NCBI GenBank assembly: GCA_020632265.1
Contig: JACKFW010000001.1
Location: 919,272-983,271, forward strand
From: Pseudomonadales bacterium
GTDB lineage: Bacteria; Patescibacteriota; Microgenomatia; UBA1400; PJMF01
DNA: 64,000 bases
Direction: 5' to 3'
In this document: positions 1-64,000 of the stretch, piece after piece
Numbering within the stretch: position 1 is the stretch's first letter
Layout of the letters: every line of letters starts with the position of its first letter
The notes under the pieces: model-generated
Seen by the model: the letters and a program-made list of their open reading frames with translations, nothing else
Told to the model about the DNA's origin: nothing
Databases searched by the model: none
Position numbers and translations under genes: made by a program

Positions 1-279
1 TAAGGTAACTCCTTCAATTTGATTTTCAAAAATATTCTTTTCTAAAATTTTAAAGTTTTCTGGATGTGGTTCGATGGCAATGATTCTTGAAGAAGGGTAG
101 AGCATTTTAAAATATAAAGTTGATAGGCCAATATGAGCTCCAGCATCAATAATGAAAGGAGCGGGTTGAACAGTCTCAAAATGATACAAATCTTGAGTAA
201 AGATTTCTCTTTTAAGCAGGTGATATTCTTCTGAGTGGTTATAGTAGATAGTGTAATTGTTTAGCCTACTTGATTTCAT
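1..279 (-). CDS. FkbM-family methyltransferase, N-terminal part (gene continues beyond window start)
   Basis: Reverse-strand translation from ATG (complement of cat at 277-279) gives MKSSRLNNYTIYYNHSEEYHLLKREIFTQDLYHFETVQPAPFIIDAGAHIGLSTLYFKMLYPSSRIIAIEPHPENF..., matching the 'FEP.P..F..L..N...DxGA..G' signature of FkbM methyltransferases. Open to the window edge. Confidence 0.45.
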   Translation of the reverse strand, partial: MKSSRLNNYTIYYNHSEEYHLLKREIFTQDLYHFETVQPAPFIIDAGAHIGLSTLYFKMLYPSSRIIAIEPHPENFKILEKNIFENQIEGVTL

Positions 280-408
280 AACCACATTTTACTTTATAAT
301 ATGAAAAAATTGTTGAGAGTAATTTTGTTATGATAATTAAAGATAAAATTTAATTTATAAATTAAAGCAATCAATGCAGTAGTATAAGTAAAAGTATTAG
401 GGAAAATT

Positions 409-1368
409 ATGCAAAGAAAAATCATGCAAAGAAAAATCGGAGGTCACGTTTCTGCGAGTGGAGGATTAGCTAAGGCAGTGGAAAGGGCTAACGATATTGG
501 GGCTAATTGTTTACAATTATTTTCGGGTAGTCCTCGGGTTTGGAAGCGTAAGGACTTGAGCGAATTTGATACTAGTAAGATGTTTTCAAAACAAAATGAA
601 TTATCGGTTGAACCAATATTTACACATTCTTTGTATTTAATTAACTTGGCTACTGACAAACCCGAATTATTAGAGAAGAGTTTTAATGCTTTAAAGTATG
701 ATTTGGAATTTGATAGTTTGATAAATGGATCGGGAATCGTTGTTCATTTGGGTAGCCACCAGGGTCGTGGATGGGAGTCAGTTAGGGAACAGGTGGCAGA
801 GCAAATATACAAGTTATTAAACGCTACTTCCAAAGATTCAACCTTTTTGATCGAAAACTCAGCTGGTCAAAATGGAAAGCTTTGTAGTGATCTCTCTGAA
901 ATACGTTGGTTGATTGATAGAGTGAGTCAAATTGATGAAAAGTTTGGCGATAAAGAAAAGTTAGACGAGGAGAAAATTTTTTTAGCTGGCAAAAAGTTAC
1001 CAATTGTGGAGAATATACATAGTCGTCTTGGTTGGTGTTTTGACACCTGCCATGCTCATGCTGCGGGATATTATTTGGGCGAAAATCCTCGTTCAATCAT
1101 TGGAATGAGTGCAATTGAAGCTATTACAGAAAATAAACTTTGGAAAGAATTAAAATGTATTCATGTGAATGATAGTCGAGATGATTTTAGTTCAGGCAGA
1201 GATAGACATGAAAATTTGGGGACTGGAAAAATTCCAACTGAAGATTTTCAACACTTCTTAAATTTTGAGAAAGTTAAAAATATTCCTTTAATAATAGAAG
1301 TACCTGGTTTTAAAAATGAGGGTCCAGATAAAGAAAATATTGAAATATTGAAAAGCTATTGTTCATAA
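409..1368 (+). CDS. nfo: Endonuclease IV (AP endonuclease, xylose-isomerase-like TIM barrel)
   Basis: ORF-track protein with HVSASGG...CLQLF, HSLYLINLAT, IHVNDS and CFDTCHAHAAGY metal-site motifs typical of Nfo. A 15-bp direct repeat (atgcaaagaaaaatc x2) gives two in-frame ATGs at 409 and 424. Confidence 0.8.
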   Translation: MQRKIMQRKIGGHVSASGGLAKAVERANDIGANCLQLFSGSPRVWKRKDLSEFDTSKMFSKQNELSVEPIFTHSLYLINLATDKPELLEKSFNALKYDLEFDSLINGSGIVVHLGSHQGRGWESVREQVAEQIYKLLNATSKDSTFLIENSAGQNGKLCSDLSEIRWLIDRVSQIDEKFGDKEKLDEEKIFLAGKKLPIVENIHSRLGWCFDTCHAHAAGYYLGENPRSIIGMSAIEAITENKLWKELKCIHVNDSRDDFSSGRDRHENLGTGKIPTEDFQHFLNFEKVKNIPLIIEVPGFKNEGPDKENIEILKSYCS

Positions 1369-1457
1369 ATATTGTTAGATTTTTTTAATCAGATTTTTTT
1401 TAATCAGATTTTTGCTGTAATCAGATTTATTAGTTCTTACCTGATATAATTCACTTT

Positions 1458-2408
1458 ATGAATGTATTTGATGGAATGAAGTTAGCGCATGAGCGTGAAC
1501 AGCTTTTAAGGATTAAAGTTGATCGCGATTTTAGTGATTACTCACTCAAAATTGCAGCAATTTTATTTTCTCAAGACGCTGGTAGTCGGATATATACCAA
1601 ACTAAAAAGGGAAGCAGCTTTTAGAGTTGGTATAGATTATGAAGTTTTTGAATATTCATTATTGGAAGATTTTAATAAAATTATTGAGAAAATTACCCAA
1701 TTAAATTTGGATCTTAGTATTACTGGAATTATTATTCAAAAGCCTTGGAGGAAAACTTGGGCCAAGTTTCATGAACAAACTTATATAAATAATCAGGTCG
1801 ATTTAGCTAATTTAGTAGATGAAGTAGTGGTTAAGTCAAATTATTCTCAAAAAAAATTATATGATCAGTGGTGGGGTAGATTAACCTCTGTTATTGCTGA
1901 AAAAAAAGATGTAGACGGTTTACACCCAAATACTATTAGTCAAATTATGGCAGGCATCTGGCAGGAAAATCACAAAGTTTTACCAGCAACTTGTCGAGCA
2001 GTCTTGACTATTTTAGAAAGAGCAGGGGAGATTGAAAATTTTTCAAAAGATAAAATTGTTATTTTGGGAAAGTCCGATCTTTTGGGTATTCCTCTTTATT
2101 ATGAGCTGTTAAGGCAAAAATATACTGTTGAGTTAATTGCTTCAAAAGAGTTATTAGAACGCATGAATTCAGGTCAGAAATTACTTGATGCAAAAGTCAT
2201 CGTTTCAGCTACTGGAACTAAAGGTCTAGTAAAAGGCGATATGATCTCTGATGGAGTAATAATTGTTGATGTTGGTGAACCCAAAGCTGACGTTGATTTT
2301 GAATCTGTGGCACCAAAATCAAGTTTTATTACTCCTGTCCCCGGTGGCGTTGGTCCTATGACGGTAATTAGTTTATTGGAAAATTGTGTTGATTTAGCAT
2401 CAAAATAA
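1458..2408 (+). CDS. folD: Bifunctional methylenetetrahydrofolate dehydrogenase/cyclohydrolase
   Basis: N-terminal 'DGMKLA...' and the C-terminal ITPVPGGVGPMTV signature of FolD. Length 316 aa. Confidence 0.75.
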   Translation: MNVFDGMKLAHEREQLLRIKVDRDFSDYSLKIAAILFSQDAGSRIYTKLKREAAFRVGIDYEVFEYSLLEDFNKIIEKITQLNLDLSITGIIIQKPWRKTWAKFHEQTYINNQVDLANLVDEVVVKSNYSQKKLYDQWWGRLTSVIAEKKDVDGLHPNTISQIMAGIWQENHKVLPATCRAVLTILERAGEIENFSKDKIVILGKSDLLGIPLYYELLRQKYTVELIASKELLERMNSGQKLLDAKVIVSATGTKGLVKGDMISDGVIIVDVGEPKADVDFESVAPKSSFITPVPGGVGPMTVISLLENCVDLASK

Positions 2409-2560
2409 ATGGAGCTTATTGATTTTTTTGATTTTTACAATTTTATACCTTTTGTGCTATAATTCACCTCTAGTAAAAATATTAATTACGAGCGAATGGG
2501 CAAGTCCTGAATTTATCCCATTCAATCGCACTCTTAGAAAGAGTAGAAATAAGGACACAT

Positions 2561-3589
2561 ATGAAAGATTATTCAAAACTTCCAAAAGTTGCACCTGAGT
2601 ATGATTTAACCGATCTTTTAGAGGCAGGTTGTCATTTTGGTCATCAAAAATCTAAGTGGAATCCAAAAATGGCTGAGTTCATTTATATGGAAAAAGATGG
2701 AGTGCATATTTTTGATTTGGAAAAAACTGCAAGTCAACTTCAGTTGGCATATAACTTTGTTTATGACTTAGCTTCTAGGGGAAAAACCATGATTATGGTT
2801 GGTACCAAGAAGCAAGCAAAGCCAATTATTGAAGAAGTTGCTAAGGAAAATGAAGTAATGTATATCACCTCTAGATGGTTGGGTGGATTATTGACCAATT
2901 GGGATCAAGTAAAAAAATCATTAAAAAGAATGTTAAGTATTGGTACTGATTTAAAAGCTGGAAAATATGATGCTTATACTAAATTCGAGAAAGTTCAACT
3001 TGAGAAAGAAGAAATTAGATTGCAAAGATTCTTTGGAGGAATCCAGGAGCTTAAATCAACACCCGACTTTTTGTTCATAGTTGATGTAAAAAGAGAAAAA
3101 AATGCTATTAAAGAAGCATTGTTAATGGGAGTTCCAATTATTGCTCTAATTGATTCAAACGCTGATCCTGAGGACGTAGATATTGCAATTCCTGCAAATG
3201 ACGATGCCTTGAGAAGTATTAATTTTATTGTTTCTGAAATTGCAAAAGCCTATGCTGCTGGTAGAAGATCAATTGATAAATCTGGCAGAGTAGTAGCTGT
3301 TCCAAAGGTTGTTGAAGCAAAAACTCCAGTTGTTGAAGCAAAAACTCCAGTTGTTGAAGCAAAAACTCCAGTTGTTGAAGCAAAAACATTAGAGGTAAAA
3401 GAAGTTACTGAAGCAAAGCCAAAAGTTGTTTCAAAGCCAAAAGCTGAAGCAAAGTCAAATGTTGCTTTAAAAGCAAAACCTGAAGCAAAGTCAAAAGTGA
3501 AAGCTAAGGGAAAACCTGAAGCAAAAGCTATTGAAGCAAAGCCAAAAGCTGCTTTAAAAGCAAAAAAAGTGGTGGTAAAGAAAAAATAA
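2561..3589 (+). CDS. rpsB: 30S ribosomal protein S2 with ~100-aa Lys/Ala-rich C-terminal repeat extension
   Basis: GCHFGHQKSKWNPKM and the conserved S2 core. The C-terminal tail is VVEAKTP x4 followed by KAKPEAKSK-type repeats. Confidence 0.9.
   Translation: MKDYSKLPKVAPEYDLTDLLEAGCHFGHQKSKWNPKMAEFIYMEKDGVHIFDLEKTASQLQLAYNFVYDLASRGKTMIMVGTKKQAKPIIEEVAKENEVMYITSRWLGGLLTNWDQVKKSLKRMLSIGTDLKAGKYDAYTKFEKVQLEKEEIRLQRFFGGIQELKSTPDFLFIVDVKREKNAIKEALLMGVPIIALIDSNADPEDVDIAIPANDDALRSINFIVSEIAKAYAAGRRSIDKSGRVVAVPKVVEAKTPVVEAKTPVVEAKTPVVEAKTLEVKEVTEAKPKVVSKPKAEAKSNVALKAKPEAKSKVKAKGKPEAKAIEAKPKAALKAKKVVVKKK
3308..3388 (+). repeat. Perfect 21-bp tandem repeat (gttgttgaagcaaaaactcca x ~4) inside the rpsB 3' extension
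   Basis: Read directly in the sequence. It encodes the VVEAKTP heptad repeats. Confidence 0.85.
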
Positions 3590-3597
3590 AGGAAAAT

Positions 3598-4056
3598 ATG
3601 TCATATACTGTCGCAGATATTAAGAAACTTAGAGAAGAAACTGGTGCAAGAATGATGGATTGTAAAAAAGCACTAGAAGCAGCAAAAGGCGATTATCAAG
3701 AAGCCCTGAAATTTGTTAAAGAAACAGGATTAGCTCGTGCTGAAAAAAAATCAGATCGAGAAACTAAAGAGGGTTACATAGCATCGTATGTTCACTCGAA
3801 TAATAAAGTTGCAGCATTAGTTGAGATTCTTTGCGAAACTGATTTTGTTGCAAGAAACGCAGAATTTCAACAAATGGCCAAGGATGTTGCCATGCATGTT
3901 GTAGCAATGAATCCAGAAAATATTGAGTTGCTTATGGAAGATCAATTTATCAAAGATCCTTCAATTACAGTTGAAGAATTAGTCAAAGGAGTATCGGGAA
4001 AAATTGGAGAAAAATTTGTTGTCAATAGATTTGTAAGATACGAACTTGGTAAATAA
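3598..4056 (+). CDS. tsf: Elongation factor Ts (short form, 152 aa)
   Basis: N-terminal UBA-like TGARMMDCKKALEAAKGDYQEALKFV motif of EF-Ts. Sits immediately downstream of rpsB as in the canonical rpsB-tsf operon. Confidence 0.8.
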   Translation: MSYTVADIKKLREETGARMMDCKKALEAAKGDYQEALKFVKETGLARAEKKSDRETKEGYIASYVHSNNKVAALVEILCETDFVARNAEFQQMAKDVAMHVVAMNPENIELLMEDQFIKDPSITVEELVKGVSGKIGEKFVVNRFVRYELGK

Positions 4057-4146
4057 AATTAGTGAGTTGAATATTTTCAGTGTTATTAATTCTTATTAGA
4101 AGAATCTGCAATTCGATTGTCTCATAGAGATTAAAAGTAAAAAAAA

Positions 4147-4170
4147 CCTCCGATTTTTCGGAGGTTTTTA
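4147..4170 (+). terminator. Rho-independent terminator after tsf
   Basis: cctccga-ttttt-cggagg hairpin followed by ttttta. Confidence 0.5.
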
Positions 4171-4185
4171 GTTATATAATATTAA

Positions 4186-6364
<2,179 letters not shown>

Positions 6365-7102
6365 TTATATATCGTCTGCGGAAGAATGAACGTCATCGAG
6401 AGTTCTTTCGAAATCATTATCAGTTTGCACAATTTCAACAGGAATATTTTCTTCGAGTATAATTGTGTCATCAGCTTCACTCAAAGGATTTAGAGCGATA
6501 TCATTCGAAGGGAAAGAATGAGCCCCTTTATTGATCTCTGATTGAAAAATTTCTTTTATGTAAACACAACACTGTTTGAGTGAGCATGATCGAACTTGGC
6601 AAGAGTAAATATTTCCATTTTTAATTAATTTTGACAGTCTGAATGAAAGATCTTCTGGTAACGTTCCCAAATACTTCCCTTTACTTTCAATAGAAATAAA
6701 TCGATTTTTAATTTTAAATTCACATGTTTGACCAATGCAAATATTTTCTAATACTTGTTTTCCTGCTAATCTAAGCAGTTGAACTGTTTTAGTTTTTCCT
6801 GGTTCTTCAATGAAATATTGTTTTACAAATTCTGGCGCAGTGATGACTTGATTATTATTTAATTTCTCCAGATGTTTCTGGGCGATTCTATTATTGATAT
6901 CTATTTTAAGTACTGTTTTGAAATATTTTTTGGCCTTGGAAAGTTTTTTGATTTGAATATATGCCAGGCCAATTCTATTGAGAGCATTTGTATTTTCAGG
7001 GTCCATTTCGATTAATTGTAAATTGTTCTTGATTGCCGCTTCCCAATCTCCGTCTTTTGCGTTTTTGATTGCTAAATTTCGAAGGTTTATTTGAACACTC
7101 AT
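6365..7102 (-). CDS. TPR-repeat protein (hypothetical)
   Basis: N-terminal helical repeats (ALNRIGLAYIQIKKLSKAKKYFKTVLKIDINN) typical of tetratricopeptide repeats. The C-terminal half is uncharacterised. Confidence 0.4.
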   Translation of the reverse strand: MSVQINLRNLAIKNAKDGDWEAAIKNNLQLIEMDPENTNALNRIGLAYIQIKKLSKAKKYFKTVLKIDINNRIAQKHLEKLNNNQVITAPEFVKQYFIEEPGKTKTVQLLRLAGKQVLENICIGQTCEFKIKNRFISIESKGKYLGTLPEDLSFRLSKLIKNGNIYSCQVRSCSLKQCCVYIKEIFQSEINKGAHSFPSNDIALNPLSEADDTIILEENIPVEIVQTDNDFERTLDDVHSSADDI

Positions 7103-7240
7103 ATCTTCTTTTCCCTATATTTATCGTTGTGAAAGAATACATTTGAAAACCACTGATGTCAAGATTAAAACATATACTATAATAATTGCAATGACTTATA
7201 TCTAAATTACTTATAATTGAGTTATTTTTGAAAGGAATAT

Positions 7241-7804
7241 ATGTCTGGACATAGTAAATGGAACAACATAAAAAATCGAAAAGGCGCTGTTGATGCCAAG
7301 AGAAGTAAAATTTTTAGTAATCTGTCTAAACTAATTAGAATTGCTGTGAGGGAAGGTAAGTCGGGTGATCCAAAGTTTAATCCATCTTTGAGAACTATTC
7401 TTGATAAAGCTAGAACTGCAAATATGCCAAACAGTAATATTGAGAAAGCTATCGAGAGGGGATTAGGTAAATCAGCGTCTGGAGTTTCAATTCAAGAAAT
7501 TGCTTATGAAGGATTTGGTCCAGGCGGCGTACCAATAATTGCCGTAGCAATGACGGATAATCCAAATCGAACTGCTGCTGAGATAAAATTTGCTTTTTCT
7601 AGAAACGAAGGTTCACTTGGAAGTCCTGGAAGCGTAATGTATATGTTTAGACGTAGTGATGATGGGGGTTATGAGTGTACAATGCCAATGGTTATTGAGG
7701 ATAAACACATTATCGGTAGCTTAAAAATTTTAGTTGAAAAACTTCGAGAATGTGAAGATGTTGAGGATATATATTTAGCAACCACTATTGATGAAGAAGA
7801 ATAA
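7241..7804 (+). CDS. YebC/PmpR-family probable transcriptional regulator (short, 187 aa)
   Basis: MSGHSKWNNIKNRKGAVDAKRSKIF...NPSLRTILDKARTANMP is the diagnostic YebC N-terminus. Confidence 0.8.
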   Translation: MSGHSKWNNIKNRKGAVDAKRSKIFSNLSKLIRIAVREGKSGDPKFNPSLRTILDKARTANMPNSNIEKAIERGLGKSASGVSIQEIAYEGFGPGGVPIIAVAMTDNPNRTAAEIKFAFSRNEGSLGSPGSVMYMFRRSDDGGYECTMPMVIEDKHIIGSLKILVEKLRECEDVEDIYLATTIDEEE

Positions 7805-7859
7805 TCATTTGATGAAGAAGAATAATCCTTGTTAATCATTTTATTTTTGAAAGGATCTG

Positions 7860-8627
7860 GTGAGAAGAAGAGAAAAATTTATTTTTGCATCAATAATATT
7901 GACATTGTCTCTTTTGGGAGTTCAATATATTTCTCTTGATCAAAGATACATTGCCATTGCAATATTTACGATTTTTACATATTTTATTTCAACTTGGGCT
8001 TTGTCAGACGATCTACAGTTACACGAAAGACTAACTGTAGTGCCATTTCCGTCACTTTATGCTGCATCTGTGGCTTTGTTCTACTTTTTGTTGCCGGGCA
8101 ATTTTCTTAGCCAGTTAGCGATACTAGGATTATTTGGTGTTGGAATGTATGCATTGTTTTTAACCTCGAATATTTATTCTGTTGCTAAAGGTAGAACTAT
8201 TCAGCTTTTTCATGCAGCTCAGGCTATTGGTTCAATCTTTGGAGTATTAATTTCACTACTTTTTTCGAACACAATTTTCTCCCTGAAATTACCATTTTAT
8301 CTGAATGGCTTACTTGTAGGCCTTGTTCATTTTCCGTTAATTTTCTTGTTACTTTGGTCAGTTAGGCTTGAGAGTAAAGTAACAAAAGAATTAGTTAATT
8401 TTTCACTGATCCTTAATTTAGTATTAATTGAATTGGCGATGGTTTTATCATTCTTCCCAATGACTGTCTGGTATAGCTCATTGTTTATTATGTCCTTTTT
8501 TTACATTGGACTAGGGCTGATGCAAAGTTTTATCAGGGGAAGACTTTTTATCAGGACTTTTGTGGAATATTCATTAGTGGCAATATTTGTAGGATTAATG
8601 TTTATTTTAATCTTTCCGTATAAATAA
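7860..8627 (+). CDS. Polytopic membrane protein, function unknown (GTG start)
   Basis: 255-aa ORF that is almost entirely hydrophobic helices. No recognisable motif. Confidence 0.35.
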   Translation: MRRREKFIFASIILTLSLLGVQYISLDQRYIAIAIFTIFTYFISTWALSDDLQLHERLTVVPFPSLYAASVALFYFLLPGNFLSQLAILGLFGVGMYALFLTSNIYSVAKGRTIQLFHAAQAIGSIFGVLISLLFSNTIFSLKLPFYLNGLLVGLVHFPLIFLLLWSVRLESKVTKELVNFSLILNLVLIELAMVLSFFPMTVWYSSLFIMSFFYIGLGLMQSFIRGRLFIRTFVEYSLVAIFVGLMFILIFPYK

Positions 8628-9876
8628 ACCTCAAGAAATTTCAATAGCAGACGTGAACTCACTGATTAAGGCCAAGATTCTTTAGAAGAGCACAGGACTT
8701 TTGAAAGACTTTTCTGTTCACATTCTAGTTTCTAAGTCTCTAGACATCCTATAATATAGATAGAGAAGACCAGGGTAAATTACGATTTTTTGCCTGGAGA
8801 TTATAAATTCCTAGTTATAGTGAAAATTCAGCTGAAATTAATTAATTGACATCAAATGTTAACATTAAAATAAATAAGTTTGAATATTTCAAAAAATATT
8901 TCAATAATAAATGGAGGAGAGGTAAAATATTTTTTGATATTAACCAGGCGGAGAAGGGATCAATGATATAGTTTGATATATTAAGAATTGATATAGTTTG
9001 ATATAGGGTAGAGACCTATAATAAATTGTGGATAACTTAATAAATTATAGGACTTAATCAATTATTTACTCGAGTAATTATAAATCTTTACTGAATTATT
9101 AAATTATTCGATGCAAGAATAATAAAAACAAAACAATTGATGGTTGACCACCTCTAGTGGGGAGGTATTTCCAGATATATCTGGTCTGAAAAAAATAATT
9201 TCCATCGTAGTCGTGAAAAGAGCGTGAAAAGAATAAAACCCGAATGCATATTTTTCCAAATAAGTACTTTTTTGAAGACTGTCGAGAGAGCTTTTTCAGG
9301 TATGGCAGATATTTGAACAGCAGTACTATTAGTGTGGCAGTGGTACAGAAATTGCGCCTTAATAAAAAATATTGAAATTTTGAAAAGATATATTACCCTA
9401 TTTAACAGTGGGGTACGAATCTTTGATTTACGTTATGTCGCACAATATTACTTTTACGACGTAAACACAATTTTGTCGATGGAGGTTGTTTCAATGTTCC
9501 TTTTATAAATAAATCTATATTTTGATATTTCAGGCTGAAAAATTGATTTTCCGACTTTTTTATTTATCAATTCTCTTTTTTAAGGATGCCATTATGAAAT
9601 GTTCAGTATTTTTGAATTTCTAACAACTTTTTTATAAATTCTATATTTTGAGTCATTAAGAATGCTTTTGATACCATTTTCTTTATTATTTTGATGATCA
9701 ATTAGCCATCAAAATAATAAAAAGCCGTTTTTGAGGCTATGAAATGGCTTTAATCTGGAGTGAACGAAAAATTAGCTCTATAATGCTTATTAATTGTATA
9801 TTTTATGTTATTTAATTTCTGAGAATTATTTTTTTGATTTTTTATGTTATTCAGTTTCTGAGAGTTAATTTTCTTT

Positions 9877-9982
9877 TTGACAATTTGTGTTTGGCAAATT
9901 TTTATGAATCGTTTTTTTTGACAATTTGTGTTTGGCAAATTTTTATGAATCGTTTTTTTTGACAATTTGTGTTTGGCAAAAA
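9877..9982. repeat. 41-bp tandem repeat (ttgacaatttgtgtttggcaaatttttatgaatcgtttttt, ~2.6 copies)
   Basis: Copies start at 9877, 9918 and 9959 with period 41. Each unit carries a TTGACA hexamer and a TTGGCAAA motif. Confidence 0.8.
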
Positions 9983-10908
9983 TTTGCAAATAGTTTTTAT
10001 TTTCAATGTTTAACTCTAATTAAGTATTTTCGTCAATATTTTGAATTTTTAAACATTTTGAATTTTCAAACATTTTGAATTAGTGCACTCAAAAATATTT
10101 TGTTAAATGTTAAAATATTTTCACATATTATTTTTAAATATCAGCTGACAGTTAATTTTGATATTTAGGACTTATCAAACTACATTCTCTTAGTAACTAG
10201 TTTTTATGATATTTGGAAATTTAATGAATCTATTTAACGAATATTCGTATCTCGTTGCTAAAACAAAGTATTTTGGACTTGTACCAACTTGTATTATTTT
10301 ATTGTTGAATTTATATTGTAAACAATTTTTATATTAGTAATTTTGCAAAATTATTTGACGATAGATTTTATCAAAAAAAATATTTAACATTTTGCAAAAA
10401 TCTTATAAAATGTTTCAAAATTATATTGTAAGAAAAAATTTTCTTACATATGTTTGATACAAAAATAATTCATTGTTAATATTTAGATACATAAAATATT
10501 AGTCTAAAAACATTTTAAATTTAAAAAATAGGGGATAAAATCTTTTAAGAAAGCTACTCTCTTATTTAATTGAAATTACCATTTTCAAATTATTTGCAAA
10601 ACTTTTAGTTGCAATTTATTATATAAAATTATGTCGCACAATTATTTTTTATTGTGTATACTAATATTAATTGAGAGTAGCTTGTGAGTTTATAAATCAT
10701 TTTTTTCATCTCCCCTACTCCGATGACTTTTTAATATTTACGTAAGGCCTATTATTTGAAAATTATATAATAATTGATATACAATAATATCAAAAGATAT
10801 CACTTATTTTAGTTGGATGTAGCCGTCCATGACCCTGAAAGATACAATTAGCAAACAAATCAATAGACTGCTAAAATCTCATAGTATTCTATTAGAAAAT
10901 TAATATAT

Positions 10909-11844
10909 ATGCCCGTCTCTACTATCCCACAAATTGCTCTTGTAACCTTTTTAGAACATTTGGAAGTTGAAAGAAATGTGAGTCGACTAACAATTAGAAA
11001 CTATTCTCATTATTTACGAAGATTTAATCAGTGGTTTGAAAGCCGTGGTCATAAGGATTTGAGAGAATTAAATCAGGATATTGTTAGAAGTTATCGCGTT
11101 TATCTTTCTAGATATTCTGATGATCAGGGTAGAACTTTGTGTAAACGAACTCAAAGTTATTACATAATTTCACTTAGATCGTTGTTAAAATTTATGGTGA
11201 AAAATGATATTCCGGTGCTACATCCGGAGAAAATTGATTTACCAAAAGCTGAATCTAAACACATGAAATTTTTGAATATGGAAAAAATTGAACGACTTTT
11301 GTCTCAGCCACTTTTGTCAAAAAAAGGAGGACTTAGAGACAAGGCTATTTTAGAAGTTTTATTTTCAACTGGTCTTCGTGTTAGCGAGTTGGTTGGATTA
11401 AATCGTGATCAAATTGATTTAAAGTCAAGAGAATTTGGAGTTATTGGTAAAGGTCGTAGACCAAGGGTTGCGTTTTTAAGCCACAGAGCTGTTGATTGGT
11501 TAAGAAGATATTTGAATTCGAGAGAAGATAATTGGCAACCGATATTTATTAGATATTCTGGTCAAAAACCCGATTTACTTTCGGATGGTGAAGAAATGAG
11601 ACTTACTTCGAGAAGTGTTCAGCGGTTAGTAGATAAATATTGTCGTAAAGCTAAATTGCCAATCAAAATTAGTCCACATGGAATCAGGCACAGCTTTGCA
11701 ACAGATTTGTTAACAAATGGGGCTTCCCTTAGAGACGTCCAGGAGATGTTGGGTCATAAAAATATTGCTACTACCCAGATATACACTCATGTCACTCAAC
11801 CACAATTAAAGAAGATTCATGACGAGCGTCATAGCGATTTTTAA
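10909..11844 (+). CDS. Tyrosine site-specific recombinase, XerC/XerD family
   Basis: C-terminal catalytic region HGIRHSFATDLLTNGASLRDVQEMLGHKNIATTQIYTHV (R..H..R..Y) and an N-terminal SAM-like core-binding domain. Confidence 0.8.
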   Translation: MPVSTIPQIALVTFLEHLEVERNVSRLTIRNYSHYLRRFNQWFESRGHKDLRELNQDIVRSYRVYLSRYSDDQGRTLCKRTQSYYIISLRSLLKFMVKNDIPVLHPEKIDLPKAESKHMKFLNMEKIERLLSQPLLSKKGGLRDKAILEVLFSTGLRVSELVGLNRDQIDLKSREFGVIGKGRRPRVAFLSHRAVDWLRRYLNSREDNWQPIFIRYSGQKPDLLSDGEEMRLTSRSVQRLVDKYCRKAKLPIKISPHGIRHSFATDLLTNGASLRDVQEMLGHKNIATTQIYTHVTQPQLKKIHDERHSDF

Positions 11845-12016
11845 ATTGGCAGGTATGGGTAAATAGTGATAGTTGTTTTGTTGAACGTTTAATGGCTATA
11901 CAAAGGGAAAAATTAAAGTAGATGTTGTCGTGTGCTATTAATATTTGATTTTCCAAAATATTAGCAATTGTTTGTTTTTAGGTTGTTAGATAAAATGCGA
12001 CAGTAAAGTATTTGTT

Positions 12017-12090
12017 GGGCCTGTGGCGCAGCTGGTTAGCGTGTCTGTATGGCATACAGAAGGTCAGGGGTTCGAATCCCCTCAGGTCCA
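12017..12090 (+). tRNA. tRNA-Ala (anticodon GGC), no encoded CCA
   Basis: Hand-folded cloverleaf: acceptor GGGCCTG/CAGGTCC with the G3:U70 Ala identity pair; anticodon stem TCTGT/ACAGA with loop ATGGCAT; T-arm AGGGGTTCGAATCCCCT. Confidence 0.85.
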
Positions 12091-12125
12091 CATAATTGAA
12101 ATTTGATTGAAGCTTTTTTTCTATA

Positions 12126-12210
12126 CAGATACTTGACTACTTACGCAGATACTTGACTACTTGTGCAGATTTTTGACTTCTTACACAAATATTTGACTTT
12201 TTGTGTTGAT
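12126..12210. repeat. ~20-bp tandem repeat (cagatacttgactacttacg x ~4, degenerating) between tRNA-Ala and the gyrA 3' end
   Basis: Read directly in the sequence. Each unit contains TTGACT. Confidence 0.7.
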
Positions 12211-12319
12211 GTGATTTGGCCTTATTGCGAACATATGATATGTAAATGGTAAAAAAAATATTAAGATAATGATGCGCCATGAGGTGGACCAAAATCTCGC
12301 TGAGTAGTTAGCTTTTCCT

Positions 12320-15184
12320 TTATTCTTCTCCTTCAGCTTTTTTGAATGTCAAGGCAACTGCTGCGACCTTATTGTTACTCTTGAGTCTCATTAAAATGAC
12401 ACCCTGAGTTGGTCTGGTTAGTGTAGGAATAGATTTTTTGGTTAATGGCAATTTGATAGTTTGTCCTTCCCTAGTAGTGATCACGACTTCTTTATGTTCG
12501 TCGGAATTTACTTTTCGCGCACTTGCGACTAAACCAGTTCGTTTGGTGATGTCTGCAACTTTGACTCCCATGCCAGAGCGTTTTTGTTTTGGATATTGAT
12601 CTAATTTAGTTCTTTTGCCCATGCCGTTTTCAGTGACTAGAAGTAGTTGACTTTTGCATTGACTATCATCAATTTCCTCTTGAGAAATTACTTCAAAACC
12701 AACTACATAATCATCTTTTTTGATTGTGATACCTTTAACACCCTTAGTATCTCTTTGACTTGATTTAACTTCTTTTTCAGAAAATCGAATTGATTTTCCA
12801 TTATGTGTGATTAACATAATGTCATTTTCACCTGTGGTTAACATGCCCTTAACCAAAGAGTCGTCATCATTTAATGTGATTGCAATGATTCCATTTTGTC
12901 TAATATTTCCAAATAATTTCACAGGTGTTTTCTTAATTAATCCCTTGACAGTTGCAAGAACAATAAACCTTTCTTGATCTTTTTCTTCATTAACCACCAA
13001 GATTGAAAGTACTTTTTCTTCAGCCTTGAGACTAAGGATATTTACTACAGCAGTCCCTTTAGCTGTTCTTGAAGATTCAGGAATTTCAAATGCTTTAAGT
13101 CTAAATACTCTGCCCATGTCTGTGAAAACTAGCAAGGTATCGTGTGTTTCAACTGTTAAGAGGGTTTGTACTACATCTTCATCTTTCATTTTTACACCAA
13201 CACTCCCCTTGCCTCCTCTAGATTGAGATCTAAATGAACTTGGACTAAGACGCTTGATATATCCAGTTTCAGTTAGGGTAATCACTGCTTCTTCATTTGG
13301 TACGAGGTCTTGTTCGGAAAACTCACCAATTTTTCCCTTAACAAGCCTGGTTCTTCTCTCATCTCCATAAAGACTGACTAATTCATTGGCTTCATCAACA
13401 ATGACTTTAAGAATTTCTTTTGGATTATCGAGCAGTTTTATTAAGTCATCAAGAATTTTTTTGATCGCTTCATACTCTTCTTCAATTTTCAATCTCTCAA
13501 GTGCAGCTAAACGCTTAAGTTGCATTTCTAAAATTGCTAATGATTGTAGCTCAGAGAGACCAAATTTTTTCATTAATGCTTCTTTAGCATCTTCAGTTGT
13601 TTTTGATTTTCTGATTGTGTCGATAACATCATCAAGATTTGCTAAGGCAATCAATAGTCCTTCTAAAATATGTGCTCTGTTTCGAGATTCTTCAAGATTA
13701 TATTGACTTCTCTTCACGATCATTTGTTGTCGATGCTTGATGTATTCCATCAAAATTTGACGAATATTCATTAATTGTGGAGTGCCATTACTATTAAGTG
13801 CCACCATGTTCATAGAAAAACTGGTTTGAAGTTCGGAATATTTGAATAATTTATTTAGCACAACCTTTGGTCTAGCATCTCTTTTGAGTTCAATGGTAAT
13901 TTGAAGCCCATTTCTGTCGGAGTCATCATTCAAATCTTTGATGCCTGTGATTTTTTTATCCCTCACTAAACTTGCAATTTTTTGCAACAATCTAGCTTTG
14001 TTGACCTGATATGGAAGCTCAGTCACTATTATTTGATATTGTCCTTTGTTATCTTCCTCAATTTTAGTTTTTGCTCTAATGACAACTTTACCTTTTCCGG
14101 TCTGGTAACCTTCCTTAATTGCATTGAAATCGTAAATAATACCTGCGGTTGGGAAATCAGGACCATTAATGTGTTCCATAATTTCATCAATTGTAATTTC
14201 AGATTCGAAGTTGCCAGAAAGAATTGAAGAATCAGTTTCAAGCAAAGCATCGATTTGAGCATGCATGCTTTTTATTTCATCATCTTTGTTATTATTACTC
14301 TTTGGGGTAGCTTCTTTTCTAATTGGTAGAACAAATTTACCTTCCTCGATTTTTGACTCTCCTTTATTAATCGTAGCAATGATTGCATTAATTACTTCAG
14401 TTAAATTGTGTGGTGGAATTTTAGTAGCCATTCCTACGGCAATTCCTTCTGAACCCATAAGCAAGAGATTTGGAAGTTTTCCAGGCAAAACAGTTGGCTC
14501 TTTAAGTGAACCGTCAAAGTTATCAATAAAAGGAACGGTATTTTTATCAATATCAACCAAGAGTTCTCTGGTAATTTTTTCCATTCTGGCTTCGGTGTAA
14601 CGCATAGCGGCTGGAGAGTCTCCGTCAACAGATCCAAAGTTACCTTGACCATCAATTAATTCATATCTCATGCTGAAATCTTGAGCTAAACGAACCATTG
14701 CCATGTAGACTGGAGCATCGCCGTGTGGGTGATATTTACCTAAGACATCTCCCACAATACGAGCAGATTTCTTATATGAACTATTCCAATGAATTCCAGT
14801 TTTATGCATGGAAAATAGAATACGTCTGTGTACTGGTTTTAATCCATCTCTAACGTCTGGTAACGCACGCGAAACGATCACGCTCATGGCGTAATCTAGG
14901 TAACTTTTTTCCATCTCACTTTTAATTGAGATGTATTTCATTTTTCCAAATTTTGTTTCTTCGATAGTGCCTATTAAAGATTGTTTAACTTCTTGCGATT
15001 GTGATTCTTGAGAAGCATTTTCAGATTCAGAATTTTCAGAATTTTCACCATTATTTGTTTCATCGGAGATATTATTATTTTCAGGCATAACCTTTTTATC
15101 AACTTTTACTTCATCGTCAGTTAAGTTTTCGATTGCTACCTTAATTTGCTTTTCATTGTCTTTTTTATTTTTTTTGTCTGCCAT
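12320..15184 (-). CDS. gyrA: DNA gyrase subunit A with ~80-aa low-complexity N-terminal extension
   Basis: [45 protein letters not shown] plus the C-terminal beta-pinwheel repeats. The N-terminus is K/N/E/S-rich. Confidence 0.95.
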
Positions 15185-15272
15185 ATGCTAGGATTTTTCA
15201 AATTTGTTTTATTAATTCCACTTATAATTCGTTTTAGTTTATTTTGTTCACTTAATTTTGCGTTGCAATTTA

Positions 15273-15352
15273 TTTTCAGGCATAACCTTTTTATCAACTT
15301 TTACTTCATCGTCAGTTAAGTTTTCGATTGTTACCTTAATTTTGCGTTGCAA
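15273..15352. repeat. ~75-bp duplicate of the gyrA 5' coding segment (copy of 15078-15150) in the upstream leader
   Basis: ttttcaggcataacctttttatcaacttttacttcatcgtcagttaagttttcgattg(c/t)taccttaatt occurs twice. cttaattttgcgttgcaa is also repeated at 15251 and 15335. Confidence 0.75.
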
Positions 15353-15371
15353 CATATTTTTTCATCACAAT

Positions 15372-16316
15372 CTATTTTAGCGTTGCTTCAATTGCTGGAG
15401 CAATCTCTTTCTTTCTTGACATTTTTTGACCAATGTCTAGAACACCATCAATCACTTTGCCTCCAAATGCTTTCTGAGCCACGTCTTTTTCTGCATCTGA
15501 AAGAATGAGTAATTTAGTGTTTACTTGCAAGATGTCTGTAATAGCAACAAAAAGCAAATCAACAGCAAGGTCTGTCTTAACGTTTTGCATCGCCTCAAGT
15601 AAACTTGCTTTTTTCTTGGTTAAAACCATTGATTGTTCGACAGTTTCGAGTTGATCAATCATGGTTTTTTTACCAAATTCAAATATTTTGTAGTCATTTT
15701 TAACTATTTGTTCATCGGAAAGCGATGAAATATCAGATTTTGCTTTAAAAATTTCTAGCGCAAATGCATTCAGATCATTAATTTGAGCAATATCAGCTAG
15801 TTCTTTGCTGAGCTCTTTGTCTTTGTCAGTAGATGTAGAACTTTTAAAGCCAACGGTGTCTGAAAGAATTGCAGCTAACATCAGAGATGCAAGCTTTTTG
15901 TCTGGTTTAACGCCATTTTGTTTCATTAGGAAGTAAACGATAGTGCTTGAAGATCCCCAGGCTTTAAATGTTAGAAAAATGGGTTGAGCAAGATTTAGAT
16001 TAACCTTGTGATGGTCTACAATTTCAACGATTTGATCCTCATTCATTCCGTCAAATCTTTGATTTACTTCATTATGGTCAACTAAAATAACTTTGTCGTG
16101 TTTAGTAATTGTGGCTGAAGTAATTAATTTTGGTGAAACAACGTTAAATTTTTTGAATAAAAATTTAGTTTCTGGATTTAGCGGATCACAAATAACAGCA
16201 TGTGGGTTTTCATGACAAAAGCAATTACAATTTTTATATAAATATTCAAGAGCCATTGAAGCAACGACTGCGTCTGTATCAGGTTTCTGGTGGCCGATGA
16301 TGTATGTTTTTGGCAT
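15372..16316 (-). CDS. ppaC: Manganese-dependent inorganic pyrophosphatase (family II, DHH)
   Basis: GHQKPDTDAVVASMA, LVDHNE and VDHHK DHH/DHHA2 motifs. Co-linear with Bacillus-type PpaC. Confidence 0.8.
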   Translation of the reverse strand: MPKTYIIGHQKPDTDAVVASMALEYLYKNCNCFCHENPHAVICDPLNPETKFLFKKFNVVSPKLITSATITKHDKVILVDHNEVNQRFDGMNEDQIVEIVDHHKVNLNLAQPIFLTFKAWGSSSTIVYFLMKQNGVKPDKKLASLMLAAILSDTVGFKSSTSTDKDKELSKELADIAQINDLNAFALEIFKAKSDISSLSDEQIVKNDYKIFEFGKKTMIDQLETVEQSMVLTKKKASLLEAMQNVKTDLAVDLLFVAITDILQVNTKLLILSDAEKDVAQKAFGGKVIDGVLDIGQKMSRKKEIAPAIEATLK

Positions 16317-16346
16317 AATTTATTAGCTGTTTTTTTACTAATCTTA

Positions 16347-16766
16347 CTAAGACTTATTTAGAGAAGCCTGTATATTTTTAAGAAGAAACGTCACATCAGG
16401 ATTCAAATCATTACTTATTGTTGATTGTTTAAAATAACCTTCTATTATAATTGTGATAGTACTTATTTCATAAGGGCTTGTAGGATTGAAGCAACTTGCT
16501 AAAATAAAAGGTAGATCTTCTGGCTCGAATAAAAATTTTGATTCACCTTCTCCATTTTTAAAGGATATATTATCTTTATTTTGCAAAAATATTTTTCTTA
16601 TTCTCAGACATTTGTTAAATATTTTAGATATATTCGCTACTGTTCTTGGCAATTCATTGAGCTCATTCATCAGTCGCCTTACTTCAAGTAAATTTTTATC
16701 AATTTCCTCTTGTATACTAAATTCTAATAGTTGTTCAAGTTTTTCGGAGTTAGCTGCAGCATTCAT
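16347..16766 (-). CDS. Hypothetical protein (139 aa) between ppaC and gyrB
   Basis: ORF only; no recognisable motif. The N-terminal half is predicted helical. Confidence 0.3.
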   Translation of the reverse strand: MNAAANSEKLEQLLEFSIQEEIDKNLLEVRRLMNELNELPRTVANISKIFNKCLRIRKIFLQNKDNISFKNGEGESKFLFEPEDLPFILASCFNPTSPYEISTITIIIEGYFKQSTISNDLNPDVTFLLKNIQASLNKS

Positions 16767-16807
16767 AGTTCCTTTCGTTTTATTTGCAAATAATTAATAA
16801 TACTAAA

Positions 16808-18829
16808 CTAAATATCAATTGTTGCTAGTTTTGCATGAGTTTGAATAAACTTTTTTCTAGGTGCTACATCATCACCCATTAATGTGCTAAATGTTTGATC
16901 AGCTTTATCAGCATCGTCAATTGTGATGCGCTTGAGCATTCTATATTTAGGGTTCATGGTTGTTTCCCAAAGTTGTTCTGGGTTCATTTCTCCAAGACCT
17001 TTGTATCTTTGGATGCCAATATTTGCACTTGGATTATCCTTAAGTATTTCAGCTATATAGATATCTTTTTCATCATCGGTATAAACATACTTCTCAGTTT
17101 TACCTACTTTTATTTTGAATAAAGGTGGCATAGCAACATATAGATAACCTTGCTCCACGATTTTTGGTAAATGTCTAAAGAAAAAAGTTAATCCCAGCGT
17201 AGTGATGTGCTCTCCGTCTACATCAGCGTCATTCATGAGGATAATGCGGTGATATCGAAGTTTGTCTGGATTGAAGGTCTCCCCTATCCCTGCACCCAGT
17301 GCTATCACTAAGTTTTTTAATTCTTCAAAAGCTACAATTTTGTCTAATCTAGCACGCTCGGTATTAAGAATTTTACCTCTGAGTGGAAAGATGGCTTGAA
17401 ATTTTCTATCTCTACCTTGTTTGGCGGAACCACCGGCTGAATCTCCCTCAACAATATAAATTTCACATTCGGAAGCAATTTTGCTCTGACAGTCAGCTAA
17501 TTTTCCAGGTAAGGTGCTGCCTTCAAGTACGCCTTTTCTAATTACCGCATCTTTAGCGGCGCGAGCAGCCATTCTGGCTCTTGCTGAAAGCATAATTTTT
17601 TCAATAATGGTTTTACCAGCTTTTGGATTTTCTTCTAGAAATGTTGAGAAACCATCTTTGAAAATCTGATAAACTGCAGTTTGTGCCTCAGAATTATTTA
17701 GTTTAGTTTTGGTTTGAGACTCAAATTGGAGATCATTTGCAGGCATTTTAACAAAAATTACTGCTGCCAAACCTTCTCTCATGTCGTCTGGAGTAAATGA
17801 CTCTTTTTCTTTTAGTAAATTATGTTCTTTAGCGTAATCTCTCAGAACATAACCAATTGCGTTTCTAAATCCATTTACGTGTGCACCACCGTCAGGCGTG
17901 TGAATAACATTGACGTATGATTCAAGTTTTTCGGTATAAGAATCATTATATTGAAGTGCAATTTCTACACCAATATATTTGCCTGTAACTTCGTCTGTCC
18001 AATCTTTGTTGACATAAACGACGTCATGAAGTGGTTTTCGAGTCATGTTAATGTGTTCAACTAAAGACCTAATTCCACCTTCGAAGTAAAAATGTTGCTC
18101 CTTATTGATAATTTCGTCATGGAATTCGAAATAAATTCCAGCCATTAAATAGGCTCGGTCCTTGATAACATTAATTAAGGTTTTGTGATTTAAAGTTGTT
18201 GTAGAAAAAATTGTTGAATCTGGTACAAAACTTAATAACGTTCCAGTTTCATGCGACATAAATTTTCTTGCAGATGTTGGAAACATTTTAATAACTTCGG
18301 CATCTGAAACAACTTTAACTGGAGCCAAAGGGATACCTCTAGAATGAGCTTGGTAGTGAAATTTATTATCTCTTTTGACTACCACCTGTAGCAAGGTTGA
18401 TAGGGCATTAACTGCTGAAGATCCAACTCCATGAAGACCTCCGGATGCTTGATAGGCTGTTTCTTCAAACTTTCCACCCGCATGAAGCTTGGTCATCACT
18501 ACTTCTAAAGCTGACACACCAGAAGCATGCATATCGACTGGAATTCCACGACCATTATCAACAACAGTAATTGCTTCTTTACCCGATTCTTTTGTTCCAA
18601 TCAGTTTAATTTGAGTTTCAGTGAGTGGTGATCTAAAAAGTTGAATTGTTTTACCAAATCCCGCAATTGCTTCATCAACAGCATTATCTAAAATTTCTTT
18701 TGCGAGATGATGAAGTCCTCTTGCATCAGTGGATCCAATATACATTCCAGGGCGTTTTCGCACCGGTTCAAGACCTTCTAGAACCTTAATTTCTGAGGCT
18801 TTATATTTTGATGTGAGTTTGTTTTCCAT
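16808..18829 (-). CDS. gyrB: DNA gyrase subunit B
   Basis: GHKL ATPase motifs (LHHLAKEILDNAVDE, VVDNGRGIP) and the TOPRIM region EGDSAGGSAKQGRDR. Confidence 0.95.
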   Translation of the reverse strand: MENKLTSKYKASEIKVLEGLEPVRKRPGMYIGSTDARGLHHLAKEILDNAVDEAIAGFGKTIQLFRSPLTETQIKLIGTKESGKEAITVVDNGRGIPVDMHASGVSALEVVMTKLHAGGKFEETAYQASGGLHGVGSSAVNALSTLLQVVVKRDNKFHYQAHSRGIPLAPVKVVSDAEVIKMFPTSARKFMSHETGTLLSFVPDSTIFSTTTLNHKTLINVIKDRAYLMAGIYFEFHDEIINKEQHFYFEGGIRSLVEHINMTRKPLHDVVYVNKDWTDEVTGKYIGVEIALQYNDSYTEKLESYVNVIHTPDGGAHVNGFRNAIGYVLRDYAKEHNLLKEKESFTPDDMREGLAAVIFVKMPANDLQFESQTKTKLNNSEAQTAVYQIFKDGFSTFLEENPKAGKTIIEKIMLSARARMAARAAKDAVIRKGVLEGSTLPGKLADCQSKIASECEIYIVEGDSAGGSAKQGRDRKFQAIFPLRGKILNTERARLDKIVAFEELKNLVIALGAGIGETFNPDKLRYHRIILMNDADVDGEHITTLGLTFFFRHLPKIVEQGYLYVAMPPLFKIKVGKTEKYVYTDDEKDIYIAEILKDNPSANIGIQRYKGLGEMNPEQLWETTMNPKYRMLKRITIDDADKADQTFSTLMGDDVAPRKKFIQTHAKLATIDI

Positions 18830-19184
18830 ATAAAATTCAATAGATTAGAAACACTTTTATATCATACTTGAATGTTAAATTCAAAAGTTAAGGGCAGAAT
18901 TATTTAATTTCGATAATTTTATTACTTATGGTCAATTCTAATAACTATCATCTTACTATATTTTTAGCCAATATAATAGTGTTATTTACTTAGATATTGT
19001 CCTAAAAAATTCATAATGCGTTGAGGCACTGCTAAAAGAATGTTTCTCTAGTAAAATATTAATTTAGCAGTCAACATATATCTCTGCTAAATTGACTTTC
19101 TAATAAAATATTTTGATATATAGATGTATTATTACTGTATATATTGATATATTAATAAACCTATTGATATATTAAGATCAATAA

Positions 19185-19913
19185 TTATTGATTTATCATC
19201 TTAAAAAAACAATTTTCTATTGTTAATTTTGTATTTGTATTTTGACTGAGCATTTTTAAAGTTTCTAAAATAATTTTTAGATGTCTACTGATTGTGTTTT
19301 TTGGATAAATTGATGATTTATTTGTTAATTCTTGATGTAAAAAATTGAGCAAATTACTAAGCAGTTTATCAGCGTCTACTCTGTCTTTGTAAGTGTTAGA
19401 GAATTCAATTAGTTCGAAGTGCTTTGAAGATAGAATTGTTTTATATATTTGTGCAATTTGAGTAAAATTTCTATTTTGAGCAAGTAGTGATTTTTTTAAA
19501 GAAACTACCTCGCAACGAGAGATAATTGTTGGAAGTAGCTTTTCAATTGTTGTAGTAAGCAATACAATCTGAGTATTTACTGGTGGTTCTTCAATTGACT
19601 TTAGTGCAGCATTTTGTGCTTGTAAGGTTGCTAAATCTGAGTTAAAGAAGACAAAATATCTGCGATTAAGATCATAATTCGAGAATGAAAGATCTTGGTT
19701 AAAATTTCTTACGTCTTCTATCTTAATGCTCTCCCCTTCAGGATTCATAAATCTAAAAGAAGGATTATTTAATATAGTTTCTTTTTCCACTTTGCCTTCA
19801 AAATTTCCCGCTTCGCTTTCCAACCATTCAATGAATACATCAAAATAATTTGCTTCATTATCGTGCTCTATTAATGTAGAAATATAGTGTTTGAGATGGT
19901 TTCTAGTATTCAT
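19185..19913 (-). CDS. holB: DNA polymerase III delta'-like clamp-loader subunit (degenerate, no P-loop)
   Basis: NAALKSIEEPPVNTQIVLLTTTIEKLLPTIISRCEV matches the sensor-1/SRC motif region of delta'. Walker A is absent. Located upstream of gyrB. Confidence 0.5.
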   Translation of the reverse strand: MNTRNHLKHYISTLIEHDNEANYFDVFIEWLESEAGNFEGKVEKETILNNPSFRFMNPEGESIKIEDVRNFNQDLSFSNYDLNRRYFVFFNSDLATLQAQNAALKSIEEPPVNTQIVLLTTTIEKLLPTIISRCEVVSLKKSLLAQNRNFTQIAQIYKTILSSKHFELIEFSNTYKDRVDADKLLSNLLNFLHQELTNKSSIYPKNTISRHLKIILETLKMLSQNTNTKLTIENCFFKMINQ

Positions 19914-20034
19914 AATTCATTCTTTATCTATCCCTCATTGTTTCGAGATAGATTTTATTTTATAGTAGTGTTTAGTAGTTATTTAACTTTGAATTTTAAG
20001 TTGCGTATTTATTCTTTAATTCAGAGTATACATT

Positions 20035-22545
20035 ATGTTTGATCCTGCCCAGTCAAATAATTCTACCCAGTCAAATGATTCTACCCAGTCAAATGATTCG
20101 CTTCAGGTTCCACAAGAAGAACCAGTTAGAATTAGTGGCTCTCGGGTTGATGCTAATCAGGTTGATGCTAATCAGACTAATGTTTACCAGGCTGACAACT
20201 CCCCTTCTACGTTTACCCCACCGGTGATTGTTTCAACTAATGATGATTCAACTCAGGGAGTTGTTGATCCTGCAGTTTTGAATCAAACATACATTTCTCA
20301 AAATCAAGACAATATTGTTAGTTCAAGTGTAGCTCCAATAGTGGATCCGCAATCTATTGATCCAGCTTTGGTTCAAACTACCGATCCAGCTTTGGTTCAA
20401 ACTACCGATCCAGCTTCAGATCAAGCTACCGATCCAGCTTCAGGTCAAGCTGTTGATCCGACAAATACAGATATTCAACAAATTAATTTAAGCCAACCAA
20501 CAAAAATTGAAGATCTTAATATAGACCAAACTGGAGAAACGATTATTGCGGCTAATGAAACAAAAAATGATGTTAATGGAGGACAGGTTGTTGCATCGGC
20601 AGCTGAAATGGAACAAGTTGCGAGTTCGCTAGAAGCAGATGTTGAAAATATTGCCGCCAACTCAACCAATCAGATGGTAGATGAAACAAAAGGGGAAAAT
20701 ACCAACCAAGTAGCTAAGGTTCCAAATACTTCACTGACTACAGATCCAAATCAAACAAATCCGGTGAATGCTGTTTTAGATCAACCAATTCCAAAAGGAA
20801 TTGATCTAAATAAAAATTACGCAAATATTATTGATGTTTTAAAGGATCAAGGCTTAATTACTGCTGATGAGTCTAATCAGATAATGGTTGAGAATATTAG
20901 TTCAGGAAAAACTTATTCAACAATTTTGGAGGAAAATAAATTTGTTAAAGAAGAAGATTTAGTCAGAGCAAAGTCAATTGTAGATAAAATTCCATTTATT
21001 AGAATTTCTGAATCTGGAACTGATCCTCAGGCACTAACTCAAATTCCCGAAGGAGTTGCTCGAAATTATGGAATGTTGCCAATTTCTTATGACAAGGAGA
21101 AAAATTCTCTTGTGGTAGCCATGAAAAATCCTCTTGATTTATCAGCAATTGACTTTGCTGAGCAAAAATCAGGTCTAAAGATTATCGCTAAATATGCCAT
21201 GCCTTCGGAATTAGAAAGAAAGATTGCGGAGAATTATTCACAAAGCTTGTCAAGTGAAGTTACTGAAGCATTAGAACAGACTTCTGAAGTTGCTGATGAT
21301 AGAGTTAAAAAATTAAATTTGAAAGCCATTTCTGGAGAAACCATCAGACAAGCTCCAATAACTAAAATTGTTCAAACAATTGTAAGTTTTGCTATGAAAG
21401 CTAGGGCTTCTGATATTCATATTGAGCCTCAAGAAGAAAGAACGAGAGTTAGATATAGAATTGATGGAATTTTAGTTGAAAAATTGATTCTACCAAAGTC
21501 TGTTCATGAGGCAGTTGTTTCAAGAGTTAAAATTCTGTCTGGATTGAAAATTGATGAAAAACGTATTCCTCAAGACGGACGTTTTAATTTTATTTCAGGT
21601 GATAAAGAAGTTGACTTACGTGTTTCTACTCTACCAACTGTCAATGGTGAAAAGATAGTGATGCGTCTTTTGAAGAAAGATGCTGCGGTTCCAGGTTTAG
21701 AAGAACTTGGTTTGACAGGAATGGCATTGCGTCATGTTAAAGATTCAATCAAAGTTCCTCATGGAATTATTTTGGTTACGGGACCAACTGGATCAGGTAA
21801 GACTACTACACTTTATTCAGTTCTGCATACAATTAATACCCCTCAAGTAAACATTATGACTCTTGAGGATCCTGTTGAGTATCAGATGTCGAGCGTCAAT
21901 CAAGTTCAAATTAATCAACAAGCAGGATTAACTTTTTCGTCTGGATTACGTTCTTTTTTAAGACAGGATCCGAATATTATCATGGTGGGAGAAATTCGCG
22001 ATAGTGAAACGGCAGATCTTGCTGTACAGGCTTCATTGACTGGTCACTTAGTTTTTTCGACCCTTCATACTTCTTCAGCGGCTGGAGCAATTCCTCGTCT
22101 CTTAGACATGGGAGTCGAGCCTTTTCTATTAGCTTCTTCGCTGACACTGGCAATGGCGCAACGTGTGGTAAGAAAGATCAATGACGAGTATAAAGAAAAA
22201 TACAAACCTGAAAATGCGGTCGTTGAAGATATCAAAAAAGTTTTAGGACCTAGATTAGATGAATGGTTAAGAAAAAATAATCAAAAAGTTGAAAATATTC
22301 AATTATACAGAGCTAAAGAGGAAAGACCTCAAACCGAACCAGAATACAAAGGTCGTGTAGCTATTTTTGAAGTTATGCCTATTTCTGAGGGAATCGCAAA
22401 ATTGATTTTGGAACGTAAACCTTCATCTGATATGGAGAAGTTAGCTACTGCAGACGGGATGTTATTAATGAAACAAGATGGATATATAAAAGCGCTAGAC
22501 GGTCTTACAACGATAGAGGAAGTTTTGCGCGTAGCACAAATATAA
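20035..22545 (+). CDS. pilB: Type IV pilus assembly ATPase PilB/GspE with ~270-aa repeat-rich N-terminal extension
   Basis: The C-terminal 560 aa carry the GspE N-domain, Walker A ILVTGPTGSGKTTT, Asp/His boxes and the tetracysteine-like region. The N-terminus has STQSND, VDANQ and TDPALVQT tandem repeats. Confidence 0.85.
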   Translation: MFDPAQSNNSTQSNDSTQSNDSLQVPQEEPVRISGSRVDANQVDANQTNVYQADNSPSTFTPPVIVSTNDDSTQGVVDPAVLNQTYISQNQDNIVSSSVAPIVDPQSIDPALVQTTDPALVQTTDPASDQATDPASGQAVDPTNTDIQQINLSQPTKIEDLNIDQTGETIIAANETKNDVNGGQVVASAAEMEQVASSLEADVENIAANSTNQMVDETKGENTNQVAKVPNTSLTTDPNQTNPVNAVLDQPIPKGIDLNKNYANIIDVLKDQGLITADESNQIMVENISSGKTYSTILEENKFVKEEDLVRAKSIVDKIPFIRISESGTDPQALTQIPEGVARNYGMLPISYDKEKNSLVVAMKNPLDLSAIDFAEQKSGLKIIAKYAMPSELERKIAENYSQSLSSEVTEALEQTSEVADDRVKKLNLKAISGETIRQAPITKIVQTIVSFAMKARASDIHIEPQEERTRVRYRIDGILVEKLILPKSVHEAVVSRVKILSGLKIDEKRIPQDGRFNFISGDKEVDLRVSTLPTVNGEKIVMRLLKKDAAVPGLEELGLTGMALRHVKDSIKVPHGIILVTGPTGSGKTTTLYSVLHTINTPQVNIMTLEDPVEYQMSSVNQVQINQQAGLTFSSGLRSFLRQDPNIIMVGEIRDSETADLAVQASLTGHLVFSTLHTSSAAGAIPRLLDMGVEPFLLASSLTLAMAQRVVRKINDEYKEKYKPENAVVEDIKKVLGPRLDEWLRKNNQKVENIQLYRAKEERPQTEPEYKGRVAIFEVMPISEGIAKLILERKPSSDMEKLATADGMLLMKQDGYIKALDGLTTIEEVLRVAQI

Positions 22546-22554
22546 GGAAATATT

Positions 22555-23610
22555 ATGAATATACATGACATGCTTGATTTATTAATTACTCAAAGTGGAT
22601 CAGATATCCACATTTTGGTAGGTACACCGCCAATGTTGAGAATTCACGGTGAACTTTTGCCAGTTGAAGGAGCACCCATTCTAAACGCTGAGCAAGCAGA
22701 AAGCTTAATTTTTCCAATCATGACTCAGGAACAAAAAGATTATGTTAAGGTTAATAAAGAATTGGATTTTGGTTATCAATTTAAAGATAAAGGTAGATTT
22801 AGAATCAATGCCTACTATTCTCAAGGTAATTTGTCAGCTGCTTTGCGCTTGATTCCAACTGAAATTAAAAGTATTGAGGAGTTAAATTTACCACCGATTC
22901 TGCATGATTTTGCTTCAATTCAACAAGGATTAGTTTTGTTAACTGGTCCAACTGGAGAAGGAAAATCAACTACTTTAGCTGCAATGATTGAAGAGATTAA
23001 TATTCATAGTAGTAAGCATATTGTGACAATCGAAGATCCGGTCGAATTTTTGTACAAACCAAAGAAAAGTATTATTTCACAACGCGAAATCAATCATGAT
23101 ACTCATTCTTGGGGAGTTGCTTTAAAATCTGTGCTTCGTGAAGATCCCGACGTTGTTCTAATCGGTGAAATGCGTGATTATGAAACAATTGCTTCGGCTA
23201 TTACTATTGCCGAAACAGGACATTTGGTATTTGCAACCTTGCACACATCCTCTGCTGCCCAGACAATTGATAGAATTATTGATGTTTTTCCTGCTCATCA
23301 GCAAGGTCAAATACGTCAGCAACTTGCGGCAACAATAAAAGCAATTGTGGCCCAAAGACTATTGCCAGCTACCACAGGTGGGCGTGTTCCAGCACTTGAA
23401 ATTTTAGTTGCGACTGCAGCAATGTCAAATTTGATTAGAGAACAAAAGACACATCAGATTGATAGTGTCATTCAAACATCTGCTGATAAAGGAATGGTTT
23501 TATTTGAAACATTTTTGTTACAATTAGTTCAAAGAGGTTCTATTACCAAAGAAGTTGCGATGTCACATGCCTTTAGACCAGAAGATATGACAAGGCTTTT
23601 AGGGAAATAG
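22555..23610 (+). CDS. pilT: Twitching-motility retraction ATPase PilT
   Basis: SDIHI, Walker A LLTGPTGEGKSTT and TIEDPVEF / GEMRD / ATLHT PilT boxes. 351 aa. Confidence 0.85.
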   Translation: MNIHDMLDLLITQSGSDIHILVGTPPMLRIHGELLPVEGAPILNAEQAESLIFPIMTQEQKDYVKVNKELDFGYQFKDKGRFRINAYYSQGNLSAALRLIPTEIKSIEELNLPPILHDFASIQQGLVLLTGPTGEGKSTTLAAMIEEINIHSSKHIVTIEDPVEFLYKPKKSIISQREINHDTHSWGVALKSVLREDPDVVLIGEMRDYETIASAITIAETGHLVFATLHTSSAAQTIDRIIDVFPAHQQGQIRQQLAATIKAIVAQRLLPATTGGRVPALEILVATAAMSNLIREQKTHQIDSVIQTSADKGMVLFETFLLQLVQRGSITKEVAMSHAFRPEDMTRLLGK

Positions 23611-23632
23611 TATCAACCAATAGAAATAGTAT

Positions 23633-24835
23633 ATGGCATTTTTTAAATACACAGCTAAAAACAAATTTGGTGAGAATATCAAAGGGAAAGTTGAATCACA
23701 AACTATTAGTCAAGCTTCTTCATTACTTGCGTCCAGAGGATTATTGGTAATTAAATTAGAACCATTAACAAAAGATACATTTGCCGCTATTCAAGGCTTG
23801 ATGGGTGGAGTTAAGTTTGATGATGTAGTTAATTTTACACGTCAACTTGCAACAATGATTACTGCTGGTTTGCCATTAGCTGGTGCTTTGAATATTTTGG
23901 TAAGAGATGGGAAAGTAGAAGTCACTAAAATGATGTCGATAATCTTACAAGATGTTGAAGGTGGTCATTCTTTTGCAGACGCATTAAGTAAACATAAAAA
24001 AATCTTTTCTAGATTATATATTCAATTAGTTAAAGCAGGAGAAACTGGTGGTGTACTAGACACGGTTCTTGAACGTTTGGCAGACAACATGGAAAAAGAG
24101 AAAGAGTTTAAGGCCAAAACCAAAGGAGCTCTAATTTACCCAGTAATTGTTATTTTGGCTATGTTTGCAGTTGGCATTATTATGATGATTTTTGTAATTC
24201 CAAAACTAACTGAAATGTATCGAGATTTTGGTTCAGAACTACCATTTTTAACTAGAGGTTTGATTGGAATTTCAGATGCGATGATAAATTACTGGTATAT
24301 TGTTGGAGCATTGATTCTTGGTGGGAGCATGGCTTTTAAAAGTTACAAAAAAACTGCTGCAGGCAGATATAAAATTGATGGCCTAATACTAAAGATTCCC
24401 ATCTTCGGAGAATTAAAGAAAAAAATTATTTTAACTGAATTTTCCCGAACTTTAGCCTTACTTCTAAGTTCTGGAATATCATTGCTTGAAGCAATTGCTA
24501 TAGTTACTGAATCTGTTGAGAATGTAGTTTATCGTACCGCATTAAAAGAAGTAAATGAACAAGTTGAAAAAGGTTCTTCACTTTCAGAATCTTTGAGTCA
24601 TTATGATATGTTCCCTACAATTTTACACCAGATGATGAGCGTTGGTGAGGAAACTGGAAAATTAGATGAGGTTTTGGCTAAGTTATCAGCATATTTTGAA
24701 CAAGAAAGTGAGCATGCTATTAAAAATATGACTACTGCTATTGAACCAATGATTATGATCGTTTTAGGTTTGGGCGTAGGTGCAATGGTTATTGCTATTA
24801 TCATGCCAATTTACAACTTGACGAGTCAATTTTAA
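23633..24835 (+). CDS. pilC: Type IV pilus platform protein PilC (GspF family)
   Basis: Two GspF repeats with 3-4 TM helices. Typical PilC length of 400 aa. Confidence 0.85.
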   Translation: MAFFKYTAKNKFGENIKGKVESQTISQASSLLASRGLLVIKLEPLTKDTFAAIQGLMGGVKFDDVVNFTRQLATMITAGLPLAGALNILVRDGKVEVTKMMSIILQDVEGGHSFADALSKHKKIFSRLYIQLVKAGETGGVLDTVLERLADNMEKEKEFKAKTKGALIYPVIVILAMFAVGIIMMIFVIPKLTEMYRDFGSELPFLTRGLIGISDAMINYWYIVGALILGGSMAFKSYKKTAAGRYKIDGLILKIPIFGELKKKIILTEFSRTLALLLSSGISLLEAIAIVTESVENVVYRTALKEVNEQVEKGSSLSESLSHYDMFPTILHQMMSVGEETGKLDEVLAKLSAYFEQESEHAIKNMTTAIEPMIMIVLGLGVGAMVIAIIMPIYNLTSQF

Positions 24836-24906
24836 TTTTACTATTGCACTTGGTAAGGAAAATGTTGTAAAGTTAATATAAGCATTTAATAAACAAATTA
24901 GTTATT

Positions 24907-24921
24907 GTAATTAAATTACAG
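24907..24921. promoter_or_regulatory. 15-bp perfect palindrome TGTAATTAAATTACA immediately upstream of the major pilin RBS
   Basis: Seen in sequence, 10 nt before aggaaaaaaaatATG. Confidence 0.25.
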
Positions 24922-24931
24922 GAAAAAAAAT

Positions 24932-25579
24932 ATGAAAAAAGCCTTTTTAAAAATTTTTGCCAAAGTTAATAGTATTGGCGGTTTCACTATGATTGAGCTC
25001 CTGATTGTGATTGCAATTTTAGGTATTTTGGCTGTTGCAGTTCTTTCTGCAATCAATCCAATTGAGCAAATAAACAGAGGAAGGGATACTGGATCTAGAT
25101 CTGATGCAGAACAATTGCTCAGCGCAATTGATAGATATAATGCCTTTCAAGGATATTATCCATGGAAAACGGGAGCATCTGATGCAACTGCTCACGTAAT
25201 TGAGTCTGCCTTGACTAGTTGGACTACAGCTGCATCTTTTGTTGATACTGGTGGAACTTGTCCAGTTTCAGAGAAACTTGGTACTGCAACAACTGCTGGT
25301 TGTATTGGTGCTGATGAACTTAAAGACACCTTTTTCAACAGATTATTTGATACTGGATATAATCATTTGAGTATTTATAATTCGGGTACACAAGGTGCTA
25401 GTACTTACGTATGTTTTGTTCCAAAATCAAAAGCATTCATTTCTGAGGCTCAAGCAAGATGCGTCGACGCTATTGGAACTGGTTTGCCATCAGATATTAA
25501 TGCAGCCAATAAAGCAACAATTTGTGCGGGTTGGGCAGATCCAACTCCAGCCAATCCAGTATGGGTGTGTCTTCCATAG
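24932..25579 (+). CDS. Type IV pilin (probable major pilin), class III signal peptide
   Basis: Leader MKKAFLKIFAKVNSIGG | FTMIELLIVIAILGILAV (prepilin cleavage/methylation motif). Cys pairs in the C-terminal domain. Confidence 0.75.
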   Translation: MKKAFLKIFAKVNSIGGFTMIELLIVIAILGILAVAVLSAINPIEQINRGRDTGSRSDAEQLLSAIDRYNAFQGYYPWKTGASDATAHVIESALTSWTTAASFVDTGGTCPVSEKLGTATTAGCIGADELKDTFFNRLFDTGYNHLSIYNSGTQGASTYVCFVPKSKAFISEAQARCVDAIGTGLPSDINAANKATICAGWADPTPANPVWVCLP

Positions 25580-25605
25580 TTGCTTAATAACAAAGATTGT
25601 TATTT

Positions 25606-25633
25606 AAACCCTGCTTTTACAAGCGGGGTTTTT
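25606..25633 (+). terminator. Rho-independent terminator after the pilin gene
   Basis: aaaccctgc-ttttacaa-gcgggg followed by ttttt. Confidence 0.5.
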
Positions 25634-25778
25634 GGATCATTTTACATTCTTGAAAAAGCCCCATTATTAAAGAATGAGTAGCGAGTTCTCTTTGATAAAT
25701 TTTTCCCCTACCCTAATAATCAATGATGGGCTATGTTAAACTTAAATACATTTAAAATTCTATGTCCAACATAAAACT

Positions 25779-26597
25779 ATGATTACTATATCTTTTCTAC
25801 TTGTGACCACTTTTTTGTTTGTGTTCGGCACGGTTTTAGGGAGTTTTTTGAGTGTAGTTATTTTGCGTTCAATATCTGGTGAAACTTGGGTTAAGGGTAG
25901 ATCGAGGTGCGATAGTTGTAAAAATGTAATATCTTGGTATGACAATATCCCTTTACTCTCTTTTCTAATTCTCAGAGGGAAATGCAGACATTGTCAGAAA
26001 CCAATTCTTCCTTTGCATCCAATGGTCGAAGTTTTGACTGGACTTTTATTTATGTGGTGGTATTGGGGAGGCTTCATTTTTTTCAAACTTACTCAGACAC
26101 CTTTTAGTATTATGCAACCTATCTTTTGGTTAGCCGTAGGTCTTATTCTGATATATATTTTTATTATTGATCTTAATTACATGATAATTCCTGATAAGGC
26201 AGTGATTACTTTGGGAGGATTAGCAATAATCTATCGTCTATCCTTGGTGGCTTTTGGAATTATGCAATTTAATGATTTAGTAACGACAATTCTTGCCGCT
26301 CTAATTACTTCTGGATTATTTTTTGCTCTTTGGTTTTTTACTGGAGGGAATGGTATGGGTTTTGGAGACGTGAAGTTGTCAATTCCATTAGCATTATTGC
26401 TTGGTGCTCAAAAAACAATTGTTGGGATGTTTTTGGCTTTTGTAATTGGCGCAGTTGTAGGTTTGATCTTAATGATCTTTGGAAAAAGTAAAATGAAATC
26501 AGCAATTCCTTTCGGTCCTTTTTTAATTATTGCTACGGTAATTAGTCTTCTATGGGGAGATTTAATATATTTCTGGTATTGGTCCCTAATTTCTTAA
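25779..26597 (+). CDS. pilD: Prepilin peptidase (A24 family) PilD
   Basis: N-terminal zinc-ribbon CDSC...CRHC, DNIPLLSF and a multi-TM peptidase core with conserved Asp (GFGDVKL). Confidence 0.8.
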   Translation: MITISFLLVTTFLFVFGTVLGSFLSVVILRSISGETWVKGRSRCDSCKNVISWYDNIPLLSFLILRGKCRHCQKPILPLHPMVEVLTGLLFMWWYWGGFIFFKLTQTPFSIMQPIFWLAVGLILIYIFIIDLNYMIIPDKAVITLGGLAIIYRLSLVAFGIMQFNDLVTTILAALITSGLFFALWFFTGGNGMGFGDVKLSIPLALLLGAQKTIVGMFLAFVIGAVVGLILMIFGKSKMKSAIPFGPFLIIATVISLLWGDLIYFWYWSLIS

Positions 26598-26674
26598 TTT
26601 TTAGCTTGTTAATCATTTGTTTCTATTTCTGAAATATGCTTTAATAGTACTAGAGAGATTCTAGATATTTTTTT

Positions 26675-27634
26675 ATGCGTATTTTAAAACTAATTTTTAG
26701 TGCAACAATTTTTTTTATTGTTCTTATTGTTATTAGTTTTTTTGTGTCACGTGAAGTTTTACTTTATTGGGGTAGCTCAAAAATAAAAAGTTCTCTTAGG
26801 ACTCTTTCTCAGGCTAAAATTAGAGGTTCATTTCAATCTCAATGTTTACAATTAGGAAGTACAGAGGCCGGTGGTGAAGATTTAGTGACATATCAACTTC
26901 GATTTTTATCATCAAAAGATTTTTTGCTGGAAGCAATTTGTAATCAGTTTTCTTTTGATCCAATCTTGATTGAAAAAATTTCATTACCTCAATTTGTCAC
27001 AAAAGTTCCAGGAAGTTCTGGTTTTCTTATTAATCAAAGCCAGAGCGGGATTGAAATTCAGGTTTTTGCAGATGAAATAAATAAAATTTCTGCAGGACTA
27101 AAGGTTGATTTGTCTTCTTTGATAAAAACTCGTGCTTTGGTGGCAGAAAATGGAATGATCGTTCTGGATAGTAAAAATGGATTTATCGGTGGCGGTCCAA
27201 TCACTAGTTGTAATGGATATGGATATTATTGCTGTCAAGAAGTTTCCCAATTAGGAGTTGGAGATAAAATTACCGGTTTAGTAGATTGTGAAAAATCATG
27301 TTACTCTTCATGTACACAAAGACCAATAATATTATCATTCAATACAAATCCACTTTTTGACCCAAATTATAGAATTGTAAATATCAATAGTGGAGAAACC
27401 ATTGAATTTACCTATGTTGCAGATGCTGGCAAAGAAACCACAGTTGGTGGAGTTTTAGATTTTGGAGATGGAAAAAAATTACCAGTAACTGGACTTGCTG
27501 GTCAATCTTCTCACACCTATACTTGCAATAGGACTCAATGCGAATATTTAGTTCAGCTGACTCTTGAAGATAATTGGGGAGTTGAATCTTCAGAAACAAA
27601 TATTAGCAAAATAAATGTTGTGGTAAATAATTAA
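26675..27634 (+). CDS. Cys-rich secreted/anchored hypothetical protein within the pilus operon
   Basis: N-terminal TM helix, then a region with CNGYGYYCCQE...CEKSCYSSC and a C-terminal beta-rich (PKD-like?) segment. No confident family assignment. Confidence 0.35.
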   Translation: MRILKLIFSATIFFIVLIVISFFVSREVLLYWGSSKIKSSLRTLSQAKIRGSFQSQCLQLGSTEAGGEDLVTYQLRFLSSKDFLLEAICNQFSFDPILIEKISLPQFVTKVPGSSGFLINQSQSGIEIQVFADEINKISAGLKVDLSSLIKTRALVAENGMIVLDSKNGFIGGGPITSCNGYGYYCCQEVSQLGVGDKITGLVDCEKSCYSSCTQRPIILSFNTNPLFDPNYRIVNINSGETIEFTYVADAGKETTVGGVLDFGDGKKLPVTGLAGQSSHTYTCNRTQCEYLVQLTLEDNWGVESSETNISKINVVVNN

Positions 27635-27714
27635 TAATTATTCTAGCTTAGAATATAATAGCTTAGAAAAATGCAATAGATTAACGCATACCTAATCTAA
27701 AGAAAGAAAGAAAT

Positions 27715-28137
27715 ATGAATAATCTTAGGCGCAATAAAATAATGGGTTTTACATTACTTGAAATATTAGTAGTGATTTCTATTATTGGAATACTGATTGC
27801 TATTGGATCAGCGGCATTTAGTACTGCTCAGAAAAAAGGCAGGGACGCAAGAAGAAGAGCTGATATGAAACAATATCAAAGTGCTTATGAGCAATATTAT
27901 TCTGTTAACAGTGCATATAGTGCAAACTGTGCCACAATGGACATAAATTTTTCTGGAGGTGCATCCGCAGCTCCTAGTGATCCTAAAAATAGTGGTTCAT
28001 ATGTTTATACTAAAACTTGCACTGCGAGTACATATTGCGTATGTGCCTTATTAGATAATGCAGGTAGTGGTACATATACGGATTCTGGTTGTACTGTCGG
28101 CACAGGAGATTACTTTTGTGTGCAAAACTTACAATAA
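27715..28137 (+). CDS. Prepilin-type (GspG-like) pilin/pseudopilin
   Basis: MG|FTLLEILVVISIIGIL...GRDARRRADM (GspG-like), Cys-rich C-terminus. Confidence 0.7.
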   Translation: MNNLRRNKIMGFTLLEILVVISIIGILIAIGSAAFSTAQKKGRDARRRADMKQYQSAYEQYYSVNSAYSANCATMDINFSGGASAAPSDPKNSGSYVYTKTCTASTYCVCALLDNAGSGTYTDSGCTVGTGDYFCVQNLQ

Positions 28138-28170
28138 ATTAATGAATTATTAAAAGATAATGAGGTATTT

Positions 28171-28638
28171 ATGAAGAATTTATTAAGACAAGTCACTAAT
28201 TTGAGAAATAATTTTCATAATAATTTTCATAATAATTATGGTTTTACTTTAATTGAGCTTTTAGTTGTTACAACAATTATTGTTATTTTATCTGCAATTG
28301 GTATGGTGAGTTTTACAAATGCAGGTATGGGGGCAAGAGATGCTAAACGAAAATCAGATCTTGAAACGGTTAGACAGGCAATTGTTTTGTATAGAAGCGA
28401 TGGTAACGGATATCCAACAGCAACAGATTACACTGCTCTAGTGAGTTTGTTATCTAGCGGAACTCCAAAATATTTGAGTTTGCCAACTCCTACTGATCCA
28501 AAACCACCTGCGGCTTATTTTTATAAGGTTGGATCTGGCACCTTTTGTCTTTGTGCGGGAATGGAAAAGGCTTCTAATGCCAATGCTAATGGTTGTATTT
28601 CTCCCAATACCAATGCATATTGTGTAACAAATCCTTAA
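28171..28638 (+). CDS. Prepilin-type (GspG-like) pilin with Asn/His-repeat leader
   Basis: Leader ...NNFHNNFHNNYG|FTLIELLVVTTIIVIL...GARDAKRKSDLE. Confidence 0.7.
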   Translation: MKNLLRQVTNLRNNFHNNFHNNYGFTLIELLVVTTIIVILSAIGMVSFTNAGMGARDAKRKSDLETVRQAIVLYRSDGNGYPTATDYTALVSLLSSGTPKYLSLPTPTDPKPPAAYFYKVGSGTFCLCAGMEKASNANANGCISPNTNAYCVTNP

Positions 28639-28658
28639 AAAGTTTTAAAAACAATTAT

Positions 28659-29216
28659 ATGACTCTGCCCTACTCAAATTTTTTAAGATCGAATTCCCAA
28701 AAATATAAAATTCTTGGTTTTACCTTAGTTGAAATGATAGTGACCATAGCTATTATGCTAGTAGTAACTGGAGGAGGAATTGCGGCTTTTATTAACTTCA
28801 ACGATAAACAAAATGTTCAAGTAGCCGTTAAAGATTTACAGACTTTATTAAGATCGGCACAAACAAAAGCTCGGGTTGGTGAAGATGCACAACTTTGTAA
28901 TACAGTTTACAATAATTCACTTAGAGGATATAGGGTTTTTATCGGCGAAGGAACAAATACAGCAATTTTATCCACTTCTTGTGCATCAGATAAGTTTGAT
29001 CCAGCTGATAATAGAAATTATGTTGAAAGAAGCAGAATTACTTTTGATAGTAGTGTTACTGCGAAGATGTTGGGAGATGGTGATGTAAACATTGAATTTT
29101 TATCATTGTTGGGTGGTACTGATGGAACTGGAACAGTTGTGATTTCTGGTTTAACAGATGTTTATCAATTTGAAGTTAGTCAGAGCGGTGAAATTACAGA
29201 GGGACAATTTCAATAA
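28659..29216 (+). CDS. Prepilin-type minor pilin (start re-called at ATG 28659)
   Basis: MTLPYSNFLRSNSQKYKILG|FTLVEMIVTIAIMLV. The track ORF start at 28593 overlaps the previous gene, so I prefer the first ATG after it. Confidence 0.6.
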   Translation: MTLPYSNFLRSNSQKYKILGFTLVEMIVTIAIMLVVTGGGIAAFINFNDKQNVQVAVKDLQTLLRSAQTKARVGEDAQLCNTVYNNSLRGYRVFIGEGTNTAILSTSCASDKFDPADNRNYVERSRITFDSSVTAKMLGDGDVNIEFLSLLGGTDGTGTVVISGLTDVYQFEVSQSGEITEGQFQ

Positions 29217-29233
29217 TCGAATAATTATTTGAT

Positions 29234-29863
29234 TTGTTATTAATTAATCGGAAATTTGTAAAACAAATGATCAAAGAATCGACATTAACTAGATTGATTA
29301 AATATATTAAAATAAATAAATTTGTTGGATTTAGTTACAAAAGATTTAGAAAAAGTTGCTCGAATAACAGTGGCTTAAATAACAGTGGCTCGAATAACAT
29401 TTGCTTGAATAACAGTGGCTCGACAATTATTGAATTGCTAATTTCATTGATGATTGTCGGTTTGATAGTTACAGCGATTGCAGTAGCAGGAACATACTCA
29501 GTTAAGAACACTGGAGAGGCTCGTTTTAAACAAGTTGCCACAAATCTTGCCCAAGAAGTAATTGAGAAGTCTAGAACCGAAAAAGATCGCTTAGGCTTTC
29601 TTAACTTTAATAATGCTGTTGGAGAAAAAACATATTGTTTTAATTCAATTCCCAATGACTATAATGTTTTGCCAAACCCTGGTTCTTGTGTGATAGGTGA
29701 TGTTGTGACTGTTGCGGGAGCTGATTTTACCAGAGAAGTGATTTTTAGTTTTAAAGATGTGCTTACTACTGAAATTGAAGTAAATGTTTATTGGAGTGAT
29801 GCTGACAATACTCGATCGGTTCAACTTATTCAACAATTGACAAAACCATATCAGGGATCATAA
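29234..29863 (+). CDS. Prepilin-like protein with long NNSG-repeat leader (start uncertain)
   Basis: ...NNSGLNNSGSNNICLNNSG|STIIELLISLMIVGLIV, a class III signal-like motif preceded by 15-bp DNA repeats (aataacagtggct). Confidence 0.45.
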   Translation: MLLINRKFVKQMIKESTLTRLIKYIKINKFVGFSYKRFRKSCSNNSGLNNSGSNNICLNNSGSTIIELLISLMIVGLIVTAIAVAGTYSVKNTGEARFKQVATNLAQEVIEKSRTEKDRLGFLNFNNAVGEKTYCFNSIPNDYNVLPNPGSCVIGDVVTVAGADFTREVIFSFKDVLTTEIEVNVYWSDADNTRSVQLIQQLTKPYQGS

Positions 29864-29867
29864 AATT

Positions 29868-30389
29868 TTAATTTCTCAAATTTACAATAGAATTAAAATG
29901 TTCTGTAACGGTTCCATCAGGAGTGATTTTTTGTAGTTCAAAATCAATTCCGATTTGTCTGTTGCCCACAGGTCCATTACAATCAAATTTCGGGTCACTT
30001 GAAATAGTGACGGCTCCAGAAGTAAGGGCACTACTGTTGGAGGCAATTTTTTCATAATTATCTACATCCGTAATTTTTGCAAACGTGGTAGTTCCATTAT
30101 CTGCAGAAATTATGGCAATACTGGTCATTCCTGAGGTGCAAGGAGTTATATTTTCGTCTACATATAAAGCATTTTTTAACAAAAACTCAATTTGACTAAG
30201 CGCATGGATGCCTTCTTCCTTGACTGTCTTTTTTGTATTAGTTTTGGAACTTCCAAGTAAAAAGGTCATAAAAAGTGATGAGATACCAAGCATTAATAAA
30301 GTAATTAAAGACATAGAAATAACAAGTTCTATAAGAGTAAAACCTTTGTTTTTTGAAGAACTGATATATTTTAAGGGATAGCTGATCAT
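29868..30389 (-). CDS. Prepilin-type pilin (minus strand, convergent with the plus-strand pilin block)
   Basis: MISYPLKYISSSKNKG|FTLIELVISMSLITLLMLGI. Confidence 0.65.
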   Translation of the reverse strand: MISYPLKYISSSKNKGFTLIELVISMSLITLLMLGISSLFMTFLLGSSKTNTKKTVKEEGIHALSQIEFLLKNALYVDENITPCTSGMTSIAIISADNGTTTFAKITDVDNYEKIASNSSALTSGAVTISSDPKFDCNGPVGNRQIGIDFELQKITPDGTVTEHFNSIVNLRN

Positions 30390-30411
30390 AGTTGCTTTCG
30401 TTAATTTTTTG

Positions 30412-33400
30412 CTAATTAACTTCTTGCCATACTATACTTGGTTTCATCATAATAGTCGGAACATTGATATTAAAATCAGGTCTAAATATAAACGTTTCAA
30501 TAGGATTTAAATTATTTAATTGTTTATCAGTGATATCATTGGTGTTTTCATAGTCTCTAGTAAGATTTATACCTGACCAGCCTACAAACGTACCAGCCCC
30601 AACAAATTTATTGTCTTTTAAAGTATCATCATTTATGGGGTCATCGCTATAGCCTTTGACATTAATAGAACCATCTGCAACAAACACACCTTCGACGTTT
30701 GTATCTAGGTTTGTTTCGTTTGTGTTTCCTATGTTGGCATCAAAATTAATATCACCACTAACTATAAAGGCGATAAATCCACCCGGTTCAACAGTTAACA
30801 TTCTTGTATCTTGATTTGAAGTGAGGGATAAGTTTCCATTTACAAAGATAACAATATTTCTAGAACTAACGACATTTTGTGTTGTAGAGAAATCAATGGA
30901 TAAGTCGCTATTACTGTAATATATTTCTGTGTCGGATTCAGCTCCGGGATCGGAAGGAATACTGTTTATAGTTCCAGAAATAGCAGTTGCTGCTCCCAGA
31001 TCAACTTCACTTGCAAAGAAATTGTAGTTTTCTTTGATTAGGTTTTCATGAGTGGTATTTTCAGCCTTTGGGTCGTTTGCACCTCTTTCTGAATTGTATC
31101 CATTAGTAGAAACTGCGTTTCCTGACATTGGAATTCCAGCAGAATTTGTGTCTGAGTCTAGGTTCATGGTAACTGCATCTGGTTTGCAGATTGCCGTATT
31201 GTTGACATCATAACAGGTTTGGGGAATGTTGGTAATAAAACTATCCGCTCCATAAGCATTTCCTCCTACAACTTGCCACCAAGGTCCATTGGAAAGATTG
31301 ACTGTTGTGACATAAAAATGCTCATTTAGATTTGGAGAAATTGAGTCAGTGTGAGTGCATATTAAAGGATTGTTTCCAACCGGACAACTACAAATTAGAA
31401 TGTTAGCTGGATTAGCACTATTGTCTATTTCAAGAGAAGTAGTAAATCCATAATCGTTCCATTGTGATGACGGAGCATATGGGACATTTAACCTTGTATA
31501 GCTATCAGTGAGAGTCGTAGCTTGATCGCCAATACTGCCATAGACTGAAGATCCCGGATAGTTTGAAAAATCTATGGGATCTGTATCATCACCAAGGCAA
31601 TTACCACCAATCAGACTTGGAGATGGATCAATGTAAAAATTACCTCTAACTTGTGCAACAAGTGTATATCCAGATTTATCAGACCATGGGCCAGAAGCTG
31701 GTGTACAAGGGATAGCATTTACTGCACTAACTGCAACATACAGGTCATTATCATAAATATGGCTTGGAGTTGTAATGGTGTAGGTTTCAACTTTGTTTGC
31801 TGTTTGGTAATTAAAACAGTCTGATGAAGTATTACATGGATCAGGACGGTTTGGTCCTCTATCTTTATCCCATACGTTGATTTGGTAATAGTCGATTGTC
31901 GAGTTAGGATCAGGTGTTCCTGGATCATCCCAAGTAACAGTTAGATTATCATCTAAAGTTAAATCCAGATTACTGTTTGGATCTTGACCATTAATTCTAA
32001 CATTGGTTACTTGGTTTGGAGTTGCACCTGTATCTCCACACTCAGTTCCTCCACAAGAAGGTGTACAGGCTACAATTGATTGTGTACTACCACATGCGTC
32101 TATATAAGTAACTCCTAGTTCACCACAGTTAGAGGGATTTCCTGATGTGAGATTACCTTGGATATCAGAAACATTTACAATTACATAATAATCTCCCTCA
32201 GACATTCCAGAGGTGTCCCATAATATTTGGTAAAAGTCTGTATTAGAAATTCTTGTTCCTGCGCCCAATTCTGTCCAGTTAGCAGGATCACATGGGTCGT
32301 ATGTTGCAGGCATATAATAGAATTTAACTGTATCTTCATCTACCCCCGCTGTATTGGTTTTGAATAATTTCACTGAGTCGTAATATACCGGCGAGTCGTC
32401 TTGAGGAGGTCTTAGAACAACTCGAATTCTAGTAGTATGTGATCCGTTGTTAGGATTTGGGAACGTTAAATTATATTTAAACCTTGTCCAGCTATCAGGA
32501 TAGAATATTGGATCTATTATAAATACTCCGGTGTCTGTCCAGTCGCCAAGATAGGGATATCTTTGTATAAGAATATATTGCACAAGTTTTGGATACTGAT
32601 GAGATTTTCCTAAAAATGTGAGGGTATATTCTTGATCTGTTAGGTTTTCCCCGGTTTGCATCCATCCTGTTGCCACATGGGGATCTGAATTATTTGCTCT
32701 TGAAAGTTTTGCATAGAAGATACCATCAATTCCGGGAGAAGAAAAAGCACCACTATTCACTGCATACCATTCGTTAATGTTATTAAGTGTTGGCCAATAT
32801 GAAACTGTGCCACTCTCAAAGCTATGGTCGGGAAGAATATTTATGCCATCATCAGTGATCTCTGCTATATATTGTGCTATTCCTCCAGTATTGACAGTTG
32901 GAGATGTAACTTGGAAGCTAGGACATTGAGGAGCTTCATCCTCTGCTGTTGCTACAACTGTAATATTTACAGTAGAAGAACATCTCGAACTACCACCCAT
33001 ATAACCATTAGCAGTTATAGTTGTGGTGCCGGGATAGTCACCGGTAACTAAAGTGGTGTAAGGACTTGAATCATCAAAATCTGGAGAAACAGTTGCTATA
33101 CTGCTATTTAAGCTCGAAAAAGTTACATGACTTATACTTCCATTTTGAACGTTCGATGTAATTGCATTTAGTTCAACGGTGTATCCGGTAGCAACTTGTG
33201 ATGAAGTAACGGGTGTTAGAGAAATATTGCAACTGGGATCAGCTGTTGGTGTGGCCGTTGGTGTGGGCTCGGAATTACAAGCATCGCAATTAGTAGCACA
33301 GGTTCCTTGAGCTACTTGTCCTAAGTTTTGACAAAAGCCACCGTTGGGTTGAGAACAGGAATAACACCATTCCATCCCAGGGGAAGCAGTAGGCGTTGGA

Positions 33401-34437
33401 GTTGGTGTAGGCGTTGGTGTTCCAGCTGGTGGTGGATTCCAAGAGCAAGATTCACTTACTGGTGGATTGCAATAATCAGTATCATTTGGACAGCTAAGTC
33501 CTTCATCCGAACATGCATCCGGCTCGCTTGCATTGCAATTTAAATGTTTAGTACCAAAACAACTGGTTGAAGCGCAATTATTGCATTTGCCAAGCAGTCC
33601 TGGACCACAATCTCCATTAGGGGGGTTGAAGCAAGGAGCACCACCTAGATCACAAGTACAGTTTATATATCCTTTATATTCACAAACATAGCCACCGTCA
33701 CAGTAATCTGCAGCATATACTCTGGGAAAAATATTTTCTAGAATCCTAAATGAAAGAATGTTTGTTTCAAATTTAAATTTAAATAGGCTTTCATTATTCC
33801 TTATTTTTTGATCTACAAAAGTTTGAATTTTACCAAAGACTGTTAAATCTTCAGTGATTATTGATGATAAATATAATGGTCGAATAATATTATAATGAAA
33901 AATAATTCTCAACGAGGCAACTCCCTCATTTTTCAAATTTTGAAGATATTGTTTGTCAAGATAGATATAGTAGGTTAAGATTTCTGTATTATAGTCATAG
34001 GAATTTTTATAACCTTGCATGATAGAGTTATTAAATTGAAATGGAAATATGAGAGATGATTGCTCTTCTTGATTTAAAGATACAATATCATGAAATTCAA
34101 ACATTATTAATTTTGGATTGACAAACTGATTGCCACCTAAAACACGAAGTGAACTCAAATCCACTGGAAATCCTGGTTGAGAAAGTATTTCATCAAAAAA
34201 TGTTTGATTAGAAGAATCAGAATCAATTTGAAACCCTTTAATATCTGATTGAATTTTAAAAGTAATTGCTTCTTTGGTTGCTGTATAGTGAATATATTCT
34301 GTTTCTGATATTGTGTCAGAACTTTTTAGTTTCCAAATAAGTGCTAGCAAAGCAGTTATAAATAAGAAAACTAGAAAAAGTATTTTTGTGTTTTTTTTCA
34401 ACAACATAATTAACTCATTATGTAAGAAATAATGCAA
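30412..34437 (-). CDS. Giant (1341 aa) Cys-rich surface protein with PT linker and Ig-like (Big_2-like) domain; candidate pilus-associated adhesin
   Basis: N-terminal TM/signal; a dense Cys cluster (CDGGYVCEYKGYINCTCDLGGAPCFNPPNGDCGPG...); PTPTPTPTPT linker; VATGYTVELNAITS...TVNITVVA resembles bacterial Ig-like group 2 domains. Beta-rich C-terminal repeats. Co-oriented with the downstream pilin 29868-30389. Confidence 0.5.
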   Translation of the reverse strand: MHYFLHNELIMLLKKNTKILFLVFLFITALLALIWKLKSSDTISETEYIHYTATKEAITFKIQSDIKGFQIDSDSSNQTFFDEILSQPGFPVDLSSLRVLGGNQFVNPKLIMFEFHDIVSLNQEEQSSLIFPFQFNNSIMQGYKNSYDYNTEILTYYIYLDKQYLQNLKNEGVASLRIIFHYNIIRPLYLSSIITEDLTVFGKIQTFVDQKIRNNESLFKFKFETNILSFRILENIFPRVYAADYCDGGYVCEYKGYINCTCDLGGAPCFNPPNGDCGPGLLGKCNNCASTSCFGTKHLNCNASEPDACSDEGLSCPNDTDYCNPPVSESCSWNPPPAGTPTPTPTPTPTASPGMEWCYSCSQPNGGFCQNLGQVAQGTCATNCDACNSEPTPTATPTADPSCNISLTPVTSSQVATGYTVELNAITSNVQNGSISHVTFSSLNSSIATVSPDFDDSSPYTTLVTGDYPGTTTITANGYMGGSSRCSSTVNITVVATAEDEAPQCPSFQVTSPTVNTGGIAQYIAEITDDGINILPDHSFESGTVSYWPTLNNINEWYAVNSGAFSSPGIDGIFYAKLSRANNSDPHVATGWMQTGENLTDQEYTLTFLGKSHQYPKLVQYILIQRYPYLGDWTDTGVFIIDPIFYPDSWTRFKYNLTFPNPNNGSHTTRIRVVLRPPQDDSPVYYDSVKLFKTNTAGVDEDTVKFYYMPATYDPCDPANWTELGAGTRISNTDFYQILWDTSGMSEGDYYVIVNVSDIQGNLTSGNPSNCGELGVTYIDACGSTQSIVACTPSCGGTECGDTGATPNQVTNVRINGQDPNSNLDLTLDDNLTVTWDDPGTPDPNSTIDYYQINVWDKDRGPNRPDPCNTSSDCFNYQTANKVETYTITTPSHIYDNDLYVAVSAVNAIPCTPASGPWSDKSGYTLVAQVRGNFYIDPSPSLIGGNCLGDDTDPIDFSNYPGSSVYGSIGDQATTLTDSYTRLNVPYAPSSQWNDYGFTTSLEIDNSANPANILICSCPVGNNPLICTHTDSISPNLNEHFYVTTVNLSNGPWWQVVGGNAYGADSFITNIPQTCYDVNNTAICKPDAVTMNLDSDTNSAGIPMSGNAVSTNGYNSERGANDPKAENTTHENLIKENYNFFASEVDLGAATAISGTINSIPSDPGAESDTEIYYSNSDLSIDFSTTQNVVSSRNIVIFVNGNLSLTSNQDTRMLTVEPGGFIAFIVSGDINFDANIGNTNETNLDTNVEGVFVADGSINVKGYSDDPINDDTLKDNKFVGAGTFVGWSGINLTRDYENTNDITDKQLNNLNPIETFIFRPDFNINVPTIMMKPSIVWQEVN

Positions 34438-34486
34438 TAATGCAAGTTAGATAGATGCAGGAAATTTTTGTTAAAATCCGATGTGG

Positions 34487-36115
34487 TTATTCTTCAAAAA
34501 ATTCCGGATATGCTGCAATTACTTTAGTAAATTCAATAGGTGCTGATGGATAATTATAACCCTCTCCAAGGGATTGTTTAGCACGATCAAAGCGCGTAGA
34601 CGAGAACATAGTACGATATGCAGCGTCACGCGCAGCACTTTGTGTATGTTCTCTTTGTGTTTCAAAATCAAGCCCAAAAATTTGTGTTCCAGCGAAAAAT
34701 ATTGTGTTTAAGACATTACCGGCACCAATATTATTGCTATCCACTTCCACCATTCCCTCACCAACCTGGACTATATGATAGATAATATTAGGCTTAGCTG
34801 GATCTATAAATATGCCTACGCCAGATTTATTGTCGTCTGAACCAATTATATACGGCAAAACCAAGCGAACTTCTGTGCCATCGGTAAGTGTGGCATTAAA
34901 CCATCTGGCTTCAGATCCAGGAACTACATCAAATATAGAAATAATTTTAAGTTCTGGACCGAGATTAAACGGAATTTCCAAATATCCGTTGGTCTTCAAA
35001 TCTAACACTGGCATGAGATAACTTAAAGTATCTCCATCACCGCTTAATGAATTTTCCACTTCTTCTCTTGTGACATTGGGATTAATATCTAGAATCCTAG
35101 CAAGAAAAATTTCAGCCAAATATTTGTTAAATAACTCAACACTATCTGGTCTTGTTAATTCTAAAGTACCCAATGTCCCAATAACTTGTTCTGAAAACTC
35201 TTTGGTAAAATACATTTCATGGTGAGGACCAAACTCATCCCCTAACAATGTTCCTTCTCCTTCATGTCCAATAAAAGATGCAATCTCTGTTTCCCCCAAC
35301 AAAGCTTCTTCAACAGTATCGTAGCGTTTAGCTTCTATTTCCTCAGCTACTAGAGCCATAGTATCTTCTGTTGCTTCAGCTTCATTTGTTTCAACCGTAG
35401 TATCTTGTGTTGCTTCAGCTTCAGATGTTGTTGTAGTAGTTGGTGCAGGTGTACCATCACTTTCTGATAGAAACCATTCGTGATTTGTTGGTTCTGGTGT
35501 AACTTGTTTACCAATTATGAGTTCGCCGTTATCGTTTGTACCATATACATAAGTGGTGCCTTTATTTGAACGCACTACTAAAGCAGTTACTATTTTAGCT
35601 TGATGTTTTTCTGCCCAATCAATTGCCTCTTGCAATGGTATTCTAGTTGATACTATCTCATTTTCAGGAGTTTTAGTTAGAACAATTGTTTCATCTCCTA
35701 CATTAAAAAAGGCTACTGTATTTCCATTATCAACAAATTCAATATTTGATTCAGGAGTTGCTCCTTCTTCTATCGCAGCTTCTAAAAAATCAGAATCTGT
35801 AATAGTTGTCATGGGTGGTTCGGGAGGCGTTGATCCCGATGATGCTTCAGGTTGTTCGGGAGGCGTTGATCCTGATGGTGCTTCAGAAGTAGGAGCCTCT
35901 CGAGCTGCAACTGGTGGGATGCCACCACTTTGATTCGTAATTGCTTCTGGATCTTCGACTAAACTAGCTGGATTATTTGGGATATCTTGATCCACTTGTC
36001 GGGGTGTATCACAAGAAGATGTAGTTATTAAAATAAATGCAAATAAAATAAAACCAACTGCTTGCTGCATTTTATGATGTTCACTTAGAAAATGCTTAAT
36101 ATTGTCGTGCCCCAT
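34487..36115 (-). CDS. Lipoprotein-like secreted hypothetical protein (542 aa) with Pro/Glu/Thr-rich repeats
   Basis: Signal plus near-lipobox MQQAVGFILFAFILITTSSC, then EAPSGSTPPEQPEASSGSTPPEPP repeats. Sits upstream in the same operon as the giant protein. Confidence 0.4.
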   Translation of the reverse strand: MGHDNIKHFLSEHHKMQQAVGFILFAFILITTSSCDTPRQVDQDIPNNPASLVEDPEAITNQSGGIPPVAAREAPTSEAPSGSTPPEQPEASSGSTPPEPPMTTITDSDFLEAAIEEGATPESNIEFVDNGNTVAFFNVGDETIVLTKTPENEIVSTRIPLQEAIDWAEKHQAKIVTALVVRSNKGTTYVYGTNDNGELIIGKQVTPEPTNHEWFLSESDGTPAPTTTTTSEAEATQDTTVETNEAEATEDTMALVAEEIEAKRYDTVEEALLGETEIASFIGHEGEGTLLGDEFGPHHEMYFTKEFSEQVIGTLGTLELTRPDSVELFNKYLAEIFLARILDINPNVTREEVENSLSGDGDTLSYLMPVLDLKTNGYLEIPFNLGPELKIISIFDVVPGSEARWFNATLTDGTEVRLVLPYIIGSDDNKSGVGIFIDPAKPNIIYHIVQVGEGMVEVDSNNIGAGNVLNTIFFAGTQIFGLDFETQREHTQSAARDAAYRTMFSSTRFDRAKQSLGEGYNYPSAPIEFTKVIAAYPEFFEE

Positions 36116-36396
36116 ACTTTTTAATCCTATATTTTTATAATTAATGATTTGTTGTTAATAAATTTTTTTATTTATAGTCTTTAATATTTTTTAATTTGAT
36201 CTTACCCTAATTATATAACATAGTCTTATAATAAATCAATATATATCAAATACACATTACGATTTTTAATAGTAATCATATCAGAAGTTCTAATATACTA
36301 TGATTATATATGACAATATAACAAAATGACAAAGTGACTTCAATAATGTTGATCAAGATCTTATTTTAGATTTTGTTTAAATTTATGCATTTATTG

Positions 36397-36969
36397 TCAA
36401 TATAAATTCTTTTGATTATTTTTATCCATATTTTGAGAAATAAGTTTTCTAATAAACGATGCTTTAGAAATCCCTTCTTTTTTTGAATATTCCTGAATAT
36501 GGGAACTTAATTTTGGTGAAAGCATGAGATTAAAGCGAGATTTTCCTTGATTGTTAGCAAAACTTATTGAATCATTAAGGATTTTTTTTAAATTTTTGGG
36601 TTCATATTCAATTAATTGAAAATTGTCGTCTTCTATTCCTAAAATAAATCCTGGTTCATGTTTATTAATGTATAATGCAATAACTGGAATTCTAAGGTCT
36701 AAAGCATACTTTATCAAATATCCCATCGTTAAACTATGAGTAGATACTTCTAAGATTACAACTTCAGATTTTTTTATTAATTTTAATGCGTTATTGTGTA
36801 CTTCAGTTTTGTGATTATCAGATGAGGAATAAAATTTATTTGGATCAGTATTAATTTCATAATTATCAGTGTTTTTATGTTCAAGGTTTGAAATTAAATT
36901 ATGAATGATTTTATAGTTTAGTTTGATTTCTTTTGGCGCTCTTGCAGATGCAGTAAAATATATATTCAT
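36397..36969 (-). CDS. Flavodoxin-fold (TIR / nucleoside-2-deoxyribosyltransferase-like) domain fused to a C-terminal ribbon-helix-helix: paralog A
   Basis: Start re-called at MNIYFTAS by alignment with paralog B (track ORF extends 13 aa further). Shares IFYTAS.R, SEVVILEVSTHSL(T/S)MG, PVIALY and IEY with B. The tail RFNLMLSPKLSSHIQEYSKKEGISKASFIRKLI has an RHH beta-alpha-alpha pattern. Confidence 0.45.
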   Translation of the reverse strand: MNIYFTASARAPKEIKLNYKIIHNLISNLEHKNTDNYEINTDPNKFYSSSDNHKTEVHNNALKLIKKSEVVILEVSTHSLTMGYLIKYALDLRIPVIALYINKHEPGFILGIEDDNFQLIEYEPKNLKKILNDSISFANNQGKSRFNLMLSPKLSSHIQEYSKKEGISKASFIRKLISQNMDKNNQKNLY

Positions 36970-36982
36970 AATATTATTTTTT

Positions 36983-37954
36983 TCAATAATTTTTGCTGTC
37001 ACAAACAATTTTAATTTGAAAGAATCCGTGAAAACTTATTTTTGGCAATCCAATATATTCAATTTTAATATTTTTGAAACCACATTTATTAAGAAGAAAT
37101 TTCCATTCTGAAACGCTCTTAAATTGAAAAGGTAGATTCATTTTAGTAAGTCCTTGAGTCACGATATTTCCATAAAAATCCATTAACATGACCGACTCCA
37201 TTTGAGATTTTGGAGATAAATTCAAGAATTGTTCAGTGATTTTCTTGTTTTTATTGAGATTATTTTTTTTAATGTATTTAGAGTCAAAAACATCTTCAAT
37301 GATAATGAGTCTTTTGGAAATTTTAGAAAGTTCAGTAATTGTGTTGATAAGATTGCTTTTTGATATATGATGTAAAACAGTTATTAATATTGATGTATCA
37401 TTTTTGATAATTCTTTTTGAGATGTCTGAAGAAGAATTAATTTTGATGAATGGAATACTGCTTTGTTTGATTTCTCTATAATCTAATACATCACTTGAGA
37501 TAATTTTAAATCCTTTATCCAGAATCAATTTTGACATATAGCCTTTACCAGAGCCAAAATCAAGAATTTTTTCTCCTATAATGTCATTCTTTATTATTGA
37601 ATAGTAATAGTTTGGTTTCAAAAATGATTTATACAAATCATATTCTTTATAAAACTCTTCGGCCTTATTCTTTGAATAAATATTTTTTGAAATAAAGTTA
37701 ATTGAATTTTTAAGATTTATGATACTTAGATTCTTTTGTTGACTTTCTTGTAGAATTTTAAAAGTTTGATCAATTAATATTGAAGAATATTTATTTGATG
37801 AAAATATACAATGATAATGCTCTGTAATAACATATTTAACAAATTCAATTACATTTTCATTTCTTAATAATTTACATAGATTTATACTATTTACAACATC
37901 AGTAAGAATAGTTTCCGAATGAAAGTTCTGAATTATATTATTTCGAAATGTCAT
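36983..37954 (-). CDS. Class I SAM-dependent methyltransferase
   Basis: Motif I ILDFGSGKGYMS followed by an acidic residue at the end of beta2 (KIISSDVLD). 323 aa. Directly upstream of paralog A on the same strand. Confidence 0.6.
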   Translation of the reverse strand: MTFRNNIIQNFHSETILTDVVNSINLCKLLRNENVIEFVKYVITEHYHCIFSSNKYSSILIDQTFKILQESQQKNLSIINLKNSINFISKNIYSKNKAEEFYKEYDLYKSFLKPNYYYSIIKNDIIGEKILDFGSGKGYMSKLILDKGFKIISSDVLDYREIKQSSIPFIKINSSSDISKRIIKNDTSILITVLHHISKSNLINTITELSKISKRLIIIEDVFDSKYIKKNNLNKNKKITEQFLNLSPKSQMESVMLMDFYGNIVTQGLTKMNLPFQFKSVSEWKFLLNKCGFKNIKIEYIGLPKISFHGFFQIKIVCDSKNY

Positions 37955-38001
37955 GTAGTTAAAGTATAATTAAAAATCGTAGGTTGGAATTATAACAGAA
38001 A

Positions 38002-38018
38002 ACACACAATAAGTGTGT
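38002..38018. promoter_or_regulatory. Perfect 17-bp palindrome ACACACAATAAGTGTGT in the divergent promoter region between the methyltransferase and paralog B
   Basis: Seen in sequence. Lies in a 169-bp intergenic region flanked by two genes encoding RHH domains. Confidence 0.35.
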
Positions 38019-38123
38019 AACACAACAAGAACACTCATGTTATGTTAGGTGTGATTAATATCATGATATAATGCATCGTTGTTTGATTAGTAAATATAAT
38101 TTTAATAATTCATTTTTTTATTT

Positions 38124-38696
38124 ATGAAAATTTTTTATACTGCTTCTCTGAGAGGTATTAAAACAAATAGAGAAAAATTGCAAAACATTTATAATCTAAT
38201 AGAAAAGTTAGGGCATAAAAATCTTGACAAAGTACTATTTAATATTGAAGACAAAGATAAATTTTATAATGGAAAGCATGCTGAGAAAATTAGCCATTTT
38301 CAAAGAATGATACGGTCTATAAAACAATCTGAAGTTGTAATCTTAGAAGTATCTACTCATAGCTTATCAATGGGTTTTATTCTACATAAAGCCCTCGAAA
38401 TGAATAAACCCGTCATTGCACTATACCAACCAGGAAATCCCCCATTTTTTGCCCAAGGCATTGAAAATGATAAATTACAAGTAATCGAGTACACAGAATC
38501 TGATTTGGAAAACATACTCAAGGATTCAATAGACTATGCTCAAGGAAAATCAGATGTTAGATTTAATTTTTTTATTTCACCCGAAATTGGAAATTATCTA
38601 GATTGGATCTCAAAAGTAAAGAAAATTCCTCGCTCGGTTTATTTGCGAACTCTAATTGAGAAAGATATGGAAAAGAATAGTGAGTTTAAATCATAA
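38124..38696 (+). CDS. Flavodoxin-fold (TIR / nucleoside-2-deoxyribosyltransferase-like) domain fused to a C-terminal ribbon-helix-helix: paralog B
   Basis: MKIFYTASLRG...SEVVILEVSTHSLSMGFILHKALEMNKPVIALY...RFNFFISPEIGNYLDWISKVKKIPRSVYLRTLIEKDM. About 45% identical to paralog A, with the same 190-aa length. Confidence 0.45.
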   Translation: MKIFYTASLRGIKTNREKLQNIYNLIEKLGHKNLDKVLFNIEDKDKFYNGKHAEKISHFQRMIRSIKQSEVVILEVSTHSLSMGFILHKALEMNKPVIALYQPGNPPFFAQGIENDKLQVIEYTESDLENILKDSIDYAQGKSDVRFNFFISPEIGNYLDWISKVKKIPRSVYLRTLIEKDMEKNSEFKS

Positions 38697-38757
38697 ATTC
38701 TATTTATAACCTATCTCCCATTGCGTTTTAATATCTTATTAAGGTATTATTGATATA

Positions 38758-38779
38758 TTAACAGATCAAGATCTGTTAA
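38758..38779. promoter_or_regulatory. 22-bp perfect inverted repeat TTAACAGATC-AA-GATCTGTTAA downstream of paralog B and upstream of the PilX-like gene
   Basis: Seen in sequence. Could be a terminator stem or an operator. Confidence 0.3.
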
Positions 38780-38813
38780 TAAATTTTGCAGTATAACTTG
38801 TCTGGGTAAATAA

Positions 38814-39617
38814 ATGTATAAAGTGTATCCAATGATCCCAACCAAAAATCAGCAAGGCCAAATAGCCATAGTAATTTTATTAATCATGGTAGTGTTATTA
38901 ACAATTGGTTTGTCTCTTGCTTCAAGAACAACTCAGGAAGTTTTTCTTTCTCAACAAGAGGCTGAATCTACCAGAGTATTCAATGCTGCTGAATCAGGAG
39001 TCGAAGACGCTTTATCACAAGATTTTTCAGCAATGTCTGGAACTCAAAACCTTCCGAATGTTGGAATTGATAACGTTACAACAAATACCACAATTATTCC
39101 TCAAGGAGTGATTGAGACTCAAATCACCGAAGGTACTTCTGTACACCTAGATTTAACAGGAATTGCTGGTGGCTCTCCGATTACAATTGAATGGTCTAAA
39201 AATTCTGATTGTGACAATTCCGCTTCACTGATCGCCACAACATATTATGACGACGCGGGAGAAACTAAAGTAGTTCATGATCCTTTTGGACCAGAACTTC
39301 CTTGCACTTCACCTAGAGACGTTGATGATTTTACTAGAGAACCAAGTGTTGACGCCGTCTATAAGTACAAGCACACTCTTAATTTGCCAACTGGCATTGG
39401 TGTAACGCCATTATTTATGAGAATTAAAGCCGTTTATGCTGATACACCTCTCAGGGTTACTGGAGCTGAAGCCACCAATCAATACTTTATTATCAGAGCT
39501 GAGGCAAATAATGATCTTGGAGATGAAAGTCGTACTATCGAAGTTGGCAGAGGTCTTTCGACAGCACCATCATTTATGGATTATGCCTTGTACTCTGGAG
39601 GTACATTAGGACAATAG
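38814..39617 (+). CDS. PilX-like type IV pilus assembly/minor pilin-like protein
   Basis: N-terminus NQQGQIAIVILLIMVVLLTIGLSLASRTTQEV resembles the PilX N-terminal domain. Located immediately upstream of pilMNO. Confidence 0.45.
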   Translation: MYKVYPMIPTKNQQGQIAIVILLIMVVLLTIGLSLASRTTQEVFLSQQEAESTRVFNAAESGVEDALSQDFSAMSGTQNLPNVGIDNVTTNTTIIPQGVIETQITEGTSVHLDLTGIAGGSPITIEWSKNSDCDNSASLIATTYYDDAGETKVVHDPFGPELPCTSPRDVDDFTREPSVDAVYKYKHTLNLPTGIGVTPLFMRIKAVYADTPLRVTGAEATNQYFIIRAEANNDLGDESRTIEVGRGLSTAPSFMDYALYSGGTLGQ

Positions 39618-39652
39618 TAAAATAACTAATACAATAGTAATAAATTATAATT

Positions 39653-40672
39653 TTGGAAGATCATATGCCTGCCGTAGCATTAGACATTGGAACATATAGT
39701 ATTAAAGCAGTACATGCTAAACCTGGAAAAGTTGTGGAGGTTCAACGTGTTGTTGAAGTTTTCAATGAAACGGGTATTGCTTTACCAACAGATGATGTAA
39801 GCGTGGCTAAACTCAAAGAACTGCTAGATTCTTTTTTTGGTGATAATGAATTGCCAAGAAACGATGTACGTCTATCTCTTCCAGAAACAATTATTTCAAC
39901 CAAAGTTATAAATATTCCCCCACTTTCTGATGCTGAATTAGCATCCGCAATTGGTTGGCAAGCAGAACAACATATTCCAATTCCTCCAGAAGAGCTTTCT
40001 CTTGAATATCAAGTCCTTTATCGGCCTGAAAAAAGAGAAAATAAACAAATGAGAGTCTTACTTGTTGGAACTAGAAAAAGAATGGTGGAGAGGTATGTAG
40101 CAATGTTTAATGAAATTGGAATTGAGCCCTCATTACTTGAAACTCAAATAATTTCAGTAATTAGGTCGCTTCAATTTACTCAAGAAGATCCAACGACTTT
40201 GATTGCTCATATTGGCTCATCAAGTATGAATTTGTCAATTGTTATGGCAGGTGAACTCAAGTTTGTGATTTCACAGATGAATGGTGGTCAAATGCTTACA
40301 AAAGCATTGGAAACATCAATTGGGTTGGACTCTGCTCAAGCAGAACAATATAAAAGAAGTTATGGACTTGATGGTTCGCAATTTCAAGGCAAAGTTAAAG
40401 AAGCTTTATTGCCTGCAATGAATATGTTGTTAGCTGAAATTAGAAAATCAGTTCAATTTTTTGTAAATCAAAATCCCCAAGATACAGTTCAAAGAATTGT
40501 TCTGTCTGGTGGAACTGCATTATTGCCTGGAATAGTTCAACATATTACCAATGAACTTGGAGTTGAGGTGCTTATTGCCTCTCCTTTTTCAGGTGCAAAA
40601 GGACAGGTTCCAGAAAATGTCAATCACCCTGCAATGAGTGTTTGCATGGGACTTTTACAACGTGAGATGTAA
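39653..40672 (+). CDS. pilM: Type IV pilus assembly protein PilM (actin-like)
   Basis: ALDIGTYSIKAV N-terminal phosphate-1 motif and the ...LSGGTALLPG adenosine motif. 339 aa. Confidence 0.75.
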   Translation: MEDHMPAVALDIGTYSIKAVHAKPGKVVEVQRVVEVFNETGIALPTDDVSVAKLKELLDSFFGDNELPRNDVRLSLPETIISTKVINIPPLSDAELASAIGWQAEQHIPIPPEELSLEYQVLYRPEKRENKQMRVLLVGTRKRMVERYVAMFNEIGIEPSLLETQIISVIRSLQFTQEDPTTLIAHIGSSSMNLSIVMAGELKFVISQMNGGQMLTKALETSIGLDSAQAEQYKRSYGLDGSQFQGKVKEALLPAMNMLLAEIRKSVQFFVNQNPQDTVQRIVLSGGTALLPGIVQHITNELGVEVLIASPFSGAKGQVPENVNHPAMSVCMGLLQREM

Positions 40673-40697
40673 TATACAAACTAGTTATTAAGTCATA

Positions 40698-41300
40698 ATG
40701 TCAAAATCAATCAATTTTGTTGGAGATAGAAGAAAACGTCTCACAAAAACTCAAAAACAAGACAAAAAAATTATGGGCATCATGATTAATGTTGTAATTG
40801 CAATTTTTGCAATTTTTTTAATTGTTTTAGGGTTGAGAGTTTTTTATGTTTTTAGAGTAAAGTCAGTCAAGGATGAGCAAATTAGTGTTAAAAATATCAT
40901 TCTTTCACATGAGAGTGTTGAGAAAGAATATATTATTTTTGCTCAAAAATTAAAAAAATTAGCAGTATTTTTTGGAAAAAGAAAAGATAAGCAGGAAGCG
41001 CTAGTATTTTTTAGTGAAGTTTTTGGTGATGAAGTTATTGTAAGTGGGATTGATTATAGTTCTTCAGATGAAGACGTGGTTTCATTTGTTATTAAGGCTC
41101 CAAATATCTTTGTGATGGAGAGAGTTTTTACTACTATAGATTCTGTTGATGTAGCTTCTAAATATCCTAATATTACTAAGAAAAATATGAGACGCTCAAG
41201 TACGGGTAACTATACTGTAGATTTGACAGTTATACTGGTTGCTGAGGCTGATTTAGTTGGATCACAACCAGTTAGTCCAAATTCGGAAGGTATTCAATAA
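40698..41300 (+). CDS. pilN: PilN-like inner-membrane pilus alignment protein
   Basis: Basic N-terminus, a single TM (IMINVVIAIFAIFLIVLGL) and a periplasmic domain. Position after pilM. Confidence 0.5.
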   Translation: MSKSINFVGDRRKRLTKTQKQDKKIMGIMINVVIAIFAIFLIVLGLRVFYVFRVKSVKDEQISVKNIILSHESVEKEYIIFAQKLKKLAVFFGKRKDKQEALVFFSEVFGDEVIVSGIDYSSSDEDVVSFVIKAPNIFVMERVFTTIDSVDVASKYPNITKKNMRRSSTGNYTVDLTVILVAEADLVGSQPVSPNSEGIQ

Positions 41301-41301
41301 G

Positions 41302-42093
41302 ATGCAAACAACTAAAAAACCATTAAACATCAAAATGTTTTTTGTAAATAGAAAACACATGCTCATAGCACTGATTTTAGGCATTGTTGCCTTTGGTTTA
41401 GTTGTTTTTGCAATAATTCCACAATTTAGAGAATTTTTATCTCTAAGCACTGAGCTTAAAAAAGAAATTCCTCAGCTAGATAAGCTTAAAAAAAAGTTAG
41501 TTGAACTTGAGAATATTCAATTTACACCTGAATTTGCTCAGGCTTCGATAGTAGAGAGTGCTTTACCTTCAAAAAAACCATTACTTGAATTACTCACAAG
41601 TTTAAATTCCATAGCAGTTTCTAATTCTATTCAAATTGATGACTTTGATCTTAATCCTGGTATTATTGCTTCAAACACTGCTGAACTACAAGCAAATGCC
41701 AAAAATGCAACAAATAAAGATGGAGTTGATACCCTAAAAGTGTCTATGAATGCCATTGGAACATTCAATAATATACAACAATTTCTAATTGATTTGGAAA
41801 AAATCTCACCATTTACTACTATTAAAACTTTATCTCTAAATTCTAGAAAAAGAGGCGATGATTTTAATGAGCAAGAACAAGATATGCAAGCTAAATTGAC
41901 AACTGAATCACATTTTTTTACACAGACTGTTTCGGCTGCTATTGAAGCTCCTTTACCAATAATATCAACGAAAGAGCAGGTAGTTTTAAAAGAATTAACA
42001 AATTTTTCTGTGTCTGATTTGCCAGAACAGTTAGATATTAAGGGTGGTGGTTTAGAAGATTTTTTTGGAGTTGATCCAATTAATTTTGATTGA
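41302..42093 (+). CDS. pilO: PilO-like pilus alignment protein (start re-called at ATG 41302)
   Basis: Single TM (LIALILGIVAFGLVVFAII), then a coiled-coil and periplasmic domain. The first ATG after the pilN stop is used instead of the overlapping track start. Confidence 0.45.
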   Translation: MQTTKKPLNIKMFFVNRKHMLIALILGIVAFGLVVFAIIPQFREFLSLSTELKKEIPQLDKLKKKLVELENIQFTPEFAQASIVESALPSKKPLLELLTSLNSIAVSNSIQIDDFDLNPGIIASNTAELQANAKNATNKDGVDTLKVSMNAIGTFNNIQQFLIDLEKISPFTTIKTLSLNSRKRGDDFNEQEQDMQAKLTTESHFFTQTVSAAIEAPLPIISTKEQVVLKELTNFSVSDLPEQLDIKGGGLEDFFGVDPINFD

Positions 42094-42141
42094 TATAGAT
42101 TTCATCAAAGATTTAAGTGATTTATCTATAAAGATTGGGTA

Positions 42142-42387
42142 TTAATTTTCTTCTTTTCCGTCTGCAATGGTAATTCTAGCTTTTATACCTTCTTTTATTG
42201 CACGTATTCTGCCAATGTTTCTAATTGAGTGAATGATTGCTCCGCCTTTGCCAATAACTCTTCCAATGTCTTCAGGATTAACATGTATGGTAAAAAGCGA
42301 GCCTTTGTCGTCAGTTGTTTCCTCAATTTTTACATCTTCTGGAAATTGTACAAGGTGAATAAGGATGTATTCTAATAAATTTTTCAT
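42142..42387 (-). CDS. KH-domain RNA-binding protein (YlqC-like)
   Basis: VIGKGGAIIHSIRNI GxxG KH motif. 81 aa, downstream of rpsP as in the conserved rpsP-KH operon. Confidence 0.7.
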   Translation of the reverse strand: MKNLLEYILIHLVQFPEDVKIEETTDDKGSLFTIHVNPEDIGRVIGKGGAIIHSIRNIGRIRAIKEGIKARITIADGKEEN

Positions 42388-42408
42388 TGTTCCTTTACAA
42401 GAATATTT

Positions 42409-42969
42409 TTACTTAGCTTCTTCTTTTTCAGTTTCAACAACTTTAGTTTTTTTTATTGCTGGACTTGTTGAAACTGCTACTGCTTCAGCTATTTCTACTG
42501 CGGGTTCAACAACTTCTGCTACTGCTTCAGCTATTTCTACTGCGGGTTCAACAACTTCTGCTACTGCTTCAGCTATTTCTACTGCGGGTTCAACAACTTC
42601 TGTAGAAGGCTCTGCAACTTCTGTTGGAGTTTTTACAGTTTTCTCCACAGGTTTATTAGCAGCTTCTTTTTCTGCAATTAGTTTTGCTTTAGCTTTTTTT
42701 GATAAAGTATTAGTCTTTTTTGGAAAAGGATTTCCAGATTTAAAGCGTTTAAATAATGAAGCTACGGTGTCTGTTGGTTGAGCACCTTTTGCCAACCATT
42801 CTTCGAATGCTTTTACATCGATTTCTAATATTTTTGGAGTTTGTGCTGGAGAATAATGACCAATTAGAGCCATATATTCACCATCACGTTTTGTTCGTGC
42901 TTCGTTAACAATGATACGAAAGTGTGGTTGGTTCTTTTTACCAAAACGTGCTAATTTGATTTTCAACAT
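42409..42969 (-). CDS. rpsP: 30S ribosomal protein S16 with ~100-aa C-terminal repeat extension
   Basis: MLKIKLARFGKKNQPHFRIIVNEARTKRDGEYMALIGHYSP is the canonical S16 N-terminus. The tail has three VEPAVEIAEAVAEV repeats. Confidence 0.85.
   Translation of the reverse strand: MLKIKLARFGKKNQPHFRIIVNEARTKRDGEYMALIGHYSPAQTPKILEIDVKAFEEWLAKGAQPTDTVASLFKRFKSGNPFPKKTNTLSKKAKAKLIAEKEAANKPVEKTVKTPTEVAEPSTEVVEPAVEIAEAVAEVVEPAVEIAEAVAEVVEPAVEIAEAVAVSTSPAIKKTKVVETEKEEAK
42476..42601. repeat. Perfect 42-bp x3 tandem repeat inside the rpsP 3' extension
   Basis: gctactgcttcagctatttctactgcgggttcaacaacttct repeated at 42476, 42518 and 42560. Confidence 0.85.
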
Positions 42970-43064
42970 AAGATGTATTCTTTATAATTTACTTCTAGAC
43001 TTTGGGTCTTTTTAATGGGTTTTCTGCCCAAGAGTGAGAATTATACTTTATAAGCTATTTTTTC

Positions 43065-43727
43065 TCAAGTGGCATCGAACTTCTTTAGTGCTTCCCTTGC
43101 AGCTGCTTGTTGAGCTTGTTGTTTGCTCTTACCAATACCCCTACCCACAATTTTATCTCCCACTGAAGCAGTAACTGTAAATTCTTTGTTGTGATCTGGG
43201 CCAACTTCAGAAATTACTTGATATGTAGGTGTATCTATATTTTTTGATTGGACCACTTCTTGTAAATAACTCTTTGAATCTTTGTAAAGTTTTTTTTGAA
43301 TTATTTCATTAATTTCGGGGAAAAGAATCTCGTTTAAGAGTTTATCAACTACTTCTACTCCTTGATCTAAGTATATTGCGCCTAAAACTGCTTCAGTAAC
43401 GTCTGCAAGAATACCAATGTTCGTTCTTCCGCCAGTTGACTCTTCACCTTTACTCATGAAAAGCATTTTATCTAATCCAAGTTTAACAGCTATCTTAGCA
43501 AGAGTTGTGGTTTTAACGAGAGAACTTCTGTAAGCTGTTAAAACACCTTCTGGTTCTTCTGGGAATTTTGTATATAAATATTTTGTAGTTGAAAGTTCGA
43601 GAACAGCATCGCCTAAAAACTCAAGCCTTTCGTTAGAAATTGACGCGCTGGAACTTTTTTCATTTAGAGCACTTCTATGCGTGAGAGCGGTATTTAGTAG
43701 TTCTTTATCTTTAAATTCTGGAAGCAT
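43065..43727 (-). CDS. rnc: Ribonuclease III
   Basis: ERLEFLGDAVLEL signature and a C-terminal dsRBD (GPDHNKEF...GKSKQQAQQAAAREAL). Confidence 0.85.
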   Translation of the reverse strand: MLPEFKDKELLNTALTHRSALNEKSSSASISNERLEFLGDAVLELSTTKYLYTKFPEEPEGVLTAYRSSLVKTTTLAKIAVKLGLDKMLFMSKGEESTGGRTNIGILADVTEAVLGAIYLDQGVEVVDKLLNEILFPEINEIIQKKLYKDSKSYLQEVVQSKNIDTPTYQVISEVGPDHNKEFTVTASVGDKIVGRGIGKSKQQAQQAAAREALKKFDAT

Positions 43728-43738
43728 AATAATTATTT

Positions 43739-44002
43739 TTATCCAAGCTCTGATTCTTCTTGAACTAACACCGAGAGTTCTTTGACTGATTCTACCTCTT
43801 GAGATACTTCATCTACATCTAGATCAATGCCAAAATATAAGTTAATTGATTTAATAATTCTTTTAAAATCAATCTCAGTTATTCCCAGATCATCCTCTAG
43901 ATCTGAAAAAAGATCAACATCTTCAATTTCATTGCCAGTTTGATCGGCAATAATATTTTGAATGATAGTAAGAATTTCTTCAAATCGAGCAGCTTTAGAC
44001 AT
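43739..44002 (-). CDS. Acyl-carrier-protein-like small acidic protein
   Basis: 87 aa, a four-helix acidic pattern with a DLFSDLEDDLG segment resembling the ACP DSL region. Context (upstream of rnc) fits acpP-like genes. Assignment is weak. Confidence 0.3.
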   Translation of the reverse strand: MSKAARFEEILTIIQNIIADQTGNEIEDVDLFSDLEDDLGITEIDFKRIIKSINLYFGIDLDVDEVSQEVESVKELSVLVQEESELG

Positions 44003-44009
44003 AGTTGAT

Positions 44010-44375
44010 TTATTCAGTTAATAATATTTTTGCAAGAACTCCATTTACAAATCCTGGAGATTTTTCTCCGCTATAATTTTTTGCAAGTTCAATTGCTTCA
44101 TTAAGTAAAACCTTTTTTGGAGTTTTCTTATAATTTGATTCAAACACAATTAACCTCAATATTGCAAGGTCAACTTTATTGATTTCACTAAGTGGTCTTT
44201 CTGGAGCAGCAATTTGTATTTGCGCATCAATCGAACTTAGATTATTAATAATTTGAATCACTAAAGAATCTTCTGGTTTTTCTTTAATACAAATTTCAGT
44301 ATTAGTTGAGCTGAAAGTGCAAGCAAACAGATCTTGCATTAATTTAACGCGACGATCATGTCTGTGATCTGACAT
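44010..44375 (-). CDS. nusB: Transcription antitermination factor NusB-like
   Basis: ...VDLAILRLIVFE...KKVLLNEAIELAKNYSGEKSPGFVNGVLAKIL matches the NusB C-terminal helices. Confidence 0.7.
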   Translation of the reverse strand: MSDHRHDRRVKLMQDLFACTFSSTNTEICIKEKPEDSLVIQIINNLSSIDAQIQIAAPERPLSEINKVDLAILRLIVFESNYKKTPKKVLLNEAIELAKNYSGEKSPGFVNGVLAKILLTE

Positions 44376-44405
44376 CTCAACCCTTCTATTTTGGATTTGT
44401 TATTG

Positions 44406-44573
44406 TTAATTTTTAGTATTTATACCAAGAGATTTAAAGAATTCTGCAACAAAACCTTGTTTGTGCATAGGAATCGAAGTAGTGTTAACGTCCTTATTTA
44501 ATTTAGGAGTGTTTCCTCTACGTCTTTTACCTCGTTCTACTCTTGTTATTTTATTCTTTGGTAAAGCACCCAT
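44406..44573 (-). CDS. rpmF: 50S ribosomal protein L32 (55 aa; absent from the ORF track)
   Basis: My reverse-strand translation: MGALPKNKITRVERGKRRRGNTPKLNKDVNTTSIPMHKQGFVAEFFKSLGINTKN. It fits the L32 N-terminal pattern M-A-(V/L)-P-K-x-K-x-(S/T)-R-x-x-R-G-x-R-R. The plus-strand track ORF 44461-44670 is antisense to it and probably spurious. Confidence 0.55.
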   Translation of the reverse strand: MGALPKNKITRVERGKRRRGNTPKLNKDVNTTSIPMHKQGFVAEFFKSLGINTKN

Positions 44574-44672
44574 GGCTTCCTTTCAAACTTCATTACATGA
44601 AAGTATATCACTTTCTAGAATATGGTCAGAAGGGAATTTTAACTCTACTTCGGGCAAATGGCAACAGTAACT

Positions 44673-46694
44673 TTAATTTGCGAGTGGTTTAGGGTCTTTT
44701 GTATCGCTCTTAATGTCAAAAAACGATTGCCAATCTTTGGGTAGTTCTTGATACTTTTTTTGGGCTTTGGCAATTAGATCTAAATTGGTCCACGTTGCAA
44801 ACTTTAACTGAGAAAATCCACTTTGAGTTGTCCCAAAAATATCTCCTGAACCCCTATTTTTTAGGTCTAGTTCTGCTAATTTGAGGCCATTATTTTCTTT
44901 GGAAAATTCTTGCAAACGTTTTTTTGTTGTAGCAGACTTAGATTCTGAAAATAAAAGACAGTAGCCCTGCTGTCCTGATCTACCCACACGGCCTCTTAAT
45001 TGGTGTAAACTCGCCATTCCGAAGCGATCTGCTGACTCTATTAATATTATTGAAGCAGTGGGCAAATCAACTCCTACTTCTATAATTGGCGTTGTTACTA
45101 GGATGTCAATTTTATTTTGATAAATTTCATTAATGATTTTTGCTTGTTCATCGTTTTTGATTCTGCCATGTAACAAACCAATACTTAGTTTTTTATTAGT
45201 TTGTTTTGAAGTAAAATATTCATTAATTTTTTCATAGACTTCTTTGGTTGAAGCAACGTTTTCAAAGGCGAGATGATTGGAAGGATCTATAAAAGGACAT
45301 ACAATTAAGCACATTTTTTTTTGAATAGATTGATCTGTTTTGCTAAGTTCTTGGGCAATCCATTCATAACCTGCTTCACGCTTATTTTCAGGTATAACCC
45401 AGGTTTTTGTTTGTTTTCTACCTTGAGGTAATTCGTCAATATAACTTACTTTTAGGTGAGAAAAAATTGTTAGCATCAGACTTCTTGGAATTGGGGTGGC
45501 TGACATTGTTAAAATATGAGCAGATTTGATTTTACCCTTATTTAATTTTTGGTTAGTCGATTTTTTATTTTTTGATTGTTGGTTGGTTGATCTTTGGCTG
45601 ACTCCAAATCTATGTTGCTCGTCATAGATGATTAAGCCTGGTTTAATTTCATCAATTTTGTTGATAACAGCATGGGTGCCAATATATAGTTTTGGCTTGG
45701 CACTTTTTACTTTTGGAAGTTTTGATTTTCCAGTCAACAAAACTAGATCTAGTTCCGGAAAAAGTTTGGTCAGAGTTTCAAGATGTTGCTCAGCCAGGAT
45801 TTTAGTAGGAGCAATAAATGCTACGGAGTGGCCGGCGTTGATAATTTGCCTCGCAGCTATGCCCGCTACCACTGTTTTTCCAGAACCCACATCTCCTATT
45901 AGCACGCGATTCATTGGAGAAGAAGATTGTAAATCCTCGATTATTTCTTTGACTGATCGTTTTTGCGCATTAGTGAGTTCAAAAGGAATGGTCTTTGGTA
46001 TTAATGGTTTTGAGAGTGAAATCGCCGAGGCAGATTTGAGGTTTTTCCAATGAAGCTTGATTTTTTCTGAAGTTTTAATGAGGGCAAGTAATTCTTCGAG
46101 TGCAAGTTGTTCTCGTGCTTTTATAATTGAGTCTTCGTCGTCAGGAAAATGAAGTTGAATTATGGCATCAACAATATTGTTTTTTGCCTTGTTGTTTAGT
46201 TGGAGAGTGGTATTGCGTAAAATTCTTCTAAGTTTTCCTTGCTGAATATCAATTGTACTGGAGTAAATTGGGACAAGTCTGCCGGTGTGAATGGTGTCGG
46301 TACTGGCCATTTCGACAGTAGGTTGAGTAATCGTTCCTCTGTCATTTAATTTGCCACTAATCATATAATTCTCCCCTACCTTGAGAGATTTACTGATAAA
46401 TTTGTTGTTAAACCACATTAATTTGATTTTTCCAGTGCTATCTTCAACAACGGCAGTGTCCATACGACGACGATTTTTGTAAAAACCACTAATACTTTTG
46501 AGTTTTGCTTCAAATGAAACCAATTTATTGACTTCCAAACTTGAAATTGTAACGATTTCGGAGCGGTCGGAGTACCGAAGCGGTAAATATAATAAGAGGT
46601 CTTTGAGTTTTATAAAACCTTGAGCTGATAAGACTTCAAAAAGTTTTGGCCCAATTCCCTTAATTGTTTCGAGTGGAGTTTCTAAGGTGTACAT
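44673..46694 (-). CDS. recG: ATP-dependent DNA helicase RecG
   Basis: N-terminal wedge domain; helicase motifs I (GDVGSGKT), II (DEQHRFG) and VI (QLRGRVGR). 673 aa. Confidence 0.85.
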   Translation of the reverse strand: MYTLETPLETIKGIGPKLFEVLSAQGFIKLKDLLLYLPLRYSDRSEIVTISSLEVNKLVSFEAKLKSISGFYKNRRRMDTAVVEDSTGKIKLMWFNNKFISKSLKVGENYMISGKLNDRGTITQPTVEMASTDTIHTGRLVPIYSSTIDIQQGKLRRILRNTTLQLNNKAKNNIVDAIIQLHFPDDEDSIIKAREQLALEELLALIKTSEKIKLHWKNLKSASAISLSKPLIPKTIPFELTNAQKRSVKEIIEDLQSSSPMNRVLIGDVGSGKTVVAGIAARQIINAGHSVAFIAPTKILAEQHLETLTKLFPELDLVLLTGKSKLPKVKSAKPKLYIGTHAVINKIDEIKPGLIIYDEQHRFGVSQRSTNQQSKNKKSTNQKLNKGKIKSAHILTMSATPIPRSLMLTIFSHLKVSYIDELPQGRKQTKTWVIPENKREAGYEWIAQELSKTDQSIQKKMCLIVCPFIDPSNHLAFENVASTKEVYEKINEYFTSKQTNKKLSIGLLHGRIKNDEQAKIINEIYQNKIDILVTTPIIEVGVDLPTASIILIESADRFGMASLHQLRGRVGRSGQQGYCLLFSESKSATTKKRLQEFSKENNGLKLAELDLKNRGSGDIFGTTQSGFSQLKFATWTNLDLIAKAQKKYQELPKDWQSFFDIKSDTKDPKPLAN

Positions 46695-46819
46695 CGATTT
46701 CTTTATTATATTTTGTGGATTGGCTAATTTATTTAATATTTAAAAAAGCGAACATTCAGGACTTGTTCCTGCGAGAGCGTTTGAAATATTAAATAAATTA
46801 ATTTTAATACAGTTGGTTT

Positions 46820-46921
46820 TTATATATAAAAAAGAGCGCTAGCGAAAGTGCCGACAATCATTGCAATAATAAAAATAATTACAAAAATTTTTATAATGTT
46901 ATCTTTAGTTTTTCTTTTCAT
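46820..46921 (-). CDS. Possible small hydrophobic peptide (33 aa)
   Basis: My translation: MKRKTKDNIIKIFVIIFIIAMIVGTFASALFYI. A single TM segment with no homology evidence. Confidence 0.15.
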   Translation of the reverse strand: MKRKTKDNIIKIFVIIFIIAMIVGTFASALFYI

Positions 46922-46958
46922 ACATCTCCCCAATTATTTTTATTTAAATTATAAAGAT

Positions 46959-48146
46959 TTAGCGTAAAATTTTAAAGTATTTACGTTTGCCTATTTTGAT
47001 TGTTTGTATTTCGTTGACTATAACTTCTTTGTAAGGATCAGTTGGTTTTTCTTCAGAGGGTAGTAACTCAACTGCACTTTGTTCTAGAAGTCGGCGGATA
47101 TTGGAGTTACTTTCTTCTGGAATACAGAGTTTTATTAAATCTAAAATTGCAATTGAATTCGTCTGAACATAAATTTCTGGAAGGTTTTCTGGAATATTTT
47201 TATCTTGAACTGTATTTTGAAAATTTTCAGCTGCCAACTCTGCTTGGCTCGCATCATGATACATTTGAGTGATTGTGAAGGCCAACTGTTTTTTAAATTC
47301 CATAGGATTTTGGCCGTTTTTTATTTCTGCTTCAATCTTGGTGATTTCTTCTAGCGGAAGATCCGTGAGTAGAGTGAAATATTGAATGATAAGCTCGTCA
47401 GCAACAGACATGAGTTTGCCATACATATCATTAGGATTTTCGGTTAAAGCAATGAAATTATCATAAGATTTACTCATTTTTCTACCATCTGTGCCATTAA
47501 TGATTGGAGTTGTTAAGACCCATTTTTCTCGATTATTGTAGGCTTTTTGAAGAGTTCGCCCCATCATCATATTAAAAGTTTGATCGGTGCCACCAATTTC
47601 TAAATCAACGTCCATCACAACAGAATCATAACCTTGAAGTAGTGGATAAATAATTTCATGTCCATGAATTGGTTTACCTTCTTGAAGGCGCTTTTGGAAC
47701 ATATCTCGTTCCATTAGTTGTTGAACTGTGGTTTTTGCCATCAATTTAACGATATCTGAGAAGCTCAGTTTATCGAGCCAGTCACCATTGTATTTTATTT
47801 CAATTTTTTCAAAATCGAGGATTTTGGATGCCTGTTCCTTCCAGCTTTTGAAGTTTTTGATAATTTGCTCGTCGGTTAATTCTGGTCTAGTAGTATCTTT
47901 GCCAGTGGGATCTCCAATTCTAACGGTACCATTGCCGATAAGTAAAATTACTTCATGACCAAGCTCAGCAAATTGTTGAAGTTTTCTGAGTACTACAGAA
48001 TGACCAAGGGTAAGTAGAGATCCAGTTGGATCAATACCAAGATAGACACGAATCTTTTTGGATTCCATTAATGCGCTTAATGTTTCTAGGTTTGGGAGGA
48101 TTTCTTCTACTCCTCTTGTTAAAATTTCGTCTGTGTTAATTTTCAT
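46959..48146 (-). CDS. tyrS: Tyrosyl-tRNA synthetase
   Basis: Class I 'HIGH'-region LGIDPTGSLLTLGHSVVL and KMSKS. The overall TyrRS pattern is GFDPT-like. Confidence 0.75.
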   Translation of the reverse strand: MKINTDEILTRGVEEILPNLETLSALMESKKIRVYLGIDPTGSLLTLGHSVVLRKLQQFAELGHEVILLIGNGTVRIGDPTGKDTTRPELTDEQIIKNFKSWKEQASKILDFEKIEIKYNGDWLDKLSFSDIVKLMAKTTVQQLMERDMFQKRLQEGKPIHGHEIIYPLLQGYDSVVMDVDLEIGGTDQTFNMMMGRTLQKAYNNREKWVLTTPIINGTDGRKMSKSYDNFIALTENPNDMYGKLMSVADELIIQYFTLLTDLPLEEITKIEAEIKNGQNPMEFKKQLAFTITQMYHDASQAELAAENFQNTVQDKNIPENLPEIYVQTNSIAILDLIKLCIPEESNSNIRRLLEQSAVELLPSEEKPTDPYKEVIVNEIQTIKIGKRKYFKILR

Positions 48147-48189
48147 ATTTATCCTTACTTTTAGTCTATATCAAGTTATTTTTGTAGTG

Positions 48190-50184
48190 CTAAACTGTGC
48201 CCACCAATTTTGCTTTGTAAATTGAGTCTAATACTTTTGGAATTTTTTTCCTCAGCGGTTCTACATCAACCGATGAAACATTTTTGTCATCATCATGATA
48301 AGTGATGACAAACGAATAATTTTGTTTATATTTTGTTTTTAATTCCACTTTAGTAATGATTTTGGAAAGTTGAAGAATTGAATTTATGACATCTCCCACC
48401 AATGTTTTTGGAGGCAAAGTAAAAGTCATGTCCTCTACCATTACAGCGGTTTTTGGTGATGGTTGATAGTTGGGATGAGTACTGACAGCTTGTAAAAGTT
48501 TTGCAAAGTCTATTTCAACTGCAACTTTATTACTTTGCAAAAGTTTAATTCCACCCAATTCCACTTTTTTGCCTTGATGAATCACGGTGATAATGCCAAC
48601 ATTACTCACCATAGGGCTGGAAACTATCTCAATTGTTATTTTTTCTATAAAAAGATTTTCAAATAATGATTCAACAATGCCTCTTACTTTTGGATAACTT
48701 TCAGTAGAAACAATTCCAAGGTGAAGATTTTCGTTTGGCAAGTTTCCTTCTATTGGTGGATACACATTTGCAATTTCAAAAACTGATAGATTTGGAGTTT
48801 GCGGATTTTGATCGATAATTTCTTCTAGAGATGGTATTAATGAGAGCCTCATATAGATTCTGTCGTCTGTGAGAGGATTGCTGATTTTCAAATGATTTTC
48901 GAGCGTATCAGTTTTGAGAGCTATTTCTTCACTGACCATAGAATATGAATAGATTTCTTGCAGACCAATACTGGATAAGAATCTTTTTATTCTGTCTTCG
49001 ATGATAAAATTTACACCTTTTTGCCTATTAGTTGGGATTGGGGTGTCCATGAGAATGCTTGGAAAATTATGATATCCATAAATTCTAGCTATTTCTTCGA
49101 CTATATCTGCAGGTATTGAAAGGTCGGGTCTGAAAGTTGGCGGATAAACTGTAATTAGGTCATCGCTAGCTTTAACTTTGCATTCAAGTTGTTCTAAAAT
49201 TGATTGAACTTTATCCAATTTAATATCAATGCCCAGGTATTCATTGATTCTTTTCAGAGTTATTTTAACTGGATCTAGAGATTTTTTTCCTGGATATTCA
49301 TCAAAAATTTTACTAGCTACTTTTGCATCGGTTAATGATTTATATAATTCAATTCCTTTTAGTAAGACATCTTCAGCTAGATTTGGATCGACATTTTTTT
49401 CCATTAGTTGGGCTGCAGTGGTTCTAATCGCATGGGTCATGCTCGCAAACCTAACTTTTTCCGCCATGATAGATTCAAGTAAAAGTAGAACATTTTTAGT
49501 TGAGTCGTCTATTGAAGTATTTGCGGTCCCTTTAATAGAAGGTAAATCAATTATTTCATTTTGACCATTTTTAAAAACTACTTCTCCACCTACGGTAGTA
49601 AATGTTTCACCATCCAGAGTCGAAAATGTTTCACCTTTTTTGGCCTCCTCAACATTAATTTCACCACCGGTTTGCATCAATTTATCATAGTCGAATGCAT
49701 GGCAAGGATGACCGAGTTCGTGCGTCACGTAGTTGGTAATATCAATCACTGCATCGTGAACATTTTGTCCTGTTTGGATTAATCTTTTTGCCATCCAGTC
49801 TGGGGTTTGGTTGCGGTTTACTCCACTTAAAACTACACAAGTAAGTCTTTTTGATAGTTTTGGGTCATTTTTTATTTTAGGAAGAGGGAGCATTTCTGTT
49901 GGAGACACATCGACATCAACATTTTTAATAATGTTGCTCGGTTTTAGAGATGCTTTAACATCAAATTGTTCAAGAATAACTGCAATTTCTCTAGCAATCC
50001 CTCTAACGGACATGCTATCGACTCTATTTGTAGTAATTTCGATATCATAGACGCTGTCACCTTCAGTTTGATAAATTCGTTCTATTGAAGGTCCGCACAA
50101 AGAGACATATTTTTGAATTTCAGCATCTGTTGCTTTTGTGTCCAAGTGTTCTAGCAGCCATTTGTGTGGTATTAATATGTTCAT
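48190..50184 (-). CDS. pheT: Phenylalanyl-tRNA synthetase beta subunit (short form lacking the N-terminal tRNA-binding domain)
   Basis: B3/B4 and B5 domains followed by the class-II-like catalytic-like domain. Immediately downstream of pheS. Confidence 0.85.
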   Translation of the reverse strand: MNILIPHKWLLEHLDTKATDAEIQKYVSLCGPSIERIYQTEGDSVYDIEITTNRVDSMSVRGIAREIAVILEQFDVKASLKPSNIIKNVDVDVSPTEMLPLPKIKNDPKLSKRLTCVVLSGVNRNQTPDWMAKRLIQTGQNVHDAVIDITNYVTHELGHPCHAFDYDKLMQTGGEINVEEAKKGETFSTLDGETFTTVGGEVVFKNGQNEIIDLPSIKGTANTSIDDSTKNVLLLLESIMAEKVRFASMTHAIRTTAAQLMEKNVDPNLAEDVLLKGIELYKSLTDAKVASKIFDEYPGKKSLDPVKITLKRINEYLGIDIKLDKVQSILEQLECKVKASDDLITVYPPTFRPDLSIPADIVEEIARIYGYHNFPSILMDTPIPTNRQKGVNFIIEDRIKRFLSSIGLQEIYSYSMVSEEIALKTDTLENHLKISNPLTDDRIYMRLSLIPSLEEIIDQNPQTPNLSVFEIANVYPPIEGNLPNENLHLGIVSTESYPKVRGIVESLFENLFIEKITIEIVSSPMVSNVGIITVIHQGKKVELGGIKLLQSNKVAVEIDFAKLLQAVSTHPNYQPSPKTAVMVEDMTFTLPPKTLVGDVINSILQLSKIITKVELKTKYKQNYSFVITYHDDDKNVSSVDVEPLRKKIPKVLDSIYKAKLVGTV

Positions 50185-50185
50185 A

Positions 50186-51265
50186 TTAAAATTGCTCCAA
50201 AAATTTTAAATCTCCGCTATAAAGTAATCTAATATCGTCAATATTCAGACCTTCTTTTAATGTGTAAGTCCGCTCAACTCCCCAGCCAAAAGCAAAACCA
50301 GTATAAACTTCTGGATTAAAACCACCGGCTTTGAGAACATTGGGATGAACCATTCCAGCACCACCGACTTCGTGCCAGCCAGACTTGCAGAATTTACATT
50401 TATTTCTTTGGTCTTGGGACTTCTTAACTTCATTGTCCAAAAATCCTGTACCGTTGCAGATGTGACATGAAAAATCTACTTCCAAAGATGGTTCGGTAAA
50501 TTGAAAATGAAACGGTCTAATTCTGGATTTTGTGCCAGGACCATAAAACTCTTGAGCAAAATAATCTAAGGTTCCTTTTAGATGTTGGATATTTATGCCT
50601 TTATCAATGACTAAGCCTTCAAATTGGTGAAACATTTGAGTATGAGTTGTATCCTGTTGTCTTCGATAACATCTGCCAATATTTATCATTCTGATTGGAG
50701 CTTTGCTGTTCAGTCTTTCCATTTCGCGAACTTGACCATTTGATGTATGTGTTGTCAAAACTATTTTTCCAAGTTTTTTGTCAGTGGGCGCATCTATGAA
50801 AAATGTTTCCCATTCATCCCTGGCAGGATGACTTTTTGGCATATTTAAGCTTTCAAAAACGTACCAATCCCAATCTATTTCTTGGTATCTAGCTCTGGTA
50901 AAACCAATTCTTTCGAAAATTCTTGTGATTTCTTCCATAGCTTGAGAAACTGGGTGCATGTGCCCTACTTTTGGTTTGATTCCAGGTTGAGTTAAATCAA
51001 TCCACTTGACTTTGGTTTTTTGCAATTCCATTTTTTCTATTGTTTCATTGAGAAAATTTTTCAGCTCATTGAGCATTTGACCAGCAGATTTTTTGTCTTG
51101 ATAATTAACTTTTGCAATTATTTTTGCTAGTTCATTAAAAAGTCCTTTTTTTCCAAGGTATTTAATTTGCAAATCTGCTTTACTTAACCCCTCTTCTTTT
51201 TCAAGTTGAGACTTAATATCTGAGATTTTTAATTCTAGTTGTTCAATTGAGATCATTTCGGTCAT
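50186..51265 (-). CDS. pheS: Phenylalanyl-tRNA synthetase alpha subunit
   Basis: Class II motifs (FRPFHFQFTEPSLEVD, GFAFGWGVERT) and a zinc-ribbon insertion CHICNGTG...CKFCK. Confidence 0.9.
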   Translation of the reverse strand: MTEMISIEQLELKISDIKSQLEKEEGLSKADLQIKYLGKKGLFNELAKIIAKVNYQDKKSAGQMLNELKNFLNETIEKMELQKTKVKWIDLTQPGIKPKVGHMHPVSQAMEEITRIFERIGFTRARYQEIDWDWYVFESLNMPKSHPARDEWETFFIDAPTDKKLGKIVLTTHTSNGQVREMERLNSKAPIRMINIGRCYRRQQDTTHTQMFHQFEGLVIDKGINIQHLKGTLDYFAQEFYGPGTKSRIRPFHFQFTEPSLEVDFSCHICNGTGFLDNEVKKSQDQRNKCKFCKSGWHEVGGAGMVHPNVLKAGGFNPEVYTGFAFGWGVERTYTLKEGLNIDDIRLLYSGDLKFLEQF

Positions 51266-51516
51266 AATTTCTATTTTATCAATAATTTGTGTTTATTTCT
51301 TATAGGGTTTTTATTAACAAAAAACTCCCTTTTGGGAGTCTGAGGTTAATTATAATTTTTTTAGCAACCTGCTCCCTTTATTTTTGGAAGTTAAAAAAGT
51401 AGCTTGAAAAAAAATTATTAGATAACATTATTTCAGATTATATAACGTTCTCTTGGATGTGGCAAATTTTAGCAATATTATTTGTCTTCATGTAAAAATC
51501 AGGTACAATTAAGGAC

Positions 51517-54291
51517 ATGGAAATAAACTTGACGAGATTAAAGCGAAAATCGCTCAGGCTGTTGAGGAAATACAATCCTTTTTCAAAAAAACCTACTTAT
51601 TCTAGAAGTCGGTTGGGCGTTAAATCAAGGATGAGTGTTCAGAATAAACAGCTACTTTATGCCAAACTGATGAGATTTTTTGCTTTTGGTAGTTTAATTG
51701 CTGTTGTTGGTGGAATTTTAGTATTTTTTATAGCATTTGCTTGGTTTTCAAGGAATCTACCTAAGCCCGGAGAAGTTGTTCGTAGGGATGGATTTAGTAC
51801 AAAAATTTTTGATCGAAACGATAAACTTCTTTATGATTTGTTTGATGATGAGAGAAGAACGCCAGTTTCTATAGCAGAAATTCCGAAAGATTTACAAAAT
51901 GCTACTGTTGCTATCGAGGATAAAGATTTTTACAAACATCAAGGTTTTGATATTCTAACTTTAATTAGAATTCCCTATAATGCGGTTTTTAGACGAAAAG
52001 TGATCGGTGGTTCAACCCTCACCCAACAGTTAGTTAAAAATGCTTTGCTCACAAATGAAAGATCGATTACCCGAAAGTTTAAAGAATTAGTTCTTTCACT
52101 TCAAATTGAACGTAAATTTACTAAGGATGAAATTTTGGAGATGTATCTCAATGAAGCGCCTTATGGAGGAACTGCATGGGGAGTAGGTACTGCTGCAGAA
52201 ATATATTTCAATAAGCCAGTAGGAGAACTTAATTTAGTTGAATCAGCTGTTCTAGCAGGCCTACCTCAAAGACCTTCATCATATTCACCTTATACAGGAA
52301 AAACCGATGATGATGGCCAGCCACTGTGGAAATTGAGAGCAAAGGGTGTTTTGAGGAGAATGGCAGAAGATGATTATATTACAGAGCTTGCCCACGAGCA
52401 AGCAGTTAGCGACTTAGACACTTTAGAATTTGAAAAGTCTGCAGTTTCAATCAAAGCTCCTCATTTTATATTTTATGTCAGTGATCTTTTAAGTGAGATG
52501 TTTGGGGATGAAGCAGTTGAGGCTGGCGGTTTTAAAGTCACCACTACTTTAGATTTGGAGATGCAAGAAAAAGCTCAAGAGATAGTTGCTTCGGAAGTGG
52601 ATAATGTTAATGATTTAAATATTACTAATGGCGCGGCTCTTGTTATGGATCCCAAAAATGGAGAAATTCTTAGCATGGTGGGAAGTAGAGACTATAATAA
52701 CGATGAAATTGGTGGTCAATACAATGTTGTTGTTGATGGCTTGAGACAACCTGGTTCTTCCATCAAACCAGTAACTTATTTGGCAATGATTCAGCAGGGT
52801 TATTCTCCCGCATCGATGATTGCGGATGTAGAAACAGTTTTTGCTCCACATGAAAATGCCAAGAAATATGAACCTAAAAATTATGATGGCAAGTTTAGAG
52901 GGCCTGTTTCTCTTAGGAATAGTTTGGGAAGTTCTTTAAATATTCCTGCTGTTAAATCTTTGGCAACAGTGGGAATTGACAACTTTTTAAGCCTTGCTTA
53001 TGACATGGGTTTTGTAACTCTAGAACCAACCCCTGAGAATAAGCAGAGATTCGGTCTGGCCGTAACTCTTGGAGGTGCTGAAGTTCATATGATCGATATG
53101 GTTACTGCGTATAGTTCTTTTGCAAATTATGGCGAAAAAATTGAACCAATTGCTATTTTGAAAATTGAAGATGTTGATGGAAATATAGTTTATGAGCATC
53201 GAGATGTAGAAGGTAGTCAGACGTTTTTACCTGAAGAAGCATTTATGATTAATAACATTCTTTCAGATAATTTTGCTAGAGCAATTGCTTTTGGCACAAA
53301 TTCGTTGTTAAACATCAACCCAAACGTCGCGGTTAAAACGGGAACCACTAATGATCAAAGAGATAACTGGGCCGTTGGTTGGAGTCAAGATGTCATTGTA
53401 GCAGCTTGGGTGGGAAATAATGATAATTCCGCAATGAAGAGTGTTGCTTCTGGTGTTTCTGGCGCCACTCCTATTTGGAGAAAAATTATGCTGATGGTTT
53501 TAGATTCTGATGAATACTCTGCTCCTGAATGGATAATCCCAGAAAATATAGAAAAAATTGCGGTTGATAAAATATCTGGTTGGCCTGCCCATGATGATTT
53601 TGAATCAAGAGAAGATTATATAATTTCTGGCACTTTGCCAGATGTTCCCGATCCAATTCATCAAAAACTTAAATTATGTAAAGGTGAGGATAAACTTGCT
53701 AGCGATGCTAGAATTGCCGCCAATGATTATGATGAAAAAGAATTCATTATACTTAGAGAAGATGACCCTTTTAGCACTGATGGCGTCAATAGATGGCAAC
53801 AAGGAATTGATGCCTGGATTAGTGCTCAAGAAGACTCTAGATATAAGTATCCAACAGAGTATTGCGGGGATACTAAGGAAATATATGTCAGAATTACTGA
53901 ACCAAGCGATAAGAAGAATTTTAGTGAGACGAATATTAAGGTAAAAGTCGAATCTGATTCTAGTGATGGTATCGAAAAGATAGAGTTATGGGTAGATGGA
54001 TCCTTGAGAGAGACAGTTAATAGTAGATCCTATGAGACAAATGTATCTATGTCTGCAGGTAAGCATGAACTAAAGGCTTTTGCATATTCTAGATCAGGAG
54101 AGAAAAAAGAAAGTTCTACGGTTCGGATTGGAACGGGTGGTATTGCATGGGATCAGCCGGATCCAACACCAACTCCAGTGCCTACTTCATCGCCAACTCC
54201 AACACCGACGCCAACTCCCACACCCAAACCTACACCGACGCCAACGGTGACACCTACTCCAACACCTACACCCACTCCATCTGGAACTTAA
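51517..54291 (+). CDS. Class A penicillin-binding protein (transglycosylase + transpeptidase) with Pro/Thr-rich C-terminal tail
   Basis: GT51 motifs (EDKDFYKHQGFD, GGSTLTQQL) and transpeptidase SxxK (SSIKP), SxN and KTGT. The final ~50 aa are PTPTP repeats. Confidence 0.85.
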   Translation: MEINLTRLKRKSLRLLRKYNPFSKKPTYSRSRLGVKSRMSVQNKQLLYAKLMRFFAFGSLIAVVGGILVFFIAFAWFSRNLPKPGEVVRRDGFSTKIFDRNDKLLYDLFDDERRTPVSIAEIPKDLQNATVAIEDKDFYKHQGFDILTLIRIPYNAVFRRKVIGGSTLTQQLVKNALLTNERSITRKFKELVLSLQIERKFTKDEILEMYLNEAPYGGTAWGVGTAAEIYFNKPVGELNLVESAVLAGLPQRPSSYSPYTGKTDDDGQPLWKLRAKGVLRRMAEDDYITELAHEQAVSDLDTLEFEKSAVSIKAPHFIFYVSDLLSEMFGDEAVEAGGFKVTTTLDLEMQEKAQEIVASEVDNVNDLNITNGAALVMDPKNGEILSMVGSRDYNNDEIGGQYNVVVDGLRQPGSSIKPVTYLAMIQQGYSPASMIADVETVFAPHENAKKYEPKNYDGKFRGPVSLRNSLGSSLNIPAVKSLATVGIDNFLSLAYDMGFVTLEPTPENKQRFGLAVTLGGAEVHMIDMVTAYSSFANYGEKIEPIAILKIEDVDGNIVYEHRDVEGSQTFLPEEAFMINNILSDNFARAIAFGTNSLLNINPNVAVKTGTTNDQRDNWAVGWSQDVIVAAWVGNNDNSAMKSVASGVSGATPIWRKIMLMVLDSDEYSAPEWIIPENIEKIAVDKISGWPAHDDFESREDYIISGTLPDVPDPIHQKLKLCKGEDKLASDARIAANDYDEKEFIILREDDPFSTDGVNRWQQGIDAWISAQEDSRYKYPTEYCGDTKEIYVRITEPSDKKNFSETNIKVKVESDSSDGIEKIELWVDGSLRETVNSRSYETNVSMSAGKHELKAFAYSRSGEKKESSTVRIGTGGIAWDQPDPTPTPVPTSSPTPTPTPTPTPKPTPTPTVTPTPTPTPTPSGT

Positions 54292-54306
54292 ATGGTGGCT
54301 TTCAAA

Positions 54307-55734
54307 TTATTGATTATTTATTCGCGACAGCGTAATTACAAAAACGAGTAGCAATAATCCAGAATTAAGAGTTACAAGATAATGGTCTAGGAGCGCGATT
54401 GGTACGAGGATTAACATCCAAAGCCAATTATCTGTTGAATGCAATTTTTGAGCGTAGTAAATAGAAGTGACCACAATTAATATTCCAATTATTCCAGATT
54501 CCGCGATTAATAATAAGAAAATATTATGAGCAGGTTGCACGAACCTAACTATTTCATTATTAGAACTATATTTTTCTACGTTTCCAGTAAAGTTATTTAA
54601 GCCAACTCCAAGCACTAAGTTATTCTTAGTCATAGTAATTGCTGCATTATTGAGATAACTTCTTCTATCAAGACTTGGATTATCGGGATAATTATTTGAT
54701 AGAAAATTAATTGAAATAATACTAGATAACAAAAGACTGAAGCATAAAATAAGAAAGTATTTAAATGAAAAAATGTTTTTAATTTTTTTGAAAGTACTTT
54801 TACAAAATTTTTGGTTGAGAGTTAACATTAACCCTAAAGTGAGTGCGATTATTGCGGAAATAGATTGGGTTAAAAGAACGGTTGATAGCGATAAAAATAT
54901 TACTACTATTTTGAAAATTCTATAAATTAAATTTGGCTGATTTTTTGACTTGATTGAAATGCTATTTTTGAAAATAAAAAGCAAATATAAAGCAAGCATT
55001 CCTCCTAGCACATTTGGGTGTGGCGTGGTCCCATACGGTAATATTTTTTCGACCCCAAGTAAACTACTTTTGGCAATTCCAATATAATTATTTAGGTTTG
55101 GTTCTCCGAAGAAATAGAAACCAGAAAGAGATTTTTGATTTATATATTGATATAGACCTAAGAGTGATTGAAAAAGTAAAGTAATTATTACTGCATTGTG
55201 TAGAAAATATTTATTAATTTTGTTTTTATTGATAATAACTATGTGTGAAAAGAAACTCAGTTCAATCAACTTTAACAAATAAAATATTGCAGAAAGTGGG
55301 AAAAGTGACCAAAATTGTCTTAGAAAAAAAATCACTAAAAGCAAAAAGAACAAAGGTTTTTTGAGGGTTTGGAAATTTTTTTTGAGTTTAAGTTTAAAAA
55401 AGTTTTGTATTTTCTCTTTGAGTGAGCGTCTTTTATGCAAAGATTCAAATAGAAAGATTAATATTAAAATCAAGATGAAAATGTCAGAAAGATATAACTT
55501 TGGGATTAAATAATCAACTCTCAGTCCATTTACAAAAGCTTTCATTTCAAAAAACTTTAGGAAAAAATTACTAGGTAATAGAAAAATAATAATCCCCAAA
55601 CAAATATTCAATGCAAGTGTAAATATATTTGACTTTTTCATAATTTGTAATTGAAATTCACTACCTTGCTTGGATTTTAGCATTATTTTGAACTTGAATT
55701 TTGCAGATTCCCTAATGGTAATTCTACCAGACAA
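54307..55734 (-). CDS. Polytopic membrane protein, possibly O-antigen ligase/Wzy-like
   Basis: About 12 predicted TM helices with one larger loop. The assignment rests on topology alone. Confidence 0.3.
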   Translation of the reverse strand: MSGRITIRESAKFKFKIMLKSKQGSEFQLQIMKKSNIFTLALNICLGIIIFLLPSNFFLKFFEMKAFVNGLRVDYLIPKLYLSDIFILILILIFLFESLHKRRSLKEKIQNFFKLKLKKNFQTLKKPLFFLLLVIFFLRQFWSLFPLSAIFYLLKLIELSFFSHIVIINKNKINKYFLHNAVIITLLFQSLLGLYQYINQKSLSGFYFFGEPNLNNYIGIAKSSLLGVEKILPYGTTPHPNVLGGMLALYLLFIFKNSISIKSKNQPNLIYRIFKIVVIFLSLSTVLLTQSISAIIALTLGLMLTLNQKFCKSTFKKIKNIFSFKYFLILCFSLLLSSIISINFLSNNYPDNPSLDRRSYLNNAAITMTKNNLVLGVGLNNFTGNVEKYSSNNEIVRFVQPAHNIFLLLIAESGIIGILIVVTSIYYAQKLHSTDNWLWMLILVPIALLDHYLVTLNSGLLLLVFVITLSRINNQ

Positions 55735-55740
55735 ATTAAA

Positions 55741-55772
55741 AAACCCGCTATTTTAAGCGGGTTTAGTTTTTA
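55741..55772. terminator. Hairpin aaacccgc-tattttaa-gcgggttt flanked by A/T runs (terminator for rplT on the minus strand; possibly bidirectional)
   Basis: Seen in sequence. Confidence 0.45.
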
Positions 55773-55825
55773 TTTTGAATTATTTATAATTTGTGCTGTT
55801 GCTCAAGTCAACAAATTATCTGAAA

Positions 55826-56197
55826 TTATTTTTTTTCAGTACCTTTTAGGGAGCTTGCGGAAACAATATCTTTAAATGTTCTAAAATCTGCAATTGCAAT
55901 TTCAGAAAGCATTTTACGATTTATAGAAATATTCGCATTTTTAAGTGCGTTGATAAATCTAGAATATTGCATTGTTTCGTCAATTTCTTTGATAGCGGCG
56001 TTAATTCTGAGAATCCAGAGTTTGCGCATGTCTCTTTTTCTAAGTTTTCGACCAATATAGGCATATTTTCCAGCATGTAATAGAGCTTCTTTTGCTCTTT
56101 TGTAAAGTCGATTGTTTGTGCCTCTAAAACCTTTGGTAAGATTTAGTACTTTTTTATGTCGTTTGCTTCTTGTTGTTCCACTTTTAACTCTTGGCAT
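55826..56197 (-). CDS. rplT: 50S ribosomal protein L20
   Basis: MPRVKSGTTRSKRHKKVL...YIGRKLRKRDMRKLWI. Confidence 0.9.
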   Translation of the reverse strand: MPRVKSGTTRSKRHKKVLNLTKGFRGTNNRLYKRAKEALLHAGKYAYIGRKLRKRDMRKLWILRINAAIKEIDETMQYSRFINALKNANISINRKMLSEIAIADFRTFKDIVSASSLKGTEKK

Positions 56198-56221
56198 GAT
56201 TTATTTTCCTATCCTTTGATT

Positions 56222-56425
56222 TTATGCTAAACCAAGCATTCGCTTGATCTTTCGAGCAAATTTACCTACAACTTCCGTTGGCTTTCGATATGCTCTAATT
56301 GCTTTTTTACTTTTAATTCTTCTTCTGTGTCTCATGTTTTGAGAACGTCTTAGGACTTTGCCTGTTGAGGTAATCTTAAATCTTTTGGCGACTCCACTTC
56401 TAGTTTTTTGTTTAATTTTTTTCAT
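56222..56425 (-). CDS. rpmI: 50S ribosomal protein L35
   Basis: MKKIKQKTRSGVAKRFKITSTGKVLR... Confidence 0.9.
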   Translation of the reverse strand: MKKIKQKTRSGVAKRFKITSTGKVLRRSQNMRHRRRIKSKKAIRAYRKPTEVVGKFARKIKRMLGLA

Positions 56426-56996
56426 TTATAATTCCCTTTTTTGCTTGTACCCTTGAAGGTATCGGCATCAACTGAGCAAGTAGTTTTTTTCCCATAAGTT
56501 TAGGAACCACTTCTACGGTTGAATATTCTTTTGTATTTTCGATCACTCTTTCAAAAATATTAAACCCAAATTCTTTCTTTGTGATTGCTCTACCTTTAAA
56601 AAGCAATGTAAGTCTAACTTTATCTCCTTTTTTCAAGAAAGTTGTTACTTTCTTAAGGCGAGAATTGAAGTCTCCATCACTCATAAATGGAGTAAATCTA
56701 ACTTCTTTTAAGCCTTGAGCTCTGGCCTTTTTTCGGCCCTGAGTTCTTTTCTGTTGTTCTTGATATTTATACTTAGCAAGATCAATTATTTTAACAATTG
56801 GAGGATTAGCTTTCTCATTGATCAAAACAAGATCTTTGTCTGCTTCTCTGGCTTTTGCTAGCGCCTCGTCTCGAGACATTAAGCCAACCATTTCTCCACG
56901 CTCGGTAAGTACTCTTACCTCTGATGCTCTAATCAATAAGTTTACAGTTATTCTTTTGTTATAAGAGCTTTTATTTTTACCTGGTTTTATTCTCAC
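56412..56996 (-). CDS. infC: Translation initiation factor IF-3 (GTG start)
   Basis: NKRITVNLLIRASEVRVL...EALAKAREADKDLVLI... Canonical infC-rpmI-rplT order. Confidence 0.85.
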   Translation of the reverse strand: MRIKPGKNKSSYNKRITVNLLIRASEVRVLTERGEMVGLMSRDEALAKAREADKDLVLINEKANPPIVKIIDLAKYKYQEQQKRTQGRKKARAQGLKEVRFTPFMSDGDFNSRLKKVTTFLKKGDKVRLTLLFKGRAITKKEFGFNIFERVIENTKEYSTVEVVPKLMGKKLLAQLMPIPSRVQAKKGIINEKN

Positions 56997-57183
56997 GTTT
57001 TAAAGTATTGTCCTTTAATAAATATTTTTATTTATTTGTTATTATAATAGGTTGTATTGTACATCAAGTACGTAATTTTTCAAAAGACAACCCACTCTTA
57101 TTCAGAGAAACAGTATTATATCATCTAAAATTCTAATTGTTAAAGAGAGATTTTTTGTTATAATTTACACCTGTAAATAAAGT

Positions 57184-57260
57184 GAACTTGTAGCTCAGTT
57201 GGTTAGAGCGCTTCGTTGACATCGAAGAGGTCAGAGGTTCGAGTCCTCTCAAGTTCACCA
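57184..57260 (+). tRNA. tRNA-Val (anticodon GAC), CCA encoded
   Basis: Hand fold: acceptor GAACTTG/CAAGTTC, D-arm GCTC...GAGC, anticodon stem CTTCG/CGAAG with loop TTGACAT, T-arm AGAGGTTCGAGTCCTCT, discriminator A followed by CCA. Confidence 0.8.
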
Positions 57261-57261
57261 T

Positions 57262-58587
57262 TTAGTTTTCTTTCTCTTCCCACTTTTTCCAGATATCAAA
57301 AACCATTTGAGTATATTCATTCCAATAGCTATATTCCTTAGGAAGGATACCTAGTCTTGCTTGGGCAATTACATCTACGATAACCTCTTCGGTAGGATGT
57401 GTGCCAATGTCAGTAGAATGAACGGCTGAGTTGTAAACTGCATCAGTAGGTCTTGAATGATGATTATCCATGAGATATTTATCCATTAGCATCACTCCTT
57501 TCCAGATTTGATCTTCAGAAACATCTAATTGTGCTGCAATTTCTTTAATACGCACTCCTTTAAACCAGAAAATTTCTTCTCTTTTAACTTCGGTGCCATC
57601 TTCTTTCAGGTGAGTTTTTTTATTTGAGTCTAGCTCAGTTGTTGCATCCGTTTGACTCAGGGCATAAAGCGCATTTTCAACAATTTTTATTTCATATAAG
57701 TAGGTGGTTGTGTCTGGTTTAGATTCGCGTCCATTAAATCCATAGTAACGCAAATACCACTCATTCAGAGCCTTAAGTCTTAATTCGGTTAATTGAAGTA
57801 ATTCTTGAGGGGTGATAAGAGAATAATTTCGATCAAGATACTCCCAGCAGGTTGGTATTACCATACAATGGCCAATTTGATGAAGATTCATCCAAGCCAT
57901 AGTTGGACTTTTATGTTTTGCCTCAATTGGAGCATGATGATTTGATTCGATTGGAAAGGGTTCTTTCCATTCACTCGGAACAGTTTTTGATTCACTCGAA
58001 GTTAACAAAAGTGTATTAATACCTTTGATAATTTTTGTTGCTAAAGCTGGCAAGCTCATTTGATGAGGGTTTTCGGCAAATGCATTTGCTAAGGGTACTC
58101 TGCCCCAAACTGTTTGGTTGCCTCTTGTAATAAATATTGTTGATAGTGATCCTTTGGGTAAATATTTTTCAAGAAAATCTAGTTGAGGTTGGGTTTCGTC
58201 TCGATTTATTCCTGGCTCCATGTTCACCACCCTAGTTTTTCTGGTTTTGACAACGTTATTCATCATTGGCTCATTCCAAAACGGATCATCTTGGTTATTT
58301 AAATGTTTCATAAGCTCTCTCGCAATTTTAGGGTGAATGCCATTCCAAAAAGGCATCGGTAGGTTTTCTGCCAAAGTAAGTATATTTTTCCAGGTTTCTC
58401 CCAATGGATTGTTTGGAATATTTTCCTTAGTTTCCATTTGATTCGCAAATTCTTGCTCTCTATAAACAAGACCAGAAACCAACCCCGCTGGTCCATCAAA
58501 AGTATTGGTGATATTATTCCTGAGGAAGTGGCGAGCTCTAGAGGCAGCGGCAACAATGGCATTTCTATCTAATGATAGTTCTTTCAT
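57262..58587 (-). CDS. Hypothetical protein (441 aa)
   Basis: No family recognised. The C-terminal segment WFKGVRIKEIAAQLDVSEDQIWKGV is HTH-like. Visibly GC-richer than its surroundings. The stop codon lies 2 nt from the tRNA-Val 3' end. Confidence 0.35.
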   Translation of the reverse strand: MKELSLDRNAIVAAASRARHFLRNNITNTFDGPAGLVSGLVYREQEFANQMETKENIPNNPLGETWKNILTLAENLPMPFWNGIHPKIARELMKHLNNQDDPFWNEPMMNNVVKTRKTRVVNMEPGINRDETQPQLDFLEKYLPKGSLSTIFITRGNQTVWGRVPLANAFAENPHQMSLPALATKIIKGINTLLLTSSESKTVPSEWKEPFPIESNHHAPIEAKHKSPTMAWMNLHQIGHCMVIPTCWEYLDRNYSLITPQELLQLTELRLKALNEWYLRYYGFNGRESKPDTTTYLYEIKIVENALYALSQTDATTELDSNKKTHLKEDGTEVKREEIFWFKGVRIKEIAAQLDVSEDQIWKGVMLMDKYLMDNHHSRPTDAVYNSAVHSTDIGTHPTEEVIVDVIAQARLGILPKEYSYWNEYTQMVFDIWKKWEEKEN

Positions 58588-58741
58588 GAAAATTAGTATA
58601 GCAAAATTTTTGGTTTAAATTATTAATTAAAAAACTGGCACATACTTTAATTTTGTCTTTTTGCAACAGTTTTTTAAAAAAAGCTCTGTATTTTTACAGA
58701 GCATTGGGTTTGGTCATTAATTTTAAAACATTTAGGAGTGG

Positions 58742-59449
58742 TTATTCACCAGCGTTATTTCTTTCTTCATTCATAAAAAATTGATCTATTTGAGTTCTTT
58801 GTTCGTGACCAGAGGTTTTGACCACTCCAGCACCGAACTTGCCTCCCCCTCTTCGTCTTTTATCTATTTTTGCTTTAGTTTCCTGCCTCCATCTTTTTGA
58901 GCTTGTTGTGCTTCTATTTTCCCTGATAGCCATAAGATTCATTTTTTGCCAGAAGATTGTATAGCCAGTTCCCTCAGTTGTTCTGTTTGATCCTTGATGA
59001 ACTTTAGCTTGAGCAGCAATAGCATCCATTTTTCTGTTTCTTGGTTCTTGGCTTAAAGTGCTTAGGAATATATGTTGCAATTCTACAACTCTTGCAGCAG
59101 TTTTTGCTTCTGCATTTCTATACACTTCAACTTGAGCTGTGTCGTCGGCTTTAATTCGAGCCCGGTGTTCTAAAAGTGCTTGTTGTTCTGCTTGTGCAGC
59201 AGCTTCTCGATCTGCACGAACTTGAGCTGCTACTCCAGGTGAATCATATCCTGCATTTTGCAGTGATTCAGGAGAGAATTTAGGTGGTTCAGATTTCTTT
59301 GTACTGCTTCGCGAATTTTTATTTGAAGCCTCAAATGCCATTCGAAGCGCATTTATATCGTCATTTCTTTTTGGAAATTCTGGACTCAATGTACTTGATC
59401 CTGCTGTTGCATGAGCACCAAATTGTGTGTTATTATTTTGACTTACCAT
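58742..59449 (-). CDS. Hypothetical protein (235 aa), Ala/Gln-rich coiled region and basic Gly-rich C-terminus
   Basis: ORF only. GC-richer block. Confidence 0.3.
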   Translation of the reverse strand: MVSQNNNTQFGAHATAGSSTLSPEFPKRNDDINALRMAFEASNKNSRSSTKKSEPPKFSPESLQNAGYDSPGVAAQVRADREAAAQAEQQALLEHRARIKADDTAQVEVYRNAEAKTAARVVELQHIFLSTLSQEPRNRKMDAIAAQAKVHQGSNRTTEGTGYTIFWQKMNLMAIRENRSTTSSKRWRQETKAKIDKRRRGGGKFGAGVVKTSGHEQRTQIDQFFMNEERNNAGE

Positions 59450-59546
59450 TATTTGTGTTCTTTACTTACCTCTAGATACTACAATGTATCTTTAAAATCG
59501 CCTTATTATAGGCTTACAGGGCAGTATTGTCAACAAGTTGTTTTTT

Positions 59547-60518
59547 CTATTTGATTTCAAACAAAAAATCGGCAACTTTATTTCTAATGATTGTCTGATT
59601 CATCATGTCCACATATCTGGAATCAGCTTTTTGTTTCTCTCTAACTTCTTTATCTTTAATCTTTTCGAATTCTGCATCCAAATCACTTGAACTGACTTCA
59701 ATCTTTTCAGTTTGTGCAATTTTGTCAATAATGAAACTCATTTGAAGTCTTCCGAGTGCTCCTGCAGCCAGTTCACTGGAAAGATCTTCTATGGTCATTT
59801 TTCGATGCTCAAGGAATCTTTCAAATGGAATATTCATATGTTTAAGTCTGTGACTTAAACTCTCTAAATCATAATTAACTTCTTCTTTGACCAATAGTTC
59901 TTGAACTTTTGGTCTGATTGTTTGAATTAAGTCTCGATAAATATATTGAAGGGTAAAATCTTTCTTCTCAGTTTCGGTTAGTGTCTTTTTTTCGATTCTA
60001 CCCTCTTTTTTAGTGTCTTTATCCTTATCTTTGTCTTTCTTTTTTTCTAATTTCTCCATTTCTTTTAATTGCTTTTCGATTTCCGACCCAGCATTTTTTT
60101 TGGCTTTTCTTACAATTTCTTTATATGATTTCAAATCAACTTCTGGTTTTTCAGCAATATGAGCTTCGATAATCCAATCTTCTCCTTTGTTAAGTGAGAT
60201 TGGGTCAAACATTGGCATTGTCAGAGGATGAAGCTTTTTTTTGACTATTTCTCTTGAGTAAATTTCTGGAACAACTAGTTGTAGGGCATCTTCGATAATT
60301 TGTTGAGGGTTTAGATTTTCTTCTGCAATTTTTGGAGGGACGTTTCCTTTTCTAAATCCATCAATTTTTATTTTTTTAGCAAGTTTGCCAAGAGCTTTTT
60401 TATATGCTTGTTGAGCTTCATTTTTAGGAATAATTAATTTAATAATTGTATTTGGTGAAATTAATGATTGTTTTTCATCAGCCACTTTTTTTGTTGGTTT
60501 TGGTGTTGGTTTGTTCAT
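59547..60518 (-). CDS. tig: Trigger factor (short form, ribosome-binding N-domain plus C-domain)
   Basis: KIDGFRKGNVPPKIAEENLNPQQIIEDALQLVVPEIY matches the trigger-factor signature GFRxGxxP. 323 aa, so the PPIase domain is likely reduced or absent. Confidence 0.7.
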   Translation of the reverse strand: MNKPTPKPTKKVADEKQSLISPNTIIKLIIPKNEAQQAYKKALGKLAKKIKIDGFRKGNVPPKIAEENLNPQQIIEDALQLVVPEIYSREIVKKKLHPLTMPMFDPISLNKGEDWIIEAHIAEKPEVDLKSYKEIVRKAKKNAGSEIEKQLKEMEKLEKKKDKDKDKDTKKEGRIEKKTLTETEKKDFTLQYIYRDLIQTIRPKVQELLVKEEVNYDLESLSHRLKHMNIPFERFLEHRKMTIEDLSSELAAGALGRLQMSFIIDKIAQTEKIEVSSSDLDAEFEKIKDKEVREKQKADSRYVDMMNQTIIRNKVADFLFEIK

Positions 60519-60616
60519 AGTGGTGCATTATACCTCAATAAGTTTTTTTTGGGAGATGGTATAATATTTGGTAACAATTAATCCCTGTGGATGGGATCTC
60601 AAACAAGGAGTGCTTA

Positions 60617-61441
60617 ATGGCTAACAAACAAATTTTACTTCATCATATAGATGACTACGTTTCTGGCGGTCTTGAATTTGCCGAAATAGATACTAAGTTG
60701 CATGCATATTTAAATGAACCTGAGAATGTCACGATTCATGATTTATCAGTTCCTTCACTTGATACAGTTGCTTTGGGATTTGCAACTGGCCAATTGGCTT
60801 ATGCAGATACAAATGGTAAAAAAATGTTCATTTATGGCAATTGTGCTCCAAGAAGAACTAGTACTAAGGCTCAAAAGAACAATATTGATCACGGAATTAA
60901 ATACGCTAAATTAAAAAATGGTGTTGAGATTATTAATGTTTGGTCTGACTACGCATTTGGTTTTGTTAAAAAAGATATTGTTGAGTTTAGAGATATCGAT
61001 TGTCCAAACGCTGGTTCACAATTTAGATCAAGAGATTTTTTTCCAAAAGCTGTGGCTAAAATTATCAATGGTGATTATAGCGAACTAGGTAAAAAACTTG
61101 ATGTCAATGATATTCCAGATATTCCAAATAATTTGGTTTCTTGGACTGATGGTTTTGGAAATATAAAAACTACAATGAGACGTTCTGATTTAGAGAAACT
61201 CGGTCTTAATCCAGGAGATAAACTGCAAGTTATTTTGAACGAAGTTAGCATGATAGGTATTCTTTCAACCGGAGGTTTTCAAGTTGATAGAGGAGTTTTG
61301 GCAATTAATGCAGGCTCTAGTGGCTATGATGATCCTTTTATCGAGCTTTTCTTGAGAGTTCATCAGATTTCAGAAAAAACTGCATCCGTAAGATTTGGAT
61401 ATCCAGTAGGCGGTACCGTTTTTAAAATTAAGCAATTGTAA
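60617..61441 (+). CDS. Hypothetical protein, possibly SAM hydroxide adenosyltransferase (DUF62)-like
   Basis: Start re-called at ATG 60617, with AAGGAG 6 nt upstream. A weak resemblance to DUF62 blocks (VTIHDLSVP..DTVALGFATGQLAY ; FIYGNCAPR). Confidence 0.3.
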   Translation: MANKQILLHHIDDYVSGGLEFAEIDTKLHAYLNEPENVTIHDLSVPSLDTVALGFATGQLAYADTNGKKMFIYGNCAPRRTSTKAQKNNIDHGIKYAKLKNGVEIINVWSDYAFGFVKKDIVEFRDIDCPNAGSQFRSRDFFPKAVAKIINGDYSELGKKLDVNDIPDIPNNLVSWTDGFGNIKTTMRRSDLEKLGLNPGDKLQVILNEVSMIGILSTGGFQVDRGVLAINAGSSGYDDPFIELFLRVHQISEKTASVRFGYPVGGTVFKIKQL

Positions 61442-61512
61442 AAATTCTAGATTAAGTTTTTAGATTGGGCTTCTTCTTTTTTATTGTTGGTTTATAATAA
61501 TTGAGATTGAGT

Positions 61513-61589
61513 GGCGCGTTACCAGAGTGGTCTAATGGCTAGGTCTGCAAAACCTCAGTTCGCGGGTTCAAATCCCGCACGCGCCTCCA
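61513..61589 (+). tRNA. tRNA-Cys (anticodon GCA), CCA encoded
   Basis: Acceptor GGCGCGT/ACGCGCC, discriminator U, T-arm GCGGGTTCAAATCCCGC, anticodon loop CTGCAAA. The D-arm pairing is atypical or short. Confidence 0.75.
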
Positions 61590-61650
61590 ATTAATCAGAT
61601 GTTTGAAATAAGTTTTCATATCTGTAATTATTAATTATATTTTTTAATTT

Positions 61651-62310
61651 ATGATAAAAATACCCTACTGGATTAAAGTTCACACGCTTTTGGTCAAATA
61701 TAAACAAATTATTTTAAATATATTTTTAACTCTTCAAATCTTGGGAATGGGAATAATTGTTTCAGGATTTTACCTTTTTTCAAATTTCACTGAAGTTTTT
61801 ATTTTGATTGCACAGCGTGGTAATTCTCTTGGAACTTTGGCGCTTTTATTGTTTTTGACCACCCTTCTTCCAGGTATTTTTTCCAGATTTAAAGTTTTTC
61901 CATTAGTCGGTGCTAGTATTGTTTTATTTAGAAGACAAATTGGAATTCTAATGTTTATTGTTGCAATGATTCATTCATTTTATGTCAGTACAATTCCTGC
62001 TGTAATGACTGGCACTTTTGGACCTGAATTTGTAACTTCTAGAGAAATTTTAGGTTCTTTGTCATTAATTATTTTATTGCCAGTTTGGTTAACTTCAAAT
62101 AATATTTCTCAGAAATTTTTTGGTAAGTTTTGGATAAATATCCAGCGTCTGACATATTTTGCCTTAATTGCAATTTTTGCTCATGTGGCATTGACTTCTT
62201 ATAAGTCAGCATTAATTGCTTTGATAGTTTTGTTATTAGAAATTTTTTCTTGGATGAATGTTTGGTTTTTTTCAAAAAAAAATAACCCCTCGGCTGAATT
62301 AGATTCTTAA
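61651..62310 (+). CDS. Membrane protein with conserved TM histidines (ferric-reductase/MsrQ-like?)
   Basis: About 6 TM helices, with His in helices ...MIHSFYVS... and ...FAHVALT... Weak assignment. Confidence 0.3.
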   Translation: MIKIPYWIKVHTLLVKYKQIILNIFLTLQILGMGIIVSGFYLFSNFTEVFILIAQRGNSLGTLALLLFLTTLLPGIFSRFKVFPLVGASIVLFRRQIGILMFIVAMIHSFYVSTIPAVMTGTFGPEFVTSREILGSLSLIILLPVWLTSNNISQKFFGKFWINIQRLTYFALIAIFAHVALTSYKSALIALIVLLLEIFSWMNVWFFSKKNNPSAELDS

Positions 62311-62592
62311 GCTTGAAAAACTTGATTTTGTTAAGAGATATCCCAGAGCACTTCTAAAACTTTATCTTTTTTTGAGTAATTCAAGTTTATAGTCATAAAC
62401 TTTTAGAAGTACTCTGGGTATATTTTAATCTCAATAACTTACGACAAAGTGACTTTGCAATAAGGTCACAGCGTTTGTTATTAGCTTATAGTATATCAAA
62501 ATATTGCTAAATTGTAAAGTTATAAGACGTAAAAATTCCATTTAGAGAATTAGCTAACAATTGACTTTTCTCGAGTGGTACAATATGTATTC

Positions 62593-63792
62593 ATGTCAAA
62601 GGATCAAAATAATACAAGTCGAAGAAAAACCTACTTTATTCATACTTTTGGTTGTCAATCAAATAAGAGTGATTCCGAAAGAATTGCTGGTGACTATGAA
62701 GCCAAAGGCTATGTTGAGGCAAAGAACTGGATGTCTTGCGACGATTTGATAGTTAATACTTGTGCAGTACGTCAGAGAGCTGAGGATCGAGCTAGAGGTT
62801 TTTTGCACAAAGTGGTTGTTTATTTTAATAACCTAAAGAGTGCAAGTCAGCAAGACATCAAGAGACCTAAAATTATCTTAACTGGTTGTATGGTTCATCA
62901 TGGTAATGAAAAGCTATACGAAATGATGCCGATGGTAGATGAAATTTTGCCAATCAATGAAGTTGGTTTCAATCAAGCAACACTTAGAAAGGATAGCAAA
63001 CATGCCTGGATCCCAATCTCAACAGGATGTAATTCTTTTTGTACATATTGTATTGTGCCCTACTCCAGAGGTAGAGAGAAATCTCGAAGTTTGGAATCAA
63101 TCTTGGAAGAAGTAAAAAGTTTGGTTGATAAAGGTTATTCAGAAGTTACACTTTTAGGTATGAATGTGAATTCTTGGGGTTTGGAAAAGTTGGGAATTGG
63201 TTTTAGAAAATTGATGATGGAAAAGATTGATTTTAATAGAAGTGATTTACCAGATAATCAGTCACAATATCTAACGCCCAAAGGTATTCCTCCTTTCGTA
63301 AAATTATTACAAAAAGTTTCAGAATTTCCGGAAATTGAAAAAATCAGATTTATGAGTAGTAATCCATGGGATTTTCACGATGAATTAATTGAAGAAATTG
63401 GAAGAAATAAAAAAATTGATCGTTATGTACATTTGCCAATTCAATCTGGGAGTAATGCAGTGCTTTATAGAATGAATCGCGGTTATACAAAGGAAAGATA
63501 TATTGAAGTTGTAGAAAAACTAAAAAAAGCTGATCCCGAAATTGTAATCGGAACAGACATAGTGGTTGGTTTTGCTGGAGAGACAGAAGCTGAATTTCAA
63601 GAAACCGTAGATTTAGCAAAAGAAATGGATTGGAAAGTTGGTTTTGTAGCAATATATTCTCCTAGACCAGGCACCGCTGGTTGGAAAATATATCCAGATA
63701 CAATTTCACATCAAGAAAAAAAGCGTCGTTGGGAAATTTTAGATCAGATTATTAATAAAGATAATTTGAGTGTTCGTCCAACTGTTATTTAA
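62593..63792 (+). CDS. MiaB/RimO-family radical-SAM methylthiotransferase
   Basis: N-terminal MTTase cysteines (FGCQSNKSDSE...C...C), radical-SAM CNSFCTYC and a C-terminal TRAM domain. ATG at 62593 preferred over the GTG at 62575. Confidence 0.8.
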   Translation: MSKDQNNTSRRKTYFIHTFGCQSNKSDSERIAGDYEAKGYVEAKNWMSCDDLIVNTCAVRQRAEDRARGFLHKVVVYFNNLKSASQQDIKRPKIILTGCMVHHGNEKLYEMMPMVDEILPINEVGFNQATLRKDSKHAWIPISTGCNSFCTYCIVPYSRGREKSRSLESILEEVKSLVDKGYSEVTLLGMNVNSWGLEKLGIGFRKLMMEKIDFNRSDLPDNQSQYLTPKGIPPFVKLLQKVSEFPEIEKIRFMSSNPWDFHDELIEEIGRNKKIDRYVHLPIQSGSNAVLYRMNRGYTKERYIEVVEKLKKADPEIVIGTDIVVGFAGETEAEFQETVDLAKEMDWKVGFVAIYSPRPGTAGWKIYPDTISHQEKKRRWEILDQIINKDNLSVRPTVI

Positions 63793-63820
63793 AGCAGTTA
63801 TTTTAAAAAGTTATTTATAT

Positions 63821-64000
63821 ATGAATATTTTAATTTCTATCTTTGGACCAACTGCGGTGGGAAAAACTTCTTTTGCATTGAAGCTTGCTAGCCAAGCTGT
63901 TCAATTAAAAAATGAACATGGCAATAAAATTTTTACAGGTGTAGATATAATTTCAGCTGATTCTCGCCAAATCTATCAAGGTCTTGAAGTTTTGACTGGT
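63821..64000 (+). CDS. miaA: tRNA dimethylallyltransferase, 5' part (continues past window end)
   Basis: ISIFGPTAVGKTSFALKLA (P-loop) ...ISADSRQIYQGLEVLTG. Confidence 0.8.
   Translation, partial: MNILISIFGPTAVGKTSFALKLASQAVQLKNEHGNKIFTGVDIISADSRQIYQGLEVLTG

Follow-up and report, generated by a model that had tools for sequence, protein, structure and literature searches.

In the window, i.e. the whole stretch of 64,000 nucleotides analysed here, positions 8628-10908 form a conserved non-coding gap between two genes of the + strand, a DUF5656 multi-pass membrane-protein gene (7860-8627), which is the invariant left neighbour of the core site described below, and xer (10909-11844), encoding a 311-aa XerC/XerD-like tyrosine recombinase with the full catalytic set. 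The original prediction pointed to these 2.3 kb as gene-free, and its reading of the coding content holds: no ORF of at least 80 aa is found between the DUF5656 stop (8627) and the xer ATG (10909), and the longest one, at 9750-9989 on the minus strand (79 aa, TTG start), lies over tandem arrays, as had been noted. The GC content at 9-11 kb is 0.27 and 0.22, vs ~0.33 in the rest of the window. The comparison with related genomes that had been called for shows the gap to be conserved in all related loci compared, with a length of at least ~960 nt; it is kept across the ultra-small bacteria of the class Microgenomates (CPR/Patescibacteria) and ranges from 1 to 6.5 kb between genomes. We take the gap sequence to be real because over 9951-10908 it shows 100% identity to a contig obtained from a different sample. 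Short-read contigs of the same species end inside the gap, at ~9468, ~9540 and ~9951, and the AT-rich repeats adjoining the core are where assemblies from short reads often break off.

The address is constant across the class, in the order DUF5656, site, xer and gyrA/gyrB, and gyrA, gyrB and holB adjoin the locus. A tRNA-Ala(GGC) gene (12017-12091, + strand) and a 20-nt array of 3.7 copies (12126-12205, + strand) follow xer, all three being found where they had been predicted; the tRNA gene and the array are neighbours that lie outside the site. The array is lineage-specific, and the tRNA gene, upstream-facing and restricted to clades, varies in presence and occurs in either orientation among the loci.

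The central element of the gap is a 32-bp dyad, TTATGTCGCACAATATTACTTTTACGACGTAA (9433-9464, + strand), a candidate Xer recombination (dif-like) site. It is composed of a left arm (9435-9445), a 6-bp spacer TATTAC (9446-9451) and a right arm (9452-9462), which in the window read ATGTCGCACAA-TATTAC-TTTTACGACGT, i.e. the 11-6-11 layout of Xer/dif cores with an asymmetric spacer. The class consensus is TTAT-GTCGCACAA-TAWWAC-TTTTRCGAC-RTAA, and in the consensus logo the arms agree as inverted repeats of each other at 10 of their 11 positions. Near-invariance extends to about 24 positions in loci whose Xer identity goes down to 58%, and the information content falls sharply beyond the 32 bp. The dyad is intergenic, as expected for the location of a dif site, and occurs once per locus in all of the xer-anchored loci that extend far enough upstream (72/72). 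Independent sampling by the site alone yielded 120 metagenome contigs with exactly one copy on each, DUF5656 being upstream in 66/66 testable cases and a same-strand xer following the site in 42/44 testable ones. No second full site was found in the 64-kb window or in ~190 loci (2.26 Mb in total), and the search for viral contigs carrying the core site returned none. Four loci (L051-L053 and L072) show the core inverted relative to its flanks. The site lies ~110 kb before the record end in CP011212 and ~150 kb after the record start in BOKR01000001.

Concerning the surroundings of the dyad, an oriented cluster of motifs is located 150-500 bp upstream, on the left-arm side, and contains TGATATAG repeats, a DnaA box, CGTGAAAA repeats and AAACCCGAAT. 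The TGATATAG direct repeats (+ strand) are exact at 8964, 8989 and 8999, with TGATATAT at 8974 and a 10-nt spacing within each pair; the direct repeats predicted near 8960-9010 are thus present, TGATATAGTTTGATATA being found at 8964 and 8989. In 65/69 loci TGATATAG precedes the core on the + strand, and the same count holds for TGTGGA[TA]AA (65/69, vs a background of 0.01 per kb). The consensus DnaA box, TTATCCACA on the minus strand (TGTGGATAA on the + strand) at 9027-9035, had been predicted as single, and the 64 kb hold no other perfect box and no enrichment of near-matches (28 vs 20.7 expected). It is flanked by an inverted pair, CCTATAAT (9015-9022) and ATTATAGG (9044-9051); per locus there is usually one DnaA box, rarely two. 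The hairpin-forming element predicted around 9150-9170 corresponds to small hairpins and palindromes at 9148-9185, followed at 9211-9247 (+ strand) by TCGTGAAAAGAGCGTGAAAAG, with two CGTGAAAA units, and then AATAAAACCCGAATG. In most loci a AAACCCGAA block is found ~190 nt from the core (48/69, median -194). The CCTATAAT motifs look like -10 boxes, and no consistently placed sigma-70 promoter was found upstream of the core. As a whole the cluster may represent a set of protein-binding sites, with DnaA among the putative binders.

On the other side of the core lies a block (9682-9765) with a 15-nt perfect inverted repeat (9682-9696 / 9707-9721) and then AAAAGCCGTTTTTG (9720-9733), which is a bidirectional terminator-like hairpin block separating the core from the variable spacer and is inverted in some lineages. 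'AAAAGCCG' was considered as a specific element and rejected, being a generic bidirectional terminator-like hairpin that is also found elsewhere in the loci. The AT-rich spacer that follows (9780-10620) is lineage-specific, and no conserved function was detected in it. It holds three tandem arrays, a 39-nt array of 2.1 copies (9787-9867) that the first reading of the sequence had missed, a 41-nt array that had been predicted and spans 9874-9980 with 2.6 copies at 100% identity, and a 17-nt array of 2.6 copies (10038-10081). For the latter a triple repeat had been proposed around 10040-10090; the array is there, with AAACATTTTGAATT exact twice and the third copy reading CAATATTTTGAATT. The spacer gives no nucleotide or translated match to ~200 related loci by blastn and tblastx, and it is not alignable to L008 or L009; on the same searches, pseudogene remnants in the AT-rich part were rejected. 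The 39-, 41- and 17-nt arrays, as well as the 20-nt array after the tRNA gene, are lineage-specific and not conserved even in the nearest species; it was on repeats of this kind that the original prediction relied. The arrays of the AT-rich spacer could be recent slippage products, the spacer being hypervariable and lying between the terminator-like block and the xer promoter. As to chance, no individual repeat is decisive, and what is decisive is that ~190 related loci keep both the gap and its motifs.

The recombinase itself keeps all of its catalytic residues (R, K, HxxR, H and Y) across the class, with an identity of 58-93%, a conservation about that of gyrase. It scores 244 bits with the XerD model and 243 bits with the XerC model, both below the models' own cutoffs, 117 bits with the XerS model (cutoff 267) and 205 bits with the XerA model (cutoff 220), and by model score it does not belong to the XerS/XerH family. 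Its C-terminus is devoid of the RQ..QQ residues of XerD, which have been tied in a review to the FtsK contact (PMC5357621). Upstream of the gene, an exact 14-mer repeat of the dyad left-arm end, TTATGTCGCACAAT (at 9433 and again at 10629-10642, + strand), is followed by an extended -10-like TGTGTATACT (10653-10662), which together make a putative xer promoter with a half-site operator. GTCGCAMAA occurs just twice in the 64 kb, in the dyad left arm and in this copy. The half-site is kept in L008-L011, takes the form GTCGCACAAT-nTTGACA-N17-TAnnnT in distant clades, where it directly abuts the -35, and is found at the xer promoter in 35/69 loci, vs a background of 0.004 per 400 nt. This copy touches or overlaps the -35 region, and repression of xer by its own product is probable; the half-site could alternatively be the operator of another protein.

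Taken together, it is somewhat probable that the neighbouring recombinase, a single XerC/D-like enzyme, has its cognate recombination site in the dyad, both forming a linked xer/dif-type module. By analogy with the family, each arm would be bound by one Xer monomer, synapsis would bring together two sites carried by a chromosome dimer or by linked sisters, and strand exchange across the spacer would resolve the dimer or unlink the sisters. We infer, from the sequences compared, that binding and recombination at the dyad would be combined with autoregulation of xer and with an accessory or regulatory role of the upstream cluster, the last being the weakest step of the explanation. Dimer resolution alone leaves the conserved upstream cluster unexplained; on the other hand, the flipped core of L051-L053 and L072 is awkward for an accessory mechanism that depends on orientation.

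Several known systems resemble this module in part. As in xerS/difSL of streptococci and lactococci and xerH/difH of Helicobacter and Campylobacter, there is one Xer at the locus, the near-palindromic core lies in non-coding DNA linked to the recombinase gene (PMC5357621; PMC2731167) and both arms end inwards in A/T-rich sequence (…CAA / TTTT…); such linkage between dif and xer has been described as characteristic of systems with a single recombinase (PMC5357621; PMC2731167). The differences are that Xer has 311 aa and is XerC/D-like, in contrast to the ~350 aa of XerS/XerH, that the dyad is 11-6-11 whereas difSL and difH have 31 bp with an 11-bp centre, that it stands 0.25-6 kb from xer with conserved motifs between, and that difSL and difH sit at the GC-skew peak, unlike the present locus. 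With XerCD/dif of E. coli and B. subtilis it shares a 28-bp, intergenic 11-6-11 site, present once in each locus examined, whose inner arm positions are most conserved, and the inner part of the left arm, CGCAcAA, is similar to CGCATAA in the XerC arm of E. coli dif (GGTGCGCATAATGTATATTATGTTAAAT, PMC2731167). Here, however, there is one recombinase at the locus and the two arms are alike rather than being separate XerC and XerD arms, the position is away from the terminus or skew switch, and the flanks are conserved, unlike those of proteobacterial dif (PMC2731167).

Archaeal XerA/dif, described as FtsK-independent (PMC5357621), likewise combines a single Xer (here encoded at the locus) with a 28-bp dif, and in Sulfolobus dif has been placed outside the termination zones, beyond the regions of fork fusion (PMC3020120), in which it is like the present site. 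Xer is nevertheless bacterial here, with a XerA-model score (205 bits) below those of the XerC and XerD models, and xer linkage and an upstream motif cluster are not described for XerA in the sources consulted (PMC5357621; PMC3020120). A functional analogy may also be drawn with plasmid cer/psi, where accessory protein-binding DNA of a few hundred bp adjoins one side of an Xer core; in cer the non-coding region measures 280 bp and works with accessory proteins, and resolution at cer/psi is independent of FtsK and of position (PMC5357621). The analogy would be functional only. The dyad is chromosomal, its cluster is farther off (150-500 bp), the accessory motifs, a DnaA box among them, have no relation to the sites of ArgR, PepA or ArcA, and four lineages have the core turned round with respect to the cluster.

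The position on the chromosome was assessed through GC skew taken at four-fold sites and split into coding-strand and strand-independent parts, the raw skew being confounded by gene strand. In the window the strand-independent skew on the right side is about +0.13, and on the left the + strand genes have 85 G vs 78 C, where ~54 G would be expected had the polarity flipped. Pooling ~70 genomes gives +0.23 on both sides, and, taken one at a time, nearly all loci have a positive skew to the left as well as to the right, CP011212 included, with L056 reversed on both sides. Hence no GC-skew switch is found at the locus, in the window, pooled or locus by locus, the + strand being G-rich on both sides. 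The terminus reading is unsupported because the core is not at a skew switch, and in this the location departs from a defining feature of bacterial dif. Of the options raised by the original prediction a dif region comes closest, in that an Xer core linked to xer does exist, albeit at 9433-9464, which had not been flagged, and away from a skew switch. For the same reason control by the cluster could replace positional control by the terminus and FtsK. KOPS-like polar words (GAGAAGGG once, at 8951, pointing towards the core; GAAGAAG 5:1 on the left of the core and 6:15 on the right) were dropped because the counts are small and confounded by the coding strand.

Non-recombination roles at half-sites are described for XerD of B. 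subtilis. The dyad and the half-sites could alternatively serve DNA binding or regulation alone, no strands being exchanged, whether as transcription-factor operators for xer and its neighbours or as the place where a non-catalytic Xer acts, for example, as SMC roadblock or unloader at a fixed position. The half-site at the xer promoter, a location that seems mid-replichore rather than terminal and the many other protein-site-like palindromes and repeats around the dyad are consistent with this, which we regard as unlikely. What argues against it is that 32 bp in an 11-6-11 layout, with an asymmetric spacer that is conserved, are what a tyrosine-recombinase core typically shows and are long for an operator, that the full site stands 0.5-6 kb off the xer promoter with a terminator-like block between, and that every catalytic residue of Xer is kept class-wide.

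Quite an unlikely reading, which would build on the candidate Xer site, is that in Microgenomates the locus is a junction of replication start and end, or, in a milder form, an FtsK-independent, accessory-controlled resolution or unlinking site near the origin and beside gyrase. DnaA at the box next to the TGATATAG repeats would fire a one-way fork around the chromosome, and the neighbouring Xer site would resolve dimers where the fork returns; the monotonic GC skew of several Microgenomates and the same-sign skew flanking the site would then be explained. The rival that takes the locus primarily as an origin, or as origin and terminus together, with mostly unidirectional rightward replication from the DnaA box and iteron-like repeats and an adjacent dif-like site resolving dimers at the end of replication, is very unlikely. 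It draws on the conserved, oriented DnaA box and the TGATATAG repeats (each in 65/69 loci), on AT-rich, ORF-free DNA adjoined by gyrA, gyrB and holB, on the same-sign skew of both sides, which unidirectional replication predicts, and on the monotonic cumulative GC skew of some Microgenomates, for which it has been proposed either that origin and terminus adjoin or that theta replication is unidirectional, neither origin nor terminus being located (PMC7143001). However, an oriC is expected to combine an AT-rich unwinding element with a cluster of DnaA boxes, whereas the loci usually have just one box or two; an oriC is also expected at a GC-skew minimum, often beside dnaA or dnaN, and no skew switch is seen. 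Pfam reveals no dnaA or ftsK in the window, and tblastn over 208 loci, with E. coli probes run without a positive control, found neither near the locus (dnaA within 10 kb), which is a weak negative. Moreover, CP011212 has the same architecture and same-sign skew, yet a typical V-shaped skew with its two extremes has been reported for that genome (PMC7143001), and the reversal on both sides in L056 is unexpected if the locus sets the direction of replication. The replication or iteron locus proposed originally is thus faintly supported by the conserved DnaA box and TGATATAG repeats, and weakened by the few boxes, the dnaA search and the lack of a skew switch.

That the gap encodes structured ncRNAs, or is a long 5' UTR of xer, is highly improbable. 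Conserved blocks alternating with variable stretches, the -10-box-like CCTATAAT motifs and hairpin plus T-run elements seen by eye in the alignment upstream of the core in many loci would suit it, but the Rfam scan that had been asked for yields tRNA alone, both at gathering thresholds and at E<=10, and RNAalifold on 36 species (-300..+60) gives zero consensus pairs. Five sub-blocks, analysed on both strands, show no consensus pairs besides the dyad. Within the dyad arms, variation often produces mismatches, C·A on the + strand or A·C on the minus strand, which leaves no helix preserved on either. The want of a sigma-70 promoter at a consistent place and the terminator-like block between core and xer point the same way.

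Scarcely credible is a mobile-element scar (an IMEX that integrated into dif, an island and its integrase at tRNA-Ala, or the remains of decayed genes), which the recombinase adjoining a tRNA gene, the exact 14-nt direct repeat (9433 and 10629) bracketing the AT-rich part and the 1-6.5 kb variation in gap length might suggest, since the recombinase is class-wide, syntenic and highly conserved, the second copy is a half-site present even in minimal gaps, the enlarged gaps carry ordinary genes and no mobile-element Pfam family, the core is on no viral contig, the tRNA gene is upstream-facing, clade-restricted and of either orientation, and the AT-rich part has no translated similarity in ~200 loci. 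The integration site that had been proposed is likewise unsupported, there being no second full site, mobile genes or viral match, and a tRNA gene in either orientation.

Our literature search found no description of a dif or Xer site in CPR/Patescibacteria. If the favoured reading of a linked xer/dif-type module is true, it provides the sequence of the Xer site, its invariant address and a likely autoregulatory half-site for the class Microgenomatia. A site off the skew switch, with a DnaA box and oriented motifs on one flank, would point to a terminus-independent control of Xer, and the locus is a concrete candidate for the unlocated origin or terminus of the Microgenomates with monotonic skew (PMC7143001). 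The 24-nt core may, in addition, be used as a near-universal single-copy marker for Microgenomates genomes.

The 2.3 kb between the stop codon of the gene for a DUF5656 membrane protein (7860-8627) and the ATG of the tyrosine recombinase gene xer (10909-11844) contain no ORF that reaches 80 aa, which bears out the original prediction of a gene-free, repeat-rich region. Inside this gap GC drops to 0.22-0.27, in a window of about 33% GC that is of Patescibacteria, Microgenomates/Pacebacteria type. All the repeats previously listed were recovered, with coordinates right to within a few bases, as were the one perfect consensus DnaA box (9027-9035) and the tRNA-Ala(GGC) (12017-12091) with a 20-nt array directly after it. 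The gap sequence is not an assembly artefact, since a contig from an independent sample is 100% identical over 9951-10908; same-species short-read contigs stop inside the gap, at or beside the tandem arrays. A slightly diverged strain (L005) differs from the window at 8800-8860 and 8930-8950 and is almost identical over 8950-9540, so that constraint is uneven even between strains.

For comparison, 80 species-level loci were fetched around Xer homologues. The gene order TPR - YebC - DUF5656 - gap - xer - gyrA - DHH - gyrB - holB-like is conserved across Pacebacteria, Woese-, Gottesman-, Collier-, Levy-, Shapiro- and Chisholmbacteria, with a gap of at least about 960 nt that is for the most part poor in ORFs and has a lower GC content than the DNA around it. 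The array repeats did not hold up as its functional content: the 39-, 41- and 17-nt tandem arrays (within 9780-10620) are lineage-specific and not conserved in relatives, and the 41-nt copies are perfectly identical, which points to a recent slippage product. Among about 200 loci, 9780-10620 has no nucleotide or translated counterpart, which gives no support to pseudogene remnants there, and even with the nearest species, whose Xer is 89-93% identical, no alignment is possible. In other genomes the corresponding segment is short or filled by ordinary genes (UDP-glucose dehydrogenase, an epimerase, an AP-endonuclease-2-like gene, unknowns), with no mobile-element families among their Pfam hits.

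Elsewhere in the window, a second AT-rich stretch (36001-38000, GC 0.235) is covered by two minus-strand ORFs without Pfam match (36397-37008 and 36983-37954). The genes for ribosomal proteins S2 (2561-3589) and S16 (42409-42969) carry long extensions of in-frame tandem repeats (21 nt x3.8 at 3308-3387; 42 nt x3.1, 100% identity, at 42474-42602). GyrA (12320-15184, 954 aa) seems to be extended at its N-terminus and to contain an internal insertion, as its topoisomerase domain begins only at residue 106 and the match falls into two stretches. A large type IV pilus/T2SS-like cluster (20035-42093), with two PilB-like ATPases, PilC, a prepilin peptidase, several pseudopilins, PilM and PilO, is broken up by large unannotated proteins.

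Searching the gap against the loci with blastn and nhmmer yielded collinear conserved blocks across 8890-9770, among which the 32-bp dyad TTATGTCGCACAATATTACTTTTACGACGTAA (9433-9464) stands out, being present in one copy in 72/72 loci that reach far enough upstream of xer. The logo of its 72 distinct sequences, TTAT-GTCGCACAA-TAWWAC-TTTTRCGAC-RTAA, has about 24 near-invariant positions, and information content is at background level right outside the 32 bp. Two 11-bp arms, ATGTCGCACAA vs ATGTCGCAAAA (the reverse complement of TTTTGCGACAT), match at 10/11 positions and enclose an asymmetric 6-bp spacer; this 11-6-11 layout is the one that defines dif, and in its inner part the left arm (CGCAcAA) is similar to CGCATAA, the XerC arm of E. 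coli dif (PMC2731167). As RNA, the dyad would keep its helix on neither strand across species, because C·A (plus strand) or A·C (minus strand) combinations are common.

Sampling was also done independently of the gene, picking metagenome contigs by the exact pattern GTCGCACAATAWWACTTTTRCGAC. At least 120 contigs matched, with one copy in each; DUF5656 lies upstream in 66/66 testable contigs and xer downstream on the same strand in 42/44. A second full site was found in no locus, all other matches having at least 6 mismatches in 24, and no viral contig carries the site.

In four lineages the core is flipped with respect to xer and all flanking motifs (L051 9086-9117, L052 9291-9322, L053 9215-9246, L072 about 9536). 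The flanking motifs hold their orientation, so the flip seems confined to the core itself; by point mutation it would take at least 4 substitutions in the asymmetric spacer. Extra inverted left-arm half-sites near the core, and pairs of half-sites at 17-21 nt spacing instead of 6, turn up in L013, L014, L016 and L017 (about +236 nt from the core), L008 and L009 (-502), L058 and L060 (about -560 to -600), L055 (9523-9571), L085 (7753), L087 (8696) and L086 (9923-9965). These could be either pseudo-sites or accessory sites for Xer binding.

Concerning the recombinase, the 311-aa Xer has SAM-like and catalytic domains and a complete catalytic set (R, K, HxxR, H, Y; motifs GLRVSE, GKG, HGIRHS, LGH, IYTH). 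It scores 244 bits against the XerD model and 243 against XerC, each under the equivalog cutoff, and lower against XerA and XerS, and it lacks the RQ..QQ C-terminal residues of XerD, which a review ties to FtsK (PMC5357621). Identity across the class is 58-93%, a conservation about equal to that of GyrB. The left arm TTATGTCGCACAAT has an exact second copy at 10629-10642, followed by TGTGTATACT, and GTCGCAMAA occurs in only these two places of the 64-kb window; in distant clades the half-site reads GTCGCACAAT-nTTGACA-N17-TAnnnT, abutting a canonical -35. An exact half-site lies at most 400 nt from the xer ATG in 35/69 loci vs a background of 0.004; this recurrence ties the motif to xer expression, and in the simplest reading Xer would bind the promoter half-site and autoregulate its gene.

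The left-arm flank of the core carries an oriented set of short motifs. These are direct repeats of TGATATAG (8964-9006; 65/69 loci), the DnaA box TGTGGA[TA]AA (9027-9035) bracketed by CCTATAAT and ATTATAGG, CGTGAAAA repeats (9211-9232), and AAACCCGAA, found in 48/69 loci, where its distance from the core hardly varies from about 190 nt. The box, usually the sole one per locus, is far from chance, because it is conserved in 65/69 loci, always on the plus strand (background 0.01 per kb). Downstream of the core follow a palindrome with consensus GATGAnCAATTGnTCATC and a bidirectional terminator-like hairpin block AAAAGCCGnTTTTG (9682-9765), which has further copies in these genomes and, in some lineages, the opposite orientation.

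Several further motifs should be noted. Many relatives have the palindrome ATTGATATATCAAT near the terminator block, and the window has TTGATAT-N6-ATATCAA at 10774-10793; both contain the half-site TTGATATA of the TGATATAG repeats, which hints that one protein may bind palindrome and repeats alike. TTAGCCTGGTA recurs in both orientations in relatives' gaps (for example L013 9855 region, L021, L034), often just after terminator-like hairpins, and TAGCCTGG has 0 copies in the 64-kb window. The window has a single GAGAAGGG (8951-8958), which matches the recognition sequence of B. subtilis SpoIIIE. It is directed at the core from 480 nt to its left and is conserved in L008 and L010 and nearly so in L011; this may be a coincidence.

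GC skew was taken at four-fold degenerate sites and divided into a coding-strand and a strand-independent term. In the window the latter is about +0.13 right of the site (21 plus- and 22 minus-strand genes), and the plus-strand genes on the left have 85 G vs 78 C, about 54 G being expected under reversed polarity. Pooled over about 70 genomes it is +0.23 on either side, and, taken singly, almost all loci are positive on both sides, including L020 (CP011212), for which a normal two-extreme skew is reported (PMC7143001). Hence, no skew switch occurs at the site at any of these levels. Nearly all loci are G-rich on the xer strand; L056 is negative on both sides (-0.42, -0.29), and its block appears to be reversed with respect to replication. 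L057, L058, L060, L068, L074 and L082 have a very strong same-strand excess of G over C, reaching +0.38 in whole-locus skew, which resembles the disparity reported for Ch65, Collierbacteria and Beckwithbacteria (PMC7143001).

Kadnikov et al. found the cumulative GC skew of several Microgenomates to be monotonic and proposed that origin and terminus are adjacent, or that replication is unidirectional, locating neither (PMC7143001). An origin/terminus junction would be expected to look like this locus, where a DnaA box neighbours a dif-like site and skew has one sign on both flanks; we nevertheless regard this identity as improbable, as DnaA boxes are too few, the same architecture occurs in a normal-skew genome and skew is reversed on both sides in L056. 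An origin or terminus by composition finds no support in the same-sign skew of both flanks, and the suggested plasmid-like replication locus is only faintly supported, its DnaA box being usually alone. Neither dnaA nor ftsK is present in the window or was found within 10 kb in the related loci, the latter, obtained with E. coli probes and no positive control, a weak negative. An integration site or an island/IMEX is not supported: no locus has a second full site, no viral contig carries the site, enlarged gaps hold ordinary genes with no mobile-element family among their Pfam hits, and the tRNA-Ala adjoins xer only in the Pacebacteria-like clade, in either orientation. In L009, about 100 nt past this tRNA (about 11420-11460), the 3' end of the tRNA (…GAATCCCCTCAGGTCCACATAAT) is repeated, with a palindrome after it; this may be an att-type scar left at the tRNA by an element in that species. 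A known or large structured RNA is dismissed: Rfam gave no match in the gap, and RNAalifold over 36 species gave zero consensus pairs apart from the dyad itself, with no consistently placed promoter.

The locus is thus most likely, judging from its sequence, a linked xer/dif-type module, in which a single XerC/D-like recombinase would act at its cognate unique 32-bp site and repress its own promoter through the half-site. The predicted dif region is partly right, as to a dif-like element that differs from the elements flagged and is not at a terminus. Linkage of site and recombinase gene is a described hallmark of the single-recombinase systems xerS/difSL and xerH/difH (PMC5357621; PMC2731167), and Sulfolobus offers a precedent for a dif located outside the termination zones (PMC3020120). 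Unlike all described bacterial systems, the module has no position at a skew switch, possesses a class-wide conserved, oriented accessory cluster including a DnaA box, and adjoins gyrase genes. By analogy with the cer/psi accessory sequences, this cluster could provide positional, cell-cycle or topological control, replacing that by terminus and FtsK; the core flipped against its flanks in four lineages calls for caution on such a role. The module is of relevance to both Xer recombination and CPR chromosome biology.

Follow-up and report, generated by a model that had tools for sequence, protein, structure and literature searches.

A giant Cys-rich protein with a conserved C-terminal beta-solenoid as a candidate adhesin of the type IV pilus in an ultra-small bacterium

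The locus considered here raises the question of whether a very large Cys-rich protein, encoded amid the genes of a type IV pilus (T4P), acts at the pilus tip, on the cell body or in some other capacity. The window, i.e., the whole 64,000-nucleotide stretch of DNA that we analyzed, belongs to an ultra-small CPR/Patescibacteria bacterium of the Microgenomates/Pacebacteria-like kind and encodes a complete T4P cluster of PilB, PilT, PilC, PilD, six pilins, a PilX-like protein and PilM/N/O (Table 1). No secretin gene is encoded in the 64-kb window, and the organism has a single membrane. A minus-strand module of three genes, coding for a 542-aa protein, the giant protein and a 173-aa minor pilin, is placed between PilB/T/C/D with the six pilins on one side and the PilX-like and PilM/N/O genes on the other, and its ORFs lie exactly where a preliminary description of this DNA had placed them. 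The giant protein is no chance ORF, since it runs over 4 kb in DNA of 36% G+C and has thousands of homologues. Its real start is probably the ATG at 34407, which yields 1331 aa and is used in the public annotation; there the identical protein is P0001, encoded on a 1.08-Mb contig.

The module is compact, with intergenic gaps of 49 and 22 nt, the latter separating the giant protein from the pilin, and a search of the intergenic sequence between its genes recovered no convincing terminator; we infer that the three genes are co-transcribed. The AT-rich stretch of 281 nt that precedes the 542-aa gene contains a promoter-like site, with matches of this type being only slightly more frequent than in shuffles (44 observed vs a mean of 35.4). 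The two blocks converge, as had been described, given that the stop codon of the 173-aa pilin lies only 4 nt from that of the PilV-like pilin (29234-29863, plus strand). The gene order of the plus-strand block recurs in at least 20 related loci, and its 319-aa TM/Cys/PKD protein is conserved.

Table 1. Features of the module and of the surrounding T4P genes (positions counted in the window).
Feature	Positions	Strand	Basis
PilB, PilT, PilC and one further pilin	20035-25579	+	
PilD prepilin peptidase	25779-26597	+	Pfam
Convergent block: PilD, 319-aa protein, two PilA/GspG-like, GspH-like, PilV-like	25779-29863	+	Pfam/NCBIfam
173-aa prepilin-type minor pilin, last gene of the module	29868-30389	-	ORF and N_methyl motif
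Giant protein, 1341 aa from TTG	30412-34437	-	ORF
Residues 1038-1341: C-terminal, family-defining beta-solenoid	30415-31326	-	AF2, homologue search
Residues 810-1037: two FN3/Ig-like domains	31327-32010	-	AF2 model
Residues 500-790: beta-rich region	32068-32940	-	
Residues 406-476: Big_2 Ig-like domain	33010-33222	-	Pfam PF02368
Residues 245-405: Cys-rich, two Pro/Thr linkers	33223-33705	-	
Residues 11-240: signal-anchor TM and Cys-free domain	33718-34407	-	
542-aa gene, first of the module	34487-36115	-	ORF
Promoter-like TTGTCA-18-TATAAT	36303-36332	-	Consensus match only
PilX_N-like 267-aa protein, adjoining pilM	38814-39617	+	
PilM/N/O	39653-42093	+	

The giant protein begins with a signal-anchor (KKNTKILFLVFLFITALLALIWKLK), which bears out the N-terminal membrane anchor proposed for it earlier and locates it within an extension whose counterpart most relatives encode as a gene of its own. 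As these first ~230 residues match a separate ~200-aa membrane protein of the relatives, the giant protein is probably a fusion of the family gene with this single-TM protein. In at least 21 loci the family gene is immediately preceded by a stand-alone TM gene of 133-240 aa; the same extension is found in 12 other family representatives, bringing the fused form to 13 of 151. A profile built from the extension minus its TM segment matches the stand-alone proteins of three loci (L004, L008 and L001) at E ~2e-5, with scores of only 14-15 bits. All 13 fused proteins keep a signal-peptidase-like motif, 'P..VYA|A.C', at the junction, and in the relatives the Cys-rich stretch begins directly after the signal-peptide cleavage site.

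The middle of the protein is a succession of distinct modules, and the adhesin-like modular architecture seen in the preliminary description is correct. Its dense Cys cluster amounts to 21 of the protein's 38 Cys within residues 245-405, its PT linker corresponds to 'TPTPTPTPTP' at residue 340 with a second such stretch at ~391-401, and its Ig-like domain scores above the gathering threshold for Big_2 (27.2 bits vs 22.8, E 3.9e-6). The subsequent beta-rich region (residues 500-790), which from ~residue 535 onward is common to a subset of relatives, has neither a Pfam match nor a PDB sequence match, and its first part recalls, judged by eye only, a carbohydrate-binding jelly-roll. The two FN3/Ig-like domains are covered by an AF2 model with a pLDDT of 89.6; the best Foldseek PDB matches of the model of residues 787-1341 are tandem FN3 domains (E ~1e-4), and a weak Pfam fn3 match at 829-869 (21.8 bits) falls below the 25-bit cut-off. 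The long beta-rich repeats previously suggested gave way to separate beta domains, i.e., two FN3/Ig-like domains and a solenoid in the AlphaFold models, with no internal sequence repeats in a self-comparison. Across the family, the head modules vary among Big_2, fn3, vWA, F5/8-C, TSP1 and Hint.

The last ~300 residues are the part of the giant protein that matters most, as the conserved element that defines a very large, widespread and uncharacterized family. This domain is shared by 3,390 cluster representatives and in all of them occupies the very C-terminal end of the protein; it starts with 'PWWQ..GG.AYG' and finishes with a conserved 'WQEVN', the chain ending 2-3 residues past the conserved WxE in 128 of 151 representatives. 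None of these 151 has a prepilin motif, a signal peptide or signal-anchor being found instead, and the giant protein itself has no N_methyl and no PilX_N match in Pfam. The domain is modeled by AF2 as a beta-solenoid with only short helices (pLDDT 92.8, pTM 0.90), and residues 1038-1341 of the giant protein have no Pfam or NCBIfam match. The structural matches of the solenoid in the PDB are weak (TM 0.34-0.48), with the ice-binding 6eio being the best (E 2.7e-3) and FfIBP at E ~0.2; the ice-binding proteins reach a TM of up to 0.48 on the target, and DUF3494 proteins are the top matches in a viral library. No sequence-level relation to any solved structure was found. While the DUF3494/IBP-1-fold ice-binding proteins are thus the best structural matches of the solenoid, the giant protein has no sequence or Pfam match to them and lacks their long alpha-helix packed along the solenoid, and there is no reason to expect it to bind ice.

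Beta-solenoids are often hydrolytic (PMC6561018), and the about 35 strongly conserved positions of the tail could reflect the active site of a polysaccharide lyase/hydrolase or a cell-wall-modifying enzyme, targeted to its substrate by the N-terminal domains and only incidentally linked to a pilin. We regard such an enzyme as highly improbable, as Gly, Phe, Trp, Pro and Ile make up the majority of these positions, alongside a few Asp, Glu and Arg, and the alignment has no conserved cluster of His, Lys or Ser. Further, no glycoside-hydrolase or lyase family was matched in Pfam/NCBIfam, pectate-lyase-type matches appear only at non-significant E-values, and the nearest fold class (ice-binding proteins and ComZ) is non-enzymatic. 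The check for an enzyme fold called for in the preliminary description likewise returned, for the modeled parts, only FN3/Ig-like domains together with a beta-solenoid, with no recognizable enzyme.

A possibly related fold class occurs at the tips of other T4P. ComZ of Thermus thermophilus is a T4P tip protein that binds both DNA and an adjacent pilin, with a solenoid that resembles ice-binding proteins, its closest structural relative being FfIBP (PMC6561018). The solenoids of cyanobacterial PilX are also described as ice-binding-protein-like, and they have been proposed as a replacement of PilY1 that plugs the tip (10.64898/2026.02.12.705559). ComZ and the cyanobacterial PilX/HpsA-type proteins offer a parallel, as tip-associated, ice-binding-like beta-solenoids encoded beside a partner pilin, and the likeness of the giant protein to them is weak and at the level of the fold only (ComZ, 6qvi, ranks 13th at E 0.77, which is not significant). 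In these proteins the solenoid is inserted in a pilin fold with an N-terminal hydrophobic helix, whereas in the giant protein it is C-terminal, following the FN3-like domains, and the N-terminal TM leads into an unrelated ~200-aa domain. Unlike in the cyanobacteria, the PilX-like protein is here the product of a separate gene: it is compact, devoid of a solenoid and conserved in its C-terminal motif (PSFMDYALYSGGTL), and all 120 of the relatives listed, out of 235 recovered, are 219-311 aa long.

If the parallel with ComZ extended to function, the giant protein would be a tip receptor for DNA uptake by a competence-type pilus in a nucleotide-scavenging organism, and extracellular DNA would be bound by the solenoid, either by itself or jointly with the pilin encoded downstream. 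The presence of ComZ among the fold matches, the PilT retraction ATPase in the cluster and a weak ComP_DUS-like Pfam match in the pilin at 27715-28137 (E 0.016, below cut-off) fit such a role; given the non-significant ComZ match and the heads with classic protein/glycan-adhesion modules (e.g., Big_2, fn3, vWA and discoidin), which indicate binding to cells or surfaces, we nevertheless take it to be improbable.

A different kinship is hinted at by DUF7305 (PF23981), which 6 of 77 family members match at E<=0.001; in the family member of locus L042, residues 593-658 within the C-terminal domain reach 28.7 bits vs a cut-off of 27. This suggests from sequence that DUF7305 and the solenoid family are distantly related. 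The match covers only ~65 of 185 model positions, whereas the family domain spans ~300 aa with N- and C-terminal motifs of its own; most members do not score at all, and residues 1038-1341 of the giant protein show no match even at E<=10. No mention of DUF7305 was found in the literature searched.

The 542-aa protein, secreted or lipoprotein-like, had been called the latter, a label for which its sequence offers just a hydrophobic N-terminus that runs up to 'TTSSC' and the Pro/Ser/Glu/Thr-rich linkers preceding a C-terminal globular part; no Pfam or NCBIfam model matches it, and the lipobox candidate 'ILITTSSC' has Thr at -3 (vs the lipobox [LVI][ASTVI][GAS]C). It has just two known relatives, one of which links it transitively to a 625-aa gene at the same position in L004; the genes that take its place elsewhere are not similar to it in sequence. 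In 9 of 30 loci (counting that of the window), the gene at this position codes for a TM segment together with a lipobox-like Cys and a PT-rich linker, the positional analogues having such linkers after LSGC, LVSC, FAAC or LSAC. The 173-aa product is a prepilin-type pilin, as had been recognized, with the prepilin motif 'KGFTLIELV' and its Glu5 (N_methyl 31.9 bits, TIGR02532 23.9 bits), and it has the features of a type IV prepilin in a window that also encodes the prepilin peptidase PilD. It resembles PilW/PpdB/ComGF-type pilins in its N-terminal part only; a full-length match to a PilW/PpdB-type model was not obtained, with just residues 11-79 aligning with PRK10557 (24 bits, cut-off 120).

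Taking these features together, we tentatively posit, at somewhat less than an even chance, that the giant protein is a PilY1-like tip adhesin, i.e., a non-pilin that docks by its conserved tail and binds by a variable head. The T4P context, the short gaps and the absence of a convincing terminator would favor this, as would, by analogy, the PilY1-like layout and the conserved C-terminal domain with varying heads. So would the confidently modeled solenoid tail, in view of its weak fold matches to ice-binding proteins and ComZ, and the short, solenoid-free PilX-like protein found in this lineage, which leaves a gap that a solenoid from another protein would fill. Like PilY1/PilC of Pseudomonas, Neisseria and Myxococcus, it is a large non-pilin with a Sec-type signal, encoded with minor pilins, and within the tip-adhesin reading it could be their functional analogue. 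The comparison with PilY1 and PilC-type adhesins called for in the preliminary description gave no agreement at the level of family or fold: no PilY1 or Neisseria-PilC model matches the giant protein in Pfam or NCBIfam at E<=0.1, and its C-terminus is a beta-solenoid rather than a beta-propeller. It further differs from them in being accompanied by a lipoprotein-like protein and by a ~200-aa TM protein dedicated to it, in a single-membrane setting with no secretin in the window. Adhesion modules are also delivered by T4P in the case of PilX1 and PilX2 of Saccharibacteria and PilB of Streptococcus sanguinis, which, unlike the giant protein, are pilins carrying an extra domain and lack its C-terminal domain. 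The tapirins of Caldicellulosiruptor are beta-helix adhesins encoded beside a T4P locus; they too lack this domain, and their fold matches to the solenoid are not significant (E ~4.5). In TM7x, PilX2 is required for efficient host binding and not for filament extrusion (PMC11623550).

As a tip adhesin, the giant protein would be exported by Sec and held at the membrane by the ~200-aa single-TM protein, here fused to its N-terminus, until loading; the retained 'VYA|A' junction motif may permit release by cleavage. The solenoid, whose free C-terminal end (WQEVN) is invariant, would dock onto a minor-pilin priming complex at the membrane, consisting of the GspH-like, PilV-like, PilW-like and compact PilX-like proteins. 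Filament extension by PilB would then leave the complex at the tip, where the outward-facing variable head would bind a ligand on a host cell or surface, and retraction driven by PilT would draw the cells together. This makes the giant protein a good, if unproven, candidate for host attachment. Against the tip-adhesin reading, the fold matches are weak and offer no sequence link to a solved structure, a profile comparison of the solenoid tail with the PilX-like protein found nothing, and the N-terminal TM anchor looks uncleaved here, so that the giant protein would be tethered to the cell rather than the pilus tip unless processed.

The conservation of the locus bears on both sides of this question. 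The linkage to a pilin gene proposed earlier is kept in 21 of 47 related loci, where the family gene is followed at once by a pilin gene of the same orientation that faces the PilV/GspH/pilin/pilin/PKD/PilD block, and it holds though the C-terminal domains are just 35-57% identical to the query; the orthologues of the 173-aa pilin that come right after the family gene in L001 and L002, the two loci in which identity was measured, are 32-38% identical to it. On the other hand, 22 of the 47 loci, among them all those labelled Chloroflexi (five of the six Chloroflexi loci) and the CPR members that diverge most, lack any T4P gene within 8 kb, for which reason a physical link of the giant protein to the pilus is plausible only. 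When pairwise distances are compared, the tail domain correlates with the pilins at r 0.73-0.84, about as well as the pilins do with each other and far better than with PilD (0.39); this signal is weak and non-specific, singles out no pilin and may just reflect shared phylogeny and the fast evolution of extracellular proteins.

The main rival reading, which we hold to be somewhat unlikely, is that the giant protein is an adhesin of the cell body outside the pilus, anchored in the cytoplasmic membrane by the ~200-aa TM protein and the lipoprotein-like protein, possibly via the solenoid, with the neighboring pilin being merely co-regulated. The pili would touch first and retract, whereupon the surface adhesin would fix the cells together, and a two-step attachment model of this kind has been proposed for Saccharibacteria (PMC11623550). 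The N-terminal signal-anchor agrees with a type II membrane protein that stays tethered, and the adjacency and fusion of the TM partner point to a physical link with this partner rather than with the pilin. Moreover, the trio of a large variable protein, a ~200-aa TM protein and the family protein persists in several loci without any T4P gene (e.g., L003, L008 and L020), which also speaks against the tip-adhesin reading. However, a cell-body adhesin leaves unexplained why a minor pilin is kept directly downstream across strongly diverged genomes and why a wall or membrane anchor should resemble the ComZ/PilX tip solenoids in fold class, and a conserved tail with variable heads would equally suit docking to a conserved machine.

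A further reading, which we consider rather unlikely, is that the tip is split in Microgenomates/Pacebacteria-type CPR: whereas in ComZ and cyanobacterial PilX the solenoid is built into the tip pilin, here it would come with an adhesin that is separate and exchangeable, plugging via the solenoid and WQEVN onto a complex of the compact PilX-like and PilW-like proteins, with the membrane-tethered ~200-aa protein serving as the chaperone that loads it. Were this so, the pilus tip would be a cassette system, in which tandem paralogues and hypervariable heads set the host range, and the solenoid would define a new and very large family of docking domains reaching Chloroflexi. At the level of short motifs, the C-terminal 'FMDYALYSGG.L' of the PilX-like protein resembles the solenoid start 'PWWQ..GG..Y'.

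Within a complete type IV pilus (T4P) cluster, the minus strand of the window carries a trio of genes for a lipoprotein-like protein, a giant surface protein and a prepilin, and we favor the giant as a candidate tip adhesin rather than a pilin. The ORF call returned all three genes exactly where the preliminary description had placed them (table), while the identical public protein (P0001, from a 1.08-Mb contig) is annotated from an ATG ten codons further in, at 34407, and so has 1331 aa. Co-transcription of the trio is plausible because the gaps are short (49 nt and 22 nt), the first gene is preceded by an AT-rich spacer of 281 nt that contains a near-consensus promoter-like site, and inspection of the intergenic sequence revealed no convincing terminator between the genes. 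The proposed convergence on the plus-strand pilin block was borne out, the facing stop codons of the 173-aa and PilV-like pilins being 4 nt apart. Two relatives of the 542-aa protein are known, one of which links it to a 625-aa gene product at the same position in L004, a related locus in another genome. Elsewhere this position holds large proteins, in most loci with no detectable similarity to their counterpart in the window, and a TM segment, a lipobox-like Cys and a Pro/Thr-rich linker are common to 9 of the 30 genes found there (the window's own counted).

Features of the minus-strand trio and the surrounding pilus cluster
Feature	Position	Strand	Remark
PilB	20035-22545	+	T4P cluster member
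PilT, PilC	after PilB	+	T4P cluster members
Pilin	24932-25579	+	T4P cluster member
PilD	25779-26597	+	T4P cluster member
319-aa TM/Cys/PKD protein, conserved	26675-27634	+	between pilD and first pilin
Two PilA/GspG-like pilins	between PKD protein and GspH-like pilin	+	T4P cluster members
GspH-like pilin	28593-29216	+	T4P cluster member
PilV-like pilin	29234-29863	+	T4P cluster member
173-aa ORF	29868-30389	-	ORF call; prepilin with Glu5
Giant ORF	30412-34437	-	ORF call; 1341 aa from TTG
Giant, Lys-rich signal-anchor	residues 11-37	-	sequence
Giant, probable fusion junction	33700-33760 (residues ~226-246)	-	signal-peptidase-like '…IFPRVYA|ADYC'
Giant, Cys-rich region	residues 245-405	-	sequence; 21 of the giant's 38 Cys, two Pro/Thr linkers
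Giant, Big_2 domain	residues 406-476	-	above Pfam threshold
542-aa ORF	34487-36115	-	ORF call
203-aa product	36397-37008	-	low-G+C stretch
323-aa product	36983-37954	-	low-G+C stretch; weak methyltransferase match
190-aa product	38124-38696	+	paralogue of 203-aa product
PilX_N-like protein	38814-39617	+	followed by PilM/N/O

The giant displays the modular, adhesin-like build predicted for it, with a Cys-rich region, a Big_2 domain and FN3-like domains, but the 'long beta-rich repeats' once ascribed to it are better described as several different beta domains, since self-comparison found no internal sequence repeats. Residues 500-790 match no Pfam family model and, queried as 500-796, no PDB sequence; whether the query was the entire giant, tail profile A1 or A4, or that same stretch, PDB sequence searches yielded nothing of use, only FN3 (E >=0.075). 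An AlphaFold model of residues 787-1341 (51 sequences; pLDDT 89.6, pTM 0.80) has first ~250 residues that match tandem FN3 structures in a fold search. As FN3 domains dominated the matches of this 555-residue model, the C-terminal tail (residues 1038-1341) was modeled alone (77 sequences; pLDDT 92.8, pTM 0.90), and it displays the short three-strands-per-turn pattern of a beta-solenoid. Foldseek searches of the PDB with the tail place ice-binding proteins first (6eio, E 2.7e-3; FfIBP, E ~0.2; TM 0.34-0.48), ComZ of Thermus at rank 13 (E 0.77) and tapirins at non-significant E-values only, and a viral library likewise gives DUF3494 proteins first, at non-significant scores. We treat this weak, fold-level resemblance of the modeled tail to ice-binding and ComZ solenoids as a lead, not as homology.

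It is this tail that defines the family. A word-index search with the giant retrieved only six relatives, sharing its C-terminal part alone, and an exhaustive search, using a profile built from its final ~300 residues, recovered 3,390 cluster representatives at 50% identity with E<=1e-3 (860 with E<=1e-30). The tail is thus very common, yet the window's copy draws no match from Pfam or NCBIfam even at E<=10; Pfam DUF7305 is reached within the domain by 6 of 77 relatives and by the L042 member. Among the papers searched, we found no mention of DUF7305 and no description of the tail-domain family in the literature on CPR pili. Family proteins range from about 300 to 1,600 aa, and among the matches listed the tail lies at the extreme C-terminus in every case, with the protein ending 2-3 residues past a conserved WxE (WQEVN, WQETN) in 128 of 151 representatives. 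Typical relatives begin with a Sec signal peptide followed directly by a Cys-rich stretch, and none of the 151 representatives checked has a prepilin motif. Their variable heads, N-terminal to the tail, display adhesion-type modules: Big_2, fn3, vWA, discoidin (F5/8-C), TSP1 or Hint. Two divergent members that lack T4P linkage (L041:6402-8486 and L047:6435-8480) have a von Willebrand factor A domain at the N-terminus (E 1e-6 to 3e-15); this module is also used at pilus tips by PilY1 and S. sanguinis PilB.

PilY1 is established to be exported by Sec, to join a variable adhesive head to a conserved C-terminal domain and to have its gene beside those of minor pilins (PMC7541494), and the predicted layout of the giant corresponds to this. 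Membership of the PilY1/PilC type, with which a comparison had been proposed, is rejected, as no such model matches and the fold is a solenoid instead of a propeller. The modeled tail shares its fold class with known tip solenoids: the tip pilin ComZ binds its neighbor PilA2, another pilin (PMC6561018), and cyanobacterial PilX, with a solenoid like that of ice-binding proteins, has been proposed to substitute for PilY1 as a tip plug (10.64898/2026.02.12.705559). It is because of the PilY1-like layout and this fold class that we favor the giant being a tip adhesin. A ComZ-like role as a DNA receptor and an enzymatic function of the solenoid are both possible, although neither has specific support; as for an enzymatic solenoid, most conserved positions of the tail hold Gly, Phe, Trp or Pro.

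To examine genomic context, we analyzed 48 related loci, five obtained via neighbors of protein matches and 43 of the 44 yielded by scanning GTDB species genomes with a tail alignment, A3, tighter than A1. Among the 47 with enough downstream sequence, a same-strand pilin gene lies directly downstream of the family gene in 21, or about half, all facing the same block of PilV-like, GspH-like, two pilins, PKD protein, PilD, pilin, PilC, PilT and PilB; four have T4P genes nearby, and 22 have none within 8 kb. The pilin linkage, whose absence from relatives would have told against the original proposal, is therefore kept, but as a property of a large clade and not of the whole family. In a rough neighbor-joining tree without support values, T4P-linked tails make up most of one large group. 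The unlinked set includes the most divergent CPR members and all five Chloroflexi loci of the tally, three from Aggregatilineales (L009, L010, L011; one 3.68-Mb contig) and two from Anaerolineales (L013, L016). The Chloroflexi genomes carry two or three copies each, 42-43% identical to the query tail alignment; in the same rough tree these copies nest inside an unlinked CPR subgroup, which suggests that the gene has moved between CPR bacteria and Chloroflexi. In L009-L011, the gene before each family copy encodes a protein of 296-319 aa that bears a twin-arginine-like signal. Tandem family-gene duplicates, two adjacent paralogues with different heads, are seen in seven loci (L014, L021, L023, L024, L034, L041, L042), followed in the T4P-linked ones by a single pilin gene, which fits the idea of exchangeable heads. 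The main rival explanation draws on the unlinked loci and on the N-terminal anchor of the giant: the protein could belong to an adhesin complex of the cell body that a TM partner and the lipoprotein-like protein hold in place, its tie to pili being one of co-regulation only. This would leave the fixed pilin adjacency without an account.

The TM partner is a protein of 133-240 aa with a single TM segment at the N-terminus; its gene directly precedes the family gene, often overlapping it, in at least 21 loci both with and without T4P genes. The window has no separate gene for it; instead, the giant bears ~230 extra N-terminal residues, an extension shared by twelve other family representatives. 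With the TM segment removed, the extension gives a profile that matches (hmmsearch, database of 21) the stand-alone partners of L004, L008 and L001 (E ~2e-5, 14-15 bits), whereas hhalign of the fused extensions against a single alignment of all 21 stand-alone partners was not significant. An iterative search with the TM segment left in was discounted, having strayed to signal peptides. The junction keeps the motif 'P..(V/A)YA(A/Q).C' in 13 of 13 fused proteins (the giant and the twelve others), which corresponds to the c-region preceding the first Cys in unfused relatives. Given the missing upstream gene, the shared extensions, the weak profile matches and the conserved junction motif, the giant is probably a fusion of a TM-partner gene and an adhesin gene. 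The motif may be a relic or still a processing site, cleavage at which would free the adhesin from its N-terminal anchor.

Under the favored tip-adhesin reading, the TM partner would hold the exported adhesin at the membrane before loading, the solenoid tail would dock it onto the minor-pilin priming complex, and the filament would carry it outward to the tip, where the head would bind its ligand. In mirror-tree comparisons, the tail correlates with the pilins at 0.73-0.84, as pilins do with one another, and with PilD at 0.39; as it correlates with all pilins alike, the signal names no partner and may reflect shared history. The initial interpretation is partly supported: the pilin linkage, gene order and modular adhesin build stand and the repeats do not. 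A physical link of the giant to the pilus is plausible.

The PilX-like protein of the cluster is compact (267 aa) and, unlike ComZ and cyanobacterial PilX, has no solenoid; hhalign with the tail profile found no similarity to it. Among the 120 matches listed of 235, its relatives are all 219-311 aa, with no longer solenoid-bearing forms, for which reason a 'split PilX' idea is speculative. Five homologues inspected (L001, L002, L004, L037, L040) share the conserved end 'P.FMDY..(Y/F/V)SG..'. The window's protein and these homologues all terminate a few residues after 'P.FMDY(A/G/V)(V/L)(Y/F/V)SG..', which loosely resembles the 'PWWQ..GG..Y' start of the giant's solenoid domain.

Host recognition and attachment by CPR/Patescibacteria are understood mostly from a few cultivated Saccharibacteria, in which T4P and one large 'PilX' protein are tied to host binding (PMC11623550). 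The present locus points to a different solution in an uncultivated Microgenomates/Pacebacteria branch: a four-part module of lipoprotein-like protein, TM partner, modular adhesin with solenoid tail and minor pilin, in an order fixed relative to the pilin/PilD block. A large non-pilin protein working with minor pilins at the T4P tip is of an already known kind; what the papers searched do not describe is the choice of domain, the fact that it stands apart from the pilin, the accompanying TM and lipoprotein-like partners, and the wide spread in CPR and Chloroflexi. If the tail is a tip docking element, host-range determinants could be read from metagenomes as variable heads before a recognizable tail, and structure and binding work would have a concrete target; if the giant sits on the cell body, the module is still a widespread CPR surface-adhesin system.

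Several further features of the cluster deserve mention. The 319-aa protein combines a TM segment at its N-terminus with several Cys and a weak PKD domain; orthologues, 30-42% identical in L001 and L002, sit at this place in nearly all T4P-linked loci, so that the protein looks like a conserved part of the T4P of this lineage that has yet to be described. Mechanical starts give the GspH-like and PilV-like pilins leaders of ~40 and ~60 residues, with a 46-nt overlap with the pilin gene before it in the first case and a 'NNSG(L/S)NNSGSNN' repeat in the second; the true starts probably lie further downstream, or else the leaders are unusually long. Between 36000 and 38000, G+C falls to 23.5%, versus ~34% in the flanks. 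The paralogous 203-aa and 190-aa products belong to a family that adjoins the T4P cluster in 3-5 copies in L001, L007 and L020 and show faint similarity to nucleoside 2-deoxyribosyltransferases (E ~0.2 only). Records with relatives of the cluster genes are named Pacebacteria, Microgenomates or Patescibacteria, and many other MAGs with this CPR-type cluster, including the window's source (locus tags H6772_*), are labeled 'Pseudomonadales' or 'Gammaproteobacteria'; these look like systematic mislabels, because the 1.08-Mb contig, the overall G+C of ~33% and the gene content fit Patescibacteria instead.

Follow-up and report, generated by a model that had tools for sequence, protein, structure and literature searches.

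Paralogs A and B, which lie next to the type IV pilus genes of a tiny-genome Patescibacteria bacterium, encode proteins of a large, unnamed and lineage-specific family in which, judging from sequence, a nucleotide-binding-type pseudoenzyme is joined to a DNA-binding-type domain. The initial annotation did not recognise this domain architecture as a described system, and no description of it was found. The two proteins can tentatively be seen, with slightly less than even confidence, as one-component regulators that belong to a large family specific to Patescibacteria and are made of a pseudoenzyme sensor and a ribbon-helix-helix (RHH) domain; the family is probably one of nucleotide-responsive gene regulators and not an antiphage system. 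This interpretation draws on the fold of the N-terminal domain, the loss of its catalytic Glu and Asp, the retention of Ser and Arg, the RHH-type C-terminus, the placement of B and the pairing of enzymes with family genes.

Organization of the Locus

Within the window, i.e., the whole stretch of 64,000 nucleotides that was analysed, an ORF check confirmed the coordinates and strands first assigned to three genes: paralog A (36397-36969, minus strand, 190 aa from ATG), the SAM methyltransferase MT (36983-37954, minus strand, 323 aa) and paralog B (38124-38696, plus strand, 190 aa), which has the same two-domain architecture as A and is the pilus-adjacent ortholog. A is the second gene of an MT-A pair and starts 13 nt past the MT stop; a longer TTG start at 37008 was rejected, as Met1 at 36969 matches the conserved N-terminus in the family alignment. 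Paralogy of A and B is borne out by an alignment of 187 aa with 42% identity (E 1e-47), compared with the ~45% originally claimed, and the conserved blocks described in the pair are real and family-wide in the alignment. No additional family copy is present elsewhere in the 64-kb window.

GC content is 0.22-0.26 across 36000-38250 versus 0.35-0.40 in the flanks. Of 52 genes, the lowest GC is that of MT (0.236, z -2.95), followed by that of A (0.251, z -2.49); B (0.298, z -1.14) is inside the normal range of this set. The earlier description of an AT-rich cassette thus holds for MT and A and fails for B, and the whole A/MT/B unit is not a cassette interrupting the pilus locus, B being a conserved resident and not an insertion. 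MT and A, low in GC and confined to a lineage, are the accessory part of the unit, with B as its resident core gene.

The pilus context is confirmed by Pfam: PilB-like, PilT-like, PilC and PilD genes and several pilin genes lie upstream, and a PilX_N-like gene (38814-39617, weak match), PilM (39653-40672), a gene assigned to PilN by its position (40698-41300) and PilO (41257-42093) follow downstream, all four on the plus strand. B orthologs sit immediately upstream of pilX-pilM-N-O in 16 of the 23 loci that have this cluster; the orthologs stay in one genomic position from genus to genus, and the synteny is vertically inherited. The family as a whole has two conserved contexts, pilX-MNO and dnaX-ybaB-recR. 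Since the latter is a widespread, conserved set of housekeeping genes, lying beside it may mean no more than that the site tolerates insertions. The pilX-like/pilM/N/O genes have a sigma70-type promoter (38721-38750, plus strand, TTGCGT-18 nt-TATTAT), whose consensus CCCATTGCA-N17/18-GGTATTATT recurs in at least 12 loci; the cluster promoter is its own and conserved. MT and B are separated by a divergent promoter spacer (37955-38123) that carries an extended -10 box for each of them, TGTTATAAT for MT (hexamer 37994-37989, minus strand) and TGATATAAT for B (38064-38072, plus strand), both common to the orthologous spacers. Among the roles proposed at the outset, that of a regulator of the flanking pilus genes fits B best, on its conserved adjacency only.

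A Nucleotide-Hydrolase Fold without Catalytic Residues

The N-terminal domain of A and B is DNPH1/Rcl/MilB-like and belongs to the nucleoside deoxyribosyltransferase superfamily (NDT/DrHyd). It has a Rossmann-like fold with significant sequence or profile similarity to DNPH1, MilB or NDT; A and B score 12.3-12.7 bits with Pfam PF05014, under its gathering threshold of 28.8, and some homologs carry a precomputed PF05014 match. The class of flavodoxin-like nucleotide domains suggested by the initial annotation therefore stands in its NDT/DrHyd option, and more specifically in the DNPH1/MilB branch. The TIR and SLOG options fall away: matches to TIR/ThsB and to SLOG/LOG are clearly weaker than those to DNPH1/MilB and come with no sequence-level match and no defence context.

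DNPH1/Rcl is a 2'-deoxynucleoside 5'-phosphate N-hydrolase that acts as a 5-hydroxymethyl-dUMP hydrolase, and MilB/BlsM are CMP and hydroxymethyl-CMP N-glycosidases of nucleoside-antibiotic pathways. The likeness of A and B to DNPH1/Rcl comprises the fold and detectable sequence homology across the entire N-domain, and includes the N-terminal 'YF..S.RG' motif, a 'GKP(V/I)' strand, a Glu ending strand 4 and the phosphate-binding Ser (rat S87, S80 in A and B). However, the catalytic positions differ: the nucleophile Glu (human E104, rat E93) aligns ungapped to Ile86 in B and Leu86 in A, and the position of the general-acid Asp (human D80, rat D69) is occupied by Met62 in B and Ala62 in A. Because both residues are missing, the effector role once considered for these proteins is unsupported. 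The role of the nucleophile Glu in DNPH1 has been described, and DNPH1 in which it is mutated is inactive despite keeping the residue that is equivalent, in the present alignment, to E75 (PMC10603095). Ser80 and Arg10, the latter being the conserved Arg of the GS.RG motif, are kept in A and B together with Ser8 (in the family, S80 reaches 95% and S8 90%); B thus presents Phe4-Tyr5, Ser8, Arg10, Glu75 and Ser80, with Ile86 and Met62 at the lost catalytic positions. In further difference from DNPH1/Rcl, A and B lack the helical extension bearing a second phosphate-binding Ser, have an added RHH, and belong to a bacterial, multi-copy family with another genomic context. They differ from MilB/BlsM in having neither the catalytic Glu and Asp nor an antibiotic-pathway context and in carrying the fused RHH, and from the nucleoside 2-deoxyribosyltransferases of PF05014 in their sub-threshold scores and incomplete catalytic triad.

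The Predicted C-Terminal Ribbon-Helix-Helix Domain

The last 45 residues of A and B form a predicted RHH and are the best-conserved part of both proteins. The AF2 model is extended over residues 143-152 and continues with helices 153-166 and 170-184; the strand motif is R-F-N-F-F-I, and the loop before the second helix reads 'IPRS' in B and, CopG-like, 'GISKAS' in A. The strand-helix-loop-helix pattern of an RHH (~45 residues, an alternating polar/hydrophobic strand and a G/P-x-S/T loop) is present, and the domain aligns with CopG in register. Matches to curated models are all of RHH type and all sub-threshold (RHH_3 in 13 of 25 members with a best E of 2e-4, RHH_1 in 6, NikA in 3 and RepB in 2); a PDB match, 7by2, was obtained at E 0.006, and A matches an NCBIfam RepA-regulatory model at E 9e-4. 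The RHH foreseen in both paralogs is supported by the predicted model, the motif and the CopG alignment. The strongest family conservation falls on the basic/polar surface residues of this domain, and the predicted ribbon strand has an invariant or nearly invariant Arg, usually with an Asn as well.

In terms of design, A and B resemble the ligand-sensing RHH regulators NikR and MetJ, and CopG/Arc, in that an RHH DNA-binding unit is joined to a ligand-binding function, both parts being predictions for A and B. Unlike in these proteins, the RHH of A and B stands at the C-terminus, the sensor would be a nucleotide-hydrolase fold, and the operator search came back negative.

Family Size and Subtypes

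At 50% identity the family falls into at least 1,022 clusters, nearly all from Patescibacteria/Microgenomates, with a single fixed architecture throughout and frequently two to five copies per locus, in tandem arrays of up to five. E75, S80, G84 and Y123 vary little or not at all. Across sets of 230 and 142 sequences, Glu is found at the nucleophile position in 22-36% of members (51/142 in the smaller set), most others being hydrophobic there, and Asp is not among the commonest residues listed at the general-acid position. The Glu86-type members have lost the phosphate-binding Arg10. With about a third of the family keeping the nucleophile Glu, a part of it may be catalytic.

The Methyltransferase and Recurrent Enzyme Pairs

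MT consists of an N-terminal five-helix bundle and a Rossmann MTase domain, and its identification as a class-I SAM methyltransferase is secured by the fold, the glycine-rich motif I (LDFGSGKG) and an acidic motif II; its homologs all have LDFGxGxG and D155. It scores 19.8 bits with Methyltransf_23, and its homologs carry PF13489. The AF2 model (pLDDT 87.4) matches small-molecule OMTs with E-values down to 5e-9 and is closest in fold to small-molecule O/N-methyltransferases, with no DNA or RNA MTase among the top 50 structural matches. The choice between a nucleic-acid and a small-molecule MTase, which the initial annotation had left to a profile search, probably falls to the small-molecule type on the fold neighbours. 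A DNA methyltransferase was rejected on these neighbours and on motifs, no (D/N/S)PP(Y/F/W) or PCQ motif being visible in the sequence.

MT belongs to a rare family, with 13 homologs among 5.8 billion proteins, and every homolog examined adjoins an A/B-type copy; the co-localisation of the triad was found in relatives too. The MT-A pair is one instance of a recurrent arrangement in which a family copy stands after the gene of a SAM- or nucleotide-using enzyme. The partners are mostly SAM-using and nucleotide enzymes; they include PfkB, NUDIX, dCMP deaminase and GTP cyclohydrolase II proteins and look like ordinary metabolic enzymes. Glu86-type copies come after kinases, radical-SAM enzymes and deaminases, and most loci with a B-type copy show no partner enzyme beside it.

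Palindromes and the Search for an Operator

The palindrome ACACAC-AATAA-GTGTGT at 38002-38018, which covers the MT promoter's -35 region, is present as first reported and unusual, with one match to ACACAC-N5-GTGTGT against 0.03 expected, unique in the window. It did not hold up as a family operator, being absent from four orthologous MT-B spacers (L001, L080, L081, L083), which have only the -10 boxes in common with the window spacer; it is a candidate lineage-specific operator or 5' hairpin. A second, near-perfect palindrome, TTAACAGATC-AA-GATCTGTTAA (38758-38779), begins 8 nt past the -10 box of the pil promoter. Only the promoter, and not this palindrome, is conserved in the orthologous B-pilX spacers; its position is operator-like, and it may equally be a 5'UTR hairpin. 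Enrichment of k-mers (5-8) and gapped dyads upstream of family genes and operon starts, relative to other intergenic regions, was computed over 79 loci and returned no conserved operator motif or dyad, AT-rich words and ATGAATGA being the only ones enriched. The latter word (6 versus 0) was discarded as an operator, its occurrences being scattered and mostly within genes.

Proposed Function and Alternatives

As a regulator, the family protein would pair an RHH with a nucleotide N-glycosidase fold of the DNPH1/MilB type that has given up catalysis and become a ligand-binding domain. It would dimerise via both domains, and a nucleoside 5'-monophosphate-like ligand in the old active site would alter DNA binding; B might control its own promoter and/or the pilus promoter, and A the MT-A operon from the divergent spacer. 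Nucleotide or nucleoside status would in this way be coupled to the DNA-uptake/attachment pilus and to accessory nucleotide/SAM enzymes in a nucleotide-scavenging organism. Pseudoenzyme-sensor transcription factors exist, such as NrtR (Nudix-like and wHTH) and Bacillus subtilis PurR (PRTase-like and wHTH), in which, as proposed for A and B, the fold of a nucleotide-metabolism enzyme has lost catalysis and binds the effector, the whole protein acting as a local regulator of nucleotide-related genes; the enzyme fold, the DNA-binding domain, the phylum and the multi-copy arrays set A and B apart. Several observations speak against regulation: family genes and operons share no conserved upstream operator motif or dyad, both window palindromes are missing from orthologous spacers, arrays of up to five copies are unusual for regulators, Glu persists in 51/142 members and the RHH matches lie under curated thresholds. 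The predicted DNA-reading residues are moreover invariant across paralogs, unusual for a diversified family of transcription factors, and could point to a common, non-operator target.

It is unlikely that family members are working N-glycosidases or transferases acting with the upstream partner enzyme, with the RHH serving mainly in dimerisation or in secondary regulation, for which PutA and BirA are precedents. Such enzymes might clear the adenosine-type by-products of SAM enzymes (SAH, 5'-deoxyadenosine) or hydrolyse (d)NMPs, normal or modified, that derive from scavenged DNA. The nucleotide N-glycosidase fold, the near-invariant E75, S80, G84 and Y123 and the mainly SAM-using or nucleotide partners are in line with catalysis, as are the kinases, radical-SAM enzymes and deaminases ahead of Glu86-type copies and the ~36% of clusters with the nucleophile Glu, where the loss of Arg10 is what nucleoside substrates without a phosphate would lead one to expect. 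However, Glu is absent from both A and B, Asp is not among the commonest general-acid residues listed in either family set, Glu-mutated DNPH1 is inactive with its E75 equivalent in place (PMC10603095), and conservation peaks on the basic/polar RHH surface, which a mere dimerisation module would not need. An accessory of transformation or recombination that handles DNA beside the pilus and RecR/DnaX, its RHH free of operator specificity and its pocket holding a 5'-phosphorylated nucleotide or DNA end, appears improbable. The two conserved contexts, the retained phosphate-binding residues and ribbon residues that are invariant across paralogs with no operator found would agree with it; the housekeeping nature of dnaX-ybaB-recR, which may mark only a permissive insertion site, weakens it, it does not account for family copies next to methyltransferases, kinases and radical-SAM enzymes, and we know of no precedent for an accessory of such design.

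Type II RHH antitoxins usually have an N-terminal RHH and are encoded first, with a cognate toxin family. A type II toxin-antitoxin pair does not fit here, as the RHH is C-terminal, the family gene comes after an enzyme or alone and the partners are of metabolic type. More broadly, a toxin-antitoxin-like or antiphage/conflict module, with the variable enzyme as effector or toxin and the RHH protein as an autoregulating neutraliser or nucleotide sensor, is very improbable. A variable partner beside a conserved RHH protein, the low GC of MT and A, PIN and BrnT/CopG genes in one related island and an IS insertion in another would suit such a module, and DrHyd domains are found in conflict systems (PMC9503650). 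Against this, PADLOC matched B and MT to nothing and A only weakly to Csx1 (E 0.0038), 2.9 million viral contigs yielded one weak partial match, most B-type loci have no partner enzyme, the partners resemble ordinary metabolic enzymes and the C-terminal RHH is unlike that of typical antitoxins. Since no PADLOC system is present, viral copies are nearly absent and the orthologs are inherited vertically, in conserved synteny, the antiphage framing of the initial annotation is unsupported.

Broader Significance

Very few transcription factors can be recognised in Patescibacteria (CPR), which to our knowledge are unable to make nucleotides and need type IV pili to attach and probably also to take up DNA. 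A family kept beside pilMNO and dnaX-recR is thus a concrete candidate for tying pilus expression and salvage to nucleotide status. It is conceivable, if quite unlikely, that the paralog arrays form a nucleotide-pool surveillance system of DNA-scavenging ultrasmall bacteria, or enzyme and sensor pairs that make and sense a nucleoside-derived signal. The ex-hydrolase pockets would then be differently tuned, the Arg10 type to nucleoside monophosphates and the Glu86 type to nucleosides or SAM by-products, while all copies would read one DNA target through the invariant RHH; the pilus, replication/recombination genes and a shifting set of SAM/nucleotide enzymes would be coupled to incoming normal or modified nucleotides. 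Should the regulator reading be true, DNPH1/MilB would be a new enzyme fold among those recruited as sensor domains of regulators, and the split into Arg10 and Glu86 subtypes would offer a tidy case of the transition from enzyme to sensor.

Genes, composition and setting

The initial annotation placed three genes within a type IV pilus locus, and all three are open reading frames: paralog A (36397-36969, minus strand, 190 aa), the class-I SAM methyltransferase MT (36983-37954, minus strand, 323 aa) and paralog B (38124-38696, plus strand, 190 aa), with A and B sharing 42% identity over 187 residues (E 1e-47). The pilus setting is likewise real, as Pfam families are found on both sides; PilB-like (T2SSE+MshEN), PilT-like, PilC, PilD and several N_methyl pilin genes lie upstream, and genes for a PilX_N protein (weak match), PilM and PilO lie downstream. 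Flanking DNA has a GC content of 0.35-0.40, and the stretch 36000-38250 one of 0.22-0.26; the two lowest values among the 52 genes of the window are those of MT (z -2.95) and of A (z -2.49), and that of B is ordinary (z -1.14). Two large genes, 30412-34437(-) and 34487-36115(-), separate the pilin genes from A. Eight related loci encode homologs of the 1341-aa protein close to the pil cluster; the 542-aa protein has neither a Pfam match nor a homolog in the 79 loci surveyed.

A DNPH1-like fold joined to a ribbon-helix-helix

The catalytic triad of DNPH1 is Y24/D80/E104 in the human enzyme and Y13/D69/E93 in that of rat; of these, human E104 becomes covalently linked in the reaction intermediate, and D80 donates a proton to the base as it leaves (PMC10603095). 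Residues were matched by counting along ungapped HMMER alignments, with the D69A/D69N constructs as markers. Opposite rat E93, B has Ile86 and A has Leu; opposite D69, B has Met62 and A has Ala. Across 230 non-redundant sequences of the family to which A and B belong, position 86 is Leu, Val or Ile in 71% and Glu in 22% (36% of 142 representatives at 50% identity), and Asp is not among the commonest residues at position 62. Conservation is 95% for the phosphate-binding Ser (S80), complete for G84 and Y123 and almost complete for E75. Since A and B are both of the type with Arg10 and no Glu86, the canonical DNPH1 mechanism predicts that a phosphorylated nucleoside-like ligand would be bound by them and left uncleaved. 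Arg10 and Glu86 are nearly mutually exclusive (Arg only in 65 of the 142 representatives, Glu only in 48, both in 3, neither in 26), which, together with differences in partner genes and operon position, suggests two functional subtypes.

The best conserved stretch of the family is residues 144-185, where R146, F147 and R175 vary little or not at all and L177 and I178 come close to invariance (230 sequences). In the model, this part has an extended stretch and then two helices. Searched alone, its profile matches the CopG-family regulator 7by2 (E 0.006), with CopG itself aligned end to end, and domain and CopG are also in register in the hhalign alignment; Pfam returns RHH_3 for 13 of 25 members, and also RHH_1, NikA-like and RepB, all below threshold, as are the RepB/RepA regulatory RHH models matched by A alone. 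Every match is below threshold, yet all agree in direction, and a ribbon-helix-helix (RHH) fold is therefore accepted; the domain presumably binds DNA.

Distribution and inheritance of the family

A word-indexed search yielded 554 homologs and an exhaustive one 1,022 clusters (50% identity, E ≤ 1e-10), of which the best 150 are nearly all 180-200 aa long and matched end to end. All members are annotated as hypothetical, and source names are nearly all Pacebacteria, Woesebacteria, Microgenomates or Patescibacteria. The window proteins and many related MAG records carry the labels “Pseudomonadales” or “Gammaproteobacteria bacterium”, which probably reflects mislabeled taxonomy at the source, as gene content and relatives are those of Patescibacteria/Microgenomates.

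In the context survey of 79 species-representative loci, 32 hold two to five family copies. Genes for pilX-like/pilM/N/O proteins are present in 23, and in 16 of these the pilX-like gene is preceded, at <300 bp, by the end of a co-oriented family copy; a second recurrent context has putative dnaX, ybaB, recR and cysS neighbors, named by sequence inspection. Of 16 pil-adjacent copies, 11 have a nearest relative in another genome that is pil-adjacent too (permutation mean 2.1, maximum 9), and of 48 in the recR/cysS context, 40 have one that shares it. Context tracks phylogeny, and the family copies thus form vertically inherited orthologous groups. The suggestion that B arrived as part of an insertion does not hold: it is a resident, pil-adjacent ortholog.

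Partner enzymes

As to partner enzymes and METHYLTRANSFERASE, a co-oriented gene lies ≤150 bp upstream of 98 of 120 family copies. This gene is another family copy in 21 of the 98; the others encode mostly enzymes. Class-I SAM methyltransferases, of several kinds unrelated to each other, account for 23, kinases (PfkB, AAA_33 and uridine-kinase types) for 11, radical-SAM enzymes for 8 and dCMP/cytidine deaminases for 3; NUDIX, GTP cyclohydrolase II and a PRTase-like protein also occur. Glu86-type copies are the main partners of kinases, radical-SAM enzymes and deaminases, methyltransferases pair with both types, and 17 of 20 operon-start copies are of the Arg10 type. Two recurrent upstream partner families have no Pfam match: c66 (358 aa; L032 6909-7985, L043, L053), flanked by two family copies where the pil cluster starts, and c39 (308 aa; L072 7050-7976).

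The MT→A pair, with its 13-nt gap, is one case of this enzyme-then-family-copy pattern. MT has just 13 homologs in 5.8 billion proteins, and all nine examined adjoin family genes; locus L081 reproduces the B←|→MT→A arrangement exactly, and L020 and L084 have different methyltransferases at the equivalent position. The MT model (pLDDT 87.4) combines a helical bundle with a Rossmann methyltransferase, its closest structures being small-molecule O/N-methyltransferases at modest TM (0.4-0.5), with no nucleic-acid methyltransferase among the best 50 matches.

Promoters, palindromes and probable function

The MT-B spacer contains extended -10 boxes for MT and for B, both common to orthologous spacers. 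The palindrome noted there by the initial annotation (38002-38018) is genuine and unusual, with 1 match in the window against 0.03 expected, and overlaps the -35 region of the MT promoter. In the spacer between the family gene and the pilX-like gene lies, at 38716-38752, a strongly conserved sigma70-type promoter, CCCATTGCA-N17/18-GGTATTATT, which precedes pilX-like/pilM/N/O genes in many Microgenomates genomes (L001, L003, L008, L010, L015, L017, L020, L025, L036 and others); the pilus genes thus have a promoter of their own just after the family gene. Directly after its -10 box comes a near-perfect palindrome with 10-bp arms, TTAACAGATC-AA-GATCTGTTAA (38758-38779). Both palindromes are placed like operators.

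The best-supported reading, which we favor tentatively, is that family members are one-component regulators in which a pseudo-DNPH1 sensor acts with the RHH, a design analogous to that of NrtR, PurR or NikR; this would link B with the pilus operon and A with the accessory MT. The main weakness of this regulator model is the missing shared operator signal: neither palindrome is conserved in sequence in orthologous spacers, the pil spacers having other small hairpins in place of 38758-38779, and comparison across loci brought out no k-mer or dyad in common. This lack, together with the invariant ribbon residues, leaves room for alternative DNA-related roles, of which one, that of an accessory handling DNA non-specifically in uptake or recombination, seems improbable. 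A working glycosidase partnering the upstream enzyme is unlikely overall, and is less plausible for A and B than for the Glu86 subtype. A toxin-antitoxin or defense module is very improbable, as PADLOC was negative, the family is near-absent from viruses (a single weak partial match among 2.9 million viral contigs), synteny is vertical and the partners are of metabolic type.

Taken singly, fold, RHH and design principle are already known. No published description of the pseudo-DNPH1 and RHH architecture was found in the literature; the combination, the size of the family and its confinement to Patescibacteria, the division into two subtypes and the pilMNO link appear to be undescribed.

Accessory genes and repeats at related loci

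In a Pacebacteria locus (L080 6630-9192), a pilM-adjacent family array is followed by PIN, BrnT/CopG-antitoxin and AAA_14/DUF4143 genes; the pilM-adjacent position thus collects other accessory genes too. A close relative has an IS30-like transposase gene (HTH_38 + rve; L002 4892-5893) inserted between its orthologs of MT and B, and the spacer there also has a tandem TTTGTGTTAGG repeat. Tandem AAATTCTCAAATTCTCAAAT-type repeats are found repeatedly in Microgenomates loci (L027 835 and 2909; L033 2483; L041 4407; L070 4140; L066; L067; L069).
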